Source: an uncultured Hyphomicrobiales bacterium
GTDB lineage: Bacteria; Bacteroidota; Ignavibacteria; Kapaibacteriales; UBA2268
Length of the DNA: 64,000 bases
Assembly (NCBI GenBank): GCA_964454975.1
Contig: CAYVVD010000008.1
Span: forward strand, 52,915-116,914
Direction: 5' to 3'
The translations under genes and the position numbers were made by a program. This document shows positions 1 to 64,000 of the stretch, piece after piece. The first letter of the stretch is position 1. Each line of letters opens with the position of its first letter. Under the pieces are notes generated by a model. That model made no database searches. It was not told where the DNA came from and worked only from the letters and a program-made list of their open reading frames with translations.

Positions 1-202
1 TTTGAAATATTTTTACTGATAGTAGCCTGGAGTTTGTTGAATTCTTTGTTCATGGAAGGTTAATTAATCCTGTTCATAATATAATAGGTATAATCCCTGT
101 TCATTCTTATACCGCCCATACATGGCTATGGGATACTTCTTAATTCGCTCGGGCTGAAAAAAATAGTTAAACTGCTAATTAGTCTCATTCCTACCCCTTT
201 TA

Positions 203-220
203 TCCCCCGCCAGCGGGGGA
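203..220. terminator. GC-rich hairpin (TCCCCCG-ccag-CGGGGGA), 5 nt beyond the dut stop codon. It is a possible intrinsic or bidirectional terminator, although the U-tract is weak.
   Basis: A 7-bp perfect inverted repeat seen directly in the sequence. It is followed on the + strand by CATTTTAC. Confidence 0.35.
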
Positions 221-224
221 CATT

Positions 225-662
225 TTACACTCCTGTGGAACCGAAGCCGCCCTCGCCGCGGGCGCTTTCCGGCAGCTCGTCGCTTATCTCAAATTCTGCT
301 GTTTCGTGCTTTGCAAATACAAGCTGGGCTATGCGATCTCCGTGATTTATCTCCACAGGTTCTTTGCTGAAATTCGCCAATATTATTTTTACTTCTCCGC
401 GGTAGTCGCTGTCAATCGTACCGGGGGAGTTGAGTGCGAAAATCCCCTGCTTTAACGCGAGGCCGCTTCGTGAGCGCACCTGACATTCATAACCACGTGG
501 GATCGCAATTGCTATTCCCGTAGGCACAAGCTCCACAGCACCCGGGCCAATCACTATCGGGTTTTCCAGGCACGCCCTTATGTCCATGCCTGCAGAGCCG
601 GGAGTGGCATATTCCGGTAGCTTGTAAAGCAATTCGCTTAGTATCTTCGCATTTACTTTCAA
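225..662 (-). CDS. dut: dUTP diphosphatase
   Basis: 145-aa ORF with dUTPase motifs ([21 protein letters not shown]). It overlaps purE by 4 nt. Confidence 0.92.
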
Positions 663-1171
663 TCTTCAGGGATGAATATTTCTGTAAAATCGGGTTTGTT
701 ATTTTTCATTCGGGATTCCTCTGCGATGCGCTCTTTGTATGACATCACCTTGTAAAGCAGCTCATCATCACCTGCTGCGAGGATTTGCGCAGCAAGAATA
801 CCTGCATTCTTGCCACCGCCAATAGCTACTGTAGCGACAGGTACGCCGGCAGGCATCTGTACGATGGAATAGAGCGAGTCAATACCGTTCATTGCTTTGC
901 TCTGGACAGGTACACCAATAACAGGAAGCGGGCTGTTTGCGGCTGTCATGCCGGGAAGATGAGCAGCACCACCTGCGGCTGCGATTATCACACGTATTCC
1001 CCTGTTGTGTGCATTCTGCCCAAACTCGGCCATATCCTGCGGAGTCCTGTGAGCAGAAACTACTCTCATTTCATAAGGAATCCCAAACTCCTGCAAAATC
1101 TCAGCGGCGGGCTGCAATGTTGGCAAGTCTGAGTCGCTTCCCATAATAATACTTACTTTTGGCGCTTTCAT
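659..1171 (-). CDS. purE: 5-(carboxyamino)imidazole ribonucleotide mutase
   Basis: 170-aa ORF. The [12 protein letters not shown] and [11 protein letters not shown] motifs are typical of PurE. Confidence 0.92.
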
Positions 1172-1321
1172 TTTTTTCCTCTCTTATTGCTTCAATTCGG
1201 ATTTGCTGATTACAGTAATATAAGCAGTACTTCGTTAAAATAGTAAATTTTTGTAATAACTTTGACAGGATTAGCAACACTTTCAGAGTTATTTAATATT
1301 ACTAAATAATAAGGAATAATT

Positions 1322-1738
1322 ATGAAAGCTACACTTAGTTACAAGGGCGGAATGGCGATTGACGGAGATAATGGCAGAGGCCATATCACAAAATTTGACA
1401 CTGTTGAAAAAGTAGGCGGTGAAGATTCAGCAGCTACTCCTATGGAAGTAATGCTCCAGGCAATGGCTGCCTGCTCGTTTATGGATGTTGTTTCCATAAT
1501 CAAAAAGAAACGCAAAACCGTTATAGACCTGACAATTGATGTTGAAGCAGAGAGAGCAGAAAAGCATCCAATGGTATTTACAAAAGTCCACTTGCATTAT
1601 ACCCTGAAATCACCTGATGCAGAGCTGAAAGACGTCGAGCGTGCAGCAATGCTTTCGCAGACAACATACTGTGGGGCTTCAGCGATGTTCCAACGTTCCG
1701 GTTGCGAGGTAACATACGACTGCGAAGCAGTCCGGTGA
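1322..1738 (+). CDS. OsmC/Ohr family peroxiredoxin-like protein
   Basis: 138-aa ORF with an OsmC-family signature (GGEDSAATPMEVMLQAMAACS, conserved Cys pair). Confidence 0.8.
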   Translation: MKATLSYKGGMAIDGDNGRGHITKFDTVEKVGGEDSAATPMEVMLQAMAACSFMDVVSIIKKKRKTVIDLTIDVEAERAEKHPMVFTKVHLHYTLKSPDAELKDVERAAMLSQTTYCGASAMFQRSGCEVTYDCEAVR

Positions 1739-1805
1739 TAATATTTAATTCATTGGTTTTGGCTGTACGCTTTAGTAACTTAGAAGTTTATATAAAGAAG
1801 GTTAA

Positions 1806-3608
1806 ATGAAAAACTTTCGTAACTTTTGCATAATAGCCCATATTGACCATGGCAAATCCACGTTGGCAGACCGCCTGCTGGAACGAACGGGCAGGGTTAC
1901 GAAACGCGAGATGGTTATGAATCAGATACTGGATGATAATCCACTCGAACAGGAGCGTGGCATCACAATTAAGCTGCACGCCATCCAGATGGACTACAAG
2001 GCAAAAGACGGAAACGAATATGTACTTAACCTGATTGATACTCCTGGCCACGTTGACTTCAGTTACGAAGTTTCACGATCGCTGCGCGCATGCGAAGGAG
2101 CCCTGCTTGTGGTTGACGCTACCCAGGGCATTGAAGCCCAGACAATCAGCAATTTATATCTCGCAATAGATGCCGACCTGGAGATTATTCCAGTAATAAA
2201 CAAGATTGACCTTCCAAGCGCCGAAACTACGCTGGAAAACGTAAAGCACCAGATAATGGAGCTTATCGGCTGCGACGAGGATGAAATACTGCTTGCATCA
2301 GCAAAGCAGGGTACAGGAATTGATGAAATCCTCGAACGGATTGTAAAAAAGATTCATTCTCCAAAGGGAGACGAGCAAGCTCCTCTCAGAGCCCTGATAT
2401 ACGATTCAATCTTTGACTCTTACCGTGGTGTGATTGTAAACCTGCGGATTTTTGACGGCATATTGCGTGAGAGTGACAAAGTCCACTTCATGCAGACAGG
2501 AAAGACCTACGAGGTTGAAGAAGTCGGCATTATGTTTTTGAAGCGTAAACAAACTGGTGAACTAAAGGCCGGAAATGTCGGATATTTCACTGCGAGCATC
2601 AGGAATTTACAGGATACAAAAGTAGGCGATACCGTAACACATGATAAACGCCGGTGCGAAAAACCCATACCCGGCTTCCGAGAAGTAAAGCCAATGGTAT
2701 TCAGCGGAATATACCCTGCGGATGCCGATGATTTTGAATCGCTGAGGGAATCACTTGCCAAGCTTGTATTAAATGATTCAGCAATCTCTTATGAACCGGA
2801 GACATCAAAAGCTCTTGGCTTTGGCTTCCGTTGCGGTTTTCTTGGCCTGCTTCATATGGAGATTGTCCAGGAACGCCTGGAACGTGAATTTGGAGAGACT
2901 ATTGTTACAACAGTCCCCAATGTTCGTTATACCGTTATCAAATCAAAAGGCGAATCTGAAAAGGTGGACAACCCGGCTCAGCTGCCACCACCCGGTGAAG
3001 TTATTGAAATTCACGAGCCGTATATTAAAGCCCAGATAATTACTCCGACAGATTATATTGGCAATATAATGAAGCTATGTATGGACAGGCGCGGCAATGT
3101 ACTCAACACGGTTTACCTGTCAATAGACAGGGTTGACCTGACATACGAGCTCCCTCTTGCAGAGGTTGTTTTCGATTTTTACGACAAGCTGAAATCAACA
3201 ACCCGTGGATATGCATCGCTTGATTATGAGTTCATCGAAAACAGGAAATCAGACCTCGTTAAGCTGGATATTATGCTCAACGCTGAACCGGTAGATGCGC
3301 TTTCATCAATCGTTCACCGTACAAAGGCTTATGAATGGGGTAAAAAGCTATGCTCCAAGCTTAAGGATTTGATACCGCGGCAGATGTTCGAAGTAATTAT
3401 ACAGGCCTCCATCGGCGCTAAAGTGATTGCTCGAACAACAGTAAAAGCAATGAGGAAAAACGTAACAGCCAAGTGTTATGGTGGTGATATTACACGAAAA
3501 AGAAAGCTCCTCGAGAAACAAAAAGAGGGCAAAAAACGTATGAAACAGGTAGGGAATGTGGAAATACCACAGGAAGCCTTTCTTGCAGTATTAAGTATAG
3601 AAGATTAA
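1806..3608 (+). CDS. lepA: Translation elongation factor 4 (LepA)
   Basis: 600-aa ORF. It has the G-domain [10 protein letters not shown] and DTPGHVDF motifs, and a LepA C-terminal region. Confidence 0.97.
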
Positions 3609-3609
3609 A

Positions 3610-4521
3610 ATGGCAGCTAAAAAAACACGTAGAAAACCGGCTCGGAAAGAGTCGTTCGCAGACCAGGTGGTATCTTTTGCAAAAACAATCATTGGTGCAA
3701 TTATTATCGTAATGTTTATAAACGGTGCCGCTATTGCCTCATTCGTTGTTCCGACACCTTCAATGGAAAATACGGTTATGACCGGTGATTTCCTGTTTGT
3801 GAACAAATTTCTCTATGGACCCACCACCCCACAGGTGATCCCGTTTGTAAACATACCTCTGCCTTATTTTAAGTTTCCCGGTATTCGCGAGCCGGAAAAA
3901 GGAGATGTTATAGTATTTGTTTATCCCGGAAACCGCGATGAAATCGAACCGGATGAATTCCAATATTACCTGAAACGTTGTGTTGCAACCCAGGGGGATA
4001 CGCTTGAAATAACAGACAAAACAATTTATGTAAACGGTGTTAAATACGAACTCCCCGAGCATGGAAAGTTTTTCGACAGGACTGAAAGGCTGGCATCTTT
4101 TCCACCGAGCACCGAATTTACCCTTGATAATTATGGGCCTATTGCAATTCCTTACGAAGGAATGAAAGTACCATTAAGAACGCTTAAAGATTTTCATAAA
4201 TGGTCTGTTCTTATCCAGAGGGAAGGCCACGAAGTGAGTTTTGGTACGGACAGAAGCATAAAAATTGACGGCAAAACCGCTGATGAATATACTATTGAAA
4301 GGGATTATGTATTTGGTATGGGTGACAATCGCGATAACAGCGAGGACAGCCGTACATGGGGCTTTATTCCCAAAGAAAATGTAGTCGGCACACCTATCAT
4401 GGTTTACTGGTCATGGCCGGTGAGCGATTCCAGGCACGGCATTCAAAAATCATTCCTGGAGGAATTACCCGATAAACTTGCAAACATTAAATGGCACCGT
4501 ATCGGTACTATGATAAGATAG
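3610..4521 (+). CDS. lepB: Signal peptidase I
   Basis: Sits 2 nt after lepA, the classic lepA-lepB arrangement. Has an N-terminal TM helix plus the SMENT and GDNRDNSEDSR boxes. Confidence 0.93.
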   Translation: MAAKKTRRKPARKESFADQVVSFAKTIIGAIIIVMFINGAAIASFVVPTPSMENTVMTGDFLFVNKFLYGPTTPQVIPFVNIPLPYFKFPGIREPEKGDVIVFVYPGNRDEIEPDEFQYYLKRCVATQGDTLEITDKTIYVNGVKYELPEHGKFFDRTERLASFPPSTEFTLDNYGPIAIPYEGMKVPLRTLKDFHKWSVLIQREGHEVSFGTDRSIKIDGKTADEYTIERDYVFGMGDNRDNSEDSRTWGFIPKENVVGTPIMVYWSWPVSDSRHGIQKSFLEELPDKLANIKWHRIGTMIR

Positions 4522-4618
4522 GCGGAAAGATAAAAACTAATTTAATCAAACGAAGAATGTGCAGGGGCGGATTCAATAACCGCAACAGTTTAAGCACCTT
4601 ACTCAGCATCACGAATAA

Positions 4619-5551
4619 TCAGAGATTTTGAAGTTCATACGTGTAGGATGAAACAGATGATTGATTCTCAATTAGATGTCTTTGGATATACTGGCCGCAG
4701 TTGCTTCCAATATTATTTTCTTCATATACGCCTTCGCTAATTAGCACCTCGAAACCTTGCTTTCTTAATATTTCTGCCTTTTCTGCAATTGACCTGGAAT
4801 CAAAATCCCGGCTTAGATTATTCTGTTGTGCCGAATATGTAGGATTAATCGGGGTTAGTTTTAAGAGAAATATATCAGGACTAAAATTATTGACAAGGGT
4901 TTCTGACTCAATCAACTGTCCATTGTTCCCCGCAAAATTAAGAGCTATCTTTCGCCCGCCTTTATCAAAGAATTTACTTCCATAATCGGCTATTTCCCGT
5001 AAATCCCACTTCTTAACCGGTATCAACCGGTCTCGGATGACTGTATCTGTTGCATGGATTGAAAATTGTAGCTGAAAATTAAGTGGGTACTTTTCCTTTT
5101 TTATATCCAGGAGTCTTGCAAAAAAATTCTCTTTCCCTGAAGGTGCAATTGTTGATATGCAGGGCATTAGCCCGGGTGCATTGTATTTCGTTGGCAGGGC
5201 TTCCAGAACATCTAATATCGAGTTGTTAAAAGCAGGTTCACCCATTCGTGCAAATTGAATTTTGAATTTTTCACAGGGTATGGTTCCATCAGGAAACCGG
5301 TTCTTAACCATGTATTCAATTTGTGCAATTATATTTTCGGCATCTATCCTACCCCTGTAATAATAATTTGCATCGCAAAATTTGCATTTAACAGGGCATC
5401 CGTATAGCGTTGATACAATCAATACCCATTTTTTAAGCCGTGGTAGCGGTGGTTCGAGGGACTCAACAAACTCAGTCAATTCGCCGTTGCCGGTTTCAGC
5501 GATATAGACAATTGCAATATCTTCCCTGCCTGTCTTTTTTATTACCTTCAC
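4619..5551 (-). CDS. Radical SAM protein (CPVKCKFC = CxxxCxxC cluster motif), function unknown
   Basis: 310-aa ORF with a canonical radical-SAM cysteine triad. Its start overlaps the upstream oxidoreductase stop by 4 nt. Confidence 0.7.
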   Translation of the reverse strand: MKVIKKTGREDIAIVYIAETGNGELTEFVESLEPPLPRLKKWVLIVSTLYGCPVKCKFCDANYYYRGRIDAENIIAQIEYMVKNRFPDGTIPCEKFKIQFARMGEPAFNNSILDVLEALPTKYNAPGLMPCISTIAPSGKENFFARLLDIKKEKYPLNFQLQFSIHATDTVIRDRLIPVKKWDLREIADYGSKFFDKGGRKIALNFAGNNGQLIESETLVNNFSPDIFLLKLTPINPTYSAQQNNLSRDFDSRSIAEKAEILRKQGFEVLISEGVYEENNIGSNCGQYIQRHLIENQSSVSSYTYELQNL

Positions 5552-6435
5552 TCTTGCCTGTCCCTAAGAAGTTTGTTAATCTCCATCGCACATTTCATCC
5601 CGTCCCCAACAGCAATTGATACTTGCCTGTATCCATAATTTTTTACGTCGCCTGCTATGTATAAACGCCCGCTCGTTTTCAATTCATCTAATCTTTCACA
5701 AACAGTAGTTGTAAAAAAATCAATTTTAGACTTTTTACCGGTCGCAAATAACAGGTATGATATAGCGAGTTCTTTTATTTTATTATTTGAACTGTCCCTG
5801 ATTTTCAGAATCAAACCACTATTATTCATATGTAAGCTTTCAACGGCTGAGCTTTCTATTAATGAGATATTGGAAGATGCCAATGCTCTGTCTTTTAATA
5901 TTGGCAGGCATTTTGTGGTATTACTCCTGTTGATAATTAATACTGTATTATTCCTGGCTAAGTTTAAAGCATAATCAAAAGCTACGTCGCCTGCTCCAAG
6001 AATCGCTATAATTTTATCTGAGACTGCCGCTAACCCGGCAATCTCGTGATAAACCCTGGCTGAGCAATCGTCGGGAATATATATATCAGGTTCTTTTGGG
6101 CTTGCACCACAAGCAATCACAACCAATCCGGCATTATAAATATTCCGTTCTGACTTAATTATAAATTCTTCATTCTCATAATTAAGTTCAATCACTTCCT
6201 CCTTAATGAAATCTATATCAAATTTCATTAGATGCCTGTTTAATAACTCAGCCAGCGAGGGTCCGGAAATACCATCGGGAAAGCCTGGATAATTTTCAAT
6301 CAGATTGGCATTTATTACACTACCTCCCGGTTTATTTCTCTCGAACAGGACAAAGTCAATTCCATATCTATTTAATTGTACTGCTGCAGTTATTCCGGCA
6401 GGGCCGGCGCCGATGATTGCGGCTCTATGCCTCAT
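5548..6435 (-). CDS. NAD(P)/FAD-dependent oxidoreductase (thioredoxin-reductase-like fold)
   Basis: 295-aa ORF with two Rossmann dinucleotide motifs: GAGPAG for FAD and GAGDVA for NAD(P). Overlaps its neighbours on both sides. Confidence 0.75.
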   Translation of the reverse strand: MRHRAAIIGAGPAGITAAVQLNRYGIDFVLFERNKPGGSVINANLIENYPGFPDGISGPSLAELLNRHLMKFDIDFIKEEVIELNYENEEFIIKSERNIYNAGLVVIACGASPKEPDIYIPDDCSARVYHEIAGLAAVSDKIIAILGAGDVAFDYALNLARNNTVLIINRSNTTKCLPILKDRALASSNISLIESSAVESLHMNNSGLILKIRDSSNNKIKELAISYLLFATGKKSKIDFFTTTVCERLDELKTSGRLYIAGDVKNYGYRQVSIAVGDGMKCAMEINKLLRDRQE

Positions 6436-7090
6436 TTTCAGCTTCCAGATTACGTAATATGTCTTTTCCGGTCACGGGGATTGCGAATCCATGAGAGAGA
6501 TTATACAGGGCTGACATGTGAAAAGTCTCATTATATGTTGCAGTACAATCAACAGGAAAGAAAACGAAGTACCCTCTTGTAAATGCAGCCCTGGCGGTAG
6601 TTTCGCAGCAGAGATTTGTAAGTACGCCTGTAATTACAAGTTGCGAAACATCCTTGCTTTTCAGGAAATCATCAAGATTTGTTTCGAGGAAAGCATCATA
6701 CCGGGATTTGATTATAACTGTGGTATTATAGCGAGAGAGTTCCGGTATGATTTCACTTAATGTATTTTCCTCTTTTATAGAATCTTGCCACCATTTTTTC
6801 ATCATCGAATTACTGTTTTCATAATCAATGTGCCTTGTAAATACAACCGGGCGGCCATTTCCAATAAATCCATCAACTAATTTTTTAATATTCGGAATGA
6901 TAGCATCGGCGCCCGGAACGCAGGCATGAGAGCTTTTATCCAAAAAAAAGCTCTGCATGTCAATGACAAGCAAAGCAGAATTTTTAACTTCAAACGAATA
7001 AGCCAGCCTTCTTTTTATCGGTTCTAATTGCCAAAGCCAGTTTTCTGCTTTTTCCTCGAGATTTTCTTTATTAAAATATTGCTCTTTCAA
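6425..7090 (-). CDS. Isochorismatase-family cysteine hydrolase
   Basis: 221-aa ORF with LLVIDMQSFF and a VITGVLTNLCCETTARAA catalytic-Cys region. Confidence 0.8.
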   Translation of the reverse strand: MKEQYFNKENLEEKAENWLWQLEPIKRRLAYSFEVKNSALLVIDMQSFFLDKSSHACVPGADAIIPNIKKLVDGFIGNGRPVVFTRHIDYENSNSMMKKWWQDSIKEENTLSEIIPELSRYNTTVIIKSRYDAFLETNLDDFLKSKDVSQLVITGVLTNLCCETTARAAFTRGYFVFFPVDCTATYNETFHMSALYNLSHGFAIPVTGKDILRNLEAENEA

Positions 7091-7134
7091 CTATATGATT
7101 CATTCACAAATTCAATGTTTAATTCTAAATAGAA

Positions 7135-8316
7135 TCAGCTTTTCCCGTTGCGTTTTATTACATCGCGTGCTATAACCAGCTTCTGAATTTCGTTAGTACC
7201 TTCAAATATTCTATTGATGCGGCTATCACGGTAGAAGCGCTCAATCGGTAATTCCTTGGAATAACCCATGCCACCGTGAATTTGCATTGCCAAATCCACG
7301 CATTTATCTGCAAGCTCCGAGCAAACCAGTTTGACAATTGCTGACTCGCGCGAAGTCATTGTTTTATTATCGTACTTAGCCGCTGTGCGGTAAACAATAG
7401 ATTCTGCGATATAGACCGAAGCAGCCATTTCAGCGAGCATGAACTGAACAGCTTCGAAGTTCGCAATCGGTTCGTTGAACTGCTTGCGTGTTTTGGCATA
7501 ATTGGTGGAAAGTTCGAGAAGCTCCTTGCATGCGCCCATGCATGCAGCGCCAAGCCCAAGCCTGCCGGCATCAAGTGTTTTCATTGCCACGAGAAAGCCC
7601 CTTCCTTCTGTACCAATCATATTCTCTTCGGGCACGCGGACGTTATCGAACATAATAGTTGATGTCTGGCTGCCCTTTATGCCCATCTTCTTTTCCGGTG
7701 CACCGCTGGAGAAGCCTTTCATTTCACGCTCAACAACAAAACCGGTTATTCCCCTGCTTGTTCGTGCATAAACCGAGAAAATATCAGCAATCGGGCCGTT
7801 GGTAATCCACATCTTTTCGCCGTTGATTATCCACTCGTTTCCGTCTTTAACAGCTTTTGTACGCAGGTTGAAAGCATCAGAGCCGGCGCCGGCTTCTGTA
7901 AGACCGTAAGCTGCAATTTTCTCGCCTTGTGCAAGCGGCACAACATACTTTTGCTTCAGTTCCTCGCTGCCACCGATATATATTGAGTTCGTACCGATGG
8001 ACACATGCGCGCCGATGAAAGTAGCTGTGGACAGGCATGCACGTGCGATTTCTTCCTGAACAATGCAATAGCCTGTTTCGCCGAAGCCGCTTCCGCCATA
8101 CTCGGGAGGAAAGCATACGCCGAGTATTCCAAGCTCGCCGATTTTCTTAACAATTTCATCGGGGATTTTTTCATCGTCGTCAATTTTATGGGCGATAGGT
8201 TTAAGCTCATTTTCAGCAAAGTCGCGCACCATTTCGCGCAGCATTACTTGTTCCTCGGTAAAATTCAGGTCCATAGCAGCTTCCGGTAATGAAACATCAA
8301 AGCCAAAAATCGGCAA
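7135..8316 (-). CDS. Acyl-CoA dehydrogenase
   Basis: 393-aa ORF with the full ACAD architecture. The [11 protein letters not shown] motif and the C-terminal catalytic Glu region are present. Confidence 0.92.
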
Positions 8317-8692
8317 ATGGCAATTTATGACACTCAGGTTAATAATTCAATTAGCAATTTTTCATTATTTTAGGTTAGGAGCATTAGGAATGGACGGTTT
8401 TAAAAATTTTTAAAAAATAAATATGTAAAGCCGCACACCTATTCGGCTCTCCAAAAGCGGCGGATGCTTTTTTTTTCATTACACGGACATTGTCAACTAC
8501 ATTAATGAAGTGCTGAAGCTTTTTCAGGCTACAACACTTTCATAAGTAATTAAAAAAGTTTATTATACTTCTATTTCCATCCTTCCTTAAACAAAATACT
8601 TTTATTTACGAGTGAAAATTGTTAAGTTAATGCAATAACCCATTAGAATATATTTAGTTTAAGTATTAAATAACAAATTGCGGAGCCGGCAA

Positions 8693-9583
8693 ATGGCGGA
8701 ATTAAATCTACAGGGTACTTTCCCGGCCCTTGTTACCCCTTTTAACGAGGACCTCTCAATTGATTTCGGAGCGTTCGAAAAGCTGATTGATTTCCAGATT
8801 GAAAACGGCGTGGAAGGCATTGTTGTATGCGGCTCCACAGGCGAAAGTGCTACACTTTCCGCCAAGGAAAAAACATCGCTGTTTGTTAAAGCTGTCGAGC
8901 ACGTTGACGGCAGGATTCAGGTTATTGCAGGAACCGGTTCCAACAATACGCAGGATAGCATTGCCCTGACAAAAATCGCACAGGAGCATGGCGCTGATGC
9001 AGTACTGCTTGTCACACCTTACTACAACAAACCAACGCAGGTCGGCCTCTTCCAGCACTTCCTGGCGATTTCCGAGCATGCCGATATTCCTCAGATCATT
9101 TATAACGTACCGGGCAGGACAGCTACAAACATCAGCCCGGAAACACAGATTAAAATTGCAGAGGAATGCAACAATGTTGTTGCAACAAAGGAAGCTTCGG
9201 GTAACCTCGAGCAGATGATGTACATTTTGAAGTATGCACCCGAAGGCTTCTCTTTGCTTTCAGGCGATGATGTGCTCACTCTGCCAATCATTTCTGTAGG
9301 AGGAACAGGTGTTATATCTGTAATTGGCAATTACGCACCGAAAGAATTCGGCAGTTGTGTTCGAAATGCACTCGATGGCAACTGGCAGGAAGCGCTCGAC
9401 CTGCACTACAGGCTGTTCGACTTGATGCAATTAAACTTTGTTGAGACAAATCCCGTGCCGGTGAAAGCCGCTCTTGCGATGTTGGGTATGATGAATGAAT
9501 ACTACAGGCTGCCAATGATACCAATGAACCCGGAAAACAAAGGTGCCCTCAGAAAAGCAATGGGCAGAGCCGGCTTGTTATAA
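8693..9583 (+). CDS. dapA: 4-hydroxy-tetrahydrodipicolinate synthase
   Basis: DapA hallmarks (TPF, GVEGIVVCGSTGE, YNVPGRT). The ATG at 8693 is preferred over the upstream TTG at 8678. Confidence 0.93.
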   Translation: MAELNLQGTFPALVTPFNEDLSIDFGAFEKLIDFQIENGVEGIVVCGSTGESATLSAKEKTSLFVKAVEHVDGRIQVIAGTGSNNTQDSIALTKIAQEHGADAVLLVTPYYNKPTQVGLFQHFLAISEHADIPQIIYNVPGRTATNISPETQIKIAEECNNVVATKEASGNLEQMMYILKYAPEGFSLLSGDDVLTLPIISVGGTGVISVIGNYAPKEFGSCVRNALDGNWQEALDLHYRLFDLMQLNFVETNPVPVKAALAMLGMMNEYYRLPMIPMNPENKGALRKAMGRAGLL

Positions 9584-9657
9584 TCAACTTGCAGTTTCAG
9601 GCAAATAGTTTAATTTTGGACCGGGTAATTTGCCCGGTTTTTTATTTGGGGGAGATA

Positions 9658-10905
9658 ATGGAGCAGCAAATACTCAATCAGCGCGAAGCATACAAACTGA
9701 TTGAAAAAATTACTTCAGGGACTTTCAATGGCGAATTGGATTTACTAAAGACTCTTGTCAATGAAATCATACAACATTCGAATTTTGAGATTGAAGGTGG
9801 CAGAATCTGGAGTCTAAACCCGGAAAGCAATTCATATAAGCTGATTTACCAGCACGGCAGGGTAAATAAAATTCCTGATGGTTACGAAATAAAAATAGAA
9901 GGTCACGATGTTTTCAGTACGCTTATCAGTGAGAGGGCTGTATTACGCCGCGAAACTGACGGGCTGCTCCGCGAGAAGGGAATCCGGCTTTATTCGCTTA
10001 CAGGTGTAGGCAAGATTATTCCTGCAGGTAAGGATCGCTACTATAAATATGCTCTTGGCTTTAACTCGGAGAAAATAAGCGAGACCTTCGACGAAATTTT
10101 GTCGATTATAAGCAGTGTAGCTACTATTGCGCTGAGCAATCTTTCTGTAGAAGCCCGGCAGAAAAAAATCAGCAGGGATTTAGTAAAAGCATCCGAAATT
10201 CAAAACAATCTGCTGCCTGAGCATTATCTGGAGTTCCACGATTACAAAATATTCGGTATATGTGTTCCGGATGATGCCGTTGGAGGAGATTACTTCGATT
10301 ATATCAAAAGCCCTGAAAATGAGGAAGAACGCCTCAGTGTGCTGATAAGTGATGCAGCAAGCAAGGGGCTGCCTGCTGCAATCCAGGCGCTTTTTGTGTC
10401 CGGGGCAATTCGCATGGGACTTGCTTTCTCAGCGAGGATTAGCCAGTTGCTAACCTACCTCAATAATCTCATATACTACACATTCCCTTATGAGCGGTTT
10501 GTTACACTATTCTATTGTGAATTGACTCTCTCTTCAAACAGGCTCGTACTATACTCAAATGCGGGACATTGCGAGCCGATTCACTACAAGCCCAGTCATG
10601 AGAGCATAAAACAATTGCCCGCAACAGGGGGGTTATTGGGAATACTTAAAAACCAACACTTTTCACTCGAAAACATTCGCATGGACCATGGGGATGTGCT
10701 GGTACTCTACACAGACGGAATATCCGAAGCACAGAACGGTGATGGTGATTTTTACGGTACTAGCCGAATAGAAAACATGGTAAAAGAGCATTACAAAAAA
10801 GATGTGAAATCACTTGCTTACTTGCTTTTGGAGGACGTGCAGAAATATTCGGTTAATTCGCCATACTCGGATGACAAAACAATTGTTGTTATCAAAAGAG
10901 ACTAA
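9658..10905 (+). CDS. GAF-domain sensor fused to a PP2C/SpoIIE-type serine phosphatase (RsbU-like)
   Basis: The C-terminal SpoIIE/PP2C domain carries GGDYFDY, LISDAASKGLPAA and DGISEA. An N-terminal GAF-like region precedes it. Start is taken at MEQQIL, which follows a GGGGAG sequence. Confidence 0.8.
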   Translation: MEQQILNQREAYKLIEKITSGTFNGELDLLKTLVNEIIQHSNFEIEGGRIWSLNPESNSYKLIYQHGRVNKIPDGYEIKIEGHDVFSTLISERAVLRRETDGLLREKGIRLYSLTGVGKIIPAGKDRYYKYALGFNSEKISETFDEILSIISSVATIALSNLSVEARQKKISRDLVKASEIQNNLLPEHYLEFHDYKIFGICVPDDAVGGDYFDYIKSPENEEERLSVLISDAASKGLPAAIQALFVSGAIRMGLAFSARISQLLTYLNNLIYYTFPYERFVTLFYCELTLSSNRLVLYSNAGHCEPIHYKPSHESIKQLPATGGLLGILKNQHFSLENIRMDHGDVLVLYTDGISEAQNGDGDFYGTSRIENMVKEHYKKDVKSLAYLLLEDVQKYSVNSPYSDDKTIVVIKRD

Positions 10906-11176
10906 ATCAATTAAGAATTTAGAATTGCCCCTGACTAAAATAGGTTGACTTAATATTAATTCAAAGCTAATTAATGGTACAACGTGTGTCTCCTGCTGAG
11001 GGGTGTCTCCCAAGGAGACAGGAGTGGAAAATTAGAATAACAATTTGAATTCATCCCGAAGGTTTCCAAGGCTCCTATGGAAAATGCCTTTAACAAGGTA
11101 TTTTATTGAATTGTTTGATGTAAAAAATCAACGTAACATGTCGTTAGAACAATTCTTGTTTTTTCATTTTCCAATA

Positions 11177-13432
11177 TTAATTCTTAATTATATCCGGTTG
11201 GTGAATGTTCTTGCAGATCTTGCAAATAAGCACTTTCTGGTTGGTTATTATCTGAACATCATTCAGCAGCGTAAGGTAGAGCATGCTCCTGCGCATATTA
11301 GCCTGGTTTTTCTTAACTCTGATTAGCTGGTTTTTCTTAAATTTCAGCACCATCTTATTCATTTCACTGTTGAGCTCATCCAGCGTTTCAAGAAGGTGAT
11401 ATTCTTTTTCCGAAATTATCTTGTGGATGGAATCATCAATGTAATTATATTTTTCAGCGATTTGATGAATTTCTTCAAGTTGATATTTGATGAATGGCTC
11501 GTGACTGTTATCAAAGTAATTGAAAGTCATGCTTGACATATTGATCATCCGATCCGATAATTCGGTTATGTACGCAAGCGAGCGGATATACTGCTGTCTT
11601 TCTTCGATTTCGTTTTCGTGAACAAGCTGCAAGAATTTCAGAATTTCTGAGCAGAGAATGTTTCCTTCAATGTTTATCTTATCTGCCCTTTTACTTGCAG
11701 TTTTCAACTTTTTATAATCCTTTTTTTCAATACCTGAAAATACTTTCCTTACTGTCTTGGAAGAGTTCATTACATAGCTAAGCATATCCTCGCAAATCAT
11801 ATCGAGTTTTGACTGTAGTAACTTTTCCTGTCTTTGAATCATCTTATCTTTTTCATTGAACTCTTTTTCGCGTCCCTTGTGTACTACAGCAGTTCGGTAA
11901 AGTGTAATTGCAGCAAGTGCAACAAAACCTCCTAACGTCCATGCCCCGCCATAGTAGAGAAGCAAAGCGATTGTACCGGCGACCATCGAAGCTGAAAGTG
12001 CCGTGAAGAACCATCCGCCGATAACGGTAATAACACCGGATACCCTGTAAACAGCGCTTTCCCTACCCCAGGCTTTGTCAGGAAGGGCTGCAGCCATAGC
12101 CACAATAAATGTGACATAAGTTGTGGATAGTGGCAACTTGGCAAATGTAGCAAGCGAAATCAATCCTGCGGAAACCATTAGAATTACTGCTGCTCGGAGA
12201 AGGTCGAATGCCGGTGCATCATTGTCCTTTGTTTCTTCCGGCTGGTATTTGGAACTGTCGAACCTTTCTTGAAAAACACGTTGAATAAAGAGGGGAGTTA
12301 TCTTTTTAACGAAAGTAAAGAAAATTAATACTATCCTTACAATTGCCCTTGCTAAAACATTAGAATCAAATCTTTCATATCCCTCATTCTGCCGGCTGAG
12401 GCGGATTGTTGTAAGCGCAACTCCATGAGCCTTTTTCGAAAAGAAAAGCGTAGAAACCATCACAAGCCCGGCAATTAGCAGCATCCATGTTTCAGCCATA
12501 ACGGGTGTATTTAGCACACTCATGTCGGCTGATGCGGGGTTTGGAGTTGAATAGGCATACTGGTAAGCATGCAGGCCGGCTAACGGCGCACCGATAAAGT
12601 TAACCAGGTCGTTTGCAGCAAATGCCAGGGCAAGGGAGAATGTTCCGAATAAAACGATTATCTTCAGGACATTGATTTTTGTGAACATTATCAGCAACTG
12701 AAGAATGATAGTCCACAAAACAAAGCTTGCCGTCAGGATATAAATTGTGTTTTGCTTAATCGTATCGGCAAGCTCGGGTGTCATAAATGATGCGCCTTTA
12801 ATTCCTTTCAGCATAATGAAGAATGTAAGGCATGTTAGGGCAAGCCCTGCCCAAATTGAACCAAATTTTCTAAATTTTTCCTTGTATCCAAATGTAAACA
12901 GGAAGCGCGTGAGGTACTGAAAGAAAGCACCGGCAATAAACGCGATAACAATAGAAAATAAAATTGCAGAAACAATCTCAAGGACTTTATCAGAATTCAG
13001 GTACATAATTGCATCGCCAAGGTTCATACCCTTTTCAAGCACTTTGATTACTGACAATGCAAGTGAACTACCTAACAAACCAAAAATAACAGACACAGTT
13101 GTTGAGGTAGGAAGGCCAAATGTATTGAAAAGATCGAGAAGAAAGATATCTTGGAACATCACGGCAACGAATATTATCAACAGCTCGCCAACAATGAAAA
13201 ACTGCGGATTGAAAATACCCGAACGCGCGATTTCCATCATACCGCCTGAAAGTGTCACACCAACCAAAACACCAATCGCTGCTACAAGGAGAATTATCCT
13301 GAATGGGGCTGCCTTTGAACCAATTGCGGAATTTAAAAAGTTAACAGCGTCATTTGCCACACCAACTGTGAGGTCAACGATTGCAAGAACAATCAGCACA
13401 ATGACAATAATTAGATTAATATCCACAGGCAT
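11177..13432 (-). CDS. Inorganic phosphate transporter, PiT family, long form with a C-terminal PhoU-like domain
   Basis: 751-aa ORF. It has the PHO4 signature GANDAVNF twice, multiple TM segments, and a C-terminal helical PhoU-like region. Confidence 0.88.
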   Translation of the reverse strand: MPVDINLIIVIVLIVLAIVDLTVGVANDAVNFLNSAIGSKAAPFRIILLVAAIGVLVGVTLSGGMMEIARSGIFNPQFFIVGELLIIFVAVMFQDIFLLDLFNTFGLPTSTTVSVIFGLLGSSLALSVIKVLEKGMNLGDAIMYLNSDKVLEIVSAILFSIVIAFIAGAFFQYLTRFLFTFGYKEKFRKFGSIWAGLALTCLTFFIMLKGIKGASFMTPELADTIKQNTIYILTASFVLWTIILQLLIMFTKINVLKIIVLFGTFSLALAFAANDLVNFIGAPLAGLHAYQYAYSTPNPASADMSVLNTPVMAETWMLLIAGLVMVSTLFFSKKAHGVALTTIRLSRQNEGYERFDSNVLARAIVRIVLIFFTFVKKITPLFIQRVFQERFDSSKYQPEETKDNDAPAFDLLRAAVILMVSAGLISLATFAKLPLSTTYVTFIVAMAAALPDKAWGRESAVYRVSGVITVIGGWFFTALSASMVAGTIALLLYYGGAWTLGGFVALAAITLYRTAVVHKGREKEFNEKDKMIQRQEKLLQSKLDMICEDMLSYVMNSSKTVRKVFSGIEKKDYKKLKTASKRADKINIEGNILCSEILKFLQLVHENEIEERQQYIRSLAYITELSDRMINMSSMTFNYFDNSHEPFIKYQLEEIHQIAEKYNYIDDSIHKIISEKEYHLLETLDELNSEMNKMVLKFKKNQLIRVKKNQANMRRSMLYLTLLNDVQIITNQKVLICKICKNIHQPDIIKN

Positions 13433-13672
13433 CGGGGAAAAGTTTTATTGGAGGTTCTTTTTTAATGACTACTGACGCGATTAATTCCGGTTTCAAAAAA
13501 TAAATCCCGTTCATTAGCAAAATCAAAGTTCAAATATAAAAATTATAATATTCTAATCAGTTAACATATCTTAACAATTGATTCTTTTTGGGAAGTGTAA
13601 TTTATTAGACTTTAATAAATCCTGATGGAGCAGTTTTCTGATGATTTACAAACAATAAATTATGTTAACGAT

Positions 13673-14836
13673 TTAGAGCTGTGCCTGCTGCTTGATCAAA
13701 TCCCCGGTTTTGTTAATCATAATAACACTCAACTCGTCGCAAAGTAGATAGCCTTCAGGCGTCAACCTGATTTTGCCATTATCCTTAAAAGCATAGCCTT
13801 TTTTTATCCATTCCCCGGTTATGTCACCAAGCCTTTCTTCAACATTGAATCCGAATTTAGCTCCCATACAGGAAATATCGAGTCCGTCGGACCTTAGCCC
13901 GAGGTAAATCCGCTCGTTTAATTCTTCTTTGGTGCCTATCGTTTCAGTTCCTTCAACCGGCAGCCGTGATTCGCTGATTGATTTAATATACCTGTTGATA
14001 CTCCGCACATTCCAGTAGCGAATATTGCCGGTGTATCCATGCGCCGAGGGGCCGAAAGCAAAGTACCTGCCGCCATGCCAGATATCGAGGTTGTGCCTGC
14101 AATACTTCCCGGGTTTTGCATAATTGGATACTTCATAATGCTCAAAACCTGCATTTGTAAGCTTTTCAATACAATAAAGATACATTTCAAAATCAATTTC
14201 TTCAGGTTGTGCCTTTACTTTGCCGATAAGCAAATCTTTATAAAGCGGAGTTCCTTTCTCATATATCAGGCTGTATGCAGATATATGGTCGGTATTGCAG
14301 GAGATTGCTCTGCCAAGGGTATGCTGCCAGCTCTGCATTGTCTGGCCGGGGATTGAGTAAATAAGGTCGAGGCTTAGATTGTCGAAGCCGGCTGCACATG
14401 CTTTTTCTATTGCTCTTTCAGCTTCATCTTCATTGTGAATCCTCTCGAGGAAATAAAGCTCATTTTTATTAAATGACTGCACGCCTATACTTACCCTGTT
14501 AATGCCAGCATCACGGAATCCGTTCAACTTTTCTTCGAGAGTTGATCCCGGGTTGCACTCGGCGGTCATCTCTGCATCTGCTGTGAAATCTACATACACC
14601 TCCAATTTTTCAATTATGCTGCTTATCTGTTCAACAGTAAGCAGCGAGGGTGTACCGCCACCGAGGAACAAGCTGTTGCATTCGGGGCGTTTTCCATACT
14701 TAGTAAAAAATAATTCAATTTCTTTCAGAACCGCAAAAACAAAGTCGCCATTTCTGCCGAGTTCCTCAATAGAATAAAAGTCACAGTAAGAGCACTTGTG
14801 AACACAAAAAGGGAAGTGGATGTATATTCCGTGCAT
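13673..14836 (-). CDS. hemW: Radical SAM heme chaperone HemW (coproporphyrinogen III oxidase-like)
   Basis: 387-aa ORF. The YIHFPFCVHKCSYCDF motif is typical of HemW/HemN-like proteins. Confidence 0.88.
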   Translation of the reverse strand: MHGIYIHFPFCVHKCSYCDFYSIEELGRNGDFVFAVLKEIELFFTKYGKRPECNSLFLGGGTPSLLTVEQISSIIEKLEVYVDFTADAEMTAECNPGSTLEEKLNGFRDAGINRVSIGVQSFNKNELYFLERIHNEDEAERAIEKACAAGFDNLSLDLIYSIPGQTMQSWQHTLGRAISCNTDHISAYSLIYEKGTPLYKDLLIGKVKAQPEEIDFEMYLYCIEKLTNAGFEHYEVSNYAKPGKYCRHNLDIWHGGRYFAFGPSAHGYTGNIRYWNVRSINRYIKSISESRLPVEGTETIGTKEELNERIYLGLRSDGLDISCMGAKFGFNVEERLGDITGEWIKKGYAFKDNGKIRLTPEGYLLCDELSVIMINKTGDLIKQQAQL

Positions 14837-14967
14837 TTTTATAAGGTAATTTACAACATCTGCATTAGACGGAATGCCTTAGTTTATACTGTTCAAACTG
14901 AATAGTTGAATTTTCGGCAATGGAATTTATTATATTTAGAAGAATTTTTATTTAAAGCCCGGTAGTG

Positions 14968-16863
14968 ATGCTAAAGTCAATATTCAGTGACGTAAAATTC
15001 CGCTTTGATGATGAAACAGAGCAGCTCTACAGGAGTGAATCTTATTCTGCAAACATCACTGTAATTAGGATTTACCTTATTCTTTCGATTGTCCTTTTTG
15101 CATTGTTTGCGCTTTTAGACCAGCTCAGCCTGCCTGAAAGCTGGGGAACAGCATTTTTCATCCGTTTCTTTGTTGTTATTCCCGTACTCGTCCTGACTTT
15201 ATCCGTTAGCTATATGCCATTCTTTGAGCGTTATAATCAAAGGATACTCACTGTAGTCGCGATTGTGATGGCATACAGCATTCTGGTAATGATAGCTGTT
15301 TCAGATTCATCGGAAGTTGCATTTTTCAATTATTATCCGGGTTTGTTTATAATATCATTTTCTTCAATTATCCTTCTTCAGTTAAGGATGATTTACTCCA
15401 TAATATTGACAATCGCCGTAATTGCCGGGTACGAATTTGTAGTGTATTCAATCCAGGGTATGCATAAACTGGAATACAACTCTGAATTGTTTGCCATTTT
15501 TCTGAATAATAATATTTACTTCGTTTCAATAGCCTCCGGTGGTGTGATTGTAGGATTCATCCTGGAGTATTTTAAGCGAAAGAGTTTTATTTCGGGGCTT
15601 GAGATAAAAGTAAAGCTAAAAGAAATCGAAGAAAAAAACAGGGAGATATACAGGCAAAAAACAAACCTTACAAAAACACTTGATGAATTGAAAGCAACAC
15701 AGGAAAAGCTGACTTCGATTATCAATAATGACATAGCAGGGATTAACGTAATCGACCTCAACATGAGATATCTTTTTGTGAACCATGCCTGGTGCAGCAT
15801 GCTCGGTTATGAAGAAAGCGAATTGTTGCAAAAGAAAGTTCTTTATGTTACTCATGTGGATGATAAAGAAATAACCAACGATTTTTTCAAGCAGGCGATT
15901 GACGGTACACTTTGGGAATACCACCTCGAAAAGCGGTATATCCGCAAGGACGGCAGCACATTCTGGGGGGATTTGTTTATCTCACCGGTTTATAATGGTT
16001 CCGGCTCAATAGAATATGTTATTTCAATTATAGTTGATATTACTAACCGGAAAGCAATCGAGCAGAACCTGATTGAGTCGGAGCAAAACCTTCTTAAATC
16101 AAACAATGAAAAAGACAACTATCTAAACCAGCTTAAGTACGAATTAAAGGTCGCTGCCGGTTACGCGAAGTCGCTCCTGCCCGATGAAATTAATGAGGGT
16201 ATATTGCATGCCGAATGGCGTCTGATACCTTCCGCTGACCTCGGCGGCGACCACTTCGGTTACCACTGGATAGATAACGAACACTTCGCCATGTATCTTG
16301 TAGATGTATGCGGCCATGGTGTTGCGCCGGCTTTGCATGCCATTTCCGTGATTAATGTACTGCGGAACAAAACACTCCCCAATACAGATTTCACAGACCC
16401 GGTAAGCGTTTTAAGCTCTTTAAATAAGACATTCCAAATGGAAAAGCACAACGATATGTATTTCACGATGTGGTATGGAGTTTTCAATAAATACACAAGG
16501 GAGCTGCTTTATGCATCCGCGGGCCATCCGGGTGCAATGCTGATTGACATGGAAGGGAATCTAGACGTGCTCGAAACGGACAACTATGTAATGGGCGATA
16601 TTGAAGATTTTGATTACAAGAAAGCAGAGGTTCTCGTAAACGGAAAGGCATTTCTTTTTATCTTCTCCGATGGTGTGTTTGAAATCGAGACAGGGGAGCG
16701 GCAGATGTGGACACAGAATGACCTATACAATTTCCTGGGCGAGGAGCTGAAGAACCCGGAATCTGAGATAGATGCATTATATAATCACGCTATAAGTCTC
16801 AACAAGGGCAAGCTCGATGACGACTTCTCTATGCTCAAAATCACTTTCAACGGGAAGGAATAG
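14968..16863 (+). CDS. Membrane-anchored PAS-domain sensor fused to a PP2C/SpoIIE phosphatase
   Basis: About 6 N-terminal TM helices, then a coiled-coil, a PAS domain (NVIDLNMRYLFVNHAWCSMLGY) and a C-terminal SpoIIE domain (DLGGDHFGY, DVCGHGV). Confidence 0.8.
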   Translation: MLKSIFSDVKFRFDDETEQLYRSESYSANITVIRIYLILSIVLFALFALLDQLSLPESWGTAFFIRFFVVIPVLVLTLSVSYMPFFERYNQRILTVVAIVMAYSILVMIAVSDSSEVAFFNYYPGLFIISFSSIILLQLRMIYSIILTIAVIAGYEFVVYSIQGMHKLEYNSELFAIFLNNNIYFVSIASGGVIVGFILEYFKRKSFISGLEIKVKLKEIEEKNREIYRQKTNLTKTLDELKATQEKLTSIINNDIAGINVIDLNMRYLFVNHAWCSMLGYEESELLQKKVLYVTHVDDKEITNDFFKQAIDGTLWEYHLEKRYIRKDGSTFWGDLFISPVYNGSGSIEYVISIIVDITNRKAIEQNLIESEQNLLKSNNEKDNYLNQLKYELKVAAGYAKSLLPDEINEGILHAEWRLIPSADLGGDHFGYHWIDNEHFAMYLVDVCGHGVAPALHAISVINVLRNKTLPNTDFTDPVSVLSSLNKTFQMEKHNDMYFTMWYGVFNKYTRELLYASAGHPGAMLIDMEGNLDVLETDNYVMGDIEDFDYKKAEVLVNGKAFLFIFSDGVFEIETGERQMWTQNDLYNFLGEELKNPESEIDALYNHAISLNKGKLDDDFSMLKITFNGKE

Positions 16864-18942
16864 TCAATTACAAATCAAAGTGCATGTGTACCCGGTGGTA
16901 TCGAAACTGAATACAGCTGATTGAACCATTCCTTTGCCATATGTTTTAATCTCTAATCCGCTCCTGCTGAGGAGTTTTAATGCCGATGATTTGTCCCATC
17001 CGCTTAATTTAATTTTCGTGACTTTCTCCGGGGATGATACATCTTGAAGTGATAAATTGATTCTTCTGCCCTTGTTTAATTTTACACCTGGCTTTTCATC
17101 CTGCCCGGTTATAACGTCTCCCTTGCCGGTGAAGGACAATGTAAATCCGGATATTTTCGCCATGGCTTCTGCTTCTTCCCTGCTGAATCCTTTGAAGTCA
17201 GGTATTGTATTCTTACCGCCTGGTCTAACTGCGTCGTTCATCGGATTCAAACTTAGCCATGCAAGGACAATCTTTTTGAAGACAGGCGCTGCCACAGCGC
17301 CACCGTAGTAAGCACTCTTCGGCTTGTTGAGAACAACAATCATCGCCACCTGTGGGTAGTCTGCAGGGAAGAACCCTGCAAAGGAGGCAGTATAAGCCGA
17401 TTTGGAATATTTCCCTTCGATTATTTGCTGTGTTGTACCCGTTTTGCCTGCAATTTGAAATCCGGGTATTCTTGCACCCCGCCCCGAACCGCTGTCCACT
17501 ACACTTGTTATTAGCTTGCTAACCCTCGTTGCGGTGTTCTCAGATATAACCCTCCGGATTTTAACAGGATTGGCTTTGTATGATTCATTGCCTTCGGCAT
17601 CGGTAATGCTGCCTACAACGTAAGGCTTCATTAATTCACCCTTGTTTGCGATAGTAGCATAAGCGCAAAGCATCTGAAGAGGCGTTGCTGATATTCCGTA
17701 ACCGAAGCCGATGTATCTCTTAGAGGATGAATAAAAATCATCCGGTTTCTGCACGTTGCCGGTTACTTCGCCCGGCAGGTCAATATCGAGAGAAATACCA
17801 AAACCAAAATCGCGGATGTATTTATAAAAGCGCCTGTCCGGAATCTTATTTGCAATTTCTGAGAAGATGATGTTGCTGGAATGAATCATTGCTTCGCGGA
17901 AAGTAGCTTTGCCCAATGGGTGGACATCCCTGATTGTGAACTGGCTGAAAGTACGAACACCGTTGTAACCTGAATAAACATCGCTTTCCTTCACAATGCC
18001 TTCTTCAATAGCTGCGCTTGCAGTTACCGCTTTAAATGTGGAACCCGGCTCATATACTTCGGAGATACTTTTGATCTTCATCCCCCTGCCGGAACTTTCA
18101 CCGAGTTTGTTTGGATTGTAACCCGGATAAGAAGCCATTGCCAGAATTTCCCCTGTGCCGGGGTTAATGGCTATCACCGTGCCGTTTTCAGCGCCGGTTT
18201 CCCTGATTGCCTCGCCAAGCTCGTAATTGACAATTCGTTGTAGCTTGATATCGAGAGTAAGTTTTACCATTTTCCCGTTTTGCGGCTCCATAGATGGCAG
18301 TTCAGGGGATGGTCTGAGCCTTCCAAGGCCGTCGCGGTACATCATCATATACCCCGCTTTACCTGAGAGAATGGTGTCCATGCTTAATTCAAGCCCTGTC
18401 AGACCCTTGTTGTCAACATCAGTACAACCGGTTATCTGTGCTGCAGCATCGCCGTAGGGGTAATAGCGGCGGGACTCTGGTATTATTATAAGGCCATTGT
18501 CATTAATTTCATATAAATCAATCAACCTGTCCTTGTCAATTCCACGGACAAGATAGACAAACTCATCTTTGGCATTTTTTATTCTGCTAAGTAATGTATT
18601 CTTCGATAAATTTAACCGCCTTGCTATAACAGAGCAAATTTTGTCTTTATTTTTCAGCACTGTAGGGTCAACTGCTACTGAAATCTTCTTGATATTAACC
18701 GCCAGCTTGTTGCCATTCCTGTCGTAGATGCCTCCTCTCTCAGCAGGAAGCTCTATCCTCGACTCGTGCTGCCGCTTAGCTTTTTCGCGGTATTTTGCTG
18801 AATCAAGAACCTGGATAGAAAATAGTCGTCCTGCAATAACGAGCATTACGGCGGCAATAACAATAGTGATAAAAAGGAATTTCCAGAATTTCCTGTTATC
18901 GCGGCGAGGAGCATTATGAGTTTTTTCCCTATTCATCTTCAA
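16864..18942 (-). CDS. ftsI: Peptidoglycan D,D-transpeptidase FtsI (class B PBP) with C-terminal PASTA repeats
   Basis: 692-aa ORF with a TM anchor, a PBP dimerisation domain, the SxxK / SxN / KTG transpeptidase motifs and two PASTA-like repeats. It lies directly downstream of ftsL. Confidence 0.88.
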   Translation of the reverse strand: MKMNREKTHNAPRRDNRKFWKFLFITIVIAAVMLVIAGRLFSIQVLDSAKYREKAKRQHESRIELPAERGGIYDRNGNKLAVNIKKISVAVDPTVLKNKDKICSVIARRLNLSKNTLLSRIKNAKDEFVYLVRGIDKDRLIDLYEINDNGLIIIPESRRYYPYGDAAAQITGCTDVDNKGLTGLELSMDTILSGKAGYMMMYRDGLGRLRPSPELPSMEPQNGKMVKLTLDIKLQRIVNYELGEAIRETGAENGTVIAINPGTGEILAMASYPGYNPNKLGESSGRGMKIKSISEVYEPGSTFKAVTASAAIEEGIVKESDVYSGYNGVRTFSQFTIRDVHPLGKATFREAMIHSSNIIFSEIANKIPDRRFYKYIRDFGFGISLDIDLPGEVTGNVQKPDDFYSSSKRYIGFGYGISATPLQMLCAYATIANKGELMKPYVVGSITDAEGNESYKANPVKIRRVISENTATRVSKLITSVVDSGSGRGARIPGFQIAGKTGTTQQIIEGKYSKSAYTASFAGFFPADYPQVAMIVVLNKPKSAYYGGAVAAPVFKKIVLAWLSLNPMNDAVRPGGKNTIPDFKGFSREEAEAMAKISGFTLSFTGKGDVITGQDEKPGVKLNKGRRINLSLQDVSSPEKVTKIKLSGWDKSSALKLLSRSGLEIKTYGKGMVQSAVFSFDTTGYTCTLICN

Positions 18943-19276
18943 TTATTTCAGGGGGAGTTTCCGGCATTTTCATATTTAGCTTTGTTTCCGCAAGTGGGAT
19001 AATCCTTCCGGGTGATGACTTGCTCACTGCCATGGCTTCGAGCATTTCGCGTTCTTCAACAAGGGAAGAATAATGCTTCTCCAGTGTACGCACTTCCTGA
19101 AGCAGATTATTTACTGCCCAAACATTGCTTATGTAAAATACTATGGAGGCTGTTGCAATTACGAGATATAAAAAAATAATCCACCTGTTCAAGCTGAGCC
19201 AGCTTCGAAGCGCCGACCTGAATTCATCATCGCGGATTAAACCCTTAATTTCGATAAAATTTTTTGCAGCAGACAA
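18929..19276 (-). CDS. ftsL: Cell division protein FtsL
   Basis: 115-aa bitopic protein with a coiled-coil. Overlaps the ftsI start by 14 nt. Confidence 0.7.
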   Translation of the reverse strand: MSAAKNFIEIKGLIRDDEFRSALRSWLSLNRWIIFLYLVIATASIVFYISNVWAVNNLLQEVRTLEKHYSSLVEEREMLEAMAVSKSSPGRIIPLAETKLNMKMPETPPEIIEDE

Positions 19277-19427
19277 TTATTCCCCCATTTAAAAATAATA
19301 AAACATCAGGAAGATAAAAAGGTCAATTGCTAATTAAGCATAACTAAATCAATCTTTATTATTTTGTATAAAATCTCTAATTTGAATTTATGAATCTGAC
19401 AAACAGAAAAAGCTCCGCTGCAACACT

Positions 19428-20678
19428 ATGAGAAACGTTCTCGTAATTGCATATTATTTCCCGCCAATGGGGCTAAGCGGAGTCCAGAGGACACTCAAGT
19501 TTGTCAAATACCTTCCGGAGCACGGCTGGAATCCAATAGTCCTTACTTACACTCCTTCTATGTACTATGCCTTCGATGAATCACTCGAAAGCGAGCTGGG
19601 TGAAACAATTATTTACCGTACCGAACCCGAAAAAAAAAATAAGCAGGACAAAAAAACTGTAAAATATCCCTCGCGCCTCGCAGATAAGTTGCGAAAGATA
19701 ATTGTCCAGACTCTGATGCAGCCTGACAGCAAAGTTGGATGGAAAAAATATGCACTGAAAAAAGCTGAAGAAATTTATAAGGAGCATAAGGTTGATGTGG
19801 TTTTCACAACAGCCCCGCCATTTACAGATTTCCTTATTGCGCGGGAATTAAACAAGCGTTATGGAACTCCTTTCCTTGCTGATTACCGCGATTTGTGGGT
19901 TGATAATGCTTATTATTATTACTCAACTCCATTCCACAGGATGTATAGCATGGGGCTGGAACGCGATATACTTAACTCCGCCGGTAAAGTTGTGGTGATC
20001 TCGAGGGATATGAAAGAAAAGCTGCTGCAGCGCTACAAACTGATTTCGCATAACGATATTACAATAATACCGCATGGTTACGACAGCAGCGACTTCGAGA
20101 ATGTGGATTTTGTTAAAGACGACACTAAATTCACGATTACTCATACAGGGCTGTTCCCCGATGATTTAACACCCAGGTATTTCCTGAAAGCATTGTCGAG
20201 ATTTTTTGCGAATAATCCGAAAGCAAAGAAAGAGACAGAGCTGCGCCTTGTTGGCCTGATGAAGAAAGAGCATCTGAACCTGCTGAAAAAATATAAATTG
20301 GACGAGATAACAAAAACACCCGGTTACGTAAATCACTCCGAATCGGTAAAGAATTTACTCGAGTCTGATTTATTATGGATGATGATTCCAAACAAATTAG
20401 TTACGCCGGGCAGGCTTTTTGAATATATAGGCGCCGATAAGCCCATTTTGCTGAATGCACCTGAAGGCAGCATGCGGAAATTGGCAACAGATACAAAAGC
20501 TGCAATTGTCTCTGATGTAAAGGATATTGGCTCAATAGAGAAAGCAATAGCTTCGTTTTACAAGCTGTGGAAAAGCGGAAGTCTGCCAAAACCTTCCCGG
20601 GAATATACAGCCAATTTTGACAGACGCTACTTAGCAGGCGAACTTGCTCGTGAATTATCCCTGATTGCTGAAATATAG
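19428..20678 (+). CDS. GT-B fold glycosyltransferase (GT4-like)
   Basis: 416-aa ORF with the N-terminal YYFPP GT4-like motif and a C-terminal nucleotide-sugar-binding region. Confidence 0.65.
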   Translation: MRNVLVIAYYFPPMGLSGVQRTLKFVKYLPEHGWNPIVLTYTPSMYYAFDESLESELGETIIYRTEPEKKNKQDKKTVKYPSRLADKLRKIIVQTLMQPDSKVGWKKYALKKAEEIYKEHKVDVVFTTAPPFTDFLIARELNKRYGTPFLADYRDLWVDNAYYYYSTPFHRMYSMGLERDILNSAGKVVVISRDMKEKLLQRYKLISHNDITIIPHGYDSSDFENVDFVKDDTKFTITHTGLFPDDLTPRYFLKALSRFFANNPKAKKETELRLVGLMKKEHLNLLKKYKLDEITKTPGYVNHSESVKNLLESDLLWMMIPNKLVTPGRLFEYIGADKPILLNAPEGSMRKLATDTKAAIVSDVKDIGSIEKAIASFYKLWKSGSLPKPSREYTANFDRRYLAGELARELSLIAEI

Positions 20679-20797
20679 CAACCAATTAATTAACATAGCG
20701 TAAATAATAAGCAGTTTCTTAGTTTCTAATTTCTTTGTAATTTTGGCTTCACAACATTGATAATAATTAAGAGTTTTTCATTTACAGGAGACGAGAT

Positions 20798-21769
20798 ATG
20801 AATCTAAAATCGATTAAAGGGATTTTAACTTTATTGTTCCTTTCGCTGTTTGTATTTACTGCATGCGAAGAAACAACCGACCCGGAACCTACTGTTCTAA
20901 AACCGGGAGCGCCTTCAAATCTGCAGGCAACATCCCAAAATGATACAACTGTTATTCTGAAGTGGACAGCATCGGCTTCAGCTTCGGATACCACAAAGTA
21001 CATCCTTACTGTTACTGCATCAGGGCAGGGCCCGATGGCACCGGTAGAAATCCCGAGCACTGAAACTACATTCGAAGTAACCGGCCTTGAAGAAGGCATT
21101 ATTTACCTCTTTGAGATGATTTCAGAGTTTGACGGCGGAGCACAAAGCGAAGGAAAGGCAACTGTGCAGTGGTCGCCTGCATCGAGATTTGAACAGACTA
21201 CAGGCAATGTTCCAATCAGGCTTTACGGGCATCAGTCGCAATTTGGCTCAGGACTTGATTTATTTTTCAATGACCCGGACTTCCCGGATGATTCCGGACC
21301 CGAAGTACTGACAATTACACAGAAGGACAGGTGGGATATTGCAGTTGATACAAGGAATAGTGGACTGATTATTGGCTCTGCAAGCCAGATTTCACTTGGT
21401 TCAGGAGATCCTGAAGGTACTACCGAAATTAGTGACAAGAGATTCCAGGTTCAGTCTCTTGATGATGTTTTCGGCAGTGAAGCACTGGATGCTGACCAGA
21501 CATTTACCGAGCAAACAATAAACCTTCTCGATGGAGGATTAGACCAGAACAACAATCTTGTATTCATCGTCAGGACTAAAAATGATGCCGCAGATGCAGC
21601 ATGGAACTATGTGAAAGTAATCGTTCTGCGCGGCCAGGATGGAAATTTCCTCCAGGGAAGCGGTTCAGATATCTATGTTGAAGTAATATTGTCATACCAG
21701 ACAGAAGCAGGTATTCCATACGCAGGTATTGAAGGATTTCGCCCGAAATCTGAAAATATCAGCAGGTAA
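20798..21769 (+). CDS. Lipoprotein with a fibronectin type III-like domain
   Basis: Signal peptide with a lipobox (FTAC), followed by an FN3-like segment (PSNLQATSQNDTTVILKW). Confidence 0.6.
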   Translation: MNLKSIKGILTLLFLSLFVFTACEETTDPEPTVLKPGAPSNLQATSQNDTTVILKWTASASASDTTKYILTVTASGQGPMAPVEIPSTETTFEVTGLEEGIIYLFEMISEFDGGAQSEGKATVQWSPASRFEQTTGNVPIRLYGHQSQFGSGLDLFFNDPDFPDDSGPEVLTITQKDRWDIAVDTRNSGLIIGSASQISLGSGDPEGTTEISDKRFQVQSLDDVFGSEALDADQTFTEQTINLLDGGLDQNNNLVFIVRTKNDAADAAWNYVKVIVLRGQDGNFLQGSGSDIYVEVILSYQTEAGIPYAGIEGFRPKSENISR

Positions 21770-21794
21770 TTGTTAATTAAACGGGGAATTTTAA

Positions 21795-22139
21795 ATGAAA
21801 AAATACTTAGCATTATTGTTTCTGGGAGTAATCGTAACCTTTGCTGTTACGGCACAATCAGGTGCTGATGCAACAGGTTATGTTGCCAACCTGAATGACA
21901 TTGTTACAAGCAAAGATGGCAGAGTGGACAAATCACAGGCAGTTAGTCTTGTTAAAGCGGGTCATCCGCTTGTACTGGTATCCAACAACAAAGTTTACTT
22001 TGTGTTTAACACAGACGGCAGCTATGCCGGCAAAAACCTTGCCCGTAATGCTTCATTGGATTCAGAAGTTGGGATTGTAGGCAAAATAAAAAGCAAAGGC
22101 GGTTTCAACTACATAATTGCAGATAAGTTTATTCAATAA
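21795..22139 (+). CDS. Small secreted protein, paralog A (YNTDGSYAGKNLAR domain)
   Basis: 114-aa ORF with a signal peptide. It shares an ~85-aa domain with the adjacent ORF. Confidence 0.6.
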   Translation: MKKYLALLFLGVIVTFAVTAQSGADATGYVANLNDIVTSKDGRVDKSQAVSLVKAGHPLVLVSNNKVYFVFNTDGSYAGKNLARNASLDSEVGIVGKIKSKGGFNYIIADKFIQ

Positions 22140-22153
22140 CACAGGAAATTAAA

Positions 22154-22690
22154 ATGAATAAAATAGTTTTATCATTCTTTGTTGTTTTGCTTGCGTTTGC
22201 AATTGTTAGTTGCGGCGGCGAGAAGAAAGAAGAACCTGCCGGTGACACTTCTATGGAGCAGATGGATACACAAGAACCTGAAACAATGGAAGAGCAGGCG
22301 CCTGATACCGCTGATATTGGCGATATTCAGGATGAAGAGGTGCAAAAAGAAGAAATGAAAGAGGAGAAAAAGGAATCCCCAAAAGAAGAAAAGAAGGCAA
22401 TGGCGGATCCAAATGTACCTATTGAAGGTACAGTAGTAAGCCTTTATGGGTTGGTTACATCCGGTAAAATGGAAGTGAATAAGGCAGAAGCTATTGACCT
22501 TGTCAACCGCGACCAATTGCTTGGATTTAAAGATTCAAAAGGAACTATCTGGATTGTTTACAATACAGATGGAAGTTACGCAGGTAAAAACCTGGCTCGC
22601 CATGCTGACGGCAAGCTTGGAATCAAGGGAAAGAAGCGCAACATTAAAGGCGCAAATATCCTCATCGCCGATGAAATGATCCCGATGTAA
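22154..22690 (+). CDS. Small lipoprotein, paralog B with an acidic E/K-rich linker
   Basis: Lipobox (VSCGG), then a low-complexity acidic stretch, then a C-terminal domain homologous to the preceding ORF (IVYNTDGSYAGKNLARHADG). Confidence 0.6.
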   Translation: MNKIVLSFFVVLLAFAIVSCGGEKKEEPAGDTSMEQMDTQEPETMEEQAPDTADIGDIQDEEVQKEEMKEEKKESPKEEKKAMADPNVPIEGTVVSLYGLVTSGKMEVNKAEAIDLVNRDQLLGFKDSKGTIWIVYNTDGSYAGKNLARHADGKLGIKGKKRNIKGANILIADEMIPM

Positions 22691-22744
22691 ACTTGCTTGT
22701 AATTTCGATTTAAAAAGGTTGCTCAACAGGGCAGCCTTTTTCTT

Positions 22745-23760
22745 TTATGTTACAGCCTGTTTTTTAGTCACAGGGAAGAATTCGTTAAGAGTACCCGACT
22801 TGATATTTACGTAATACATCCCCTTTGCTAATCCAACCATGTATAACGGTGCCCGGTCTTTCCCGGAATCTACATTAAATGCCTTCTTCTTTCTGCCGGT
22901 TACATCAATTATTTCGATTGAGGCGTTCTCAAAAACAAGCCCTTTCAGCTCTACTAACATTAAATCATCAACTGGATTAGGAAAAGCTGTGGCAATTGAA
23001 CTAATGCCCGGCACAGGAATGCCTGTATCTGTTGCTGTGTCAAGAGGGAAAGCGAATATATTAAATGAATGTTCTTTTACACTCAGGTTCAGCGAGAGCA
23101 TAACAACTTCTTCTGTTGGCAGGCAGGCGCAGGGGGTTTCTGGAGTGTTTTTAATCCAGTAGTACTCGTTATAACAGGAGTAATGCCGCCCCGGTTCAAC
23201 CTTGAATTTGTAATCAGAGTTGATTGTAATATCAAACACATTTTCCGGGTCGCGCTTGACAATTGAGATAAATAATGTATCGTCAGTTTTAGTAGTTGTA
23301 ACATCAATGCATGGAACCCCAACAAACTCCCAAAGTCCTTGATAGGCTTTTTGGTTATAAGTTTCGCAAAAAAAAAGATTGTCAACCAATTCGTTGCCGG
23401 TATGATTTGCTGTCAGATCCATCATGGAAAAAAACCAGGTGTGCCATACATCATTCGCTTAGCATTTTCAAGAATACCGACATTAATACTGCCAATGTGC
23501 GATGTCCTTACAGCATATATCATGGTTTTGGCATTTTTTATCATAGCATTCTGGACAGTTCCTGTTCCAAGTCCGCTGATAAGATCCCGGTTATTGGATT
23601 CAGCATCTTCGCCGCAGGGAGTAGAATCTGAAAAGCATCCTGTTTAATTCAAATCCGGTTTCCCAGGATTTTTCAATCCTAACAGGTGCCTTGTTTTTTC
23701 TGAAAAAATGTGGTTAAGAGATAAAAATAAAAGGAATGTTACGACTTTTGAAATGTTCAT
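22745..23760 (-). pseudogene. Disrupted T9SS cargo protein gene. Signal peptide and body are separated by an in-frame TAA at 23644-23646. A frameshift at the A7 tract (23427-23433) follows, upstream of the 226-aa ORF that carries a type-A T9SS C-terminal sorting domain.
   Basis: I translated the minus strand by hand. MNISKVVTFLLFLSLNHIFS... is a Sec signal peptide, and it ends at a TAA. The same frame then stays open for a further ~70 codons and terminates at TGA in an ATGA overlap with the MMDL... ORF. That ORF (22745-23425) ends with the CTD motifs FPNPVDD...IIDVTGRKK...GMYYVNIKSG...KK. One extra A/T in the homopolymer would fuse the two frames. Confidence 0.5.
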
Positions 23761-23848
23761 TATTGTTACTTTTAAAAATAAAAACTATAGTAAATATAAA
23801 TAATAATTCTATAAACATAATTTACAAATCTTTTAATATGTTTGTAGT

Positions 23849-24541
23849 ATGAAACTGGTGATATTTGATATTGACGGAACACTCCTGAATTCGGTAGAAG
23901 CAGACGACAAATGCTTCCGGCTGGCATTCAGGGATGTGTTTCATATTGACCTTGCACACCTGGACTGGGAGTACTTCAAATCTATTACCAGCGGCACCGA
24001 CGAAGGAATGGCAGTAGAGATTTTCCGCCATTACTTCGGGCGTACTCCTTCGCTGGAAGAAATGGAAAAGTTTAAGTGGTATTTTCATAAGCTGCTTAAT
24101 GGCAATTTCCATCAATATCCGGGTTCGTTCGAGGAAATTCCCGGAGCAGCTGAATTTTTCAGAATCTTATATGAAGATAAGGACATTGGTGTTGCTATAT
24201 CTACCGGTAGCTGGAGGGATTCGGCTATATTAAAGCTTGCAGCTCTCGGAATAAAACACAGGGGAATTCCACTTGCTACTTCCGATGATGATGAATACCG
24301 CACTTTTATAATCAAAAAAGCAATTTCAGAATCACAGAATGCATACAGCAAAACATCCTTTGAATCTATAATTTACTTCGGGGATGGCCTGTGGGACCTG
24401 AAAGCAGCTACTGAAGCAGATACTAAGTTTATTGGAGTTGATTACAAGAGGAAGGGCACATTCAGCGGAAAGGATGTAAAGGATGTTATTGAGAACTACA
24501 AAAAACCTGAAAATATCCTTGGCAAATTAGCCCTTATGTAA
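23849..24541 (+). CDS. HAD-superfamily hydrolase (phosphatase-like)
   Basis: Begins with the HAD motif I (FDIDGTL). 230 aa. Confidence 0.8.
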   Translation: MKLVIFDIDGTLLNSVEADDKCFRLAFRDVFHIDLAHLDWEYFKSITSGTDEGMAVEIFRHYFGRTPSLEEMEKFKWYFHKLLNGNFHQYPGSFEEIPGAAEFFRILYEDKDIGVAISTGSWRDSAILKLAALGIKHRGIPLATSDDDEYRTFIIKKAISESQNAYSKTSFESIIYFGDGLWDLKAATEADTKFIGVDYKRKGTFSGKDVKDVIENYKKPENILGKLALM

Positions 24542-25595
24542 GCAGTTTTATTCTCGAATAAATATAATCAAGGCTTTCTTTCTTAAGAATTGCTTTATAG
24601 ATTTCTGTTTCTCCCAGATGCTTTAGTTTAACCCCTTTGTAATCAATATACCTCCTGCTCCTGTTCTTATCAAACCAATACACAAGCGATATGTTGCCTT
24701 TATTGATCTCAATCCCGGTAAGGCCTCTCTTTCCAATCACACTACCGCTATTGAAGAGGCAGGGGACGAGGACTTTCTCGTTGTAAAGGCCATTGCGCAG
24801 GTTATACTGCTTATTCTGTTTATAAAGATTATCAAGTTCATCTTTGAATTTTTTTATATTTTCCCTGATTCGTTCTTTTTTCTCCCCTTGTGTTATAGGA
24901 AACTTCCTGAGTAAAGTTTCAAGGATCATTATTACTGAATCAATTTTAGACATTGATTCGAATAGCGGCCTGTGTGTATGCCCAAGGATAGAGATAAGTT
25001 TCTTCATGCTGGCAAATTTATATGCGTAAACTTCCGTACGAAATTTTTTATCAGAGTCTATCGGGAATGAACTGTTTTCTATTCCAAATGCATTCACAAA
25101 TGTTCTGACAAACAGTTTAGCTATTGGATTGTACTTTTCGAAATAATTAGCGGTCTGGTGCCCGTGATATAGAAAGACCGGTACATCTTCAATATAAATG
25201 CGGATGCCTTCGAGCAGATTTTTGTTTGCATTTGGAAAACTCTTGTGTGAAGCAAGGAAATCATGATTACCAATGATTTTATAGAAATGCCCGCGGGAGT
25301 CAAAGCGGTCAAAAATATCGTAGATATCCTTCCATGCTTTGAAAACATCCTTAACTTTGAACTTGTATAACTCTTCTACATCTCCGTTTAAAACTAACCT
25401 GTATTCTCTTTCCAGGTAGTATTTTTTTAAAACTTCACTGAAGAGGGGCGCATTTGGCTTAAATTCGTCATTCTTGCCTCCATCGCCCATGTGAAGGTCA
25501 CTGAATATAACAAGGCGGTCGTCACTTGATAACTTCAGCGACGGGGATTCTTTAAAGAGCAATTCGAGTACGTCAAAAACCCGCTCTTCACTCAC
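24534..25595 (-). CDS. Calcineurin-like metallophosphoesterase
   Basis: Carries the DLHMGDGG, GDVEE, GNHD and GHTH metal-binding motifs. Confidence 0.75.
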   Translation of the reverse strand: MSEERVFDVLELLFKESPSLKLSSDDRLVIFSDLHMGDGGKNDEFKPNAPLFSEVLKKYYLEREYRLVLNGDVEELYKFKVKDVFKAWKDIYDIFDRFDSRGHFYKIIGNHDFLASHKSFPNANKNLLEGIRIYIEDVPVFLYHGHQTANYFEKYNPIAKLFVRTFVNAFGIENSSFPIDSDKKFRTEVYAYKFASMKKLISILGHTHRPLFESMSKIDSVIMILETLLRKFPITQGEKKERIRENIKKFKDELDNLYKQNKQYNLRNGLYNEKVLVPCLFNSGSVIGKRGLTGIEINKGNISLVYWFDKNRSRRYIDYKGVKLKHLGETEIYKAILKKESLDYIYSRIKLLT

Positions 25596-25639
25596 AGGTG
25601 TAATCCAGATGTTTGTTATGCTGCATTTTTACAGGGCTC

Positions 25640-26527
25640 TTAGTTTTTAATCACCCTGCGTAATTTTTTCCTGATAGGCACTTCACTGTCATAAACACGC
25701 TTGATGCCATTACCGAGCGACATCTCGATGTCTCTGATATTTGATACCATCCTTATCAGGCCGCCGATTTCTACTGAAGCTGCCTGATCCGAACCCCACA
25801 TAGCTCGGTCGGTTGTTATATGCCTTTCTATGAAACTTGCGCCAAGCACAACCGCTGCCCATGTAGGTGCCAGGCCTGTTTCATGCCCGGAATAACCAAT
25901 GGGTATATCATTGTACTTTTCTCTCAAAGTCTGTATTACACGAAGGTTTAATTCTTCGAGCTTGCAAGGGTAAGTTGATGTTGAGTGTGCAACAAGAAGT
26001 TTTTCCCTGTTGAGCAAATTGACTGCGTACTCAATTTCCTCAGGCGAGGACATCCCGGTTGAAATCATGAGCGGCTTGCCGGTTGATTCCATCTTCTTGA
26101 GCAGCGGGTCATCTGTTAATGAAGCTGAAGGCGCTTTGTAAAAGGGTACATCGAACTTCTCGATAAAATCAACTGCTTCCTCGTCCCAGCAGGAAGCAGT
26201 CCACATAATATTGTGGTCCCGGCAGTATTTATCAATTTCAGAGTATTCGTCGACCCCGAATTCTACTTTATGACGGTAATCTATATATTTCATCCTTCCC
26301 CAGGGAGTGTCCCTTTCAATATACCATTGGTCTTTTGGTACGCATAACTCCGGAGTACGTTTCTGAAACTTTACTGCGTCAGCTCCGGCTGTGATTGCTC
26401 CGGCAATCATCTTTTTGGCAAGCTCGAGCGAGCCATTGTGATTAATGCCGATCTCTCCTATAATAAAAACAGGTTCTCCATCCCCTACAAACCTGCTGCC
26501 AATTTGAATTTTTCTTCTTTCTGCCAT
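25640..26527 (-). CDS. NeuB-family (N-acetylneuraminate / pseudaminate synthase-like) TIM-barrel aldolase, lacking the SAF domain
   Basis: NeuB/PseI/SpsE-type motifs (FIIGEIGINHNGS, KFQK, SGHETG). At 295 aa it has no C-terminal antifreeze-like domain. Confidence 0.75.
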   Translation of the reverse strand: MAERRKIQIGSRFVGDGEPVFIIGEIGINHNGSLELAKKMIAGAITAGADAVKFQKRTPELCVPKDQWYIERDTPWGRMKYIDYRHKVEFGVDEYSEIDKYCRDHNIMWTASCWDEEAVDFIEKFDVPFYKAPSASLTDDPLLKKMESTGKPLMISTGMSSPEEIEYAVNLLNREKLLVAHSTSTYPCKLEELNLRVIQTLREKYNDIPIGYSGHETGLAPTWAAVVLGASFIERHITTDRAMWGSDQAASVEIGGLIRMVSNIRDIEMSLGNGIKRVYDSEVPIRKKLRRVIKN

Positions 26528-26556
26528 TTTTCTCTCAAACTAGTTCTTAATAAAAA

Positions 26557-27369
26557 TTACCAAATAGTCCAGCCGCCATCTACAACGAGATTTGCACCTG
26601 TCATGTAGGAAGATGCTTCGCTGGCAAGAAATACAAGCGCACCTTTGTAATCATTAGGTTGCGCCATCCTCCCGAGAGGTGTCCGCTTTGAATATTTTTC
26701 GATAAAGTGCTCTGCCTGGTTGTTCTCAACTCCCCCGGGCGAAAGAGTATTCACCCGGACACCACTGCTTCCCCAGTATGAAGCAAGGAATTTTGTAAAC
26801 ATTACAACTGCGCCTTTTGATGTTGGGTAAGCTGCCGATTTGTAAAATTCCTGTTCGCCGTTAGGGTTTACATATAACGACTGGTCGGGTGCTACAACAC
26901 CATAGGTGGAAGCAATATTCACTATGCTTCCGGAGCCCTGCCTTGCCATATCGGCCCCGATAACCTGTGAGCAGATGAACATACCGGTTACATTTACATC
27001 CATCACTTTTCTAAATAGCTCAAGCGGATAATTCTCGAATTTGGACTGCTGCAATTTATTTACGGGGTTTTCCACCATGTCGTTGATAGCGGCATTGTTT
27101 ACAAGCACGTCTATCCTGCCGAATTCCTTGAGAATATTATATTTTGTAGCTTTTACCGAATCGATGCGAGTAATGTCAAGCCCGACACCCAGACTGTTCG
27201 AGGGTAATTCAGCTGAAAATCTTTTTGATTCTTTTTCATTCAGATCGCAGACAACAACATTTGCACCTGCTTCCGCGAGAGCGTAGCAATGGCTTCGACC
27301 AATCAATCCAAGAGCGCCGGTAACAACTGCTACTTTTCCTTCAAGCGAAAAGATTTCATGAAGGCTCAT
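26557..27369 (-). CDS. Short-chain dehydrogenase/reductase (classical SDR)
   Basis: TGALGLIGRS cofactor motif, NNAA, YxxxK. Confidence 0.85.
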   Translation of the reverse strand: MSLHEIFSLEGKVAVVTGALGLIGRSHCYALAEAGANVVVCDLNEKESKRFSAELPSNSLGVGLDITRIDSVKATKYNILKEFGRIDVLVNNAAINDMVENPVNKLQQSKFENYPLELFRKVMDVNVTGMFICSQVIGADMARQGSGSIVNIASTYGVVAPDQSLYVNPNGEQEFYKSAAYPTSKGAVVMFTKFLASYWGSSGVRVNTLSPGGVENNQAEHFIEKYSKRTPLGRMAQPNDYKGALVFLASEASSYMTGANLVVDGGWTIW

Positions 27370-28703
27370 TATCTATTCTTTGGTTTGGTATTAAAATTAC
27401 CTACTTTACGGAAAACCGGCTTAACCGGCTCTCCTTTGAGAAACTTTTCAGGTTCTCCCGATTTTACTGCTTTATTCACTATGGGCAATGCAGCCCTGTA
27501 GGCTTTAAGGGTGTATTCCACATCTTCATCAGTATGAGAGTAAGACATATTGTGGAAACCGCCCCAAAGTACGCCTCTCTTTATCATCTCTTGCTGCAGA
27601 AGAGATTTAAGCACTAGGGGGTTGCCTGCTTCAGGAGAAAAAGTCATGAGGGAACGGCAGTTGTAGCCGACTGCCTTAGAAAAGCCAATGCCCATTTCTT
27701 CCGCAATTTGATTGTATCCGACTTTAAGCTTTGCTCCCTGTTTGTCGAGATATGACGCCACGTTCTTGTCCTTCATTTCCAGCAATGTTGCCTTGGCTGC
27801 AGCTAGTGAAAGCGCCTCCCCGCCAAATGTGTTATAGAAGAATACTTCGTTCTCGACAAGCTTCATAATATCATACTTGCCTGTAAGAATTGACAAAGGC
27901 ATTCCGTTGGCAACTGCCTTAGAGTATGTTGCAAGGTCTGCCTTTACTCCAAAATACTCCTGCGCTCCTCCTAATGCAAGGCGAAACCCTGTCCACATTT
28001 CATCAAAAATCAGCACGATGCCCTTTTCATTGCAAATATCGCGAAGCTTGTGGAGGAAATTGTCCTTTGGCGGCTCAAATACTATGGGTTCAAGAATAAT
28101 AGCTGCCGTGTCATCATCAATAGAGTTAAGCACTGAGTCAATATCATTGTAGTTGAATGTATAGGTAAGCTGTTTAGCAAAATCCGGGATTCCTTTATCC
28201 CAGTCGGTAACTGCAATATACCAGTCCTGCGCTCCGTGGTAACCGCAACAGAGGATTGTATTCTTCCCTGTATAAGCACGAGCCAACCTTACTGCAGCAG
28301 TTGTTACCTCATTCCCTGATTTTGCAAATCTTACAGACTCAGCATTTGGGATAATATCCCTGAGTATTTCAGCTACTTCAACTTCGAGCGGATGCATCAG
28401 AGAAAAAGTAATCCCATCTTCAAGCTGTTGCATGATGGCGTTGTCAATTCTTTCATAGCAGTAGCCAAGCGAGAGAGGGCCGACTGCCATAGTATAATCA
28501 ATATATTCGTTGCCGTCTACATCCCAGACATGTGCGGCCTTTCCTTTTTGGAGATAAACCGGCGCAACGCCAAAAATGTGCTGCCCGGGGCCTTTTGCAA
28601 GTGTCTGAGTATAATTAGGAATCAGTTCTGTAGATCTTTTATATAGCTCTATTGATTTTTCAATGTTTGGGTAATCATTATCGAGTCTTATTCCGTTCGG
28701 CAT
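27369..28703 (-). CDS. Class-III pyridoxal-phosphate aminotransferase (GSA-aminomutase-like)
   Basis: 444-aa ORF with the AT-III fold motifs (FDEMWTGFR, YSKAVANGMP). Confidence 0.82.
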   Translation of the reverse strand: MPNGIRLDNDYPNIEKSIELYKRSTELIPNYTQTLAKGPGQHIFGVAPVYLQKGKAAHVWDVDGNEYIDYTMAVGPLSLGYCYERIDNAIMQQLEDGITFSLMHPLEVEVAEILRDIIPNAESVRFAKSGNEVTTAAVRLARAYTGKNTILCCGYHGAQDWYIAVTDWDKGIPDFAKQLTYTFNYNDIDSVLNSIDDDTAAIILEPIVFEPPKDNFLHKLRDICNEKGIVLIFDEMWTGFRLALGGAQEYFGVKADLATYSKAVANGMPLSILTGKYDIMKLVENEVFFYNTFGGEALSLAAAKATLLEMKDKNVASYLDKQGAKLKVGYNQIAEEMGIGFSKAVGYNCRSLMTFSPEAGNPLVLKSLLQQEMIKRGVLWGGFHNMSYSHTDEDVEYTLKAYRAALPIVNKAVKSGEPEKFLKGEPVKPVFRKVGNFNTKPKNR

Positions 28704-28704
28704 A

Positions 28705-29619
28705 TCATCCCTCCTGGTTTAATTCTTTCAATTTAGCCTTAATCTTTTCGGCCAATTTCTCACCTGTAAACCCTTCATATTCGAGTATCCCCTGAATCAT
28801 TCCGGGCCTGTGCCAGGAGTTCAGGCCCAAGGGCAGAACCGGCCTCATCTTCTGTTGTTCAGCCATATAATTTGCGAGAATTGAATATAGACCGTTCCAA
28901 TTAAAATGGTCTTCTACGGTTACAATCAAGCGGCATGAATCAAGAGCCGAATTAACAGCGCTCCTGTCGAATGGTTTAACTGTGCGAAGGTTGATTAACC
29001 TTGTCGAAATACCATCATTATCAAGTAAAGTTTTTGCTTCAAGGGCCTGTTTCGTTAAAATCCCGTATGTAAGGATAGCAACATTGTTGCCTTCGCCAAA
29101 TACTTCTGCTTTCGCAATGCGGAATACTTCATGGTGCTTAATTCCGGAGTTTGAATCATTATACCTGATGTAAAATGGCATTTCGCTTCTAATAATATCC
29201 GGAAGTCCGGCGAGCATTTCATCCTTGTCCGCCGGGCAAAAGACACCTACATTCGGGATGCCGTACATCAGTCCGACATCTTCCACAGCCTGGTGAGTTG
29301 GGCCGTTTGCAGTTCCGAGGAATCCGGAAAAAGCTCCAACAAGCTTAACAGGCAGATTGCCATAACCAACATCGGTGCGAATAAATTCGAAAGAGCGCAT
29401 AGTAAGGAATGCCGCCAATGCGTGAACTACGGGTATCCTGCCTCTGAGTGCCATGCCGCAGGCAGAGCCGACAAGGCTCATTTCAGCAATGCCAACATCT
29501 ACAAAATTGTTTTTTATCTGTTCAGGGATATTCCTGATTGACGCGCGATTCTCAGCAGTCATAACGACAATTCTGTCGTCTTCTTCAATCATTTGTTTTA
29601 ATAATTCTTCGTAAGTCAT
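28705..29619 (-). CDS. Transketolase, C-terminal (pyrimidine-binding) subunit
   Basis: Split-transketolase B subunit (GIAEMSLVGSACGMAL, GPTHQAVEDV). Confidence 0.88.
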   Translation of the reverse strand: MTYEELLKQMIEEDDRIVVMTAENRASIRNIPEQIKNNFVDVGIAEMSLVGSACGMALRGRIPVVHALAAFLTMRSFEFIRTDVGYGNLPVKLVGAFSGFLGTANGPTHQAVEDVGLMYGIPNVGVFCPADKDEMLAGLPDIIRSEMPFYIRYNDSNSGIKHHEVFRIAKAEVFGEGNNVAILTYGILTKQALEAKTLLDNDGISTRLINLRTVKPFDRSAVNSALDSCRLIVTVEDHFNWNGLYSILANYMAEQQKMRPVLPLGLNSWHRPGMIQGILEYEGFTGEKLAEKIKAKLKELNQEG

Positions 29620-29631
29620 ATTACCATCCGT

Positions 29632-30453
29632 TTAATATTCATCGTGCAATTGCTTGATAGCTTCACTTAATTCTTCTTCGCTCATGTTGCAATACCATTT
29701 GTCAGCTCTTTCCTCGATACCGATTACGCCCTTGCCCCTTATTGTATCGGCGATGATGCAGTTTGGCGCCCCCGCCTTGAATGGAATTTTGGAGAATGCC
29801 TTGTTCAGGTCATTGAAATCGTGGCCGTCAACGTACTTTACTTTCCATCCGAAATTCTTAAATTTTTTATTAATTGGTTCTATCGGTATCAGGTCTTCTG
29901 TTCTCATATTTGCCTGGAAATGATTCCTGTCGATCACAACAACCAGGTTGTCGAGGAAAAAAGCGGCGGCAATCAAAATAGCTTCCCAGTTGGAACCTTC
30001 ATTTAACTCGCCGTCTCCAACCACAACAACTACGCGGTTGCTTGTCTCTTTTAGCTTGCAATCTATGGCAACGCCAAGGGCAAGTGGGAGCAGGTGTCCC
30101 AGCGAACCCGAGTGAAATTCAACTCCGGGAATAGTCGCATTTGGATGCCAGTATATCAAGTCATTTGTTTGGAGGTGGTTTGCGAGCCTTTCTTCTTCGA
30201 GGAAACCGATTTCAACAAATGTACCATATAACGCAGGTACTGCATGGCCCTTTGAGAGGAAGAAATAATCGCGTTCCTCAGAATTTAAATTATCTTTGGA
30301 AACATTAAGGAAATGTTTGTAGAGATACAGAATCACATCTGCACATGAGAGCGCGGCTCCTGCGAACGCCCCTCCGTTTGTTGACATTCTTAATATCCTT
30401 TCTCTAACCCTTACAGAAGCCTCTATCAGGCTTTTCTCATTAATTTCTGCCAT
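29632..30453 (-). CDS. Transketolase, N-terminal (TPP-binding) subunit
   Basis: Split-transketolase A subunit (GHLLPLALG, GDGELNEG TPP motif). Confidence 0.88.
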   Translation of the reverse strand: MAEINEKSLIEASVRVRERILRMSTNGGAFAGAALSCADVILYLYKHFLNVSKDNLNSEERDYFFLSKGHAVPALYGTFVEIGFLEEERLANHLQTNDLIYWHPNATIPGVEFHSGSLGHLLPLALGVAIDCKLKETSNRVVVVVGDGELNEGSNWEAILIAAAFFLDNLVVVIDRNHFQANMRTEDLIPIEPINKKFKNFGWKVKYVDGHDFNDLNKAFSKIPFKAGAPNCIIADTIRGKGVIGIEERADKWYCNMSEEELSEAIKQLHDEY

Positions 30454-30467
30454 TATAGTTCCTTTTC

Positions 30468-31268
30468 CTACTTAATTAATCTGGTCTGCTTTTTCTTGAT
30501 TGTCTTCAATTGGCCAAGATGATTCCTGTACCAGTTTACCCCGGAGTATTTCCCGTTTATTTTCATTATTTCCGGGTTTTCATCAAGTAATTCAAGAATT
30601 TCTTTCAGTGTGAAAATACGATGCTTGGAATAAAGTTCTTCATAGATTTTTTTAACAAATTCATAGTCTTCCTGGTAGTCAATTGTAAAACGATGGCTCA
30701 TTGAATAATCAAGGCCAGTCTCCCATTCTACGTTCCCAATCCTGAATTCTCCGGGATTATCCCAGATGTAAGGAGTTGTATGCTCCAGCTCGAATTCCTG
30801 CTCTGCATTCACCCAGGCATGTTCCAGAATCTCAATGGGTATCGCTTCAACATCATTACCATCAGGATAAGAAGCGGGGTGGAGGTTACTTACAAAATCA
30901 TATTCATCTTTGTGGTTTATATAGTATTGAAGCACCCTGTCAATTACGCTTGGGTCAATCAAAGGGCAATCAGATGGGATTTTTACTGCAACGTCCGCCT
31001 GGAATTGCTTTGCAGCTTTGTAGTGCCGGTCGAGAAGATTAGTAGGGTGGCCCCGGAAGCAGTTGAAGCCCTCTGCAACACATATATTTTCAACAAAGTC
31101 GTCTTCAGTGTCAGTTGTAGTAGCAACCACAATGTTGGTTGGAAGTTTTGCTGCAGCCATTCTTTCCAGCTGCCTGTATAGAATGCTTTTGCCTAAAATG
31201 CTTTTTAATATTTTACCCGGCAGGCGGGTTGAACCTGTCCGCGCCTGCACAATAACTACAATGTTCAT
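30468..31268 (-). CDS. Acylneuraminate-type cytidylyltransferase (CMP-sugar synthetase; SpsF/PseF-like)
   Basis: N-terminal VIVQARTGSTRLPGK motif of the CTP_transf_3 family. Confidence 0.78.
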   Translation of the reverse strand: MNIVVIVQARTGSTRLPGKILKSILGKSILYRQLERMAAAKLPTNIVVATTTDTEDDFVENICVAEGFNCFRGHPTNLLDRHYKAAKQFQADVAVKIPSDCPLIDPSVIDRVLQYYINHKDEYDFVSNLHPASYPDGNDVEAIPIEILEHAWVNAEQEFELEHTTPYIWDNPGEFRIGNVEWETGLDYSMSHRFTIDYQEDYEFVKKIYEELYSKHRIFTLKEILELLDENPEIMKINGKYSGVNWYRNHLGQLKTIKKKQTRLIK

Positions 31269-32338
31269 CAGGAAAATTTGCTAATGAATTTTTTAACCCT
31301 TGTACTGGTTTTTATCAATCTGGAATTGTCAGCTTCTACTTCATAATTACTCGCACGGTTATCTTTTTCTAGATAATCAATAGCTATGTTCGCAATATTC
31401 CGTGCTGAATTACCTCCGTTTTGAAGTGGCTGGAGCTTCTTCAGGTCATTTATATCGAAATAAGAATACACTTCCTTGTTTAAGGCCAGCCCCGTATATA
31501 CGACGGTAGAATATTTGGTTATCAAAACCTTGCAATTGGCAATCATTTCGTGAGCGTTGCCTTCTGAGTAAACAAGTGCTCCGGGGGCATATGTATTTAT
31601 TTCCTTGGTTGCTCTTTCAACGTGTTCGTTTGGGTGCAGCTTGAATATCAATTGTCTGCCATTAGCTATTTCAACGGCTTCTTCGATGAATTTTTTCCTG
31701 TTCTCATACTTGAATGTTTCGCGGGAATCTGATGTAGCAACAAGTACGTAACCTTTGTGTGGGAAATTGTTGTCATAATATCGGGCGCAATTGTCGTAAT
31801 TAGGTATTCCTGTTACTCGCAGTTTGGATTCATCAACACCATTTTTAATGAACATCTCTTTATAACCTTCGGATGCTACGCAAAACAAGTCATAAGCATC
31901 GGAAAGGCCTGTAGCAGCAGTTCCGGCAATGTATCTTGGAATTCTCATCCACTTAACCATGTAATAACCGATATTCTTAGGATCGGTCATTCCTTCCTGG
32001 ACAAGGATTAATTTTTTATCAAGGGCATTCTCCGGTACAATCAGGTCGCTGCAGGTAAAAGCAAGGTCGTAATCGTTTGCAGTACCCATATAATCAATTT
32101 TCAGTCCGTGATTTTTCAGGTATTTTTCTGTGTTTTCCCTAAATGAACCCCCAAGGATAGAAAAATCCAGATATCCCTGCCTTGCCAGGTAGCGTATAAA
32201 TCCGTCGGCATAATACGGCGTAAAATAATGCTCGTAATCCTTCATATGCATTGATATCTGGTGCATCATGGAAGTTTGGTTTATGCTCCCGCATATAAAG
32301 AGGACTTTCTTTTTATTGCCCTTAAGCATTGTATCCAT
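31268..32338 (-). CDS. GT-B fold protein (PseG/SpsG-like UDP-sugar hydrolase or glycosyltransferase-like)
   Basis: 356-aa ORF with a two-Rossmann-like layout. It is the first gene of the operon. The assignment is by gene context and weak motifs only. Confidence 0.45.
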   Translation of the reverse strand: MDTMLKGNKKKVLFICGSINQTSMMHQISMHMKDYEHYFTPYYADGFIRYLARQGYLDFSILGGSFRENTEKYLKNHGLKIDYMGTANDYDLAFTCSDLIVPENALDKKLILVQEGMTDPKNIGYYMVKWMRIPRYIAGTAATGLSDAYDLFCVASEGYKEMFIKNGVDESKLRVTGIPNYDNCARYYDNNFPHKGYVLVATSDSRETFKYENRKKFIEEAVEIANGRQLIFKLHPNEHVERATKEINTYAPGALVYSEGNAHEMIANCKVLITKYSTVVYTGLALNKEVYSYFDINDLKKLQPLQNGGNSARNIANIAIDYLEKDNRASNYEVEADNSRLIKTSTRVKKFISKFS

Positions 32339-32683
32339 TAAATTTCAGACCTTTTATTTCAATTAATCCTGCAAAAATAAGCTTGATTAATGAATTGTAG
32401 ATGAAGATTGATAAAACTGCAGTTAACTACTGAAACAATTAATCTTCATTTTGTTCCGGGAAAATTTAGCAAAAATTAATCAAAGAGCAGGTTGTCCACA
32501 GGATTCCTTCTTTATATTCCATTTCTGATATTATTATCGCTTGTTTTCCACAATGCTATGTTAAGATACCTTTAAGAATGGCCGATTTATTAACCGTTAA
32601 TTAATATCGCTGACGCAATTATAATTAAATTATGATAATATTAACAATTTATCACATTTCGATTCATATACGTTAGAAACCAT

Positions 32684-34279
32684 ATGCCAAGACATTATTT
32701 TACTTTGTTGAAAATTTGTGAAGAGCTGAGAGAATTAACCGGCCTACAGGTAGCTGAGTGCTTCACTCAGGAGAAGGACACACTTGTAATCAGCTTCGGA
32801 AATGAAAATATTAAGCATCTCTTTTTTTCTGCTGACACAAAATTTCCATGTATTTTTATAAGGGACAAATTCAGTCGTGCCCGCATGAATACTCTTGACC
32901 TGCTACCATCAATTATTGGAGATTACCTGCAGGATGCAGGAATTGTTGAAGGGAACCGGTTGATAAAGCTCACATTCGTTCATACAATTGCCTATGCAGT
33001 ACTATTTGGTGGCGCAAAGAGTAATTTTTACGTCTGCGACTCAGAAAACCGCATTATTGATTCATTGAATGAAACGGCAAAAAACCGGGGGAATTTATTT
33101 GAGATACCCCGTCCGGGAAGTATTAACTTCACTGAATCACAGAAAATTTCAAAGCTAATATCCGGGCCACCATTAAATCTAGGTAAAGTATATGCAATCC
33201 CTTTTATGGAGAAGTTTGGAATAGACCACTCAGCATTGATTGATAAAATGACAGGAAAGGAAGTCGAAAGGATAATTAAGGCTGCAGGAGAATTTAAAGC
33301 TGATTGTCTCAAATCAGATGATTTCGGAATTTATAGTGATAATAACAAGCTGTTTATTTCACTCATTGATCAGGGAAATTTATATCAACCGGCGGGACGA
33401 TATGACTCCGCATCAAAAGCAGTACAACGCTGGTATGCAATGTCCCGTGCGGGAGCTGAGTTCAGGCCGGAAAAGCAAAAACTTGAGAAGATCATTGAGC
33501 GATTCATCAAAAAAGCTGAGGGTAATTTAAAAGCAGCAGAAAACAGGGAGATTAGCCTTGAGCGAGAGAGAAAATACAGGGAATACGGGACTATGCTGCT
33601 TGCAATGCCGAATCCCAGGGAAATGCCCGGGGATTTGATTGAGGCAAAAGATGAAGAAAGTAATATTATAAAGATTCCGACTAACAGCAAAAAGACGATA
33701 ATAGAAAACGGGGAAGAATATTTCCGAAAGGCAAAAAATACAAAGCGCGAATCAGAATTGCTTGAAGAGCGAATTCCCGGCATAGAAATAAAACTGAATA
33801 TAGCAAATACTATATTGAATAATCTTAATGAAGCTGGGACGCTCAAAGACCTGGAAAAAGTCAAAAAAAGAATTAGTGTAGAACTCGGAATTAAGATGGA
33901 AAACGAAGAACAAAGGCCTGAAAACAAATTCAGGCAATTCGAGCTTGAAGAAGGTTACATTTTGTATGTAGGAAAAAATGCCGCCAATAATGACGAGCTT
34001 ACAATCAGATTTGCAAAGCCAAACGACATCTGGTTGCATGCACGCGGCTCGGGCGGTTCTCATTGTGTGCTGCGAGGACCGGGCAAGGACAAGCCACCAA
34101 AGCATGTAATTAAAGCTGCGGCAGCCATCGCTGCATATTATTCACAGGCCCGTAACGCTGGCTACACACCGGTTGCATGGACATACAAGAAATACGTCCG
34201 TAAGCCAAAAGGCGCAAATACAGGCTCCGTTACAATATCACGCGAGGATGTTATTATGGTAGAGCCGGGGCTGCCATGA
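32684..34279 (+). CDS. NFACT-family RNA-binding protein (FbpA N-terminal domain plus C-terminal NFACT-R/DUF814; RqcH-like)
   Basis: N-terminal FbpA-like domain, central coiled-coil, and a C-terminal DUF814 region (YILYVGKNAANNDELT...HARGSGGSHCVL). Confidence 0.75.
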   Translation: MPRHYFTLLKICEELRELTGLQVAECFTQEKDTLVISFGNENIKHLFFSADTKFPCIFIRDKFSRARMNTLDLLPSIIGDYLQDAGIVEGNRLIKLTFVHTIAYAVLFGGAKSNFYVCDSENRIIDSLNETAKNRGNLFEIPRPGSINFTESQKISKLISGPPLNLGKVYAIPFMEKFGIDHSALIDKMTGKEVERIIKAAGEFKADCLKSDDFGIYSDNNKLFISLIDQGNLYQPAGRYDSASKAVQRWYAMSRAGAEFRPEKQKLEKIIERFIKKAEGNLKAAENREISLERERKYREYGTMLLAMPNPREMPGDLIEAKDEESNIIKIPTNSKKTIIENGEEYFRKAKNTKRESELLEERIPGIEIKLNIANTILNNLNEAGTLKDLEKVKKRISVELGIKMENEEQRPENKFRQFELEEGYILYVGKNAANNDELTIRFAKPNDIWLHARGSGGSHCVLRGPGKDKPPKHVIKAAAAIAAYYSQARNAGYTPVAWTYKKYVRKPKGANTGSVTISREDVIMVEPGLP

Positions 34280-34313
34280 TGGATATAATCAAAAATGTAG
34301 ATTATTTATTTCC

Positions 34314-35640
34314 CTAATATCTATTCTTCCAAAATCTTCTCAATCGCTTTGCAAACTCAGCTTCCCTGCCTTTGTCGCCGGGTTTGTAATAGCTTTTTAC
34401 TTCAAACTCTTCAGGGAAGTACTTAACATCAACCATTGCATCGGGATAGTCATGCGGATATTTGTATTCTTTACCGTAGCCTTCCTGTTTCATAAGGCGG
34501 GTAGGAGCGTTCCTCAGGTAGAGGGGAACTGTGGCTACGGGTGATTCTTTCATTTCTGCGGTTGAAGACATCAATGCATTGTAGGAAGCGTTTGATTTCT
34601 CACAGGAAGCGAGGTAAGTAACGCCCTGCGCAATATTTATTGCCGCCTCAGGAAGCCCTATTATCTCCACCGCACGAAATACTGAAACGGCAATTACAAG
34701 CGCCATAGAATCCGCATTGCCCACATCTTCACTTGCAAATATAACCATACGGCGGGCTATGAACTTAGGGTCTTCACCGGCTTCGAGCATCTTGGATAGC
34801 CAGAGCAATGCAGCGTCAGGGTCAGAGCCTCTCATTGATTTGATGAAAGCAGAGATATTGTCGTAGTGATTATCTCCTTTTTTATCGTACCGGGCATATT
34901 TCTGCTGGATTGCCTTTTCGGTCAAATCGCGTGTTATTAAGACTTTATCACCGGATTTATCTGCAAGGCGCAGCGACAACTCGATTGCATTCAGAGCTGT
35001 TCGGGCATCGCCACCCGCAATGTTAACCAGGAAATCTGTTGATTCAATTTCAATATTATGCTTAGAAAGGATAGCATCTTTTTCCAGAGCTTGGTTTATT
35101 ACTTTTACAATATCCTTATCCTTCAAAGGCAGCAGCCTGTAAACCTGGCAGCGGCTCAAAAGTGCAGGATTAACTTCAAATGAAGGATTTTCAGTTGTAG
35201 CGCCTACAATTATTATTTCCCCACTCTCAACAGCATGCAGAAATGCATCCTGCTGGGCTTTGTTAAAACGGTGTATCTCGTTCAATAAAAAGCAGAGTCC
35301 TCTTCCCTGAGCGGTTAAGAGAGCGTGCCTTATTAATTATTTCACGGACTTCTTTTACACCCGAATCAATTGCAGACATTCGCTCGAAGTTATAAGATGC
35401 CATTTCGGCAATCATAAGTGCAAATGTAGTTTTTCCTGTACCGGGCGGCCCCCAGAAGATAATAGAAGGGAATCTGCCGGATTCAAAAAATCTTCGCAGG
35501 GGCGCTCCTTTGGCTGTCAGATGCTCCTGGCCGAAAACATCGTCAAGTGATTTAGGTCGCATTCGCTCTGCAAGCGGAGCAAATTCAGGATTTACACCCT
35601 TGTTTTTAGTTCCGCCGGCTCCCGGGAATAATTCACTCAT
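34314..35640 (-). pseudogene. rarA: Replication-associated recombination protein A (RarA/MgsA AAA+ ATPase), split by a 1-nt frameshift inside the Walker B codons
   Basis: ORF 35263-35640 encodes the N-terminus with Walker A (GPPGTGKTT) and ends ...RTLLFIERDTPF*. ORF 34314-35285, in another frame, continues ...NEIHRFNKAQQDAFL. Deleting one A from GAACGAG near 35281 restores the canonical LLFIDEIHRFNK. Confidence 0.8.
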
Positions 35641-35729
35641 TTTAATTGTCTGTAAGTTCCTATTTAATATACAATTCAGCTATGAAATAATCGGTTAATA
35701 AGTCATTATTATATCAATATTTGTAAATA

Positions 35730-36881
35730 ATGAGCAAAGAAACAGCTGAATACAAAGATAAGTTATTTTCATTCAGGCATTTACTGCACAAGCATCCTGA
35801 ATTATCTCATAATGAGAAGGAGACAAAAAACAGAATAATTAACTTCTTAAAAGAATTCCCGCCTGATAATATTATTGAGAATATAGGCGGCTATGGTTTA
35901 GCAGCTGTTTATAATGGAATTGAACCGGGGCAGACTGTAGCTGTCCGCACGGATATGGATGCCCTGCCTATAGATGATAATATTGATAAAGAATATAAAT
36001 CAATTTATGATGACGCCGGCCACAAATGCGGCCATGACGGTCACATAGTTATGGTTAGCGGGCTTGCTCCACTGCTTTATAAAAAAAGAACAAGAACAGG
36101 AAGGGTTGTCCTTGTTTACCAGCCGGCCGAGGAAACAGGCGAAGGTGCTAACCTAATGCTTGCTGATGATAAGTTCAATGAAATTAATCCGGATTATTTC
36201 TTTGCACTTCACAACTTGCCGGGATTTAAAAAAGGAGATATCATTATTAGAAAAGGTGTGTTTGCATCTGCTTCGGTTGGGCTGACAATCAACTTAAAAG
36301 GCGCCACATCACATGCAGGAGAGCCTGTTTACGGAAGGAACCCGGCGCTTGCGGCATCCCAGATTGTACAGAGCCTCCTTTCAATTCCTACGATGAACAC
36401 TCCGCTGCACGAAGCTGCCCTGATAACACCTGTTCAGGTAAAAGTCGGACGGAAGGCATTCGGAACATCTGCAGGAGATGCGGAACTTATGTTTACTCTG
36501 CGTGCACATTCAGACAAAACATTGAAAAATATTTCTGTAATTGCACTTCAACAGGCAAAACGAATAGCGCATGTATATGATCTGGGTATAAGCACAATTT
36601 GGGTTGAGCGATTTGATGCTGTTAAGAATGATAAAGAATGTGTAAATATAATAAACGAGGCTGCGACAATGAATGGTCATAACTTAGAAGAGCTTGAACG
36701 GCCATTCCCCTGGTCTGAAGATTTTGGGTATTTCACCGGCAAGTTCAAGGGAGCATTGTTTGGGCTGGGAGCAGGGAAACATCACCCCGCGCTTCATAAC
36801 GACGATTATGATTTCCCGGATGAAATTATTCAGAACGGTATCAACATGTTCCACAAAATAATCAGGAATATCCTTGACTGA
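35730..36881 (+). CDS. M20D-family amidohydrolase (aminoacylase / hippurate hydrolase-like)
   Basis: 383-aa ORF with the M20 metal-binding His/Asp/Glu layout (HKCGHDGH, AEETGEGA). Confidence 0.8.
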   Translation: MSKETAEYKDKLFSFRHLLHKHPELSHNEKETKNRIINFLKEFPPDNIIENIGGYGLAAVYNGIEPGQTVAVRTDMDALPIDDNIDKEYKSIYDDAGHKCGHDGHIVMVSGLAPLLYKKRTRTGRVVLVYQPAEETGEGANLMLADDKFNEINPDYFFALHNLPGFKKGDIIIRKGVFASASVGLTINLKGATSHAGEPVYGRNPALAASQIVQSLLSIPTMNTPLHEAALITPVQVKVGRKAFGTSAGDAELMFTLRAHSDKTLKNISVIALQQAKRIAHVYDLGISTIWVERFDAVKNDKECVNIINEAATMNGHNLEELERPFPWSEDFGYFTGKFKGALFGLGAGKHHPALHNDDYDFPDEIIQNGINMFHKIIRNILD

Positions 36882-36921
36882 AGCAGCGTTTAACATAAAG
36901 AACAGGTTTTCATCTGATAAT

Positions 36922-38085
36922 ATGCTCTATACTTCGCATATAGAACTAAGCAAGAGCGCTTTGAATAACAACATTCGTTTCATGCGAGACCAGGTCTGCA
37001 GGGGCGCTAAGTATTCAATGGTAATAAAGGCAAATGCATATGGGCATGGGATTGAAGATCTGCTTCCGATGATAGAAGAAACCGGTGTTACTCATTTCTC
37101 AGTGTTCAGCATTGTCGAAGCAATGCGAGCCTACGAAGTAAAGCGCGACAGGTGCGAGCTAATGATTATGGGTTGGCTCGATTACGAAGGAATTGAATGG
37201 TGCATTGTTAATGATGTCTCGTTTTATGTTTTTACAATTGACAGGCTGCTGCAAGCTAATAAAGCTTCAAAATACTTAAAAAAGCCCGCTAAGATTCATT
37301 TAGAGCTGGAAACAGGAATGCATAGGACCGGTTTCAACGAAGAAGAACTCGACCAGGTTCTGCAAATTATCCATCTGAATCCTGAATGTTTTGAAGTTGA
37401 AGGATTATGCACTCACTTTGCGGGAGCTGAAACAATAACAAATTATGAAAGAGTAAAATCTCAGATTAAAGTTTTTGACAGATTGAGCAGCGAACTTTAT
37501 AACAAAGGAATCAAGCCCAAATACAGGCATACTGCATGCTCTGCTGCTGTACTAAATTATCCTGAAGCTGTAATGGATATGGTCAGGGTCGGGATTGCAA
37601 ATTATGGTTTCTGGCCAAGCGACGAACTTCGTATGTACAAGCTGCTCAATAAGGAGAAAAACGGCGAAGAACCTCTTGACCCGCTAAAACAAGTGCTAAC
37701 ATGGAAAAGCAAGGTAATGAGCATTAAGAGAGTTCCTTCAGGTGAGTATATCAGCTATGGCAAAACTTATCTGACAAACCGTGATAGTGTCATTGCTATA
37801 ATTCCCGTCGGTTATGGCTATGGCTTTACACGCAACCTGAGCAACATGGGGCATATACTTTTGCACGGCAAGCGCGTCCCGGTAATCGGCCTTGTAAATA
37901 TGAACATGATTGTAACGGATATTACTGACGTCGAAAACGTAAAAGAAGGTGATGAGGTTGTGCTCATCGGTTCCCAGGAAGGCAGGTCAATTTCTGTCAG
38001 TTCTTTTGCCGATATGACAAACAGCCTCAATTATGAACTTCTTACAAGGCTTCCGGCTCACATCCCACGTAAAATTGTAGATTGA
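36922..38085 (+). CDS. alr: Alanine racemase
   Basis: PLP-binding VIKANAYGHG motif and a C-terminal beta domain. The ATG at 36922 is preferred over the overlapping TTG at 36874. Confidence 0.88.
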   Translation: MLYTSHIELSKSALNNNIRFMRDQVCRGAKYSMVIKANAYGHGIEDLLPMIEETGVTHFSVFSIVEAMRAYEVKRDRCELMIMGWLDYEGIEWCIVNDVSFYVFTIDRLLQANKASKYLKKPAKIHLELETGMHRTGFNEEELDQVLQIIHLNPECFEVEGLCTHFAGAETITNYERVKSQIKVFDRLSSELYNKGIKPKYRHTACSAAVLNYPEAVMDMVRVGIANYGFWPSDELRMYKLLNKEKNGEEPLDPLKQVLTWKSKVMSIKRVPSGEYISYGKTYLTNRDSVIAIIPVGYGYGFTRNLSNMGHILLHGKRVPVIGLVNMNMIVTDITDVENVKEGDEVVLIGSQEGRSISVSSFADMTNSLNYELLTRLPAHIPRKIVD

Positions 38086-38114
38086 AATAGAAAGTAGAAT
38101 TTGTATATTCCGCC

Positions 38115-39734
38115 ATGAAAAGCAGCAAGTGGAATATTATAATTATACTATCGCTGACTGTTTTTATTGCCTTCTTTATCAACCCTGTCTTAGAACTTCC
38201 ACTATATGACGACTGGTCCTTTTCAAAGCCCGTAAAAAATCTCACCGAGGGAGAGCCGCTCCAATTCACTGACTGGACTTCAATGAACCTGATTACCAAT
38301 GTATTATGGGGCTATCTGTTCACATTGCCCGATGGTTTTTCTTTTACGGCGCTGAGGATTTCTACAATTGCGATAGGGATAATTGGATTAGTTTTTTTCT
38401 ATTTACTGGCGGCCAAAGTTTTAAAAGATAAGCAAAAGGCTTTCCTTGCAACTTTATTTATATTGTTCAACCCGTATTTTCTCAGGTATCAATACAGTTT
38501 TAACACAGATGTTGTTTTTTTATCACTTGCTATTATATCTCTTTATTTCTTTAGCTTAAGTATTGAAAGAGACAAATTGATTTATTATCTCTCAGGGATT
38601 TTCTTTGCAATTGCTGCGACTCTAAGCCGGCAGCCGGGCCTTTTGATACCGCTTGTATTTGGAATTGCTTACCTGGTTGACAGAAAAATTACCCGAAGCA
38701 CATTAATCAAAGCAATCCTGCCAATTCTGTTAGTACTGTTGTCTTTGTTCCTGTACGCACGCTGGCTGGATAATATGTCTATCGCTCCAAAGCTTATGGA
38801 TGCGGGCTTCGAGCGAATAATTACTCTGTATTCGAGGGGAATAATTGATGCTCTCCTAACACTCGCAATGAATATTTTCAACACTACGTCATTTCTTGGT
38901 TTGTTCACTTTCCCTTTGCTGATATTAAATTTTAGCAAAATTTATCGCTGGCTGGAATCTCAGAAACCCTTGCATACTGTAATAATAATACTTGAAGTTT
39001 TTATAATATTTCCATTTGCGATTGATTTGATAATAGAGCGAAGCATCCCCTTTGTTTTCGAGTTTTTGCTGTTCCCACTGTTTGAGCCGGGAGTTTATCA
39101 CGATTCATTTAATTATGAGATTCAAAACGGATGGTATTCTGTCCCTCTTGCAGTATTGCTCTATTTCTCCTCTGTGTTAACAATATTAACTCTTATTGTT
39201 TACCTGAAAGAATTCAGTTCAATCAGGCAAAATAAATCGTTCATAATGATACTTCTTTTTGGATTAATTTACTCGGCGCTGATTATTAACACATACGTAT
39301 TTAATAAATACCTGATAGTTTCAATCCCTGCATTTGTACTAATGCTGCTTTATAATAAAAATACAAAGCAGGTGATTCTAATTACAGCTTTGTCAATCTT
39401 TGGGCTGGTTAGCGTATTATCTGCAGATACAAACCTAACAAGATACAAGGCGAGAGAAAATGTATTGAATATTTTGCTCAACGATAAAAAAGTGAAACCA
39501 AAAGAAATTGACGGCTGGGTTGAGTTTAATGCCTGGCATTTCTATGATTACGACTATGAGCCCAAAGAGAATAAAAGCTGGTACTGGGTGCAGGACGATA
39601 AATATAAAATACGCTTCAGGGAGGAAGAGGGCTACCGTTCTGTTTACTATATTGAATATGGTATATGGCTTCCACCATTCCGGGAAAGGTGCCATGCACT
39701 AAAAAGAATTGAGGATAAAGCCGATTCTGATTAA
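38115..39734 (+). CDS. GT-C fold membrane glycosyltransferase (ArnT/PMT-like)
   Basis: 539-aa ORF with ~12 TM helices. A first-loop DD motif (PLYDDWSF) is typical of ArnT/PMT-type GT-C enzymes. Confidence 0.65.
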   Translation: MKSSKWNIIIILSLTVFIAFFINPVLELPLYDDWSFSKPVKNLTEGEPLQFTDWTSMNLITNVLWGYLFTLPDGFSFTALRISTIAIGIIGLVFFYLLAAKVLKDKQKAFLATLFILFNPYFLRYQYSFNTDVVFLSLAIISLYFFSLSIERDKLIYYLSGIFFAIAATLSRQPGLLIPLVFGIAYLVDRKITRSTLIKAILPILLVLLSLFLYARWLDNMSIAPKLMDAGFERIITLYSRGIIDALLTLAMNIFNTTSFLGLFTFPLLILNFSKIYRWLESQKPLHTVIIILEVFIIFPFAIDLIIERSIPFVFEFLLFPLFEPGVYHDSFNYEIQNGWYSVPLAVLLYFSSVLTILTLIVYLKEFSSIRQNKSFIMILLFGLIYSALIINTYVFNKYLIVSIPAFVLMLLYNKNTKQVILITALSIFGLVSVLSADTNLTRYKARENVLNILLNDKKVKPKEIDGWVEFNAWHFYDYDYEPKENKSWYWVQDDKYKIRFREEEGYRSVYYIEYGIWLPPFRERCHALKRIEDKADSD

Positions 39735-39762
39735 ATTGCTTCTTTTGAAGCCGTTGGAATAA

Positions 39763-40542
39763 ATGAATCTGTTTTTTGCCGCTATAGGCCGTAAAATACT
39801 CAACTTTTTTGCTGAATTTGGCCAGATTACAATTCTTGCCTACCGGACCGGTAAATATTTCAGTAGAATATTCCGCGACCGCAAACTCGTACTTGAACAA
39901 ATGGCAATAGTCGGTTCTGATTCGTTGCCCCTGGTTGTATTAATTGGCACTTTCACCGGGGCTATTGCAGCGCTCCAGGCGACAAACCTCTTCGATAAAT
40001 TCAACCTGATTAACATTGCTAAGCCCTTCATCGGCTCATCTATTGCCACGGTTGTTTTCACTGAACTTACGCCTGTGCTAACTGCGCTGATTATCGCAGG
40101 ACGTGTTGGTGGTGCAATGGCAGCACAGATTGGTACGATGAAAGTGACCGAACAGATTGACGCTCTTGAAATGATGGCGATTGACAAACACAGGTTCCTT
40201 GGTATGCCTCGTGCTATTGCTGCGCTGACAATGATGCCCCTGCTTGCAGTATTTTCCAATGTTGTAGCCTTAATAGGCGGCTACGTTCTGACCTCGATAA
40301 AGTTTAATTTTCCCAGCTACCTTTTCTTTGATTCTGTTCAGAACTTCTTCGAACCCTGGGAAATCACCCTCGGCCTTATAAAATCATTCGTATTCGGAGG
40401 TGTAACGGCGCTTATTGGCGTTCATGTAGGTTTTTCAACAACGGGTGGCGCCGAGGGCGTTGGCAATAGTACAGTCCGCTCATTTACGCTCTCAGCTTCC
40501 GCAATTCTTATACTTGACGCATTATTCGGTTATATTTTCTAA
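39763..40542 (+). CDS. mlaE: MlaE-family ABC transporter permease
   Basis: 259-aa ORF with MlaE/Ttg2B permease topology and motifs. Confidence 0.8.
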   Translation: MNLFFAAIGRKILNFFAEFGQITILAYRTGKYFSRIFRDRKLVLEQMAIVGSDSLPLVVLIGTFTGAIAALQATNLFDKFNLINIAKPFIGSSIATVVFTELTPVLTALIIAGRVGGAMAAQIGTMKVTEQIDALEMMAIDKHRFLGMPRAIAALTMMPLLAVFSNVVALIGGYVLTSIKFNFPSYLFFDSVQNFFEPWEITLGLIKSFVFGGVTALIGVHVGFSTTGGAEGVGNSTVRSFTLSASAILILDALFGYIF

Positions 40543-40609
40543 AATCATTACATATTTAGAATCTCTAAAAATCCTTATCTTTCTTTTTTGTCCACCAATC
40601 AAATGCAAA

Positions 40610-43414
40610 ATGAGCCTTTATTTAATAGACGGTATGTCCTTTGTGTTCCGGGCATTCCATGCAATGCAGCAATCGGGTTTAAAATCACCTGACGGCACCC
40701 CTACGGGTGCGGTATTCGGATTTATCAATTCGATTACATCAATCCTTGATAATTATAAACCTGAGCAGATTTCTGTCGTATTCGACACATCTGCACCTAC
40801 TTTCAGGCATAAGAAATATGTTGAATACAAGGCAAACCGGGAAGCATTCCCTGAAGACCTTATACCTCAGTTGGAACTAATTAAAAAGTTTCTGGATTTA
40901 GCCGGTATCCACCGCATTGAAAAGGATGGATTCGAGGCTGATGATATTATTGGTACTCTTGCCAAGAAGGCTTCCTCGGAGAATATAGACGTTAAATGCC
41001 TCACTTCCGACAAAGATTTTTACCAGCTTGTTGATGACCATATCAGCCTGCTTAAGCCACAGTTCAAAGGGAATGGATTTGACACCGTTGGTTTTACGGA
41101 AGTAAATAATAAATTTGGTGTCAGCCCGGATAAAGTAATTGATGTACTTGCGATTATCGGCGATAGCGTGGACAATGTTCCGGGTGTAAAAGGCGTTGGT
41201 GAGAAATCTGCCATCCCGCTTGTGCAGGAGTATGGCTCCCTCGAAAGCATTTACGAAAACCTTGATAAAATCATAAAAAAAGCTGTTAAGAACAAGCTCG
41301 AAGAGCATAAAGAAAAAGCATTTATATCAAGGGATCTTGTGACGATTGATATAAATGTCCCAATAGAACCTGGTGATGTAGAATTTTCACTCAAAAAGCC
41401 GGATTTTCCCCAGCTCGACATGCTTTTCCAATCTCTCGGCTTCAGGCAGATTCGTGAAAAGTGGCGCGATCGCTCAGGTATGACTATTGTGGAAATGAAG
41501 GAGTCCAAACAGGAATTTGATAATTCCGGTACACAAAGCATCAAGAGCGTCGAACATGAGTATGTCCTTGTTGATAGTGAAGAGAAGCTCGACGATATGC
41601 TTAGTGATTTGGAGAAACACCAGCTTATCTGTTTTGACCTCGAAACAAGTTCGCTCGACCGCGATACATGCACAGTAGTTGGAATAGCATTATCAGGAGA
41701 AGAAAACAAAGCATTTTACATCGGATTTGACGAGCGGGACAATATTGAACTCAAACAAAAGGGCGAGGGGCTTTTCGCCGGGAATGAAATACAAGAAGAG
41801 TATGAAAACTGTCTTCCCGTAATGAAAACTCTTGATAAGCTAAAGCCAATACTTGAGAGTCCGGGCATCGGGAAGTGTGGCCAGAATTCCAAGTTTGATA
41901 CCTACATCCTTTCGCGTTACGGTGTTGAAGTAACTCCGGTGGTTTTTGATTCCATGCTTGCTTCATACCTTCTCGACCCGGACGAGAAACATGGAATGGA
42001 TGCTCTTGCGCTAAAATGGCTGCAATACGAAACGGTTTCTATCAAATCTTTAATCGGCGAGAAGAAAAAAGAGCAGAAATCCATGAGGAGCCTGCATCCG
42101 GCCGAAATTTGCGATTACGCATGCGAGGACGCCGATATTACACTTAAGCTATGTAACTTGCTCAAGAAAGAACTGGAAGAAGCAAAGCTAACCCAGCTTG
42201 GCGAAAAAGTTGAATTCCCTATGGTGGAAGTGCTGACAAGGATGGAGCGAAACGGTATAGCGCTCGATACTGAAACACTTTCCGAACTGTCAGTCGAAAT
42301 TGCCGACAGGGCAAAAGAGCTAACTTCGGAAATATATGAAGAGGCTGGTTCAGAGTTCAACATTGATTCACCTAAGCAACTTGGACACATCCTTTTCGAG
42401 AAGATGATGATTCCACCTGTAAAAAAGACTAAGTCAGGTTTCAGCACTGATGTGCAGGTGCTTAATCAGCTCGCGGACATTTACCCGATTGCAGACAAAG
42501 TGCTTGAGTACCGCCAACTTGTAAAGCTGAAATCAACATATATCGATGCTCTGCCTAAGCTCGTTAACCCGCTAACAGGGCGCATCCATACAACTTACAA
42601 CCAGACAGTGGCAAGCACCGGCAGGCTCTCATCAACCGATCCCAACCTGCAGAACATTCCTATCCGCTCGGAACTCGGTAAAGAAGTGAGGAGGGCATTT
42701 GTCACGGGAACTGAGGGCAACTTAATTTTCTCTGCCGACTATTCACAGGTTGAGCTCAGGATAATGGCATACATCTGCAACGACAAACAAATGGTTGACG
42801 GCTTTAAGCAGGGATTAGATATTCACGCGGCTACATCAGCAGTTCTATACGGAGTGTCGCTCGATGAAGTAACCCAGGATATGCGAAGGATTGCTAAAAC
42901 AGTCAACTTCGGCATTATGTATGGCCTCGGAGCATTCGGGCTTTCGCAACGCCTGAACATCCCAAGAAAAGAAGCTGCTGAAATCATTGATAACTACATA
43001 GAAAAATACCCGGGAATCCGCAAATACATTGATTTGACAATCGAGTCAACTCGCAAAAAGGGCTATGCCGAGACTTTAATGGGCCGCCGCAGGCACTTCC
43101 CCCAGATACGCAGTGAAAACCGCAACTTGCGTACTGCTGCCGAGCGCGGAGCTATCAATATGCCCATCCAGGGTACTGCCGCCGACATGATGAAAGTGGC
43201 AATGATTCGCATTGACGAGGAGCTGAGGCGTCGCAATTTAAAGTCCCTTATGATGCTACAGGTGCATGACGAACTTGTTTTCGAAGCAATCCCTGAAGAA
43301 CTCGACGAACTGCAGGAAGTCGTTATCAACGGTATGCAGCGGGCGCTGCCGCTCGGTGAAGTTCCGGTAGTGGTTGACACCGGAACAGGAAGGAATTGGT
43401 TTGAAGCACATTAG
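40610..43414 (+). CDS. polA: DNA polymerase I
   Basis: It has the 5'-3' exonuclease, 3'-5' exonuclease and polymerase domains (RRxAKxxNFGxxYG, QVHDELVFE motifs). Start is taken at MSLYLIDG. Confidence 0.95.
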   Translation: MSLYLIDGMSFVFRAFHAMQQSGLKSPDGTPTGAVFGFINSITSILDNYKPEQISVVFDTSAPTFRHKKYVEYKANREAFPEDLIPQLELIKKFLDLAGIHRIEKDGFEADDIIGTLAKKASSENIDVKCLTSDKDFYQLVDDHISLLKPQFKGNGFDTVGFTEVNNKFGVSPDKVIDVLAIIGDSVDNVPGVKGVGEKSAIPLVQEYGSLESIYENLDKIIKKAVKNKLEEHKEKAFISRDLVTIDINVPIEPGDVEFSLKKPDFPQLDMLFQSLGFRQIREKWRDRSGMTIVEMKESKQEFDNSGTQSIKSVEHEYVLVDSEEKLDDMLSDLEKHQLICFDLETSSLDRDTCTVVGIALSGEENKAFYIGFDERDNIELKQKGEGLFAGNEIQEEYENCLPVMKTLDKLKPILESPGIGKCGQNSKFDTYILSRYGVEVTPVVFDSMLASYLLDPDEKHGMDALALKWLQYETVSIKSLIGEKKKEQKSMRSLHPAEICDYACEDADITLKLCNLLKKELEEAKLTQLGEKVEFPMVEVLTRMERNGIALDTETLSELSVEIADRAKELTSEIYEEAGSEFNIDSPKQLGHILFEKMMIPPVKKTKSGFSTDVQVLNQLADIYPIADKVLEYRQLVKLKSTYIDALPKLVNPLTGRIHTTYNQTVASTGRLSSTDPNLQNIPIRSELGKEVRRAFVTGTEGNLIFSADYSQVELRIMAYICNDKQMVDGFKQGLDIHAATSAVLYGVSLDEVTQDMRRIAKTVNFGIMYGLGAFGLSQRLNIPRKEAAEIIDNYIEKYPGIRKYIDLTIESTRKKGYAETLMGRRRHFPQIRSENRNLRTAAERGAINMPIQGTAADMMKVAMIRIDEELRRRNLKSLMMLQVHDELVFEAIPEELDELQEVVINGMQRALPLGEVPVVVDTGTGRNWFEAH

Positions 43415-43544
43415 ATTCAATTAAGATTTTTAAATTTCCCGCCTTTTCAACGAGGGGTGGCTCTGTAATTAGAGTAAAGGCAATTCATTTGAAGAACTGC
43501 CCCTGCAATTTAATCGTACTATGCACTGCAAACTAAGTGCTGTA

Positions 43545-44903
43545 TTATACTGTTTCGAGGTACCTGTCCAGCTCCCATTCCGTAACCTGAACACGGTAAT
43601 CATCCCATTCAGAACGCTTTGCGTGAAGGTACTTTCGTAGCATTTCGTCGCCCAGCACGGATGAAATCACCGGGTTGTCGCGCAGGTGTCTCATAGATTC
43701 CCATAGGTTGCCCGGCAGGTAGTCTATGTTACGCGCTTCGAGAGTAGCTTCAGAGAATTCGAATACATCCTCCTCAACTGGCTTTGGGGGCTGCATCTTG
43801 TTTTTGATGCCGTCCAGGCCTGCTTTAAGCAGGACTGCAAATGCGAGATAGGGATTTGTGCTCGGGTCGGGGCAGCGGATTTCCATCCTGATGGATTTTT
43901 CCTTGCCGACTGTATAGCGTGGAACGCGAATCAAAGCCGAGCGATTGCGCTGTGCCCAGCAGATGTAAGTAGAGGCTTCGTAGCCGGGAACAAGGCGTTT
44001 GTAGGAATTTATTAGTGGGTTCAGTATCCCGCACATAGCTTTTATGTGGTGCATCTGCCCTGCAAGGAACTGGTAAGCAGTTTCCGAGAACTTGTATTCG
44101 TCGTCAGGATTGTAGAATGCGTTCTCACCATTCTTTGTAAACAGGCTTTGGTGTACGTGCATGCCATTGCCATTTACGCCTGTAATCGGCTTTGGCATAA
44201 ATGTAGCGTGGAGGCCATGCCTCTGAGCTACAGCCTTCAGCGCTGCTTTCAGTGTCATCACCCGGTCGGCAGTCTGTAGAGCATTGCCGTAGCGGAATGA
44301 TATTTCGTGCTGGCCGGGAGCCACTTCGTGGTGGCTGGATTCCACTTCGAGACCCATTTGCTCGAGTGCAAGCATCATCTCGCGGCGAACTTCGTATCCC
44401 TCGTCAAGCACAAGGTCGAAATACTGGCCCCGGTCATGCGGCTGTATCTTATGGTTTGATGAATCTATCAGGTCGCCGTTTGTTTTCTTGAACAGGAAAA
44501 ATTCACACTCCGGGCCTGTGTTGTAAACATAGCCCATGTCCCAGGCTTCCTCCAGGACATTCTTTAAGATAACCCTCGGATCGCTCTGGTATGGCTCGCC
44601 TTCCGGTGTGTTTACATCGCAGATAAAGCGGGCAACTTTGCTGCCGTCAGTTGATACCCAGGGTATGATTGCATAAGTGTCAATATCCGGTATCAGAAGC
44701 ATATCGCTCTCGAAGATACGGGTGAAGCCTTCGATTGACGAGCCGTCGAACCAGAGACCTATTTCGAGTGCATCGCTAAATTTATGTTCGGGTATTGTAA
44801 CGCTTTTTACCTTACCTATCATATCAGAAAACTGGAGGTTAATAAACTCAACATTATCCTCTTTCATTTTATCGAGGATTGTATCTTTTGATAGAATACT
44901 CAT
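43545..44903 (-). CDS. glnA: Glutamine synthetase (type I-like)
   Basis: 452-aa ORF with a GS beta-grasp N-domain and a catalytic domain (GMHVHQS, ASTYICWAQRNRSALIRVP). Confidence 0.88.
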   Translation of the reverse strand: MSILSKDTILDKMKEDNVEFINLQFSDMIGKVKSVTIPEHKFSDALEIGLWFDGSSIEGFTRIFESDMLLIPDIDTYAIIPWVSTDGSKVARFICDVNTPEGEPYQSDPRVILKNVLEEAWDMGYVYNTGPECEFFLFKKTNGDLIDSSNHKIQPHDRGQYFDLVLDEGYEVRREMMLALEQMGLEVESSHHEVAPGQHEISFRYGNALQTADRVMTLKAALKAVAQRHGLHATFMPKPITGVNGNGMHVHQSLFTKNGENAFYNPDDEYKFSETAYQFLAGQMHHIKAMCGILNPLINSYKRLVPGYEASTYICWAQRNRSALIRVPRYTVGKEKSIRMEIRCPDPSTNPYLAFAVLLKAGLDGIKNKMQPPKPVEEDVFEFSEATLEARNIDYLPGNLWESMRHLRDNPVISSVLGDEMLRKYLHAKRSEWDDYRVQVTEWELDRYLETV

Positions 44904-44928
44904 AGTTAATCTCTTGATAAGAATGTGA

Positions 44929-46146
44929 TTACTTTTTAACTACGTAAAGGAACTTACGTTTTCCGACTTTGAACAACTTTTTAGTGCTTAAATCCACTTT
45001 AAAAAAGAAATCTTCGATTTTATCTCCGTCAATTGAAACACAGCCTTGGTCTATTAATCTGCGTACTTCTTTCTTGGATTGTACCAGCTCTGTCTGCACG
45101 AGTATATCTGCAACCGGGGCTTCAATTCCGTCCAAATCAAATTCTATAGTATCAATCTCGTCCGGGACATCTTTTTTAACGAAGATTCGCTCAAATTCCT
45201 CGAATGCTGCTTTCCCGGAATTCTCAACATGATATCTGTCAACAATTGCCATAGCGGTTTTTACCTTAGCATCCCTCGGATGCAATGAGCCGCTTTCGAG
45301 CTCTTTCTCCATCCTTGCGATTTCGTCTTCCGGTGCGAATGAAGCATACCTGTAATAGCGGGTAATAAGGTTGTCAGGGATTGACATTACCTTGCCGAAC
45401 ATTTCGCGCGGGCTGTCTGTAAGCGCTATATAGTTATTAAGCGATTTGCTCATTTTCTCAACGCCGTCAGTGCCTTCGAGGATAGGCATAGTAAGGATGC
45501 ACTGTGCTTCCTTTCCGTAAGCCTGCTGTATATGCCTTCCTACAATCAGGTTGAACTTCTGGTCGGTGCCGCCAAGCTCGACATCCGAGTCAATAGCGGC
45601 AGAATCCATGGCTTGGGCGAGCGGGTAAAGAAGTTCATGCACACTGATTGGAACGCCCTCTTTGAATCGCTTGCTGAAATCATCCCTCTCGATTAGCTGG
45701 GCAACGGTGTACTTGGCTGAAAGGCCAATAACGTCGCGGAAGTTCATAGCATTAAGCCATTCGGAATTGTACTTTACTTCGAGACTGTCTTCCCTGAGAA
45801 TCATAGTTGCCTGTTCAAGGTAGGATTGTCCGTTGATACGGGTTTCCTCTATTGTAAGCTGAGGCCTGGTCTTGGATTTACCCGATGGGTCGCCAATCAT
45901 GGCGGTAAAGTCACCGATAATCAATATCGCCTTGTGGCCTAAATCCTGAAACTGGCGCAGCTTATGGAGGACAACAGCATGCCCGATATGTAAGTCCGGT
46001 TTGCTGGGGTCGCAGCCAAGCTTTATGTTTAAAGGCTTTCCTGTTTTTGACGCCTTCTCTATTTTATCAGTCAGTTCATCTTCGGGAAGCACCTCTACTG
46101 CTCCCGATCGGATGACATCCATTTGCTCGTTGACTGTTGGAAACAT
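44929..46146 (-). CDS. tyrS: Tyrosine--tRNA ligase
   Basis: HIGH (DLHIGHAV) and KMSKS motifs, plus a C-terminal S4-like domain. Confidence 0.95.
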   Translation of the reverse strand: MFPTVNEQMDVIRSGAVEVLPEDELTDKIEKASKTGKPLNIKLGCDPSKPDLHIGHAVVLHKLRQFQDLGHKAILIIGDFTAMIGDPSGKSKTRPQLTIEETRINGQSYLEQATMILREDSLEVKYNSEWLNAMNFRDVIGLSAKYTVAQLIERDDFSKRFKEGVPISVHELLYPLAQAMDSAAIDSDVELGGTDQKFNLIVGRHIQQAYGKEAQCILTMPILEGTDGVEKMSKSLNNYIALTDSPREMFGKVMSIPDNLITRYYRYASFAPEDEIARMEKELESGSLHPRDAKVKTAMAIVDRYHVENSGKAAFEEFERIFVKKDVPDEIDTIEFDLDGIEAPVADILVQTELVQSKKEVRRLIDQGCVSIDGDKIEDFFFKVDLSTKKLFKVGKRKFLYVVKK

Positions 46147-46480
46147 CTGCGAATTCTTGGTTAAATTTCCGCAAGATAATTAACTCGTTTTAATAATAGA
46201 GTGAAAGTTTTCCACAAAGAATAGGAGGAGGGAAGGCTAAATTATAAAACTAATAAATATTAAGAATCAGATAACTTTGTCTATTATTTTTCAACCCATA
46301 ATAGTCAAATTCAAAATGAAGGAATGAGTAAAAAGGGGTATTTGATACCACGAATTTATATATTTTAATCTATCCTATAAAGAAATTCAATGATGATAAA
46401 CAAATTAATTAGTAAGCCTGAATTCACTTGACTCCCTAAGAATTCAGAAGTTATATAGAAAGTTTAATCGATATTATTTA

Positions 46481-46511
46481 AAACCAAAGGGCTTCTCTTA
46501 TTGAGAAGCCC
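46481..46511 (-). terminator. Rho-independent terminator downstream of the 46521-48614 lipoprotein gene
   Basis: A 9-bp perfect stem (GGGCTTCTC / GAGAAGCCC) with a 5-nt loop. On the minus-strand transcript it is followed by a U-rich tract (UUUGGUUUUAAAU). Confidence 0.6.
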
Positions 46512-46520
46512 GGGCTTCAA

Positions 46521-48614
46521 TTATTTTATTGTCAGGCTAAAGTCCGAATTTTGAGCACATTTGAAAGTAACTAATTCTATGGAGCAGTCATCAGGTTTAT
46601 ATGGAGTATAAGTATATGAAGTACTTGTAATCAAATCACATATTTCGCTGCCTGATTTTGAAATCATCCAACCATTTCCAACATTTGAACCACTTAATAG
46701 AATATTACTTAATTTAGCAATTGAATGGCCCTGTCCAATATCTTCGCCTTCATATTCAGTTTTAGTAGTAACTTCAAAGTCAAAATCTACAATTTTCGAA
46801 GGATTTACTTCTTTGTCAAATTCAATCCGCAATTTCCTGTTCATAATATGATTCATCTTTGAGTATGTAACTGTCTCAGTAGCTGTGCCTTCGAGAATTT
46901 TACCTTTCATTTCAAGCATCATTTTTTGAGCGCCATAGGCCATAAGTTCAACACTTGTATTGCTGCCATTTTTGCAATGGGTTATATATTCCGCATCAGC
47001 GCCTAAATAAAAAGTAATTTCTCGTTGCATCTTAGGTTGAAGGGTAAAATGCAAATCGTAACCATCCTGGTAGTTTGCGCCATCCCAAATTTCTAATTCC
47101 ATACGTGCGTCGAATTTCTCAGTCGAGACAAATAGTGAGTTTAAATCCATTTCCAATTTAAAGTTATTAGTTCCGGGACCTGAATTATATGTAGTTGATT
47201 CATCAAAAAGATTTTCACCGGTCTCCTGGTTATAAATTCTAAGATTTAAACTAAGTGTTTTGGAATTTTGCTCCGCATTATATATTGGTAAATCAAATCT
47301 CAAATATTTAGTGGAATCAGGCAATACGTCGCATACATCAGTATTTGGGAACACCCATTTATAACCATGTTGTGCGTTTTTGTCATATTCCATAGCAATA
47401 GAATAAGTTTTGCCGGCTGAAGATTCAACAATAAAAGATAACTCCCCTAATGTCTTATTAATCGGCATCCCAAATGTGTGCAAAGCTCTGCCGGATGGCA
47501 CAACTTTTTTAGGAAATAAAATTTGGTAGGCTTCAGTTAATGATTTTTCTTTCATCAGCCAATCAAATTCTTTCCATTCATACATAGATTCGCCACTAAT
47601 ATTTTGTGGATTGTGAATTAACAATTTAACACTAATCTTAGCAGCAGTGACTAAGTCAATTTCATATCCAACAACGAGAACTGCATGCCCGCCAACTCCG
47701 GGATAATCAAGACTGAAAACTATCGGTTTGTCTTCGTCAAGATTTTTAATAATTTCATCTAACATATTTGTTTTTGATACGAAAGTAGATGTTTCGCATT
47801 CCACATTACCATAAATACTCATCGCAGCAGGGAGCCACTTTTTGAATGAGTATAAGCCAAGGCCTTCGTTTAGAGTTGAATGCTCCATGTATTTCACGAA
47901 ATCAATCACTCTGACATCTTTATTTCGGTTACCTGCAGCTGTGTATGCACGTGCAAGCATGGTAGCACATGTAGCCCAGCAACTTCCTTCTGGTTGCTCG
48001 TAATAGGGCATTTGAAGTATCTTCTTTTGGGGAGCATCTGATAGTTTTTCACGGTCAGCCCAACTCAAATTCAATCGTGTATATCTATTACCTGATTGAA
48101 TTGTGTTGACATTACCCACTTTGGGAGAGCTACTTGGCGCTTTGAATTTGCTTGTTAATAATCCGCTTGAAGCATCATAATCGAAATCTATAAGTTCACC
48201 ATAAATTTGTTCCTGGGAGTCCTCCGGAGAATAAAATAATAGAACAATATCGTCTTTTACTAAATCCGGCTTAAGTATTAAACTAAAACCAAATGTAATC
48301 TCACCTTCCATTTTGGAAAAATCAAAAACCAAATCCTTGCTGCTGTTGAAGTATCTTTCATCATCAAGCAATGCAATTGTAATTTTTTCGTTAGAAATCC
48401 CGGAATTGTCTTCCGGGTTGACTTTGAAAGTCGTTCCATTAGTAAATTCAAGAATAATCTCGCTACCTTTGTAATCAGCGCTTTTCTCCTCGGCAATTTT
48501 CTCTTTAATTGTGTTGTTGTTCGGCTCTTCGTCATCATTTCCAATTATTCCCTCACAAGACATCAAAGTAATGAGCATTGAACTCATCAATAAAAACTTA
48601 ACATAAATATTCAT
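46521..48614 (-). CDS. Large lipoprotein with a central papain-fold (peptidase C39-like) cysteine-peptidase domain
   Basis: Signal peptide with a lipobox (LMSCEG). A catalytic-Cys box (PEGSCWATCATMLA) and a His box (GGHAVLVVGYE) are typical of the Peptidase_C39_2 fold. Beta-rich regions flank the core. Confidence 0.6.
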   Translation of the reverse strand: MNIYVKFLLMSSMLITLMSCEGIIGNDDEEPNNNTIKEKIAEEKSADYKGSEIILEFTNGTTFKVNPEDNSGISNEKITIALLDDERYFNSSKDLVFDFSKMEGEITFGFSLILKPDLVKDDIVLLFYSPEDSQEQIYGELIDFDYDASSGLLTSKFKAPSSSPKVGNVNTIQSGNRYTRLNLSWADREKLSDAPQKKILQMPYYEQPEGSCWATCATMLARAYTAAGNRNKDVRVIDFVKYMEHSTLNEGLGLYSFKKWLPAAMSIYGNVECETSTFVSKTNMLDEIIKNLDEDKPIVFSLDYPGVGGHAVLVVGYEIDLVTAAKISVKLLIHNPQNISGESMYEWKEFDWLMKEKSLTEAYQILFPKKVVPSGRALHTFGMPINKTLGELSFIVESSAGKTYSIAMEYDKNAQHGYKWVFPNTDVCDVLPDSTKYLRFDLPIYNAEQNSKTLSLNLRIYNQETGENLFDESTTYNSGPGTNNFKLEMDLNSLFVSTEKFDARMELEIWDGANYQDGYDLHFTLQPKMQREITFYLGADAEYITHCKNGSNTSVELMAYGAQKMMLEMKGKILEGTATETVTYSKMNHIMNRKLRIEFDKEVNPSKIVDFDFEVTTKTEYEGEDIGQGHSIAKLSNILLSGSNVGNGWMISKSGSEICDLITSTSYTYTPYKPDDCSIELVTFKCAQNSDFSLTIK

Positions 48615-49072
48615 TAGTTACCTCAGAATGTAAAATTAAATCCGTTGAAATTATGAAAGTTCGCTCAATTAAAAAAGCAAATAATACAATCGTATGCTTT
48701 TACTAAGCCTTTGAAAAATAAAGACTAACGCCATTGTCCGATTAATATTGTTCCCCTGTGCTCTTTTACACGACGGCAATGAGATTAACTCAAAATTCAA
48801 GAGATATTTAGTTTTTGAATTTCAAAAAAGAACAGAATTTGGATATTAATTTTTGATATTATGACAATGAAAAAAGTTGTCGGGGTTAGTCAGTATAAGT
48901 ATTTAGCTGCTTTGCAAGAAACTGACCCAATTATATTATTGAAACAGGTTAATTGGAGACAATCCTCTGATTTGGCAACAGGATTGGAGTTGTCATAATC
49001 CGTATATAGAGGAATTTATGCTTACAATATCTGAGATATACTTACGATTCTAATGCTATTCCCAAAGATTAA

Positions 49073-50014
49073 ATGTATAATCGATTTATGATGAAAAGTA
49101 ATATTATAAAAGGTCTTTTAACAGTACTGCTCATCACGGGGTGTAATTATATTGAGGATGAATCCGAGAAGAAGGTGGTGGACTTTACTTTGAAACGAAC
49201 ACAAAATGCAATAGATTCTAATGATTATAACCCGTCAGAAAAATTAAAAGTAGCTATTTCTGCTATAGTATCGCCCCGGGAGACATTTATTTACTATGAA
49301 GAATTACTTGACTATATATCAAAAAAGGTAAATAGCCCAATAGAGATGAAGCAAAGAAAAACGTATAGTGAGGTGAATCAGATGCTGCTGAACAATGAAG
49401 TAGACATGGCATTTATTTGTTCAGGAGCTTACATAAAAATCAATGAAACGAATCAGGTAGAATTATTGGCTATACCCGTTTGCAATGGTAAACCATACTA
49501 TCAGGCATATATTATCACCAATAATCAATCAGGTATAGAAAAATTTGATGATCTTGAAGGTAAATCCTTTGCATTTACCGACCCCCTTTCAAACACAGGA
49601 AAACTCTATGCCGAGAAACGACTGCACGAATTGAATTTGTCTTCTGAAACGTTTTTTTCTTCGACCATGTATACACACGCACATGATATTTCCATCCAGT
49701 TGGTTTCAAAAATGGTTGTTGATGCAGCTACTGTTGACGCGCTGATTTATGATTATTTAGAAAAATTCTATCCTGAACGGGTTAAAAATATCAAAATAAT
49801 CGAAAAGTCAGAGTATTTTGGTATACCACCGGTTGTGGTTCCGGCTTCAGTTCCTGACGAGTTAAAAAAAGAATTAAAATCAATTTTTCTTTCCCTTCAT
49901 AAAGATTCAATTGGAAGTAAAATTTTGGATAAATTACTGATTGATCGTTTTATCGAAGGAAACGATGAGAATTACGACAGTATTCGTGAAATGCAAAAAT
50001 TAGTCAAGCAATGA
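49073..50014 (+). CDS. Periplasmic solute-binding-protein-like lipoprotein (PhnD/SsuA-type fold), the likely sensor partner of the downstream histidine kinase
   Basis: Lipobox (ITGC) and a type-2 periplasmic-binding fold. Its stop overlaps the histidine kinase start. Confidence 0.65.
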   Translation: MYNRFMMKSNIIKGLLTVLLITGCNYIEDESEKKVVDFTLKRTQNAIDSNDYNPSEKLKVAISAIVSPRETFIYYEELLDYISKKVNSPIEMKQRKTYSEVNQMLLNNEVDMAFICSGAYIKINETNQVELLAIPVCNGKPYYQAYIITNNQSGIEKFDDLEGKSFAFTDPLSNTGKLYAEKRLHELNLSSETFFSSTMYTHAHDISIQLVSKMVVDAATVDALIYDYLEKFYPERVKNIKIIEKSEYFGIPPVVVPASVPDELKKELKSIFLSLHKDSIGSKILDKLLIDRFIEGNDENYDSIREMQKLVKQ

Positions 50015-51516
50015 AAAATCCTTTGTATATACCCCTATTCTGGAAATTCTCTATTGCAATTACCGGAACAGTTGTTGTATTTGGGCTTATCAATTTATAT
50101 TTTACGAATTATGCTGTATATGATTTATTCGAAAGCGAGCTAATCAGACATGGTAAAATAACTGCCACAAGCATTGCTGAAAGAAGTGTAATTCCAATTG
50201 CTTATGGGGATTTAGCTGCATTAGATTTTATTGTAACCGACCAAAAGAAGATTGATCCGGGCATTGCTTACTTATTTATTATTGATAAAGACGGGCAATT
50301 AATAGCCCATACATTTGATCAAACTGTTCCACCTGAACTTTTAAAAGCGAACAAGGCATCTATAAACGATTCCGTTTACACTGTTATAATTGAACCAAAA
50401 AGCAATCCTAATATCAAGATAAGGGATCTGACGGTGCCAATTATGCAGGGCAATCTGGGTGTTGTTCGTATTGGGATGTTCGAAGAAAACTTTTTAAAAA
50501 GTATTCACAAAACCACTCGCATATTTCTCGTCATGGTATTGATTTTTTTAATTTTGGGAATACTTGGGGCATTCTTTTTCTCATATATCATAACCACCCC
50601 CTTGAAAGCAATAAATGATATTTCCGGAAAAATTGAGCTGGGTAATTTGGACTTGCAAGAGGAAGATTTTGAAGTTGTATTAAACAAGTTCGAACATGTA
50701 AAATGGAAGAATATATTAAATATTAAAGACGAGATAGATGTATTAATCAAAAGTTTTGGAGAAATGGTAACCAGGCTCAAAAGTACCTATTCTGAGCTTC
50801 AAAAAACGCAATCCTCTTTGTTCCAGTCAGAAAAACTGGCTTCTCTCGGTACTTTATCTGCAGGGATCGCCCACGAAATAAATAATCCTATTGCAGGTAT
50901 TCAGAATTGTGTAAGACGCTTACGGGAAGCCCCGGAAAACATCAGGCAAAATATTTTGTATCTGGAAATTATAGATGAAGCTCTAAAAAAAGTAGAAAAA
51001 GTCGTACGCGGGTTACTGGATTTTAGTAGAAAACCGGATATGCATTTGACCAAAACAAGTATTAATTCAATAATTGAAAATGTTTTATTATTGGTTTCCT
51101 ATAAGTTGGAAAAGTCGGGAATTGCCGTAATCAAAAATTATAATCACAATAATTTAATGGTTAATGCCAGCGCTAATCATTTTGAACAGGTAATATTAAA
51201 CTTAGTATTAAACAGCATTGATGCAATTGATGAAAAGAAGATGGCCGATCCATCTCACACTGGTGAAATCATGTTTAAAATTAAGGAGACATCAAAATCC
51301 GTTGAACTTGAGATTTCAGATAATGGAATTGGGTTGCCTAATAAACACTTAAAAGAGATTTTTAACCCTTTTTTTACAATGAAAAAAGTAAGACTCGGCA
51401 TTGGATTGGGACTGGCGGTAAGTTATAGCATTATTGAGCAACATAATGGTGAATTAACAGTCAGGGAGAACAGCATGAAAGGATTAACATTTTTAATTTC
51501 ACTTTCAAAAAATTAG
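50011..51516 (+). CDS. Sensor histidine kinase
   Basis: Two TM helices flank a periplasmic domain. Then HisKA (SAGIAHEINNP) and HATPase_c (N, G1, G2 boxes). Confidence 0.88.
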   Translation: MKNPLYIPLFWKFSIAITGTVVVFGLINLYFTNYAVYDLFESELIRHGKITATSIAERSVIPIAYGDLAALDFIVTDQKKIDPGIAYLFIIDKDGQLIAHTFDQTVPPELLKANKASINDSVYTVIIEPKSNPNIKIRDLTVPIMQGNLGVVRIGMFEENFLKSIHKTTRIFLVMVLIFLILGILGAFFFSYIITTPLKAINDISGKIELGNLDLQEEDFEVVLNKFEHVKWKNILNIKDEIDVLIKSFGEMVTRLKSTYSELQKTQSSLFQSEKLASLGTLSAGIAHEINNPIAGIQNCVRRLREAPENIRQNILYLEIIDEALKKVEKVVRGLLDFSRKPDMHLTKTSINSIIENVLLLVSYKLEKSGIAVIKNYNHNNLMVNASANHFEQVILNLVLNSIDAIDEKKMADPSHTGEIMFKIKETSKSVELEISDNGIGLPNKHLKEIFNPFFTMKKVRLGIGLGLAVSYSIIEQHNGELTVRENSMKGLTFLISLSKN

Positions 51517-51517
51517 A

Positions 51518-52879
51518 ATGATGAATAATGGAGCATATATCTGGGTTGTTGATGATGAGCGTATCGTGCGCGTATCACTGGCAGATGATCTTAGAGATGC
51601 AGGTTACAAGGTTAAAGAGTTTTCTAATGCAAATTCAGTATTGTCGGCATTCTCAACCAATGAATTTCCTGATATTATCATCACTGACATAAAAATGCCG
51701 GGTATTGACGGAGTTGAACTTTTGAAAAAAATTAAGGATATAAACAACAATATACAGGTATTAATGATGACAGCATTTGGTTCAGTCGAAAATGCTGTTG
51801 AAACTATGAAACTGGGGGCATACGACTATATCTTAAAGCCATTTAATAAGGATGAAATACTTCTTAATATCATAAAAATCCTGGAACTGAAAAAATACCG
51901 GGAAGAAAACAAATTGCTGAAAGAAAATATTGCAGCGAAGTATGACTTTACTAAATACATTGGAGATAAAAAGGATAATAACCAACTGTTCGACCTGATA
52001 AAATTGGTTGTTCATAAAGATACCACAGTATTAATAACCGGAGAAACCGGTACAGGAAAAGAATTAATAACTAATATAATTCATTATAACAGTGAAAGAA
52101 GAACGAAACCATTTATAAAAGTAAGCTGTGCCATTTTAGCCCGTGATATTTTTGAAAGTGAACTATTTGGTTACGAAAAAGGGGCATTTACAGGGGCACA
52201 GGAAAAAAATATTGGCCGCTTTGAACGTGCTCATGGCGGTACACTCTATTTGGACGATATTGACGATATTCCCCTTGAATTACAAGTGAAATTATTGCGG
52301 GCACTGGAAGAGAGGGAAATAGAGAGATTAGGAGGTGCTCAAACTATTAAAATTGATGTCAGGCTTATTGCTTCTACCAAAAAAAATCTTCTCCAACTTG
52401 TTCAGAAGGGCAATTTCAGAGAAGACCTTTACTACCGTCTTAATGTTTTTCCCATCAACCTTCCTCCATTGCGGGAACGTCATGATGATATAAAAATTCT
52501 GATAGAACATTTCATGAGGCATTTTTCAACTAATCCTGATATTTCTATTACTTCTGAAGCTCTGGATGTACTGCTTAATTATCCTTTTCCGGGTAATGTC
52601 AGGGAGTTGAGAAATATCATGGAGCGACTGGTCCTGTTGGCTCCTGGTGGAATTATCGAATTAAAGCACATACCAGGTGAACTCATTAACCGCGAACTGA
52701 TTCATCCATTCCTTTCTGTTGGTACTAAACCGCTAAACGAAATGTTGACTGAATATGAATCAATCATGATCAGGCAAGCATTGCAAAAAGCGAATAACAA
52801 CAAATCCCGTGCTGCAGATTTGTTGGGTATTCCTGCTACTACACTTTACTCCAAAATAGATAAACTAAAAATTTCATAA
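51518..52879 (+). CDS. Sigma54-dependent response regulator (NtrC/Fis family: REC, AAA+ sigma54-interaction and HTH domains)
   Basis: REC domain, then an AAA+ region with GETGTGKE Walker A and the ESELFGYEKGAFTGA motif (GAFTGA is the sigma54-contact loop). A C-terminal Fis-type HTH follows. Confidence 0.92.
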   Translation: MMNNGAYIWVVDDERIVRVSLADDLRDAGYKVKEFSNANSVLSAFSTNEFPDIIITDIKMPGIDGVELLKKIKDINNNIQVLMMTAFGSVENAVETMKLGAYDYILKPFNKDEILLNIIKILELKKYREENKLLKENIAAKYDFTKYIGDKKDNNQLFDLIKLVVHKDTTVLITGETGTGKELITNIIHYNSERRTKPFIKVSCAILARDIFESELFGYEKGAFTGAQEKNIGRFERAHGGTLYLDDIDDIPLELQVKLLRALEEREIERLGGAQTIKIDVRLIASTKKNLLQLVQKGNFREDLYYRLNVFPINLPPLRERHDDIKILIEHFMRHFSTNPDISITSEALDVLLNYPFPGNVRELRNIMERLVLLAPGGIIELKHIPGELINRELIHPFLSVGTKPLNEMLTEYESIMIRQALQKANNNKSRAADLLGIPATTLYSKIDKLKIS

Positions 52880-52899
52880 TTAGTATTGTATTCTAAAAA

Positions 52900-52948
52900 C
52901 TACGAGATATCATTTATTTCGACGAAATCTCGTAGGTTTTTTATTTAT
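52900..52948 (+). terminator. Rho-independent terminator after the sigma54 regulator gene
   Basis: CTACGAGAT...ATCTCGTAG 9-bp stem with an inner 6-bp stem (ATTTCG/CGAAAT). A GTTTTTTATTTAT tract follows. Confidence 0.65.
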
Positions 52949-52992
52949 AGGGTTACCTAAACTGAATTTGATGAAAGCTTCTATGAAATGGC

Positions 52993-53009
52993 TAAATGAC
53001 TGTCATTTA
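52993..53009. promoter_or_regulatory. 17-bp perfect palindrome TAAATGACTGTCATTTA, a candidate upstream activator (enhancer) site for the adjacent NtrC-type regulator
   Basis: Perfect dyad symmetry, about 60 bp upstream of the predicted -24/-12 promoter. Confidence 0.45.
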
Positions 53010-53068
53010 ATAATTTAGCTCAATATAAATTTGCTTGCCGCATTTTATTCAACTCTTTAAAAAAAATT

Positions 53069-53084
53069 GGTATATGTATTGCCA
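53069..53084 (+). promoter_or_regulatory. Sigma54 (-24/-12) promoter candidate: TGGTATATGTATTGCC
   Basis: The GG and GC dinucleotides are spaced exactly as in the TGGCACG-N4-TTGCW consensus. It lies ~30 bp upstream of the first ORF of the oxidoreductase operon and immediately downstream of a sigma54 activator gene. Confidence 0.55.
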
Positions 53085-53115
53085 TATATCGGCTGTGAAA
53101 CAAAATGCAACTAAA

Positions 53116-54348
53116 ATGAAACTGGAAAAAATACTAAAACTGAAAAAATTGATTTGCTTATCCCTGTTAACCGGAGTATTATTACAGGGGTGTGAATACG
53201 AGATAATACCCGGCCCAAATATTCCAAGAGAAACGGCCACAGTGGAAGCCATATATATCAAGACTGCAAATCCGGTTCTTTCCAATTCTCCAATATGGGA
53301 AGAAGCTAATTTTTCTAAAATAAGTTTATCTGACTTGATTACCGGTCAATCTTATGGTGATGGATACCGTGACGCAAACGGTACTATAAATGGCATTTCG
53401 GGTTTGGGCGGAAGTAATCAAGTTGGGCTGACATTGAAAGCCATGTACGATGATGAATATATCTATATACTGGCACAATGGAACGATTCGACATTAAACG
53501 TTCAATATAAAAATTGGTTGTGGGAAGACAATAAATGGTTTAGGGTTGGCAATACGGATAAACTCATAATTAAGTTTGAAATGGGAGAAATGAAAGATGT
53601 ATGGCAATGGAGCGCCGCACTTACTGAACCGATTGGTTACGCAACAGATGGTATTGAGGAAGAAAATATATTTAAGCCTGATGAAGGAGAATTGACTTTC
53701 GAATATTTTAGCAACGAATTGTCAAAACCGATTTTTGAGTGGGATGGTGAGGCGCCAATATTTACAAAACCCAGTGGATTCCCTGCAATTTTAGATCCTG
53801 CTTACTTTATTGCAGGTACAACCGATTACATAGGAGATCCTTCAGTCGGCAGAGTTTTATTTAAAGAAAACTGTATTGCCTGCCATGGGAATTATGGAGA
53901 AAGTGGTTTTAACCGCGTCGGTTACGGAGAAAGTCTCGACCCAGAGAAGTTGAACAGATGGAGCAGGAAGACTATGGATGATTTTATCCGCTCCGAAACA
54001 CATGATGGGAATATTGTATTTAGTACTCTCGACTATATTGACAAAGCAAATCTATTTGCCTACATACGCGGAGCAGGAGGAATCCCGGGATTCAGATTGC
54101 AAGAACCTTCGGGGAGCGCTGCCGATGTAGAAGTACAAACATTTATATCACTTGTGAAAGTAAACCCGAAAAATACTAATTATGAAGTTATGTTTAAACG
54201 AAAACTCCAAACCGGAATGCAAGACGATGTTCAGTTTAATCCGGAAACTGTTCGAGTAAGGTTCGGTATCCTTTTATCTGATAACGACGACTTGAATTTT
54301 GTTGGAGCGTTAAATCAAGAATTAATATTCCTGGAATCAAAATACTAA
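53116..54348 (+). CDS. Heme-binding lipoprotein. It has an EB_dh/DOMON-like (DMSO-reductase type II gamma-subunit-like) domain with an embedded c-type heme motif (CIACH).
   Basis: Signal peptide with a lipobox (LLQGC). A CxxCH motif appears at NCIACHGNYG. The EB_dh-like assignment comes from overall composition and motifs only (AMYDDEYIYILAQWND ... VRFGILLSDND). Confidence 0.55.
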   Translation: MKLEKILKLKKLICLSLLTGVLLQGCEYEIIPGPNIPRETATVEAIYIKTANPVLSNSPIWEEANFSKISLSDLITGQSYGDGYRDANGTINGISGLGGSNQVGLTLKAMYDDEYIYILAQWNDSTLNVQYKNWLWEDNKWFRVGNTDKLIIKFEMGEMKDVWQWSAALTEPIGYATDGIEEENIFKPDEGELTFEYFSNELSKPIFEWDGEAPIFTKPSGFPAILDPAYFIAGTTDYIGDPSVGRVLFKENCIACHGNYGESGFNRVGYGESLDPEKLNRWSRKTMDDFIRSETHDGNIVFSTLDYIDKANLFAYIRGAGGIPGFRLQEPSGSAADVEVQTFISLVKVNPKNTNYEVMFKRKLQTGMQDDVQFNPETVRVRFGILLSDNDDLNFVGALNQELIFLESKY

Positions 54349-54353
54349 AAACA

Positions 54354-54734
54354 ATGAAGAAGTTCTACAAAATACTACCGGCATTTATATTGCTTATTTT
54401 CACCTTAGCTTCGTGTGAGAGTGTTGTTTATATACCCTCCGGAGAAATACCTGCCAATCTTAGCTATAGTGAAGATGTATTAGCAATTTTTAACAGGAGC
54501 TGTAATAGAGGAGGCTGCCATAATTCGGGGGGGGTGCCACCGGATCTGTCGCCTCAAAATGGATATAACTATATGGTTTATGGTGGTATGATTGATACTG
54601 CCAACCCGGAAAACAGTTTAATATATCTAAGTATGAACGATCTAAAAAATCCGATGCCTCCGGAAGGATTACTTTCGGTTTACGAGAGAAGTATTGTCCT
54701 GGGATGGATCCAACAAGGAGCAAATAATAATTAA
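54354..54734 (+). CDS. Small lipoprotein with a PSCyt1-like (Planctomycete-type cytochrome c-like) domain and an atypical CNRGGCH (Cx4CH) motif
   Basis: Lipobox (LASC). The C-terminal MPP...WIQQGA region matches the PSCyt1 tail. The canonical CxxCH is replaced by Cx4CH. Confidence 0.5.
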   Translation: MKKFYKILPAFILLIFTLASCESVVYIPSGEIPANLSYSEDVLAIFNRSCNRGGCHNSGGVPPDLSPQNGYNYMVYGGMIDTANPENSLIYLSMNDLKNPMPPEGLLSVYERSIVLGWIQQGANNN

Positions 54735-54753
54735 CTATAAAATCTGTAAAATC

Positions 54754-55626
54754 ATGAAAGAACAAAATTTTCTCATATTGATCCTCGCGTTTGTAATTTT
54801 AACTTTTCCCATCGTTGCCCAAGACCTGATGGATGAACTGGACGCGGAAGTAGGCGAGCAAACAGAATATGCAGCTTATACATTTAAGTCTACACGTATT
54901 TTGAATGGCCACTCCATTGAGAGGATGCAAGAAAGCCAGCTCGATTTCAGAATTAACCATCGATTTGGTGAGTTGAATTCAGGATTCGAAGAGCTTTGGG
55001 GACTTGATAATGCCCTGATAAGTTTCAGCCTTGAGTATGGTATTACTGATTGGGTAATGGTCGGCCTTCGCCGAAGTACTTCTCAGAAAACCTATGATGG
55101 ATTTACCAAATTCACATTAATACGCCAGTCAACAGGAGCAGTTACAATGCCTGTTGCGATTTCCTATCTAACTGGAGTATCACTTCCATCAATCGAATAT
55201 AATGATCCTACAAGAGAAGATCTGCTGAAGCACAGACTGTCTTTTACTCACCAGATTTTAGTAGCACGAAAATTTAACGAAGAATTTTCGTTGCAGTTTA
55301 CTCCTTCATACGTTCACCATAATCAGGTTGACGAGGGATGGAGCAACGATGTTTATGCGCTTGGTATCGGTGGCAGATATAAATTCTCACGGAGGGTTGC
55401 CTTTATGTTTGAATACTTTTATTCGAGCGAAACAAGCAAACATGAAGAATTATATAATCCGTTATCGTTAGGGTTTGATATAGAAACCGGTGGCCATGTA
55501 TTCCAATTGTTTATTTGTAATTCAAAATCAATGGTTGAGAGCGAAGTTGTTGGAGGTACATTTAGCGATTGGGGTAAAGGGGAAGTGTTTTTCGGATTTA
55601 ATATCAGCCGGGTTTTTGCCCTGTAA
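54754..55626 (+). CDS. Outer-membrane beta-barrel-like protein (DUF5777-like)
   Basis: Signal peptide, alternating amphipathic beta-strand pattern, and C-terminal ...GFNISRVFAL. Start is taken at MKEQNF. Confidence 0.5.
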   Translation: MKEQNFLILILAFVILTFPIVAQDLMDELDAEVGEQTEYAAYTFKSTRILNGHSIERMQESQLDFRINHRFGELNSGFEELWGLDNALISFSLEYGITDWVMVGLRRSTSQKTYDGFTKFTLIRQSTGAVTMPVAISYLTGVSLPSIEYNDPTREDLLKHRLSFTHQILVARKFNEEFSLQFTPSYVHHNQVDEGWSNDVYALGIGGRYKFSRRVAFMFEYFYSSETSKHEELYNPLSLGFDIETGGHVFQLFICNSKSMVESEVVGGTFSDWGKGEVFFGFNISRVFAL

Positions 55627-55671
55627 TAGTCAAAGCAACATTATTTATTAATATTAATTTTAGGTTTAATC

Positions 55672-56223
55672 ATGATGAAAATAGTAATTACGGTAGTTCT
55701 AATGTTTTTTGGTTTGAACGCTGTTCATGCTCAGAAGTACATTACTAAAACTGGTGAAATTGAAATCTTTTCGGAAACATCCTTATTCACTATTGAGGCT
55801 GTTAATAATAGCGTGGCAAGTATACTAAATACTGATAATGGTGAGATAGTTGTTTCCACGCTTGTCAGATCATTTGATTTCGAAGAGGCACTTGTCGAAG
55901 AGCATTTTAATGAAAACTACATGGAGTCTCACAAATATCCTAAAGCTTCCTTCAAAGGAATTATTTCTGATTGGAATAAAGTGGATATTTCGAAAGACGG
56001 CACCTATAATTTGACTGTTAAAGGGGACTTAACTCTTCATGGAACCACAGTTAAATTATCGGAACCGGTAAAAATTGCAATAAAAAAGGATAAAATAATT
56101 GGAAACACAACTTTTATCGTTTCGCTCAAAGCTCATGGAATACAAGTGGAAGAAAGTTACAAGGACAGGATTAAAGATGAAGTTGAACTGAAAGTCCATT
56201 TTGAATATAGTCCTCATAAATAG
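55672..56223 (+). CDS. YceI-family (polyisoprenoid-binding) periplasmic protein
   Basis: 183-aa ORF with a signal peptide and the YceI-like 8-stranded barrel motif pattern. Confidence 0.75.
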   Translation: MMKIVITVVLMFFGLNAVHAQKYITKTGEIEIFSETSLFTIEAVNNSVASILNTDNGEIVVSTLVRSFDFEEALVEEHFNENYMESHKYPKASFKGIISDWNKVDISKDGTYNLTVKGDLTLHGTTVKLSEPVKIAIKKDKIIGNTTFIVSLKAHGIQVEESYKDRIKDEVELKVHFEYSPHK

Positions 56224-56256
56224 TCAAATTTTTGAACAAACTATAAAAAAGATCAA

Positions 56257-56688
56257 ATGAAAAAACTGCTTAAAATATTCCTAATAGTACTGGCTGTTGG
56301 TATCTTAGCCGGTGTGGCAGGGGTTTATTACGTATTCAATAAACCGGAAAGAAACATCGCTAAAGAGGAATCAGCATTGGTCACAAGTGCTGAAGAACTC
56401 TACCAATTGTTCAGTAATGACGAAACGAAGGTTTATGGAGAATACGGTAATAAAATACTTGAGGTAGAAGGCGAAATCGTTGAAGCAAACAATGCAGGCG
56501 GTGCTGTAACAATTGTTTTGAACGACCCGATGGAGGGGGTTACTTGTACGTTTGATAGTTTGTATTCTGCAAATAATCCGGATAAAATTGAGCAATTGGT
56601 TGTGGGAAAAACAGTAAGGGTAAAAGGGAAGTGTGACGGTTTCGATATGATACTGGGTGTTGTCCTTACCAAGTGCCTTATTCTTTAG
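56257..56688 (+). CDS. Membrane-anchored OB-fold (tRNA_anti-like) protein
   Basis: N-terminal TM helix, then a small beta-rich domain with the GEIVEANNAGGAVTIVL pattern. Confidence 0.5.
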   Translation: MKKLLKIFLIVLAVGILAGVAGVYYVFNKPERNIAKEESALVTSAEELYQLFSNDETKVYGEYGNKILEVEGEIVEANNAGGAVTIVLNDPMEGVTCTFDSLYSANNPDKIEQLVVGKTVRVKGKCDGFDMILGVVLTKCLIL

Positions 56689-56793
56689 ATATGGTTTATT
56701 GCGAGTAATTGAGACACCTATGGACATCGAATAATTATAATTTCATTTTTGATCTTAAAGCAGACTTTTTTTGAAAAAATTAATGTAATCAAT

Positions 56794-59310
56794 ATGAAAA
56801 TTCAAAGAAGAGATTTTATAAAAACATTAGCCATAGGTGGCTCCGGATTCTTATTCTTTCGACCTTCTCTGGAAGTATTTGCCGATTTTGACAATACTGC
56901 CAAGCCCATGGGCATTGAGGATGGGGAGTGGATCCCGTCAACTTGTCAGGGCTGCACTACCTGGTGTTCGGTTGAAATTTTCGTAAAAAATAAAAGAGTA
57001 ATAAAAGTTCGTGGGAACCAATATTCAAGTGTAAATCCCGGTTATGTATGTCCGCGTGGACATTTGATTCCTCAAATATTATATGATCCGGACAGGTTAA
57101 AAACACCACTAAAAAGGACAAATCCTGTAAAAAGCCGACACGCAAACCCAAAATTCATCCCTATTACCTGGGATGAAGCACTTGATGAAATCGCAGACCA
57201 GTTAATAGCACTAAGAAATAATGGGGAATCGCACAAATTCGGCGTTTTCAGGGGCAGGTACAGTTACTCGCGGGATATAATTTACACTGCAATACCAAAA
57301 ATTGTTGGTTCTCCTAACAGTATCGCACATAGTTCGAGCTGTGCTGAGGTCGAAAAATCCGGGGCATTCTTCACCGAAGGTTTTTGGGATTACCGGGATT
57401 ATGATTTGGCCAATACCAAATGCTGTGTGCTCTGGGGAGTGGATCCAACCCGGTCTAACCGACAAGTGCCCGGGGTTATGAATAGATTTCCCGACTTATT
57501 GGAACAGGCAAGCGTGATTACTATTGACCCGGTGCTCACAACGGCGGCATCAAAATCAAAATACTGGCTGCCTGTAAAACCCGGGTATGATGGTGCACTG
57601 GCTTCTGCTATTGCTCACGAAATTATGGTGGACGGATCATGGAATAAGGAATTTGTGGGTGATTTTACGGATGGAACCAACCGTTTTGTTACCGGTGAGG
57701 AAGTGAACGAAAGTTTGTTTCAGGAGAATTATAGCAATGGCCTGGTTAAATGGTGGAACCTGGAGCTAAAAGATAAACCTGCTTCCTGGGCAGCATCTGT
57801 TTGTGGCATTTCGGCTTCGCTGATAAAAAACGTAGCCATGGAAATGGCAAAAGCAGCCCCTAATGTTATTGTTTGGATGGGGCCAGGCCCCGTTATGTCG
57901 CCTAAAGGAACATACACCGCTATGGCTATTCATTGCCTCAATGGTTTGCTGGGTTCGGCTGATAACGAAGGAGGTTCCATTCGGCACGTCAAACAAAAAG
58001 TAAATGGTATACCAGATTATTCGGATTACCAGGATGATATTGCCAAAGCAGGGGCTTCGTACCAAAAAATCGACCAGAGCGGATATCTTGACCTTCCAGC
58101 ACTAAATAATGGAATATCTGGAGGCGGGGTGGTCACAAACAACGTGCCGGATGCCATGCTTGCAAAAGACCCTTACGAAATGAAAGCCGTAATTGGTTAC
58201 TGGAACAATTTTAATTTTTCCGGTACAGGTACCAGACGATGGGACGAAGCCATGGCTAAACTTCCCTTCTTTGCACACATCACTACGCATGCCTCAGAAA
58301 TGACACGCTTTGCAGACATCGTGTTGCCTGCTGCTTGTCATGCCGGTGAAAAATGGTCGTACCTGAAAAATTTTGGCAATACGTATTCAAGTATTTCTAT
58401 CCAGCAACCTCTTGTTGAGCGAATGTTTGATGTATATGCCGATGAAAATGAAATTTGCTGGAAGCTGGCTGTAAAACTCAAAGAAAAAGGCTTCTCAAAT
58501 TTATATGATTATTACTACAACGAATTTAAAGATCCTGAAACGGGCGCAAACCCAACCAACGAACATGAATTTGCCCTGTATGCCACAAAATACATGACTA
58601 AACCTTCATGGGATTTACTTCAAGGCGGATGGGATGAATTTAAGGAAAAAGGAGTGAAAAACTTCGGGCCTTATGAATTCCGCTCAAAATGGGAAGACTT
58701 TGGAACTGTCTCAGGGAAGTTTGAATTTTATTCTGAAACATTGAAAAAGGCACTGGAAGGCCATGCTGATAGACATTCAGTAACAGTAGATGAAGTTTTA
58801 GAAGCATGCAAATACGATGCCCGGGGCGAGTTGGCTTTCGTACCGCATTTTGAAGCACCCAGCCGTTGGGGCAATACCTCAGATTATCCGCTTGATTTTA
58901 TAGATGCTAAATCCCGCTTAAACAGAGAAGGAAGAAGTCAGAACAGCCCCTGGTACTATAGTTTTAAACGTTGTGATCCGGGGGATGAAAATCAAGAGGA
59001 TCTCATCAAAATCAATCCGCTTGATGCTGAAAAATATGGTATAAAAGATGGGGATATGGTCAAACTTATTACCGTGGAAGGGTTCATGGTTGGAAAAGTA
59101 AAATTGTGGGAAGGAATAAGACCCGGGACAGTGGCTAAAAACTACGGTATGGGTCACAGCGCTTACGGAAAATTTGCCTCCGAAAATTTTGAACTCGGCC
59201 TGGCCCGGGGCTCAAACAATAACGATTTCCTGCCGGCAGATTACGATAGGATATCGGGAAGTACAGCGAGAAACGGAGGTTTTACGGGAGTTAGAATTGA
59301 AAAAATTTAG
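56794..59310 (+). CDS. Molybdopterin (bis-MGD) oxidoreductase catalytic subunit with a Tat signal peptide (PsrA/ArrA/TtrA-like)
   Basis: Twin-arginine signal MKIQRRDFIKTLAIGG. The N-terminal [4Fe-4S] motif is CQGCTTWCS...CPRG (Cx2Cx3C...C), followed by MopB and molybdopterin-binding regions. Start is taken at the ATG at 56794. Confidence 0.9.
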   Translation: MKIQRRDFIKTLAIGGSGFLFFRPSLEVFADFDNTAKPMGIEDGEWIPSTCQGCTTWCSVEIFVKNKRVIKVRGNQYSSVNPGYVCPRGHLIPQILYDPDRLKTPLKRTNPVKSRHANPKFIPITWDEALDEIADQLIALRNNGESHKFGVFRGRYSYSRDIIYTAIPKIVGSPNSIAHSSSCAEVEKSGAFFTEGFWDYRDYDLANTKCCVLWGVDPTRSNRQVPGVMNRFPDLLEQASVITIDPVLTTAASKSKYWLPVKPGYDGALASAIAHEIMVDGSWNKEFVGDFTDGTNRFVTGEEVNESLFQENYSNGLVKWWNLELKDKPASWAASVCGISASLIKNVAMEMAKAAPNVIVWMGPGPVMSPKGTYTAMAIHCLNGLLGSADNEGGSIRHVKQKVNGIPDYSDYQDDIAKAGASYQKIDQSGYLDLPALNNGISGGGVVTNNVPDAMLAKDPYEMKAVIGYWNNFNFSGTGTRRWDEAMAKLPFFAHITTHASEMTRFADIVLPAACHAGEKWSYLKNFGNTYSSISIQQPLVERMFDVYADENEICWKLAVKLKEKGFSNLYDYYYNEFKDPETGANPTNEHEFALYATKYMTKPSWDLLQGGWDEFKEKGVKNFGPYEFRSKWEDFGTVSGKFEFYSETLKKALEGHADRHSVTVDEVLEACKYDARGELAFVPHFEAPSRWGNTSDYPLDFIDAKSRLNREGRSQNSPWYYSFKRCDPGDENQEDLIKINPLDAEKYGIKDGDMVKLITVEGFMVGKVKLWEGIRPGTVAKNYGMGHSAYGKFASENFELGLARGSNNNDFLPADYDRISGSTARNGGFTGVRIEKI

Positions 59311-59321
59311 GGTTTAGAATT

Positions 59322-60395
59322 ATGGCGCAAAAAGCGATGGTTATAAATTTACACAACTGCGTTGGTTGTGGTGCTTGCGGAATTGGATGCAAGGTAGAAA
59401 ATAATACCCAAATAAGCAATGATAAAACAACTTTTAATTGGGCTGATTTCCATGTGATGAACAAGGGTACTTTTCCCGATATAAAATACACTAATTATCC
59501 GGTACTTTGTAACCACTGTTCAGATGCACCTTGTGTTGATGCTTGCCCTTTGGAAGAAAAAGCCATTTTTAAGACCGCGGATGGTTTAACTATGACCAAT
59601 GAAGAGAGATGCATTGGATGTCAATCATGCATAGTAGCATGTCCGTACAGTTCAAGAGATGTTAAGAATGATGATGTTCAATATTCCATTATAAGCTTTA
59701 ATGAACCCGATGAAAAAACACATGATTATTGGGGATCATCAATCCCTTTCATCAAAAATGGTTCATCTAATCCGAAAGAAGTGGCTCAACTGACACAGAA
59801 TAAGCCTCCTTATGCAAACGATTATGAACATGAGGATTACAATGCTATAAGAAAATCGGGTGTAATAGAGAAATGTATATTTTGCGAACATCGCACCAGG
59901 AAAGGTGAACTACCGTATTGTGTGGTTGTATGCCCTTGCAATGCAAGGATTTTTGGTGATATAGATGATCCGGAAAGTGAAGTTAGTAAATTGCTGGCAA
60001 AGTATGAAGCCAAAACCTTTAAAAATAACAAAGGTGAGTTCCTTGCGAAGAACGAAAAAGGTACTCAGCCAAATGTTTACTACATACGCGATAAGGAAAA
60101 CGTAGCAACCAGTATTGTTGAAGAAAAACACATAGAAACGCAGTTTAAAGTGTATCCAAATCCTGCAAGTACGAACTTGAATATTGAAGTTTTTCTTGAA
60201 ACTAGTGATTTCATTTCAATTGATCTATATGATATTTCTGGAAGGGTTGCCTTGAATATTGTAAATAACGAGTTTACCCCTGCAGGAAACATTAAATACA
60301 ATGCGTCGCTTAATAATCTGCAATCAGGTACTTATATTTGCAGAGTACAAGTTAAAAATGTTTCTCAGGCGCAGACTGTAATTGTTACTCGATAA
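59322..60395 (+). CDS. 4x[4Fe-4S] ferredoxin-type electron-transfer subunit (PsrB/DmsB/NrfC-like) fused to a C-terminal T9SS sorting domain (CTD)
   Basis: Four Cys clusters (CVGCGACGIGC; CNHCSDAPCVDACP; CIGCQSCIVACP; CIFCEH...CVVVCPC). There is no signal peptide. The last ~84 aa (from 60141) are a type-A T9SS CTD: KVYPNPAS, IDLYDISGRVA, LQSGTYICRVQVKNVSQAQTVIV. Confidence 0.85.
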   Translation: MAQKAMVINLHNCVGCGACGIGCKVENNTQISNDKTTFNWADFHVMNKGTFPDIKYTNYPVLCNHCSDAPCVDACPLEEKAIFKTADGLTMTNEERCIGCQSCIVACPYSSRDVKNDDVQYSIISFNEPDEKTHDYWGSSIPFIKNGSSNPKEVAQLTQNKPPYANDYEHEDYNAIRKSGVIEKCIFCEHRTRKGELPYCVVVCPCNARIFGDIDDPESEVSKLLAKYEAKTFKNNKGEFLAKNEKGTQPNVYYIRDKENVATSIVEEKHIETQFKVYPNPASTNLNIEVFLETSDFISIDLYDISGRVALNIVNNEFTPAGNIKYNASLNNLQSGTYICRVQVKNVSQAQTVIVTR

Positions 60396-60400
60396 ACGTC

Positions 60401-61060
60401 ATGGTTATGAAAAAACCGGAAATTGAAGCTCAAATATTTAACCTTTATGCTGCATTATTTTGTGAACCTCAACAGGAACGTGATGATAATCTGCTAATAT
60501 TGGAGACTCTTGAATCTTTGCAATGTGAATTAAGTATGCGGTTCAGGGAGTTTACTAGCCTTAAAGAAACGTTTTTACAATTCGATCTCCAAAGTTTATT
60601 GATTGATTACACACGCATATTCATCGGGCCTTTTCACGTTGTAGCTTATCCATATAGTTCGACATACTTTTCTGAAGGGGTTAATACACTTTACAATGAA
60701 ACCACAGCATGGGTAGAGCAATTCTATAGAACCTGTGGTTTATCTTTTCAAAACACTGTGAAAGATATGCCTGATCATATTGCCGTAGAATTGGAATTTC
60801 TGTATACGATTAAGTACAATACAAACAATTTATTAAGAGAAGGGAATAAAGAACGTGGTGAGCTCTTGAGAAGAAAGTATTCTGAATTTATTAACAGTCA
60901 TTTTGGCATCTGGGCGCCCAGGTTATGTGACATGGTGGTAAGTGGAGCAAATGACACATATTATGCAGAGCTTTGCAGATGGCTTAATGGTTTTATCAGG
61001 TATTATTTAATGCCAACGATCAATACTTCGAAAACCATTGATGGATCTTGTGTTGGCTAG
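60401..61060 (+). CDS. TorD/DmsD-family redox-enzyme maturation chaperone
   Basis: 219-aa ORF with TorD-family motifs (YAALFCEPQQ, LIDYTRIFIGP, MPDHIAVELEFL). Confidence 0.78.
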   Translation: MVMKKPEIEAQIFNLYAALFCEPQQERDDNLLILETLESLQCELSMRFREFTSLKETFLQFDLQSLLIDYTRIFIGPFHVVAYPYSSTYFSEGVNTLYNETTAWVEQFYRTCGLSFQNTVKDMPDHIAVELEFLYTIKYNTNNLLREGNKERGELLRRKYSEFINSHFGIWAPRLCDMVVSGANDTYYAELCRWLNGFIRYYLMPTINTSKTIDGSCVG

Positions 61061-61277
61061 AGCGAAGATTTTTCTTTGTTATTAGTTGAAAAGTGAGTTA
61101 ATTAGAAAAGCTCCGAGCTGCCTTGCCTTTTTAGAGTAATGCAGCCTATGGGACAGGCTGGAAACAGCTTGTCCTCCCGATTCCCGCTTATGATAGTCGG
61201 GATGAATTGGAAAGGAGCAGATATTTTTTATATAAAAGTGCTTCATTTGTTTTTAACAAGTGTTGATGCTATATATT

Positions 61278-61318
61278 ATTGTGCCACTCGGCCTGAATAT
61301 ATTCATTAGTGGCACAAT
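61278..61318. promoter_or_regulatory. 11-bp perfect inverted repeat ATTGTGCCACT-N19-AGTGGCACAAT, upstream of the tauE-mobAB-moeA genes
   Basis: Read directly from the sequence. The half-site resembles a TGGCAC-type element. A protein-binding operator is plausible. Confidence 0.4.
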
Positions 61319-61388
61319 TACCGAGCGGGCAATGTCCGTTAATGTATAAATATCTGTCTTCTTTAATGTTACAATAAAAAATTGAAAG

Positions 61389-62117
61389 ATGACAGATATT
61401 TTATTTTTAGCCGGAATATTCATTATTGCCATCCTCTATTCTTCGGTAGGGCATGGGGGTGCCAGTGGTTACCTTGCATTTATGGCCTTACTGTCCTTTA
61501 GTCCTGACATTATGCGGCCAGCAGCACTGATACTTAATATTTTAGTATCAGCAATTGCTTTATTCTTGTATGCGAAAAACACACATTTTAAGTTTAAACT
61601 TTTTTGGCCATTTGCCCTGACTGCTATGCCCATGGCTTTTATGGGTGGCTTAATCTCAATAAATCAGGGGCCATATAAATTTATACTTGGTTTTTTCTTG
61701 CTCTTTGCCTCCGTAAGAATGATTTATAAATTCAAAACAAAAAGCATTAACCAAAAAAAATTAAACGTGCCAATAGCTTTATTTCTAGGGGCATGCCTTG
61801 GGTTTTTCAGCGGTATGATTGGCATTGGCGGAGGAATAATATTAAGCCCTGTAATCCTTTTGTTACATTGGGCCGACGCAAAAAAAACAGCAGCTGTTTC
61901 AGCAGCGTTTATACTTGCTAATTCCATGGCAGGGCTAACCGGTTTCCTTGTCAGGAATTCAATGCCCGATATGGAAATAGCCTATGTGATACTGGCCGGT
62001 GTTGTCGGAGGTTTTGTTGGTTCTTATTTAGGCAGTTTCCGGATAAAAGAACTGTACTTGCGTTATTCACTTGCCGTGGTTCTGGTATTTGCAGGCATAA
62101 AACTGATGTTGTTATGA
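61389..62117 (+). CDS. TauE/SafE (TSUP) family anion exporter/permease
   Basis: 242-aa ORF with two TSUP 4-TM repeats (GxGGG motifs). Confidence 0.8.
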   Translation: MTDILFLAGIFIIAILYSSVGHGGASGYLAFMALLSFSPDIMRPAALILNILVSAIALFLYAKNTHFKFKLFWPFALTAMPMAFMGGLISINQGPYKFILGFFLLFASVRMIYKFKTKSINQKKLNVPIALFLGACLGFFSGMIGIGGGIILSPVILLLHWADAKKTAAVSAAFILANSMAGLTGFLVRNSMPDMEIAYVILAGVVGGFVGSYLGSFRIKELYLRYSLAVVLVFAGIKLMLL

Positions 62118-63220
62118 GTAAAATTTCGGGCATACTGTTGGCTGGAGGAAGAAGTACTCGTATGGGCACGGACAAAGCCTTTATCCGGTTTCTTGGAAAA
62201 AAACTAATAGAACACAACCTGAGTTTACTGAATGCATTGTGCCAGGAAGTGCTGATAAGTGCGAACCAGACTGTTTATGAAAGATTCGGCATACCGGTAA
62301 TAAATGATAAATTTGAAGATGCAGGGCCTATTGGCGGTATACATGCCTGCCTGGAGAAAGCATCGTTTCAGTACAGCCTCATCTTATCCTGCGATTTACC
62401 TTTTTTGAACCAAAGTTTGCTGTATGGTTTGCTAATCCATATTCACGAGGGGTATGATATAATTGCGTATCAATATAATAATCTGGTTGAACCGCTTTTT
62501 GCCTGTTACTCAAAAAATGTAATACCTAAAATCGAAGAAAACATAGAACAAAAAGATTTTAAACTACAGAACCTATTTAAACAACTCAGGGTTAAGCTGC
62601 TTCCATTACACAACAAGCTGTTTTCGGCGAACCTGAATTCTGTTTCCGACATGCGTGCTTTTCAAAACCAGTTTCGCTGGAAGTTGCCCAATATGATAAT
62701 AGTTTCCGGTGACGGTAGAAATGTGGGCAAAACCTTTTTTACCTGCTCGGCAATAAAACACTTTTCAAGACAACAGCAGGTTTTGGCCGTGAAAACATCC
62801 TCGCATTTTCATGAGACTTTCCGTAAAGAGCAAGTAATTAATGAAGGCGCTGATTATAAAATCATACAAGAAACCAGCATAAATCAAAAAGACAGTTCAC
62901 GAATGCTTCAAGCCGGGGCGCATGAATCCTTTTTCATAATGGCTGACAAAAACGGCCTGTCCGAGTCATTTGAACAACTGGTACCATTGTTTAAAGATAA
63001 AATTATCATAGCCGAATCGGGCGGTTTATGTGATTTTGTCCTTCCCGGTTTCTTTTTCTTTATAAAACCGGATAAACTGCTAATTCAAAAGAAAAGTTAT
63101 TTAAAATACCAGCCCATTATGGTTAACAACAGTTCAAAAGGTTTTGATTTCAATGTAGAAACCCTTGATTTTAGGGATAATCATGTAATAATTAAAGAGT
63201 TGCACAATGGAAGCATTTGA
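62114..63220 (+). CDS. mobA: Molybdenum cofactor guanylyltransferase MobA fused to a MobB-like P-loop domain
   Basis: The N-terminus carries LLAGGRSTRMG...DK and a DLPF-containing MobA fold. The C-terminus has a P-loop, SGDGRNVGKT. The gene overlaps the tauE stop by 4 nt. Confidence 0.78.
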   Translation: MSKISGILLAGGRSTRMGTDKAFIRFLGKKLIEHNLSLLNALCQEVLISANQTVYERFGIPVINDKFEDAGPIGGIHACLEKASFQYSLILSCDLPFLNQSLLYGLLIHIHEGYDIIAYQYNNLVEPLFACYSKNVIPKIEENIEQKDFKLQNLFKQLRVKLLPLHNKLFSANLNSVSDMRAFQNQFRWKLPNMIIVSGDGRNVGKTFFTCSAIKHFSRQQQVLAVKTSSHFHETFRKEQVINEGADYKIIQETSINQKDSSRMLQAGAHESFFIMADKNGLSESFEQLVPLFKDKIIIAESGGLCDFVLPGFFFFIKPDKLLIQKKSYLKYQPIMVNNSSKGFDFNVETLDFRDNHVIIKELHNGSI

Positions 63221-64000
63221 AAAAATACAACAAATAATCAGCCATACTAAATCTTCGCACACAGTTGAGGAAAAAACTTTAAAGGATATTACCGGCCATG
63301 TGCTTCAACAAGATATTGTCTCTGATATGGATATGCCCCCGTTCGACAAATCAGCCATGGATGGCTATGCATGCTGTAAACAGGATATAGCGAATCCTCT
63401 TAAATTAATAGAAGTGATAGCAGCAGGAAGTGTTCCCGTAAATGAGATAAAAGAAAACCAGTGCTCTAAGATTATGACCGGAGCCAAAGTACCAATCGGG
63501 GCCGATTGTGTTTTTATGGTGGAAGATGCTGAAAAAATCGATGAAAATACCGTTCGTTGCATCAACCTAAAAACCAAAACCAACATTTGTTACCGGGGCG
63601 AAGATTGCAAAAACGGCGATATTTTGCTGCAAAAAGGCCGGATTATAAAATCCGAACATTTGCCAATTATGGCATCGGCAGGATACACCCGGGTAAAAGT
63701 AAGTCGAATGCCGACCATTGGATTGATTGTTACAGGCTCCGAACTGGTTGAACCGGATCAAAAGCCCGACAATGGGAAAATACGCAATTCCAATGCGATT
63801 CAAATATCAGCATTATGCAAAAAAATGAACCTTGAAGTTAAATATTACGGAATAGTTGTTGACGATATCAAGCAACTGAGTACGGTGTTTAATATGGCAA
63901 TGAATGAAACCGATGTGATCATGATTACCGGGGGGGCATCTATGGGCGATTATGACCTTGTACCGGAATTGTTGTCAGTTTCGGGGTTTGAAATAATTTG
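63207..64000 (+). CDS. moeA: Molybdopterin molybdenumtransferase MoeA (5' part; the gene runs off the window)
   Basis: My own translation from the ATG at 63207 stays open to the window end. It contains the MoeA hallmark PPFDKSAMDGYA and MTGAKVP. Confidence 0.8.
   Translation, partial: MEAFEKIQQIISHTKSSHTVEEKTLKDITGHVLQQDIVSDMDMPPFDKSAMDGYACCKQDIANPLKLIEVIAAGSVPVNEIKENQCSKIMTGAKVPIGADCVFMVEDAEKIDENTVRCINLKTKTNICYRGEDCKNGDILLQKGRIIKSEHLPIMASAGYTRVKVSRMPTIGLIVTGSELVEPDQKPDNGKIRNSNAIQISALCKKMNLEVKYYGIVVDDIKQLSTVFNMAMNETDVIMITGGASMGDYDLVPELLSVSGFEII

Follow-up and report, generated by a model that had tools for sequence, protein, structure and literature searches.

We analysed a window of 64,000 nucleotides from a member of the Bacteroidota, probably of the order Cytophagales, in which three regulatory genes are followed, on the same strand, by an oxidoreductase operon. 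The genome that matched most closely is a metagenome-assembled one of the Roseivirgaceae (Cytophagales), and the type IX secretion tails encoded in the operon indicate Bacteroidota as well. The first regulatory gene (49073..50014, +) encodes an ArrX-like periplasmic oxyanion-binding protein (Pfam Phosphonate-bd) whose N-terminus resembles a lipoprotein signal. The second (50011..51516, +) encodes an ArrS-like sensor histidine kinase with sCache_3_2 (single-Cache), HisKA and HATPase_c domains, and the third (51518..52879, +) an ArrR-like sigma-54 activator with Response_reg, Sigma54_activat, AAA_lid and HTH_8 domains and a GAFTGA motif at 52181. These Pfam assignments and the motif confirm what an earlier note, made from the letters of the window, had placed directly upstream of the operon, i.e. 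a GAFTGA-containing activator paired with a histidine kinase and a binding-protein-like sensor.

The binding protein showed its best PDB matches with ArrX (6x6b, E=2.3e-57) and AioX (6esk, 1.8e-38), while PtxB and PhnD were matched at 1e-18 or weaker. The sensors AioX, ArxX and ArrX respond to arsenite or arsenate; with a kinase (S) and its regulator (R) as partners, they switch on aio, arx and arr (PMC5908839). AioR and ArxR are AtoC-type sigma-54 activators acting on RpoN promoters, the epsilonproteobacterial ArrR being of the same type (PMC5908839), and the XSR modules turn on aio and arx from RpoN promoters via an upstream activator site (PMC5908839, PMC6011840). The self-contained, ligand-responsive switch described in the earlier note is thus recognised, through the ArrX match, as a member of the known ArrXSR/AioXSR/ArxXSR family (PMC5908839). 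Orthologues of the activator, with 62-84% identity, are found in the same three-gene arrangement, and the X-S-R order is kept in every related locus that is long enough (L001, L002, L019-L026). By analogy, the ligand is likely to be arsenate, an assignment made solely from the similarity of the sensor to ArrX.

The operon starts with a gene for a lipoprotein that presents, according to Pfam, EB_dh (haem-b) and cytochrome c domains (53116..54348, +). Translation from 53116 gives MKLEKILKLKKLICLSLLTGVLLQGC, a lipoprotein signal with a conserved lipobox (LxGC), the cysteine of which is invariant in an alignment of nine homologues. Because the lipobox is conserved in the homologues, the sequence most likely has its true start at 53116; the deposited gene call (424 aa) would begin at 53074, within the promoter motif described below. 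This first gene is rare, with 10 clusters among 5.8 billion. Further downstream, arrA (56794..59310, +) encodes the catalytic molybdopterin subunit with a twin-arginine signal. ArrA matched the Shewanella ArrA (PDB 6cz7) over its full length with E=3.8e-266 and with the RGRYS segment aligned, the next match being a polysulfide/thiosulfate reductase at 1e-43. The RGRY motif marks Arr rather than Arx enzymes. The arrA gene is followed by arrB (59322..60395, +), for the iron-sulfur subunit (Fer4_11), which carries a C-terminal type IX secretion sorting domain (Por_Secre_tail, E=1.6e-11), and by an arrD-like gene (60401..61060, +) for a chaperone of the TorD/NarJ type (Nitrate_red_del, E=7.8e-24). 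Besides the lipoprotein, the first part of the operon encodes a small protein that fell into no Pfam family, an outer-membrane barrel of the DUF5777 type, a YceI protein and a protein with an OB fold. The respiratory module that had been described in general terms as an oxidoreductase is, on the strength of the ArrA match, a respiratory arsenate reductase. The other genes of the window are housekeeping genes (glnA, tyrS, polA and others).

The non-coding spacer of 236 nt between the stop of the activator gene at 52879 and the first operon gene contains a candidate sigma-54 promoter, TGGTATATGTATTGCC (53068..53083, +), facing the operon. Read directly, the segment TGGTATATGTATTGC at 53068-53082 is TGG-N8-TTGC, in which the GG at 53069-70 would be the -24 element and the GC at 53081-82 the -12 element. 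The 10 nt between GG and GC are the canonical sigma-54 spacing, so that the exact -24/-12 match reported earlier is borne out, as is its position about 30 bp ahead of the first operon gene, the 3' end of the motif lying 33 nt before the likely start codon at 53116. With the C of GC taken as -12, the usual sigma-54 geometry predicts a transcription start at about 53094 (53092..53096, +) and a leader of about 22 nt.

The motif alone carries no significance, since the window has 5 copies of bare TGG-N8-TTGC where 10.9 would be expected. From the rate in the window, we calculated by hand a chance of about 0.02 of finding it on the right strand of the spacer. With a matrix that we derived from 176 curated sites of sigma-54 (table S2 of PMC12316311), the promoter scored 11.3 bits over the informative core columns and ranked 9 of 127,964 window positions; it is the sole top-ranking match in intergenic DNA, eight positions in coding regions scoring higher. 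Compared with the curated sites, which are mostly from Desulfovibrio and E. coli and have a median of 16.2 bits and a 5th percentile of 10.3, this is a weak match. The curated promoters include variants of the -12 element, such as E. coli glnH TGGCACGATTTTTTCAT (TTTCA) and pspA (TTGT) (PMC12316311 table), and sigma-54 regulons have been reported for classes of Bacteroidota including Cytophagia (PMC12316311).

We compared eight independent regulatory regions, gathered via the first operon gene and the activator. The close set shares the operon and consists of the window and L001, L002, L005 and L019, the last also represented by L004 and L020-22. The distant set (L023, L024 and L025/26) has activators 62-64% identical, with spacers and first genes that are unrelated to those of the window. 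Distant homologues of the first operon gene, in L009-L012, lack a GAFTGA activator within 10 kb. When the five close loci are aligned, few columns are invariant, and these include the GG and the TT at -15/-14. The GC is present in the window only, the other four loci reading TTCA, TTGG, TTAT and TTGG; the variant of L001 resembles the glnH TTTCA. Over all eight loci, GG is found in 8, TT at -15/-14 in 7 and the -12 GC in only 3. GG-N8-TT stands 45-56 nt ahead of the ATG in 7 of the 8 loci. The full TGG-N8-TTGC recurs in L023 (TGGATATATAATTGC, 56 nt ahead of the ATG) and in L025 (TGGTAAGTGCTTTGCA, 45 nt ahead of the ATG, 11.0 bits, rank 3 in its locus). The exception is L024, in which TGGTAAAAATTATGAT has its GG 79 nt from the ATG and no acceptable -12 element. 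The best matrix match of the spacer falls at the promoter position in 6 of the 8 loci. Most of the relatives score at most 4.6 bits with this matrix of mostly Desulfovibrio and E. coli sites. Calculated by hand from the rate of the pattern in the window, the chance of finding the consensus in three of four independent lineages is about 3e-5.

These data have to be weighed against the reading that the -24/-12 match is fortuitous, the operon being transcribed from a housekeeping promoter or by read-through from the regulatory genes while the activator acts elsewhere. Such a reading would fit the unenriched pattern, the low matrix score and the lack of the -12 GC in five loci, and also the fact that no ORF with an RpoN box turned up in a search of the window and 378 kb of related loci. 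Additionally, TAAATTTG at 53026..53033 (+) fits TAnnTTTG, the -7 motif of the Bacteroidota housekeeping sigma factor, and could serve as a rival promoter. However, this motif is not kept at the aligned position in the four close loci. A scan with the sigma-70 consensus, which is ill-suited to Bacteroidota, gave matches no commoner than in shuffled sequence. Fortuity would leave unexplained the GG at a fixed distance from the start codon in seven loci and the full consensus in two relatives whose spacers are unalignable with that of the window. A dedicated GAFTGA activator is, moreover, conserved directly upstream in every locus long enough, a hairpin with a T-run stands between the activator gene and the operon, and the published XSR systems use RpoN promoters (PMC5908839, PMC6011840). 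We therefore regard a fortuitous match as quite unlikely; the comparative evidence, i.e. the position of the GG and the full consensus in L023 and L025, supports the sigma-54-type promoter of the earlier note, and this promoter probably is real and drives the arr operon.

Upstream of the promoter lies the perfect palindrome TAAATGACTGTCATTTA (52993..53009, strandless), composed of two 8-nt arms around a 1-nt centre, TAAATGAC-T-GTCATTTA, and centred at about -93. It ends 58 nt before the promoter motif, in agreement with the approximately 60 bp given previously for a perfect 17-bp palindrome. It extends as an imperfect dyad of 31 nt (52986-53016), and a second imperfect palindrome is present 23 nt upstream. 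The earlier note had taken it for the enhancer and had proposed to look for repeats of it; in the window, no other copy was found when up to three mismatches were allowed. If the palindrome were the site from which the activator works on a real sigma-54 promoter, its single occurrence, its symmetry and its extension into the wider dyad would be accounted for, as would its location at a distance typical of enhancer-binding proteins. In shuffled spacers, at least one such palindrome appeared in 4.4% of trials (P≈0.044), which makes it only marginally non-random. In the window as a whole, we counted 9 perfect palindromes with arms of 8 nt or longer (5.3 expected), 7 of them being distinct.

The comparison with the relatives does not favour this assignment. 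The 12-mers of the palindrome, compared with the four close and three distant spacers, gave summed best matches of 30-35, with a background of 33.5 ± 1.9. At the positions aligned to it, the close relatives have at most a loose CTGA(C) in common and are not likewise palindromic. Considering that the DNA-binding region of the activator is 71-74% identical to those of L019 and L001, the two nearest relatives, a functional site should be recognisable in these two loci, which argues against the palindrome as the enhancer. Nor does it resemble the AioR site that has been footprinted (PMC5335332). Another element, described below, is conserved in all eight loci where the palindrome is not. We conclude that the palindrome is probably not the docking site of the activator, as far as sequence comparison can tell, and consider the enhancer role proposed for it unlikely. 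It probably either arose by chance in AT-rich DNA or is a site of some other protein that is specific to the lineage; as such, it could serve a second regulator. About 10 of its 17 positions agree with the E. coli Fur box.

The conserved element is a pair of short dyads located just past the activator gene. In the window, unit 1, ACGAGATATCAT (52902..52913, strandless), reads CGA-N4-TCA, one deviation from the pattern CGR-N4-YCG, and unit 2, ACGAAATCTCGT (52922..52933, strandless), reads CGA-N4-TCG. They are exactly 20 bp apart and would be candidate ArrR sites at about -187 and -167, respectively. Two CGR-N4-YCG dyads are found in all eight loci, 10-40 nt past the stop codon of the activator gene and 20 bp apart (19 bp in L025). 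By hand calculation, the distance from the dyads down to the -24 GG is 126-170 bp over the eight loci and 143-146 bp in the close clade. We scanned for pairs with at least 11 of the 12 core positions at a spacing of 19-21, a pattern defined after viewing these same sequences. The scan returned one pair just past the activator gene in each of the eight loci, with one extra pair in L025, inside a coding region; shuffled sequence of 64 kb contained 1.65 pairs. A k-mer conservation scan of the close clade, a method to which the gapped promoter is invisible, singled out the region of the dyads and the hairpin alone. No further dyad sites were found upstream of arrX, and there was no sign of autoregulation.

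A reference for these units is the AioR site of A. tumefaciens GW4, footprinted with DNase I as GTTCGGATTTCCGAAC with a CGG-N4-CCG core (PMC5335332). The units of L024 (TTTCGTAATTCCGAAA and TTTCGATAATCCGAAA), L023 (ATCGGAAAACCGAT and ATCGGAAAACTGAT) and L025 (ACGGTTTTCCGA and ACGGTTTTCCGT) agree with this footprint at 12, 12, 11, 10, 11 and 10 of 16 positions, taken in this order. In those of the window, 5 and 7 of the 16 positions agree, and nothing but the CG-N6-CG frame is kept. Since they have diverged from the footprint to this extent, their assignment is based on equivalence in position and architecture. In its published degenerate form, the AioR motif is non-discriminating in this setting, with matches of at least 13 of 16 at hundreds of places in AT-rich DNA. 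Taken together, the conserved pair is a better candidate for the enhancer than the palindrome, and the CG-N6-CG dyad of the activator appears, from these sequence comparisons, to be common across phyla.

Both units also take part, with a following T-run, in a hairpin (52895..52941, +) that is a possible intrinsic terminator of the activator gene and overlaps the candidate enhancer. An inverted-repeat search and folding gave -13.3 kcal/mol (z = -3.4) for the window hairpin, which is followed by GTTTTTT. A consensus terminator scan did not call this hairpin, the 12-nt loop exceeding the 8-nt maximum of the scan. This raises the alternative that the sigma-54 promoter is real and that the dyads do no more than terminate the activator gene, with some other sequence as the enhancer or with an activator that has no fixed site. 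The dyads do lie 20 nt past the stop codon, the folding is strong in the window, L001, L005 and L025 (-13 to -31 kcal/mol, with L005 at -30.7), a T-run follows the dyads in 6 of the 8 loci, and the window units resemble the AioR footprint poorly. Within the close clade, the conservation of the dyads could be explained by a terminator role where a good hairpin is joined to a T-run.

Nevertheless, the pair persists where the terminator does not. Folding is weak in L019 and L023 and does not surpass that of shuffled sequence in L002 and L024, and neither L023 nor L002 has the T-run, yet L002, L023 and L024 all have the two units 20 bp apart. In L019 (ACGAAATCTCGT and ACGAAATCCCGT), three substitutions in the stem all weaken the hairpin, yet CGR-N4-YCG is kept in both units. 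Moreover, in L019, L023, L024 and L025 both units repeat one small palindrome in direct orientation and are not the arms of one long inverted repeat, and the distant units match a footprinted activator site as described above. Because the spacing of the dyads is constant (19-20 bp) while the hairpin energy varies, hairpin strength is not the conserved property. A terminator role alone is therefore rather doubtful in our view, and the dyads may well double as terminator and enhancer, judging from their sequence.

The remainder of the spacer was searched for other elements. An Rfam search gave only a sub-threshold chance match over the hairpin, and no riboswitch such as Moco was found. The spacer showed neither an IHF-type site nor A-tracts in helical phase. 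An intrinsic bend in place of IHF was considered and rejected: between the dyads and the promoter of the eight loci there is no AA/TT periodicity of 10-11 bp, 75% of shuffles being as good.

From what was observed at these loci, namely the sequence elements, the families of the proteins, the order of the genes and the patterns of conservation, we infer the ligand, the start site, dependence on sigma-54 and the dyads as the place where the activator binds. We propose, with moderate confidence, that the spacer is an arsenic-responsive control region of the arr operon, in which ArrR on the two dyads would activate the sigma-54 promoter. An arsenic oxyanion, most likely arsenate, would be bound by the ArrX-like periplasmic protein, which would signal to the ArrS-like kinase; ArrS would then autophosphorylate and pass the phosphate to the ArrR-like activator. 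Phosphorylated ArrR would oligomerise on the two CGR-N4-YCG dyads (52902-52933), about 167 and 187 bp upstream of the start. By DNA looping and ATP hydrolysis, it would open the closed complex of sigma-54 on TGGTAT-N5-TTGC (53068-53082), and transcription would begin near 53094, into the operon whose first gene is predicted to start at 53116. The hairpin formed by the dyads would probably end the transcript of the activator gene as well, and the palindrome at 52993-53009 would sit in the looped spacer.

The composition of the operon further suggests, as a tentative reading, that this switch controls an undescribed kind of arsenate reductase displayed at the cell surface. This reading comes from the type IX tail of ArrB and from the replacement of the NrfD/ArrC membrane anchor, absent from the window operon, by the haem lipoprotein, the DUF5777 barrel, the YceI protein and the OB-fold protein. 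The Por_Secre_tail on ArrB is also found in L019-L022 and L001. NrfD is present in L023-25, where the enzyme of L023 is ArrA-like (48% identity) and that of L025 is not (20%). We found no account of a surface-displayed arsenate reductase in the literature searched. If the reading is correct, there would be an electron path across the outer membrane, and an extracellular enzyme could attack mineral-bound arsenate.

The present analysis corrects the assignment of the enhancer and a gene start that overlapped the promoter. It would also offer a concrete enhancer and promoter, both open to testing, with which arsenate reporters could be built or genes induced by arsenate predicted in metagenomes. 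The proposed control would extend to arsenate respiration in Bacteroidota the XSR/sigma-54 logic of arsenic sensing that serves the arsenite oxidases of Proteobacteria. The regulatory arrangement is expected in kind and not surprising, the XSR/RpoN switch being found here with arr and not with aio or arx. In a survey of 2018, arrXSR was listed for Firmicutes, Epsilonproteobacteria and Chrysiogenetes and not for Bacteroidota, with AtoC-type ArrR reported only from epsilonproteobacteria (PMC5908839).

Among the known systems, AioXSR/aioBA of Rhizobium sp. NT-26, Agrobacterium tumefaciens and Herminiimonas arsenicoxydans shares with the window a PhnD-like sensor, a histidine kinase and an activator of the AtoC/NtrC type, encoded just upstream of a molybdoenzyme operon and in the same direction. 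Its spacer has a -24/-12 promoter, which in NT-26 aioBA is TGGCACAACGATTGCA (PMC6011840), and an activator dyad upstream of that promoter, to which the candidate promoter and the candidate dyads of the window would correspond; the footprint GTTCGGATTTCCGAAC (PMC5335332) has the CG-N6-CG skeleton in common with these dyads. The window differs in that its enzyme is ArrA/ArrB, for arsenate reduction, and not AioAB, in that its sensor is nearer to ArrX than to AioX, and in that its host belongs to the Bacteroidota and not to the Proteobacteria. Two tandem dyads, which have diverged to CGA...TCG and overlap a terminator-like hairpin, take the place of the single site described for AioR. The best structural relative of the sensor is the ArrX of Chrysiogenes arsenatis (6x6b), which binds arsenate and whose XSR module adjoins arrAB (PMC5908839). 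In that organism, however, ArrR resembles CitB and lacks an AAA+ domain, and the region ahead of arrAB showed no RpoN promoter (PMC5908839). With the NtrC-type promoters glnAp2 and glnHp2 of E. coli, the window shares an arrangement in which tandem activator sites (here candidates) precede a -24/-12 promoter (here a candidate too) by more than 100 bp. The -12 region tolerates variants such as the TTTCA of glnH, as is seen in L001. It differs from them in its sensor input and in its spacer, in which no IHF-type site or phased A-tracts were detected.

The C-terminal end of the iron-sulfur subunit ArrB, encoded at 59322-60395 of the window, is a sorting domain for type IX secretion (Por_Secre_tail, E=1.6e-11); the arrB counterparts of two close-clade loci, L019 (14570-15646) and L001 (14020-15039), carry such a domain at their end. 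A signal peptide is absent from ArrB itself, and ArrA bears a twin-arginine signal. The sorting tail of a subunit lacking its own signal peptide, together with the twin-arginine signal of its partner, suggests that ArrA and ArrB would be exported as a folded pair and then put on the cell surface. No mention of a type IX sorting tail on ArrB, or of surface-displayed ArrAB, was found in the literature searched.

The close-clade operon starts with accessory genes (53116-56688 in the window) for an EB_dh plus cytochrome c lipoprotein, a 126-aa protein without Pfam family, a DUF5777 beta-barrel, a YceI protein and an OB-fold (tRNA_anti-like) protein, and these products could form an electron path across the outer membrane. 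The NrfD/ArrC membrane anchor is absent from close-clade arr operons and present in the distant relatives L023-L025. The same accessory genes were found at locus L007, near an EB_dh homologue of 36% identity. A strong sigma-54-like motif, GTGGCATGCGTTTTGCTTA, was located on a Poribacteria contig (L013, 8813-8831), where a distant EB_dh homologue (25% identical) begins 187 nt downstream.

In its deposited form (P0001, 424 aa), the product of the first operon gene would begin at the ATG at 53074, within the candidate -24/-12 motif. Because the lipoprotein signal is conserved, the sequence indicates a predicted start at 53116, and gene calls are misplaced in like manner in the relatives L001 and L002. 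Further upstream, an imperfect palindrome, ATTTGATGAAAGCTTCTATGAAAT (80%; 52966-52989), precedes the 17-bp palindrome by 23 nt; with the latter and a short direct repeat, AAATGGC (52985) and AAATGAC (52994), it could constitute a composite protein site. Another palindrome, a perfect 8+1+8 one, TTTTTGAA-T-TTCAAAAA (48812-48828), sits in the 458-nt spacer that separates arrX (49073) from a peptidase-like gene running divergently on the minus strand (46521-48614).

The Walker B motif is usually Asp-Glu; in the family of the window's activator it is Asp-Asp (LYLDDI, 52300-52330). A simple pattern search of the 120 closest activator homologues (P0011-P0130) returned Asp-Asp in 53, the remaining ones giving no match of any kind to the search pattern. 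The activator gene of L002, a metagenome contig, is broken into two ORFs of 332 and 105 aa (2692-4044), through a frameshift or else an error in assembly, and it is in this locus that the dyad region just after the activator gene is least hairpin-like.

In L025 (5011-17356), and also in L026, the X-S-R module adjoins a divergent cluster of ArsR, ArsP and thioredoxin genes. Downstream of the module lie genes for a porin (Porin_O_P), an FeS protein and NrfD, and one for a molybdoenzyme. The latter, of >950 aa, shares just 20% identity with ArrA, has no RGRY, and may be an arsenic-related enzyme that belongs to a different family and stands under a canonical TGGTAAGTGCTTTGCA promoter.

Follow-up and report, generated by a model that had tools for sequence, protein, structure and literature searches.

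Two candidate haem c lipoproteins in the predicted electron-delivery branch of a Bacteroidota arsenate reductase operon

Introduction

From where does a respiratory arsenate reductase draw its electrons when none of the familiar donors is encoded beside it? To our knowledge, the electron source of ArrAB has been established for a few Proteobacteria only, in which it is CymA or ArrC. The window considered here, the whole 64-kb stretch of DNA from a Bacteroidota bacterium that was analysed, holds an arr-type operon that encodes neither of these and that offers two specific cytochrome candidates in a different phylum. A first-pass annotation had singled out the two corresponding reading frames, P1 and P2, as atypical haem lipoproteins and plausible wires between a catalytic complex and a partner at or beyond the outer membrane. 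Both are found where that annotation placed them, on the + strand, and we have used profile searches, fold comparison and the genomic contexts of their relatives to ask what these proteins are and whether they are likely to serve ArrAB. The reading that we favour, with a probability of roughly 0.6, is that P1 and P2 are outer-envelope c-type cytochrome lipoproteins and make up the branch of an arsenate-inducible ArrAB operon that delivers electrons.

Results

An arsenate reductase operon headed by a cassette of envelope protein genes

The operon runs in the order P1, P2, DUF5777 barrel, YceI protein, OB-fold protein, ArrA, ArrB and TorD-like chaperone, with a regulatory trio upstream. Its features are as follows.

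49073-50014, + strand: ArrX-like periplasmic oxyanion-binding sensor, first of a sensor/kinase/sigma-54 activator trio (Phosphonate-bd, 2.4e-56)
50011-51516, + strand: histidine kinase (reading frame; HisKA/HATPase_c in the L001 and L011 orthologues)
51518-52879, + strand: sigma-54-dependent response regulator (reading frame; Response_reg/Sigma54_activat/HTH_8 in the L001 and L011 orthologues)
53068-53082, + strand: sigma-54-type -24/-12 element TGGTATATGTATTGC, candidate operon promoter, 34 nt upstream of the P1 ATG
53116-54348, + strand: P1, 410-aa lipoprotein, EB_dh-fold beta-sandwich with an inserted class I cytochrome c domain
54354-54734, + strand: P2, 126-aa predicted monohaem cytochrome c lipoprotein, FoxE/PccH/PSCyt1-like, with a CX4CH site
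54754-55626, + strand: DUF5777 outer-membrane beta-barrel protein (Pfam DUF5777, 6.4e-91)
55672-56223, + strand: YceI-like secreted lipocalin-type protein (Pfam YceI, 1.3e-13), following DUF5777 in most of 80 loci
56257-56688, + strand: OB-fold (tRNA_anti-like) protein, last gene of the cassette, in a conserved position (PF12869, 9.9e-15)
56794-59310, + strand: ArrA, molybdopterin subunit of respiratory arsenate reductase, with a twin-arginine signal (888 bits to 6cz7)
59322-60395, + strand: ArrB, four-cluster iron-sulfur subunit without a signal peptide (NCBIfam ArrB, 209.6 bits; cut-off 450)
60150-60386, + strand: C-terminal type IX secretion sorting domain of ArrB, residues 277-355 (Por_Secre_tail, 44.7 bits; cut-off 27)
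60401-61060, + strand: TorD/DmsD-family Tat proofreading chaperone, ArrD-like (NCBIfam TorD, 1.4e-13; Nitrate_red_del in orthologous loci)

ArrA, ArrB and ArrX are assigned by similarity. ArrA aligns with that of Shewanella ANA-3 (6cz7) through RGRY and the SSCAE Cys region, and the NCBIfam ArrA model is by far its best family, at 1027.7 bits against an equivalog cut-off of 1600; the same holds for ArrB and the NCBIfam ArrB model. The best PDB sequence match of the sensor is the arsenate-binding ArrX (6x6b, 2.3e-57), with AioX at 1.6e-38, and the kinase and regulator genes are 79-82% identical to their orthologues in the related loci L001 and L011. An identity as Arx (arsenite oxidase) was weighed against the Shewanella ArrA, ArrX and AioX references and was rejected on the 888-bit match to ArrA and the sensor's closer similarity to ArrX than to AioX. 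Two antisense reading frames (53049-53285 and 54490-54765) were also dismissed as genes, being short and overlapping conserved coding sequence. The sorting tail of ArrB is recovered by TIGR04183 as well (42.4 bits, cut-off 23) and is shared with L001, L011 and L012. The N-terminal hydrophobic stretch of the OB-fold protein, read by eye from the sequence, may be a membrane anchor.

The operon is probably sigma-54-dependent. Element TGGTATATGTATTGC has correctly spaced GG and GC with two mismatches, and is intergenic, beyond the hairpin and T-run that follow the regulator gene. Matches to the sigma-54 consensus are not enriched over the whole window (52 against 55 expected), so it is by its position only that we call this element a candidate promoter. 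Between the promoter region and arrAB the cassette genes are separated by gaps of 5-105 bp with no terminator, in the window as in L011 and L012, where its gene order recurs. Neither a quinol dehydrogenase in the 64-kb window nor, besides the candidates P1 and P2, any other electron donor to ArrAB in the operon is encoded.

P1 carries a complete cytochrome c domain within a beta-sandwich

Five features of P1 are needed for what follows.

53179-53193, + strand: lipobox LLQGC with lipidated Cys26 (from the sequence; Cys26 invariant in 12/12 family members)
53575-53604, + strand: FEMGEMKDVW, site lacking a loop of about 12 residues that bears the canonical Met ligand of haem b (hhalign gap)
53803-54105, + strand: inserted cytochrome c domain, residues ~230-330 (insertion boundaries from hhalign)
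53872-53886, + strand: CIACH, residues 253-257 (C253, C256 and H257 invariant in 12/12 members)
54001-54003, + strand: His296, candidate distal ligand (invariant in the P1 family of 12 members)

The proposal that P1 has the fold of the EB_dh-type gamma subunit of type II DMSO reductases, with a c-type site embedded in it, is upheld by Pfam and by fold comparison. P1 scores 39.8 bits on EB_dh (PF09459; gathering score 33.3) over profile positions 3-57 of 236 only, and it has the beta-sandwich fold of EbdC/NxrC, as judged from a predicted model of moderate confidence (pLDDT 65). In its relatives P0011 and P0012 the EB_dh match covers both sides of the insertion, from profile position 3 or 27 to 233. 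Comparison by hhalign with a canonical EB_dh protein, P0014, in which 'YLAGTPSGSAADV' is contiguous, places the insertion point of P1 between 'YFIAGT' and 'PSGSAADV'.

What has been inserted is larger than first thought. CIACH had been taken for an isolated motif added to a haem b protein, but belongs instead to a whole class I cytochrome c domain (PF13442/PF00034) of ~100 residues. The Cytochrome_CBB3 match of P1 residues 243-316 falls just under threshold (22 bits against 27), and the P1-family profile matches class I cytochromes c at 1.6e-9 to 1e-6, with CcoP at 1.6e-9. In the P1 family, the column aligned to the Met of CcoP 'HAIMAAW', a residue that we take to be the haem ligand in CcoP, contains N, S, R, T, Q or A. 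Apart from that column, the sole invariant distal-ligand candidate in the insert is His296, three residues upstream, and the axial ligands of the P1 haem c are probably His257 and His296, giving a bis-His site. The architecture is rare, with about 13 clusters among 5.8 billion proteins.

The sandwich itself, which had been presumed to bind haem b, appears to have lost the means to do so. The haem b of EbdC is ligated by Met and Lys (PMC8840923). In P1, the hhalign gap at FEMGEMKDVW stands opposite P0014 'SGAFTADMLSGEP', a loop that aligns with NxrC 'EEPFSPRMGDRQK'; the Met-bearing segment, FTADM in P0014 and FSPRM in NxrC, is deleted, and no Met is conserved at the deletion site among P1 relatives. 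The inferred Lys-ligand position is Ala398, which follows an invariant Gly and was assigned by eye in a region beyond the computed alignments (hhalign ends at P0014 residue 261 and the NxrC alignment at 294). Across the 12 family members the beta-sandwich contains no invariant His or Met. Taken together, the deleted loop, the Ala at the inferred Lys site and the lack of an invariant His or Met make haem b in the P1 sandwich unlikely.

P2 belongs to a large family in which CX4CH and CXXCH interchange

The features of P2 are three.

54405-54416, + strand: lipobox LASC with lipidated Cys21 (invariant in 111/111 aligned members)
54501-54521, + strand: CNRGGCH, residues 50-56 (Cys50, Cys55, His56), stretched haem c attachment motif
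54651-54662, + strand: PMPP, residues 100-103, with Met101 as candidate distal haem ligand, aligned with the 'MP' of cytochrome c6

Like P1, P2 is assigned as a lipoprotein from its lipobox and invariant Cys. Taken alone it has no match in Pfam, NCBIfam or PDB sequences, and a word-indexed homologue search returned 4 relatives (10-13 for P1); its family became visible only through an exhaustive profile search, which gave 2450 cluster representatives. Of 111 aligned members, all have C55 and H56 and 110 have C50, whilst Met occupies the Met101 column in 86, or in 103 if neighbouring columns are counted. The Met of the cytochrome c6 'MP' is presumably an axial haem ligand. The P2-family profile matches FoxE, hydrazine synthase and cytochrome c6, and in the matches of both the profile and the predicted model to true haem c proteins, the P2 motif falls on the CXXCH of the latter.

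The spacing of the motif had been thought rare, yet CX4CH predominates among the closest relatives: of 108 single-domain proteins, 85 have CX4CH, 18 CXXCH, 2 CX3CH and 3 CX5CH. These lengths share one site, are mixed within single multi-repeat proteins and switch about 18 times on a rough neighbour-joining tree; the positional orthologue of P2 in L006, for example, has CVSCH. CX4CH is moreover an established haem c motif (PMC11492766). Given the majority of CX4CH, its interchange with CXXCH and the invariant Cys...Cys-His, loss of haem in P2 is unlikely, and of the two readings originally offered for the stretched motif, a haem c site or a domain without haem, the former is better supported by conservation and motif interchange.

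The suggested likeness to PSCyt1 holds at the level of the family, but not for the window's own protein. P2 gives no match to PF07635 at E <= 0.1 (gathering score 22 bits), and 11/111 single-domain relatives match it at E <= 0.01. The P2 profile does, however, retrieve the multi-repeat proteins P0020, P0098, P0132 and P0075 at E 1e-34 to 1e-17, and the repeats of these proteins score 67-153 bits on PF07635.

The CxxCH and CX4CH motifs of P1 and P2 are not chance occurrences, because their Cys and His residues are conserved across 12 P1-family and 111 P2-family members. Within the window, C-x(2-4)-CH occurs in reading frames of at least 100 aa only in P1 and P2, besides a 105-aa frame at 7345-7659. 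On this sequence evidence, both are very probably real haem c proteins, and no other cytochrome is encoded in the 64 kb.

The cassette has a life of its own

With P2-family contexts sampled through DUF5777, a P2- or P1-family reading frame ends less than 200 bp upstream of DUF5777 in 47 of the 53 metagenome loci that have enough upstream DNA. The order 'haem lipoprotein, P2, DUF5777, YceI, OB' is found in at least 560 stretches of metagenome DNA. A trihaem protein is the common occupant of its first position and P1 a rare one; in the arr loci examined, that position is held by P1 and not by the trihaem protein. The DUF5777 His motifs NHRFG and GGH.FQ are conserved. A PDB profile search with DUF5777 returned nothing meaningful, and our literature search found no paper naming it.

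In many loci the cassette lies between unrelated flanks without arrAB, and therefore has an independent function, which may be something other than arsenate respiration; no recurrent enzyme was found in the flanks of these stand-alone cassettes. L020-L022 combine the sensor trio with the cassette and have no adjacent arrAB. L001 shows the converse, with P1 intact beside arrAB, P2 a decayed remnant and DUF5777, YceI and OB absent, a pattern which links P1 to ArrAB and P2 to DUF5777. Elsewhere, P1 relatives adjoin NrfC-like FeS and NrfD modules (L002, L003, L007 and L008) or NapC/NirT. P1-type cassettes in L006 and L015 have no FeS protein nearby, which weakens the idea that P1 docks on an FeS subunit.

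Discussion

Before considering how P1 and P2 may work, the alternatives for each protein need to be weighed. P1 could be a dihaem b/c gamma subunit, its sandwich keeping a haem b through non-canonical ligands alongside the haem c of the insert. Some relatives give reason to entertain this: P0011 and P0012 bear a second haem motif (GCDAACH and GCEASCH) in the canonical sandwich haem loop, and the first-position proteins of L020-L022 have CYATCH there, so the sandwich pocket does serve haem elsewhere in this protein group. In the clade of the window, however, that loop is deleted, the inferred Lys is Ala and the sandwich has no invariant His or Met; the NCBIfam gamma-subunit model TIGR03477 scores only 14.2 bits on P1 against a cut-off of 169.85, and the partner enzyme is ArrAB and not a type II (NarG-like) enzyme. 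A second haem in P1 therefore seems improbable. For P2, one might suppose repurposing without haem, with Cys-x4-Cys-His forming a metal site or a disulfide and the protein supporting the DUF5777 barrel structurally or as a chaperone. The window's P2 alone matches no cytochrome family, Foldseek against the PDB gave nothing, and the DUF5777-proximal copy in typical cassettes has CXXCH in 43/47 cases, which makes CX4CH the minority form at that position. Set against these points are the family-wide conservation of the Cys, the Cys-His and the Met of the PMPP region, the many exchanges of CX4CH and CXXCH at one column and within single polypeptides, the match of profile and model to true haem c proteins and the documented use of CX4CH for haem c. 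P2 also decays in L001, where its partner barrel is lost, which implies selection on intact P2 motifs elsewhere. We consider a haem-free P2 very improbable indeed.

A different kind of alternative concerns what the cassette does. It may maintain the envelope, for example through reduction of lipid-derived radicals or the handling of quinones or isoprenoids in the outer membrane, and merely accompany arrAB without feeding it. Arsenic causes oxidative stress, the cassette is widespread and mostly stands alone among unrelated genes, and the YceI protein is a near-constant member of it. A YceI lipocalin and cytochrome system, BcnA with the cytochrome b561 LcoA, shields the envelope from lipid peroxyl radicals (PMC9113575). 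This reading fits less well with the cassette's position in the window, L011 and L012, where it separates arrAB from the promoter region with narrow gaps and no terminator, and with the rare P1 filling the first position in arr loci and being kept by arrAB after the rest of the cassette is lost. In addition, the operon encodes no other donor to ArrAB. We therefore regard a purely protective role as possible but rather unlikely, and the earlier idea of P1 and P2 as wires sits well with the arsenate reductase operon and the conservation of the cassette.

Under the electron-delivery reading that we prefer, P1 and P2 would each probably carry one covalently bound haem. The EB_dh/DOMON-type sandwich of P1 would have lost its canonical Met/Lys haem b site and gained a class I cytochrome c domain in a surface loop, with haem c attached at CIACH. 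The sandwich may now serve for docking on an iron-sulfur subunit with four clusters, here ArrB, much as the gamma subunit of type II enzymes, itself an EB_dh protein, rests on their beta subunit. P2 would hold its haem through the expanded CX4CH, with His56 and Met101 as ligands, and may work in contact with the DUF5777 barrel encoded directly downstream. Together with the barrel, the YceI protein and the OB-fold protein, P1 and P2 could make up a module by which electrons leaving the quinol side reach ArrAB, at or across the outer membrane, although the direction and route are our inference. The type IX secretion tail of ArrB predicts a cell-surface location for ArrAB itself.

A bolder version of this reading, which we put forward only tentatively and think unlikely as a whole, is that P2 and DUF5777, with YceI and either P1 or multihaem proteins built of P2 repeats, constitute an unrecognised Bacteroidota system carrying electrons to or across the outer membrane, and that here it powers a Tat-exported ArrAB displayed at the surface by the type IX system (T9SS). 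If this is the case, the system would correspond to a split form of the cytochrome-porin conduits, and arsenate respiration could be extracellular, for example on mineral-bound arsenate. The two conserved His motifs of DUF5777 might even bind a cofactor within the barrel.

The ArrB tail suggests that a cofactor-loaded, Tat-exported enzyme complex can be T9SS cargo, which, if true, would be new both for secretion and for arsenic geochemistry; our literature search found nothing for an arsenate reductase or molybdopterin oxidoreductase with type IX secretion.

The individual proteins are of wider interest. In P1, a cytochrome c domain sits inside an EB_dh sandwich whose own haem site is gone. 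This design is rare, and the relatives of P1 form an evolutionary series with haem in the sandwich only, in sandwich and insert, and in the insert only. The P2 family is large, and the fact that CX4CH is the norm among its closest relatives matters for genome-wide cytochrome counts that use CXXCH only. One may also ask how cytochrome maturation in Bacteroidota copes with a motif of this length; our literature search found nothing on CX4CH in Bacteroidetes. The gene cassette to which P1 and P2 belong, with its DUF5777 and YceI members, is common in environmental Bacteroidota, widespread and unstudied, and may carry electrons to the outer membrane.

Comparison with known systems

The gamma subunits EbdC (ethylbenzene dehydrogenase) and NxrC (nitrite oxidoreductase), of PF09459, are the nearest counterparts of the P1 sandwich. 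Unlike them, P1 has no Met-bearing haem loop and has Ala at the inferred Lys position, contains a whole inserted cytochrome c domain, is a lipoprotein and has ArrAB, not a NarG-type enzyme, as its neighbour. For P2, the comparison is with FoxE (Rhodobacter ferrooxidans SW2, 5mab) and PccH (Geobacter sulfurreducens, 4rlr), to which it is 15-21% identical; these are soluble and have CXXCH, whereas P2 is a CX4CH lipoprotein paired with an outer-membrane barrel gene. With PSCyt1 (PF07635, 'Planctomycete cytochrome C') P2 has in common the MPP...WI..GA tail, which in P2 ends in WIQQGA (residues 118-123). PSCyt1 has CXXCH, whereas P2 has CX4CH and is a stand-alone Bacteroidota lipoprotein, and the P2 relatives scanned showed no partner domain of the PSCyt2/PSD1 type.

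The closest enzymatic parallel is ArrAB of Shewanella ANA-3, likewise a soluble Tat-exported AB complex that lacks an ArrC membrane anchor and needs a separate cytochrome donor. Its donor, CymA, is a NapC/NirT-type tetrahaem quinol dehydrogenase, whereas the candidates in the window are the P1 and P2 lipoproteins; the window's ArrB also differs in its type IX sorting domain, and the operon in its regulation by an ArrX-type sensor trio. Porin-cytochrome conduits, such as the fused cytochrome-porin Cyc2 and the MtrCAB and PioAB systems, join a cytochrome with a porin. The cassette resembles them in gene adjacency alone, a small c-type cytochrome gene being followed by an outer-membrane barrel gene in the 47/53 loci mentioned above; no sequence relationship to Cyc2, MtrCAB or PioAB was found, and DUF5777, unlike these conduits, has only about 250 residues.

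Finally, Cbp2D and Cbp2E of Cellvibrio and TERTU_2913 of Teredinibacter combine cytochrome c and YceI-like domains for extracellular redox functions (PMC8981238, PMC10916295), and X183 cytochrome domains are among the fold and sequence matches of both P1 and P2. As in these proteins and in BcnA-LcoA, the cassette brings a YceI-type lipocalin together with cytochromes beyond the cytoplasmic membrane (PMC8981238, PMC10916295, PMC9113575). Those systems are single multidomain proteins or involve inner-membrane b561 partners, come from Proteobacteria and have roles in LPMO activation or the detoxification of lipid radicals. In the window, by contrast, the parts are separate genes, an outer-membrane barrel among them, and they lie inside an arsenate reductase operon.

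Operon organisation

The first-pass annotation had placed two candidate haem lipoproteins side by side in the window, and both open reading frames were recovered at those positions, as P1 and P2 in the operon listed here.

53116-54348 (+): P1, lipoprotein of 410 aa; signal peptide with the lipobox LLQGC at its end; CIACH at residues 253-257
54354-54734 (+): P2, lipoprotein of 126 aa starting 5 bp past the P1 stop codon; lipobox LASC; CNRGGCH at residues 50-56, PMPP at 100-103, WIQQGA at 118-123
54754-55626: DUF5777 barrel (Pfam, 6e-91)
55672-56223: YceI (Pfam)
56257-56688: OB-fold protein with an apparent N-terminal membrane anchor (Pfam)
56794-59310: ArrA, by similarity the molybdopterin subunit of respiratory arsenate reductase (888 bits to Shewanella ArrA 6cz7 in an alignment that takes in RGRY and the Cys-ligand segment; NCBIfam ArrA, 1027.7 bits against a cut-off of 1600)
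59322-60395: ArrB, by similarity the iron-sulfur subunit (NCBIfam)
60401-61060: TorD-like chaperone (NCBIfam)

TauE and molybdenum-cofactor genes lie downstream of the TorD-like chaperone gene. Intergenic gaps in the operon are 5-105 bp, and a search of the intergenic regions found no terminator between its genes. Upstream, the regulator gene is followed by a hairpin with a T-run and then by the candidate sigma-54-type element TGGTATATGTATTGC, 34 nt upstream of the P1 ATG, a position which favours the start at 53116 over longer versions of the P1 reading frame. The binding protein of the sensor trio (binding protein, histidine kinase and sigma-54 response regulator, 49073-52879) matches ArrX of Chrysiogenes (6x6b) at 2.3e-57, compared with 1.6e-38 for AioX; ArrX binds arsenate and AioX arsenite, and by sequence likeness the trio is ArrXSR-like. 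The same trio is found upstream of cassettes without adjacent arrAB at three metagenome loci (L020-L022). The G+C content is 0.34-0.41 at 46000-64000 and 0.46-0.48 at 42000-46000, a contrast compatible with the arr region being an acquired island.

Among window ORFs of at least 100 aa, C-x(2-4)-CH occurs only in P1 and P2, apart from a 105-aa ORF at 7345-7659, and the window encodes no quinol dehydrogenase, NrfD-type subunit or cytochrome besides P1 and P2.

Fold and candidate haem sites of P1

P1 scores above the cut-off of the Pfam EB_dh family (PF09459; 39.8 against 33.3 bits), which had been suggested as a check on its resemblance to haem b-binding gamma subunits, but the match is partial, covering profile positions 3-57 of 236. 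Residues 243-316 give a sub-threshold Pfam match to Cytochrome_CBB3. The structure model, which is of moderate confidence, matches EbdC (2ivf_C; score 19.6 over 187 aligned residues) and NxrC (7b04_C; 18.5), with scores of 8-12 for CBM9, DOMON and cellobiose-dehydrogenase cytochrome domains; small class I cytochromes c, at about 8, align to another part of the model. The P1 family is small, at about 13 clusters in 5.8 billion clustered proteins, all tagged EB_dh by Pfam, and C26, C253, C256, H257 and H296 are invariant within it.

Profile-profile alignment was carried out between P1 minus residues 232-333 and P0014, a canonical, uninterrupted EB_dh lipoprotein (probability 98%). The P0014 segment YLAGTPSGSAADV corresponds in P1 to YFIAGT, some 95 further residues and PSGSAADV; given that this stretch is contiguous in P0014 and interrupted in P1, the cytochrome c domain has been inserted cleanly in a single loop. 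Its matches are to class I cytochromes (family profile to CcoP, 1.6e-9, and to the bc1 cytochrome c subunit, 1e-6). Small or polar residues occupy the usual distal Met position and the invariant His296 lies three residues upstream, from which we would guess at bis-His ligation of the haem c.

The haem b of EbdC-type subunits has Met and Lys ligands (PMC8840923). In the profile-profile alignment P1 is without the P0014 loop SGAFTADMLSGEP, which aligns to NxrC EEPFSPRMGDRQK with Met on Met, and reads FEM-GEMKDVW at that point. Judged by eye, the position after the invariant Gly397 may be the counterpart of the Lys ligand, a correspondence we infer because no computed alignment resolves that region; it is Ala in the window's P1 clade and Lys in some distant members only. 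The family alignment also holds no invariant His or Met anywhere in the P1 sandwich. From this loss of ligands we conclude that P1 retains the gamma-subunit fold but has very probably lost the haem b. Of the earlier proposal of a haem b gamma-subunit-like protein with an added c-type motif, the EB_dh fold and the c-type site are upheld, but the Met loop is absent and the presumed Lys position is Ala.

Two relatives of P1, P0011 and P0012, have a CXXCH in the canonical haem loop in addition to the inserted domain. The EB_dh lipoproteins that take the first place of the cassette at L020 (3172-4401), L021 (1968-3404) and L022 (3287-4471) have no cytochrome c insertion and instead contain CX3CH (CYATCH) in the loop which holds the Met haem ligand in canonical EB_dh proteins, and so seem to have an EB_dh pocket in which haem is bound covalently.

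The P2 family and its stretched motif

On its own, P2 has no match in Pfam, NCBIfam or the PDB sequences. An exhaustive search with its profile retrieved 2450 cluster representatives at E <= 1e-3 (494 of them at E <= 1e-10), which are mostly lipoproteins of about 125 aa, others being proteins with 2-6 tandem copies of the domain. The family profile matches FoxE (1.7e-5, WIKQGAK aligned), hydrazine synthase alpha (9e-5) and cytochrome c6 (1e-3); the P2 motif is aligned on the CXXCH of all three, and Met101 falls on the 'MP' of cytochrome c6, whose Met is the axial haem ligand. All 111 aligned sequences share the lipobox Cys, Cys55, His56 and Trp118, 110 have Cys50 and 103 have a Met at or beside position 101. 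At E <= 0.01, 35 of these members match Cytochrome_CBB3 and 11 match PSCyt1, on which the multi-repeat relatives score 67-153 bits. Taken together, these matches and scores identify P2 as a divergent PSCyt1-type cytochrome c domain; the initial description of P2 as PSCyt1-like is therefore borne out through its relatives, but not by any Pfam match of P2 itself.

The Cx4CH motif had been regarded as either a rare haem c site or a sign of a domain repurposed without haem. Rarity does not apply in this family, where CX4CH is found in 85 of the 108 single-domain representatives, with CXXCH in 18, CX5CH in 3 and CX3CH in 2. Three members (P0058, P0062 and P0075) mix haem motifs inside one polypeptide, and about 18 changes of motif length were counted on a neighbour-joining tree that is rough and noisy and gives the order of magnitude only. 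CX4CH is a recognised haem c motif (PMC11492766), and this, alongside the conservation, the interchange of motif forms and the cytochrome matches, favours a haem c site.

Related loci and the DUF5777 cassette

Two microbial-mat metagenome contigs (L011 and L012) keep the window's 13-gene order, including the ArrB sorting domain. In a Roseivirgaceae MAG, locus L001 comprises the trio, a 68% identical P1, ArrA, ArrB with its tail and TorD, and lacks DUF5777, YceI and OB. Its P2 is a remnant (11173-11487) that has lost the lipobox Cys, carries CKAASSH as its motif (Ser in place of the second haem Cys) and lacks the C-terminal third; the ArrB gene there contains XXXX positions, and an assembly error at this locus is possible. 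With P1 intact beside arrAB and P2 decayed where the barrel is absent, L001 indicates that P1 goes with ArrAB and P2 with the barrel.

Distant P1 relatives (31-36% identity; Roseivirgaceae, Flammeovirgaceae, Bacteroidales and Bacteroidia MAGs) occur in loci having P1, P2 and DUF5777 together. There DUF5777 is followed either by a Tat-signal NrfC-like FeS protein, NrfD, a membrane protein and a cytochrome c (L002, L003, L007 and L008) or by YceI and OB (L006 and L015). The positional orthologue of P2 at L006 carries CVSCH, and the dihaem variant P0012 adjoins a NapC/NirT gene. At L002, where the P2 motif is CAYSGCH, the cluster of P1, P2, DUF5777, NrfC, NrfD, membrane protein and cytochrome c is directly followed by a system II cytochrome c synthase (16529-19645), a ResB-CcsA fusion of 1038 aa which could be the general synthase or one dedicated to the expanded motifs. 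Upstream of the stand-alone P1-type cassettes of L006 and L015 lie genes for an FNR/CRP-type regulator, an 885-aa secreted protein (L006 4929-7586) and a 342-365-aa protein (L006 8721-9818; L015 599-1627), annotated as CarboxypepD_reg plus YceI in L015, which hints at further cassette components.

Cassette contexts were also sampled from the DUF5777 side, with at least 560 metagenome matches. In 47 of the 53 loci with at least 600 bp of upstream DNA, a P2- or P1-family ORF ends within 200 bp upstream of DUF5777, and in 5 more it lies elsewhere in the cluster. The usual cassette consists of a protein of about 330 aa with three P2-type repeats (CX4CH, CX4CH, CXXCH), a P2 of about 125 aa (CXXCH in 43/47), DUF5777, YceI and the membrane-anchored OB-fold protein; P1 is a rare substitute for the trihaem protein in the first slot. 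Flanking genes are unrelated from one locus to the next. The five-gene cassette (L019-L098; e.g. L030 3428-7019, L056 3584-6974) is widespread in environmental Bacteroidota. Among 76 full-length metagenome homologues of DUF5777, 73 have NHRFG and 68 have GGH.FQ; a plain porin would not usually hold invariant His residues, and these might serve as ligands to a cofactor or metal. We found no solved homologue of DUF5777 and no literature on it.

A type IX sorting domain on ArrB

ArrB ends in a type-A sorting domain of the type IX secretion system (T9SS) at 60150-60386 (Por_Secre_tail 44.7 bits; TIGR04183 42.4 bits), and the tail is also present in its counterparts (L001 14020-15039, L011 14570-15646, L012 11674-12747). 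ArrB is without a signal peptide and ArrA has a twin-arginine signal, on which ArrB would hitch-hike for export. This arrangement predicts that a folded, cofactor-loaded molybdoenzyme complex would be T9SS cargo displayed on the cell surface; our literature search found no paper on a molybdoenzyme or arsenate reductase as T9SS cargo. The P2/DUF5777 module adjoins a predicted surface protein in a second case as well: at L081 (4623-6768) the module is followed by a Reeler-domain protein that bears a type IX sorting domain.

Discussion

The ArrAB operon begins with two conserved lipoproteins in which cytochrome c folds are combined with invariant residues for haem attachment; they are its only cytochromes, and both are part of a conserved cassette with an outer-membrane barrel among its members. 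Our main reading is that P1 and P2 are haem c lipoproteins serving the electron supply of ArrAB, to which we would give a probability of roughly 0.6; that each of them is a haem c protein we consider highly likely. P1 (one haem c, probably bis-His) would dock on the four-cluster ArrB through its gamma-subunit-like sandwich, in the manner of EbdC on EbdB, and pass electrons, with its relatives in other loci docking on NrfC-like proteins instead, whilst P2 (one haem c, His/Met) would act at the DUF5777 barrel. The YceI family is known to bind isoprenoid quinones and lipids (see also PMC9113575). YceI may provide a link to the quinone pool. The ArrB sorting domain would carry Tat-exported ArrAB to the cell surface, in which case the enzyme that the module has to serve would lie at the outer membrane or beyond it. 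A true trans-outer-membrane conduit seems doubtful to us.

Other readings need to be weighed against this one. The cassette could serve to maintain the envelope or handle quinones and be no more than a companion of arrAB, which would suit its wide, stand-alone distribution and its YceI member, but the cassette lies within the arr operon and P1 is retained beside arrAB, both of which speak against this, and we think it unlikely. P1 might still bind haem b, given that relatives use the pocket for haem, yet the ligands are gone in the window's clade, making this improbable. Least credible is a P2 free of haem, which is at odds with the conservation of its Cys and Cys-His residues across the family, with the interchange of motif forms and with the matches to real cytochromes.

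In the literature that could be searched we found no description of the cassette or of a T9SS-tagged ArrB, and the functions proposed here for both are inferred. P1 and P2 themselves are known kinds of protein in new variants. P1 shares its fold with the gamma-subunit family and stands outside that family in a functional sense, lacking the Met/Lys site and a match to TIGR03477, and its relatives make up a series of haem-site arrangements. P2, as judged from its sequence, is a PSCyt1/FoxE/PccH-like cytochrome with an expanded motif.

Follow-up and report, generated by a model that had tools for sequence, protein, structure and literature searches.

The open reading frame at 59322-60395 (+) of the 64-kb stretch of DNA analysed here (the window) encodes an iron-sulfur subunit that ends in what looks like a C-terminal sorting domain (CTD) of the T9SS. 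This raises the question of whether the tail is such a domain, to which enzyme the subunit belongs and where a complex tagged in this way would act.

A signal-less ferredoxin with a C-terminal extension

The reading frame is a real gene, its product of 357 amino acids being composed of three parts:

59322..60101, +: ArrB core, residues 1-260, signal-less ferredoxin with four [4Fe-4S] clusters (NF041715, 6CZ7_B, 16 Cys)
60102..60140, +: flexible linker, residues 261-273 (low pLDDT, least constrained segment)
60141..60395, +: type-A T9SS CTD as predicted, residues 274-357, plus stop codon (PF18962, TIGR04183, fold)

Only seven codons are open upstream of the ATG in the stop-to-stop frame and the first Fe-S cysteine motif begins at residue 13, i.e. 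12 residues after the start, leaving no room for a signal peptide. Residues 5-257 correspond to the four-cluster ferredoxin, and all 16 cluster cysteines (16/16) are invariant or nearly so in an alignment of 55 homologues. The top solved match is ArrB from Shewanella sp. ANA-3 (6CZ7_B, 177.5 bits), and a Foldseek search with the predicted model of the core returned the same chain (6cz7_B, E 1.4e-20, TM 0.85). The ArrB family NF041715 matched with 209.6 bits, below its equivalog cutoff of 450. A look-up of the exact ArrB sequence of the window retrieved no entry. The first-pass annotation had described a PsrB/DmsB-like, signal-less four-cluster ferredoxin; the absence of a signal and the four clusters held, and the Psr/Dms affiliation is refined to ArrB by 6CZ7_B and NF041715. 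The core is followed by the linker, for which AlphaFold2 gave a pLDDT of about 50 over residues 261-270.

The operon encodes an Arr-type enzyme

The catalytic subunit, the regulators and the maturation genes are found on the same strand:

49073..50014, +: ArrT/ArrX-like periplasmic oxyanion-binding protein of the PhnD family (PF12974 Phosphonate-bd, 191 bits)
50011..51516, +: ArrS-like sensor histidine kinase (sCache_3_2, HisKA, HATPase_c)
51518..52879, +: ArrR-like sigma-54-dependent response regulator (orthologue in the related locus L082: Response_reg, Sigma54_activat, HTH_8)
56794..59310, +: ArrA, molybdopterin catalytic subunit, without CTD (NF041714, 6CZ7_A, RR motif)
60401..61060, +: ArrD, TorD/NarJ-family chaperone for cofactor insertion and Tat proofreading (PF02613, 84.7 bits)
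61389..62117, +: TauE/SafE-family membrane protein (PF01925, 114.7 bits)
62114..63220, +: MobA-type molybdenum cofactor guanylyltransferase with MobB-like extension (PF12804, 118.5 bits; NF011056, 134 bits)

That a catalytic subunit with a Tat signal is encoded just upstream of the ferredoxin, as had been proposed, was confirmed: ArrA starts with MKIQRRDFIK, and its twin-arginine signal peptide is encoded at 56794-56883 (MKIQRRDFIKTLAIGGSGFLFFRPSLEVFA). Every ArrA inspected in this clade bears the motif RRDF(I/L)K, and none of the ArrBs could accommodate a signal peptide. ArrA matches Shewanella ArrA (6CZ7_A) over the full length with 888.6 bits, the RGRY and HSSxCAExxK motifs being in register ('frgrysys' opposite 'lrgrysh', and 'ahssscaeveksg' opposite 'shssvcaeahkmg'). 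(R/K)GRY and the His, Ser, Cys (the Mo ligand) and Lys of HSxxCxxxxK constitute what we take to be the arsenate-binding site in 6CZ7.

NF041714 and NF041715 are by far the top families for ArrA and ArrB, respectively. As both remain below their equivalog cutoffs (ArrA 1027.7 bits vs 1600), we treat the enzyme as a divergent clade of Arr within the FCB (Fibrobacteres-Chlorobi-Bacteroidetes) group. The matches of both subunits, together with ArrD, the ArrT/S/R regulators and the molybdenum cofactor genes in the operon, identify it as a predicted ArrAB-type respiratory arsenate reductase. The features expected of Arr are in place, namely an ArrB with four [4Fe-4S] clusters, a Tat signal confined to ArrA and, as chaperone, an ArrD with PF02613. 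A generic Psr/Dms identity was discarded in favour of Arr on the basis of the family scores and the 6CZ7 matches for both subunits.

Since neither equivalog cutoff is reached, the substrate could differ from arsenate. The enzyme would then be a non-arsenate member of the Arr/Arx/Psr lineage, acting for example on selenium or sulfur species, and surface display would serve an insoluble or non-permeant acceptor. Non-Arr molybdoenzymes are reported to take part in arsenate respiration, and the functional flexibility of the superfamily is stressed in the same paper (PMC5492636). We nevertheless consider this reading improbable because the active-site motifs align residue-for-residue with Shewanella ArrA, PhsA, the next-best family for ArrA, scores 222 bits only, an arsenate-type ArrT/S/R set is adjacent, and arsenic-resistance genes (ArsP and ACR3-like) adjoin the orthologous locus L085.

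The name ArrTSR for the regulatory triad is taken from PMC5492636, and by its sequence the ArrT-like protein is a predicted member of this arsenate-sensing triad. In many loci an ArrT homologue precedes arrA, whether or not a CTD is present, arrS is syntenic in L002, L013, L082, L086 and L087, and ArrR homologues with 47-50% identity adjoin arrA in other loci. ArrD, which also gave TorD and DmsD matches, both below cutoff, is encoded after arrB in 79 of 81 loci (L001-L081). The TauE/SafE gene is syntenic with arrABD in several FCB loci (L001, L003, L082), and in L082 the mobA-type gene is followed by moeA, moaA and moaC. One -24/-12-like sigma-54 site is present upstream of the operon at 53068-53082; it was rejected as a promoter, the pattern occurring at chance level in the window (52 matches vs 55 expected), and no such site was seen in the corresponding stretches of ten related loci. 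Scans of the operon for sigma-70 promoters and terminators likewise stayed at chance level.

The tail of ArrB matches cargo CTDs of the T9SS

Residues 277-355 of ArrB match PF18962 with 44.7 bits (cutoff 27) over profile positions 1-75 of 75, and the type-A profile TIGR04183 scores 42.4 bits on the tail (cutoff 23). With both cutoffs exceeded, a sub-threshold score falls away as a reason to reject the domain. The match ends two residues before the stop, and the CTD is likewise located at the extreme C-terminus in 49 aligned orthologues. In the AlphaFold2 model residues 274-355 are predicted to form seven strands (pLDDT 92-96) arranged as a 3+4 Ig-like beta-sandwich. A Foldseek search with this model identified 8glk_D, the CTD of NucA in the T9SS translocon (E 1.6e-4, TM 0.74), with further matches to 8qb1_A (the mirolase CTD) and 8gl8_D; beyond the ferredoxin part of ArrB, the best structural matches are CTDs of cargo whose structures were determined inside the T9SS translocon.

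Searching a library of 1.84 billion proteins with the tail only gave 4074 cluster representatives at E<=0.001. Among the best 150 of these 4074, more than 140 carry the matching segment at the extreme C-terminus. PF18962 was detected in 106 of the 107 relatives that were scanned from these best 150, and the scanned proteins bear the usual domains of T9SS cargo, such as BNR, PKD, fn3 and Kelch. Going by profiles and predicted fold, the tail of ArrB is a genuine type-A T9SS CTD, in agreement with the first-pass annotation. Its dN/dS is 0.20 and that of the ArrB core 0.06 (window vs L082), and the linker, with 0.62 over 15 codons, is the least constrained segment of ArrB; all these figures are rough, as dS values are near saturation.

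The CTD is conserved on one subunit per complex

PF18962 is found at full length in 74 of the best 120 ArrB homologue clusters, at identities down to 43%, and the gene order at these loci is alike. The named CTD-bearing clusters among these 74 all belong to the FCB group, CTD-bearing loci being found in Kapabacteria, Chlorobiota, Lentimicrobiaceae, Bacteroidales and Ignavibacteria. A CTD is missing from all of the roughly 70 arr loci that belong to Nitrospirota, Desulfobacterota, Burkholderiales or other groups.

These data bear on the question of whether the fusion is an artefact, i.e. an assembly chimera or the product of a lost stop codon that joined arrB to a fragment of a cargo gene. In favour of an artefact, the window is part of a metagenome-assembled genome (a single NCBI contig), and at least one other gene within it, rarA, is split by a frameshift. 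The 74 clusters, however, share an ArrB architecture of 350-365 amino acids across NCBI, ENA, JGI and Logan assemblies with identical gene order, linker and CTD are in frame at every locus, and the CTD is under purifying selection. We therefore rejected the assembly chimera, and the probability of an artefact of either kind is negligible.

At four related loci (L009, L013, L086 and L087) the domain resides on the other subunit: ArrA (946-963 amino acids) combines a Tat signal with a C-terminal PF18962, and ArrB, 261 amino acids long, is without CTD. Two of these ArrA CTDs were scanned directly and scored 45.6 and 50.6 bits with PF18962, and 16 of the best 120 ArrA clusters have both a Tat signal and a CTD on ArrA. 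In a neighbour-joining tree of ArrA the sequences with the CTD on A and those with the CTD on B form sister clades inside one FCB-specific clade, no locus on this tree carrying the CTD on both subunits. The ArrB-CTD profile recognised ArrA CTDs with 68-70 bits, as compared to 21-46 bits for bystander CTDs. As the sister clade bears the CTD on ArrA and has an ArrB without it, the pattern in the sequences implies that the conserved feature is one CTD per complex and that it is the complex, not a single subunit, that is tagged.

The tail could also be a re-used Ig-like module, CTD-like by ancestry and no longer a signal, that docks an electron donor, binds envelope glycans or acts as a stabiliser. 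Ig-like sandwiches are versatile, many unrelated ones appearing at slightly weaker Foldseek E-values, and the tagged polypeptide does not have the Sec signal that defines T9SS cargo. We consider this unlikely, as a docking module is not expected to switch subunit yet stay C-terminal, and the CTD is always at the extreme C-terminus, on either subunit. Moreover, PF18962 is matched over positions 1-75 of 75 and above cutoff in both placements, the domain is confined to FCB lineages and absent from other Arr clades, and nearly all of the closest scanned relatives (the 106 of 107 above) are canonical CTD tails on typical cargo.

A proposed route through Tat and the T9SS

A sorting signal requires a T9SS in the host. 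A Pfam scan of the approximately 55 ORFs in the window identified none of the T9SS core genes (SprA/Sov, PorV, PorU, GldK/L/M/N), which says little because the window is a 64-kb piece only. A second ORF at 22745-23425 (-) matches PF18962 with 32.9 bits and has no recognisable signal peptide; the earlier claim that a secreted protein of the same domain class is encoded there thus stands for the domain, and its secretion finds no counterpart in a signal sequence. LepA assigns the window to Kapabacteria/Ignavibacteria. Further CTD proteins are encoded in the related loci L003 and L087, and CTD proteins and T9SS genes are reported to co-occur (PMC11285876). Together with the second CTD ORF these observations lend indirect support to a putative T9SS in the host.

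T9SS cargo is presented in reviews as being exported by Sec (PMC10202324, PMC8047123), so that a Tat substrate or its hitchhiking partner in the T9SS would be without precedent. The CTD-bearing chains of the Arr complexes have no Sec signal, ArrB being signal-less and ArrA of the sister clade carrying a twin-arginine signal instead. The literature searched, with subscription journals mostly outside it, contained no link of Arr or any other molybdoenzyme to the T9SS or its CTD, bearing out the view of the first-pass annotation that such a domain on a Tat-dependent respiratory Fe-S subunit is undescribed.

The signals in the sequence are consistent with the following route. In the cytoplasm Mo-bis-MGD would be inserted into ArrA and four [4Fe-4S] clusters into ArrB with the help of ArrD, as may be expected from knowledge of these families. 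The folded ArrAB heterodimer would then cross the inner membrane via Tat, using the signal of ArrA with ArrB as a hitchhiker. Subsequently, ArrAB would pass through the SprA/Sov translocon, the CTD would be removed and the enzyme would be attached to the surface or released, arsenate reduction then taking place outside the outer membrane. For the Kapabacteria-like FCB ArrAB operon in the window, the reading that we slightly favour is that the holoenzyme is exported by Tat and then handed to the T9SS, which brings it to the cell surface. The wider proposal, that the FCB Arr clade exports the assembled, cofactor-loaded heterodimer first by Tat and then by the T9SS and respires arsenate on the cell surface, is more tentative, and we place it just short of even.

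If true, the T9SS would accept Tat substrates and carry an untagged partner subunit piggy-back, and FCB bacteria would possess an extracellular respiratory enzyme wired by an outer-membrane electron route yet to be found. A family of Tat-dependent heterodimers with metal cofactors and one CTD per complex would widen the range of cargo accepted for the T9SS translocon, and CTD-type Arr would offer a natural test case for hitchhiking through outer-membrane secretion. Arsenate respiration mobilises arsenic into groundwater. A surface reductase in widespread uncultured Kapabacteria, Ignavibacteria and Bacteroidales could use mineral-sorbed arsenate without uptake and would keep arsenite out of the periplasm; it would also escape models built on the periplasmic enzymes of Shewanella or Geobacter. 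An insoluble substrate as the rationale for surface display is one possibility only, weakened by the fact that arsenate, the likely substrate, is a soluble oxyanion.

Electron supply and the insert between arrR and arrA

A surface enzyme needs electrons, and the absence of a conserved conduit therefore counts against it: none of the CTD-type arr loci examined contains a multihaem cytochrome gene, and a porin-cytochrome pair is not a conserved neighbour of these operons either. In the window, five genes are inserted between arrR and arrA:

53116..54348, +: lipoprotein with EB_dh (DOMON-like haem) and CxxCH cytochrome c domains (PF09459, 39.4 bits, cutoff 33.3)
54354..54734, +: small lipoprotein of 126 amino acids containing CNRGGCH (equally placed 125-aa orthologue in L082)
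54694..55626, +: DUF5777 outer-membrane beta-barrel protein, probably starting at ATG 54754 (PF19089, 304 bits)
55672..56223, +: YceI-like secreted lipid/polyisoprenoid-binding protein (PF04264, 52 bits)
56257..56688, +: OB-fold protein with N-terminal membrane anchor (PF12869, 54.8 bits; also in L082)

The EB_dh lipoprotein, whose gene opens the insert and is conserved in L082/L083 only, has the lipobox LLQGC, the motif CIACH and a sub-cutoff match to Cytochrome_CBB3 (22 bits); a PDB sequence search with it gave nothing significant. The small lipoprotein has no match in Pfam, NCBIfam or the PDB. Outside the window the DUF5777 gene occurs in L082/L083 only, and the YceI gene is also found near the arr genes of L085. 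The DUF5777/EB_dh/YceI insert was rejected as an obligatory partner of CTD-type Arr, being confined to the window and L082/L083. In the lineage of the window the DUF5777 barrel, the EB_dh/cytochrome c lipoprotein and the YceI protein may form a candidate electron route, with the lipoprotein as a speculative candidate for an envelope electron carrier. The CTD-type enzyme thereby raises the question of the path by which electrons would cross the outer membrane in FCB bacteria, and it names candidate genes.

The SprA lumen measures roughly 70 Å, and by our estimate a globular ArrAB heterodimer of about 120 kDa would come close to it. Size and electron supply could both be reconciled with an enzyme that is not translocated. 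The CTD would engage T9SS parts such as PorV and hold the holoenzyme in the periplasm near the outer membrane, or in outer-membrane vesicles, and arsenate reduction would remain periplasmic, drawing on the usual electron donors of that compartment. This would solve the supply of electrons, as no outer-membrane conduit is conserved, and would suit a complex that is large and globular as compared to the elongated multidomain cargo of PMC8047123; CTD-less Arr homologues, encoded by the same arrABD gene set, are periplasmic. However, a tethering role of the CTD is absent from the T9SS reviews consulted (PMC10202324, PMC8047123 and PMC11285876 among them), the domain retains a full cargo-type profile with ordinary secreted cargo as nearest relatives, and folded proteins are reported to be carried through the 36-strand barrel of the T9SS (PMC9251779). 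Retention in the periplasm thus has a rather low probability in our view.

Comparison with known systems

The window enzyme shares with ArrAB of Shewanella sp. ANA-3 (6CZ7) the homology of both subunits, the catalytic motifs, a Tat signal restricted to ArrA and a chaperone of the TorD type. According to PMC2762525, Shewanella Arr is a soluble periplasmic heterodimer that receives electrons from CymA. Its ArrB stops at residue 234 and has no CTD, whereas ArrB of the window adds a linker of about 13-17 residues and the 84-residue CTD.

According to PMC9048795 (citing Gralnick 2006), DmsEFAB of S. oneidensis, a member of the same superfamily, is a Mo/Fe-S heterodimer that reaches the outside of the outer membrane in a two-step export. 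For an enzyme of this kind on the cell surface it is the nearest functional precedent. DmsEFAB uses a type II system and has no fused sorting domain, in contrast to the CTD on ArrB, and obtains electrons from the decahaem cytochrome/beta-barrel pair DmsE/DmsF of the same operon, whereas no such pair is conserved at CTD-type arr loci. DmsEFAB also differs from the window enzyme in phylum and substrate, and the DUF5777 barrel and EB_dh/CxxCH lipoprotein of the window and L082/L083 are unrelated to DmsEF and absent from other loci.

With canonical T9SS cargo, such as RgpB, F. johnsoniae NucA and T. forsythia mirolase, the Arr complexes share the C-terminal seven-strand sandwich, the TIGR04183/PF18962 match and the restriction to FCB. 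Canonical cargo consists of one chain, which starts with a Sec signal and acquires its fold in the periplasm (PMC10202324). The tagged Arr chain, in contrast, is signal-less (or has a Tat signal in the sister clade), acquires metal cofactors in the cytoplasm and would bring along a second subunit.

Finally, Tat hitchhikers (E. coli PaoABC, DmsAB and hydrogenase-type enzymes) rely on a twin-arginine subunit that co-exports a signal-less partner (PMC4273604, PMC10924467), a logic that ArrA and ArrB share. These enzymes stop in the periplasm or at the inner membrane, whereas the hitchhiker ArrB bears a second, predicted outer-membrane targeting signal. At L087 the CTD-bearing arrA is immediately preceded by a tatA/B/E gene.

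Identity of the molybdoenzyme

The Fe-S subunit with the T9SS-type tail is encoded next to its catalytic subunit, and an insert of five genes precedes the pair:

53116-56688, five-gene insert between arrR and arrA, identified by domain matches
56794-59310, upstream of arrB, arrA for the catalytic subunit (NF041714, 1027.7 bits)
59322-60395, + strand, arrB with a type-A T9SS C-terminal sorting domain (CTD), a real ORF of 357 residues

NF041714 is by far the best family for ArrA, PhsA being next with 222 bits, and ArrA aligns end to end with ArrA of Shewanella sp. ANA-3 (6CZ7_A, 888.6 bits), placing its 'RGRY' and 'HSSxCAExxK' opposite the corresponding motifs of 6CZ7_A, in which the residues that bind arsenate and the cysteine that ligates Mo are located. 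Residues 5-257 of ArrB are a four-cluster ferredoxin that is nearest to 6CZ7_B by sequence (177.5 bits) and nearest to ArrB in its predicted fold (E 1.4e-20, TM 0.85); of the 16 cluster cysteines, 15 show no variation across 55 aligned homologues, and the remaining one, C100, hardly varies. Genes for a TorD/NarJ-type chaperone (ArrD), a TauE-family protein and MobA lie 3' of arrB, and those 5' of arrA encode a PhnD-type binding protein, a Cache-domain histidine kinase and a sigma-54 response regulator, the set known as the 'ArrTSR' arsenate-sensing triad (PMC5492636). The first-pass annotation had called the Fe-S subunit PsrB/DmsB-like; a molybdoenzyme ferredoxin subunit it is, but family scores and the 6CZ7 alignments make it more specifically part of ArrAB. 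Since both ArrA and ArrB score under the NCBI equivalog cutoffs, the enzyme is treated as a divergent Arr clade, with arsenate very probably, though not certainly, its substrate.

At L085, an orthologous arr locus of Kapabacteria (1-2972 and 13342-19221), SBF/ACR3-like and ArsP genes occupy the flanks, and a TonB-dependent receptor, a Rieske protein and a YceI protein are encoded 3' of the arr genes; this context is an arsenic island, possibly including envelope partners. A small CMD/AhpD-like gene (~105 aa) lies 3' of arrD in L085 (11862-12185) and in two more FCB arr loci, L086 (14533-14850) and L087 (14291-14605); in the window it is not adjacent to arrD.

The C-terminal tail of ArrB

Residues 277-355 of ArrB match both T9SS CTD models over the full model length, PF18962 with 44.7 bits (curated cutoff 27) and TIGR04183 (type A) with 42.4 bits (curated cutoff 23), and because both scores exceed the curated cutoffs, the tail is not the sub-threshold resemblance considered in the first-pass annotation. 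Modelled by AlphaFold2 from the alignment of 55 sequences, the ferredoxin core is moderately confident, the linker (residues 261-270) is disordered (pLDDT about 50) and residues 274-355 form a seven-strand sandwich (pLDDT 92-96). Ferredoxins aside, the model best matched two CTDs in the PDB, that of NucA when bound in the T9SS translocon (8glk_D; E 1.6e-4, TM 0.74) and that of mirolase (8qb1_A). Searching 1.84 billion cluster representatives with the 84-residue tail alone yielded 4074 proteins at E<=0.001; in over 140 of the top 150 the match lies at the very C-terminus, and PF18962 is present in 106 of 107 scanned relatives, the cargo domains there being ordinary (BNR, PKD, fn3, Kelch). As its relatives are PF18962 tails of ordinary cargo, the tail, judged by these matches, is a real sorting domain that has stayed among them and not diverged into a separate family. 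The observation of a CTD on ArrB is confirmed, far beyond chance.

Conservation and distribution of the tail

The PF18962 tail is present in 74 of the 120 best ArrB homologue clusters (full-length coverage, 43-77% identity), drawn from NCBI, ENA, JGI and Logan assemblies; the remaining clusters are 260-270 aa long and lack it. The order arrA, arrB-CTD, arrD is constant across the loci compared, and relative to a 77%-identical orthologue dN/dS rises from 0.06 in the core to 0.20 in the CTD and 0.62 in the linker of 15 codons, rough values with dS near saturation. The tail is kept in orthologous B subunits, and an assembly chimera is ruled out by its occurrence in clusters of several assembly sources, the constant gene order and the dN/dS of the CTD.

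Among contigs sampled at one genome per species, loci with the CTD have the labels Kapabacteria, Chlorobiota, Lentimicrobiaceae and 'Bacteroidaceae', and the CTD is absent from ~70 arr loci of Nitrospirota, Desulfobacterota, Geobacter, Burkholderiales and others. LepA of the window shares ~80% identity with proteins that carry the names Kapabacteria, Kapaibacterium and Ignavibacteria, and the host is therefore a bacterium of the Fibrobacteres-Chlorobi-Bacteroidetes (FCB) group, the only group in which T9SS has been reported (PMC11285876). L023, an FCB-like locus, has an Arr of another clade without CTD, indicating that the CTD follows an FCB-specific Arr lineage and not every Arr in FCB genomes. 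Two bystander CTD proteins in L023 (2-904 and 18390-20156) imply an FCB-type host. The arr operon of L013 (CAYYPE010000009.1) is of Kapabacteria/Ignavibacteria type, and its record label 'uncultured Hyphomicrobiales' is probably a wrong bin label.

CTD on ArrA in a sister clade

In four arr loci (L009, L013, L086 and L087) the CTD resides at the C-terminus of ArrA (946-963 aa), which retains the twin-arginine signal, and ArrB (261 aa) has no tail; two such ArrA proteins scanned directly gave 45.6 and 50.6 bits with PF18962. The combination of Tat signal and C-terminal CTD occurs in 16 of the 120 best ArrA clusters, one of them annotated with TAT_signal and Por_Secre_tail together. Neighbour joining of ArrA sequences places 'CTD on A' and 'CTD on B' as sister clades within one FCB-specific clade, and no locus in the tree has a CTD on both subunits. 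A profile of the ArrB CTD scores ArrA CTDs with 68-70 bits and unrelated CTD proteins of the same loci with 21-46 bits, and this preference over bystanders hints that the CTD was acquired once and then relocated once. Across both arrangements the constant feature is a single C-terminal T9SS tag for each ArrAB complex, as would be predicted if the complex as a whole, and not one subunit, were the cargo. The first-pass annotation was right on the anatomy, the enzyme identity is refined to ArrAB, and its reading is strengthened by the CTD on ArrA elsewhere. L087 encodes two more PF18962 proteins a few kb 3' of its CTD-bearing arrA.

Proposed export route

ArrA starts with MKIQRRDFIKTLAIGGSGFLFFRPSLEVFA, a textbook twin-arginine signal, in agreement with the Tat signal proposed for the catalytic subunit just 5'; RRDF(I/L)K is found on every ArrA of the clade examined and a signal on no ArrB. 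The arrB frame is open for just seven codons 5' of its ATG, and with a cluster cysteine already at residue 13 ArrB has no space for a signal peptide, bearing out its earlier description as lacking one. From what is established for this enzyme superfamily, ArrB would hitchhike through Tat on ArrA. In L087 a tatA/B/E gene (PF02416, 9649-9969) lies directly 5' of the CTD-bearing arrA.

The elements read from the sequence are a Tat signal on ArrA alone, a chaperone and, at the end of one subunit only, a genuine and conserved type-A CTD. T9SS-dependent export of the ArrAB complex is, in our view, slightly more likely than not. Cofactors would be loaded in the cytoplasm and the ArrAB heterodimer exported through Tat; the T9SS would then recognize the CTD, the complex would pass SprA/Sov, the CTD would be removed and the enzyme attached to the surface or released, and arsenate would be reduced outside the outer membrane. 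If the enzyme is surface-exposed, speculative benefits are that mineral-sorbed arsenate becomes reachable, arsenate import across the poorly permeable FCB outer membrane is unneeded and the periplasm is kept free of arsenite production.

Several points weaken the case for this route, the CTD-free Arr of L023 among them. The 64-kb window contains no T9SS core genes, and by a rough estimate the globular ArrAB heterodimer of ~120 kDa is presumably close in size to the SprA lumen. An enzyme on the cell surface needs an electron supply, and neither a conserved multihaem cytochrome nor a porin-cytochrome pair was found beside the CTD-type arr operons of the loci compared. The five-gene insert, encoding an EB_dh/CxxCH lipoprotein, a 126-aa lipoprotein with CNRGGCH, a DUF5777 outer-membrane barrel, YceI and a PF12869 OB-fold protein, could be a candidate envelope electron-transfer module; it occurs at the same place only in L082/L083, two microbial-mat metagenome contigs that are close relatives of the window, and is absent from all other arr loci compared.

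Comparison with known systems

A 2023 review of T9SS effectors ascribes a Sec signal peptide to all of them and nowhere mentions Tat (PMC10202324), and other reviews class T9SS as two-step and Sec-dependent (PMC8047123, PMC9251779, PMC11285876). As a functional precedent for ArrAB-CTD, the extracellular DMSO reductase from Shewanella oneidensis comes nearest; this Mo/Fe-S heterodimer reaches the surface through a type II system, and DmsE/DmsF wire it (PMC9048795). Compared with it, ArrAB-CTD differs in its predicted secretion system, its fused sorting domain, its phylum and its lack of a DmsEF-like conduit. The first-pass annotation regarded the combination as undescribed, and no paper tying Arr or any molybdoenzyme to T9SS was found in the literature searched; the domain is, however, known to databases, since the NCBI pipeline names some of the CTD-bearing proteins 'T9SS type A sorting domain-containing protein'. 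As far as searched, the CTD on Arr is thus annotated but undiscussed.

Other features of the window

22745-23425, - strand, second CTD-bearing ORF (PF18962, 32.9 bits)
34314-35640, - strand, rarA/mgsA split in two ORFs, by motif and domain content
46521-48614, - strand, 697-aa protein with a Peptidase_C39_2/papain-like domain

The second CTD-bearing ORF had been taken for a secreted protein; its CTD stands, but an N-terminal signal peptide is not recognisable and the last strand is atypical, and it may be a fragment or pseudogene. In rarA/mgsA, the Walker A motif GPPGTGKT falls in 35263-35640 (-), which stops within the Walker B region, and AAA_assoc_2 and MgsA_C fall in 34314-35285 (-); the split reflects a sequencing error or else a frameshift pseudogene. 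A sigma-54-like -24/-12 element (TGGTAT-N5-TTGC) is located at 53068-53082 (+), 34 nt 5' of the ATG at 53116; the window contains about as many such motifs as expected by chance, and no such element turned up in related loci. Just 3' of arrR, at 52895-52945, is a hairpin with a T-run behind it.
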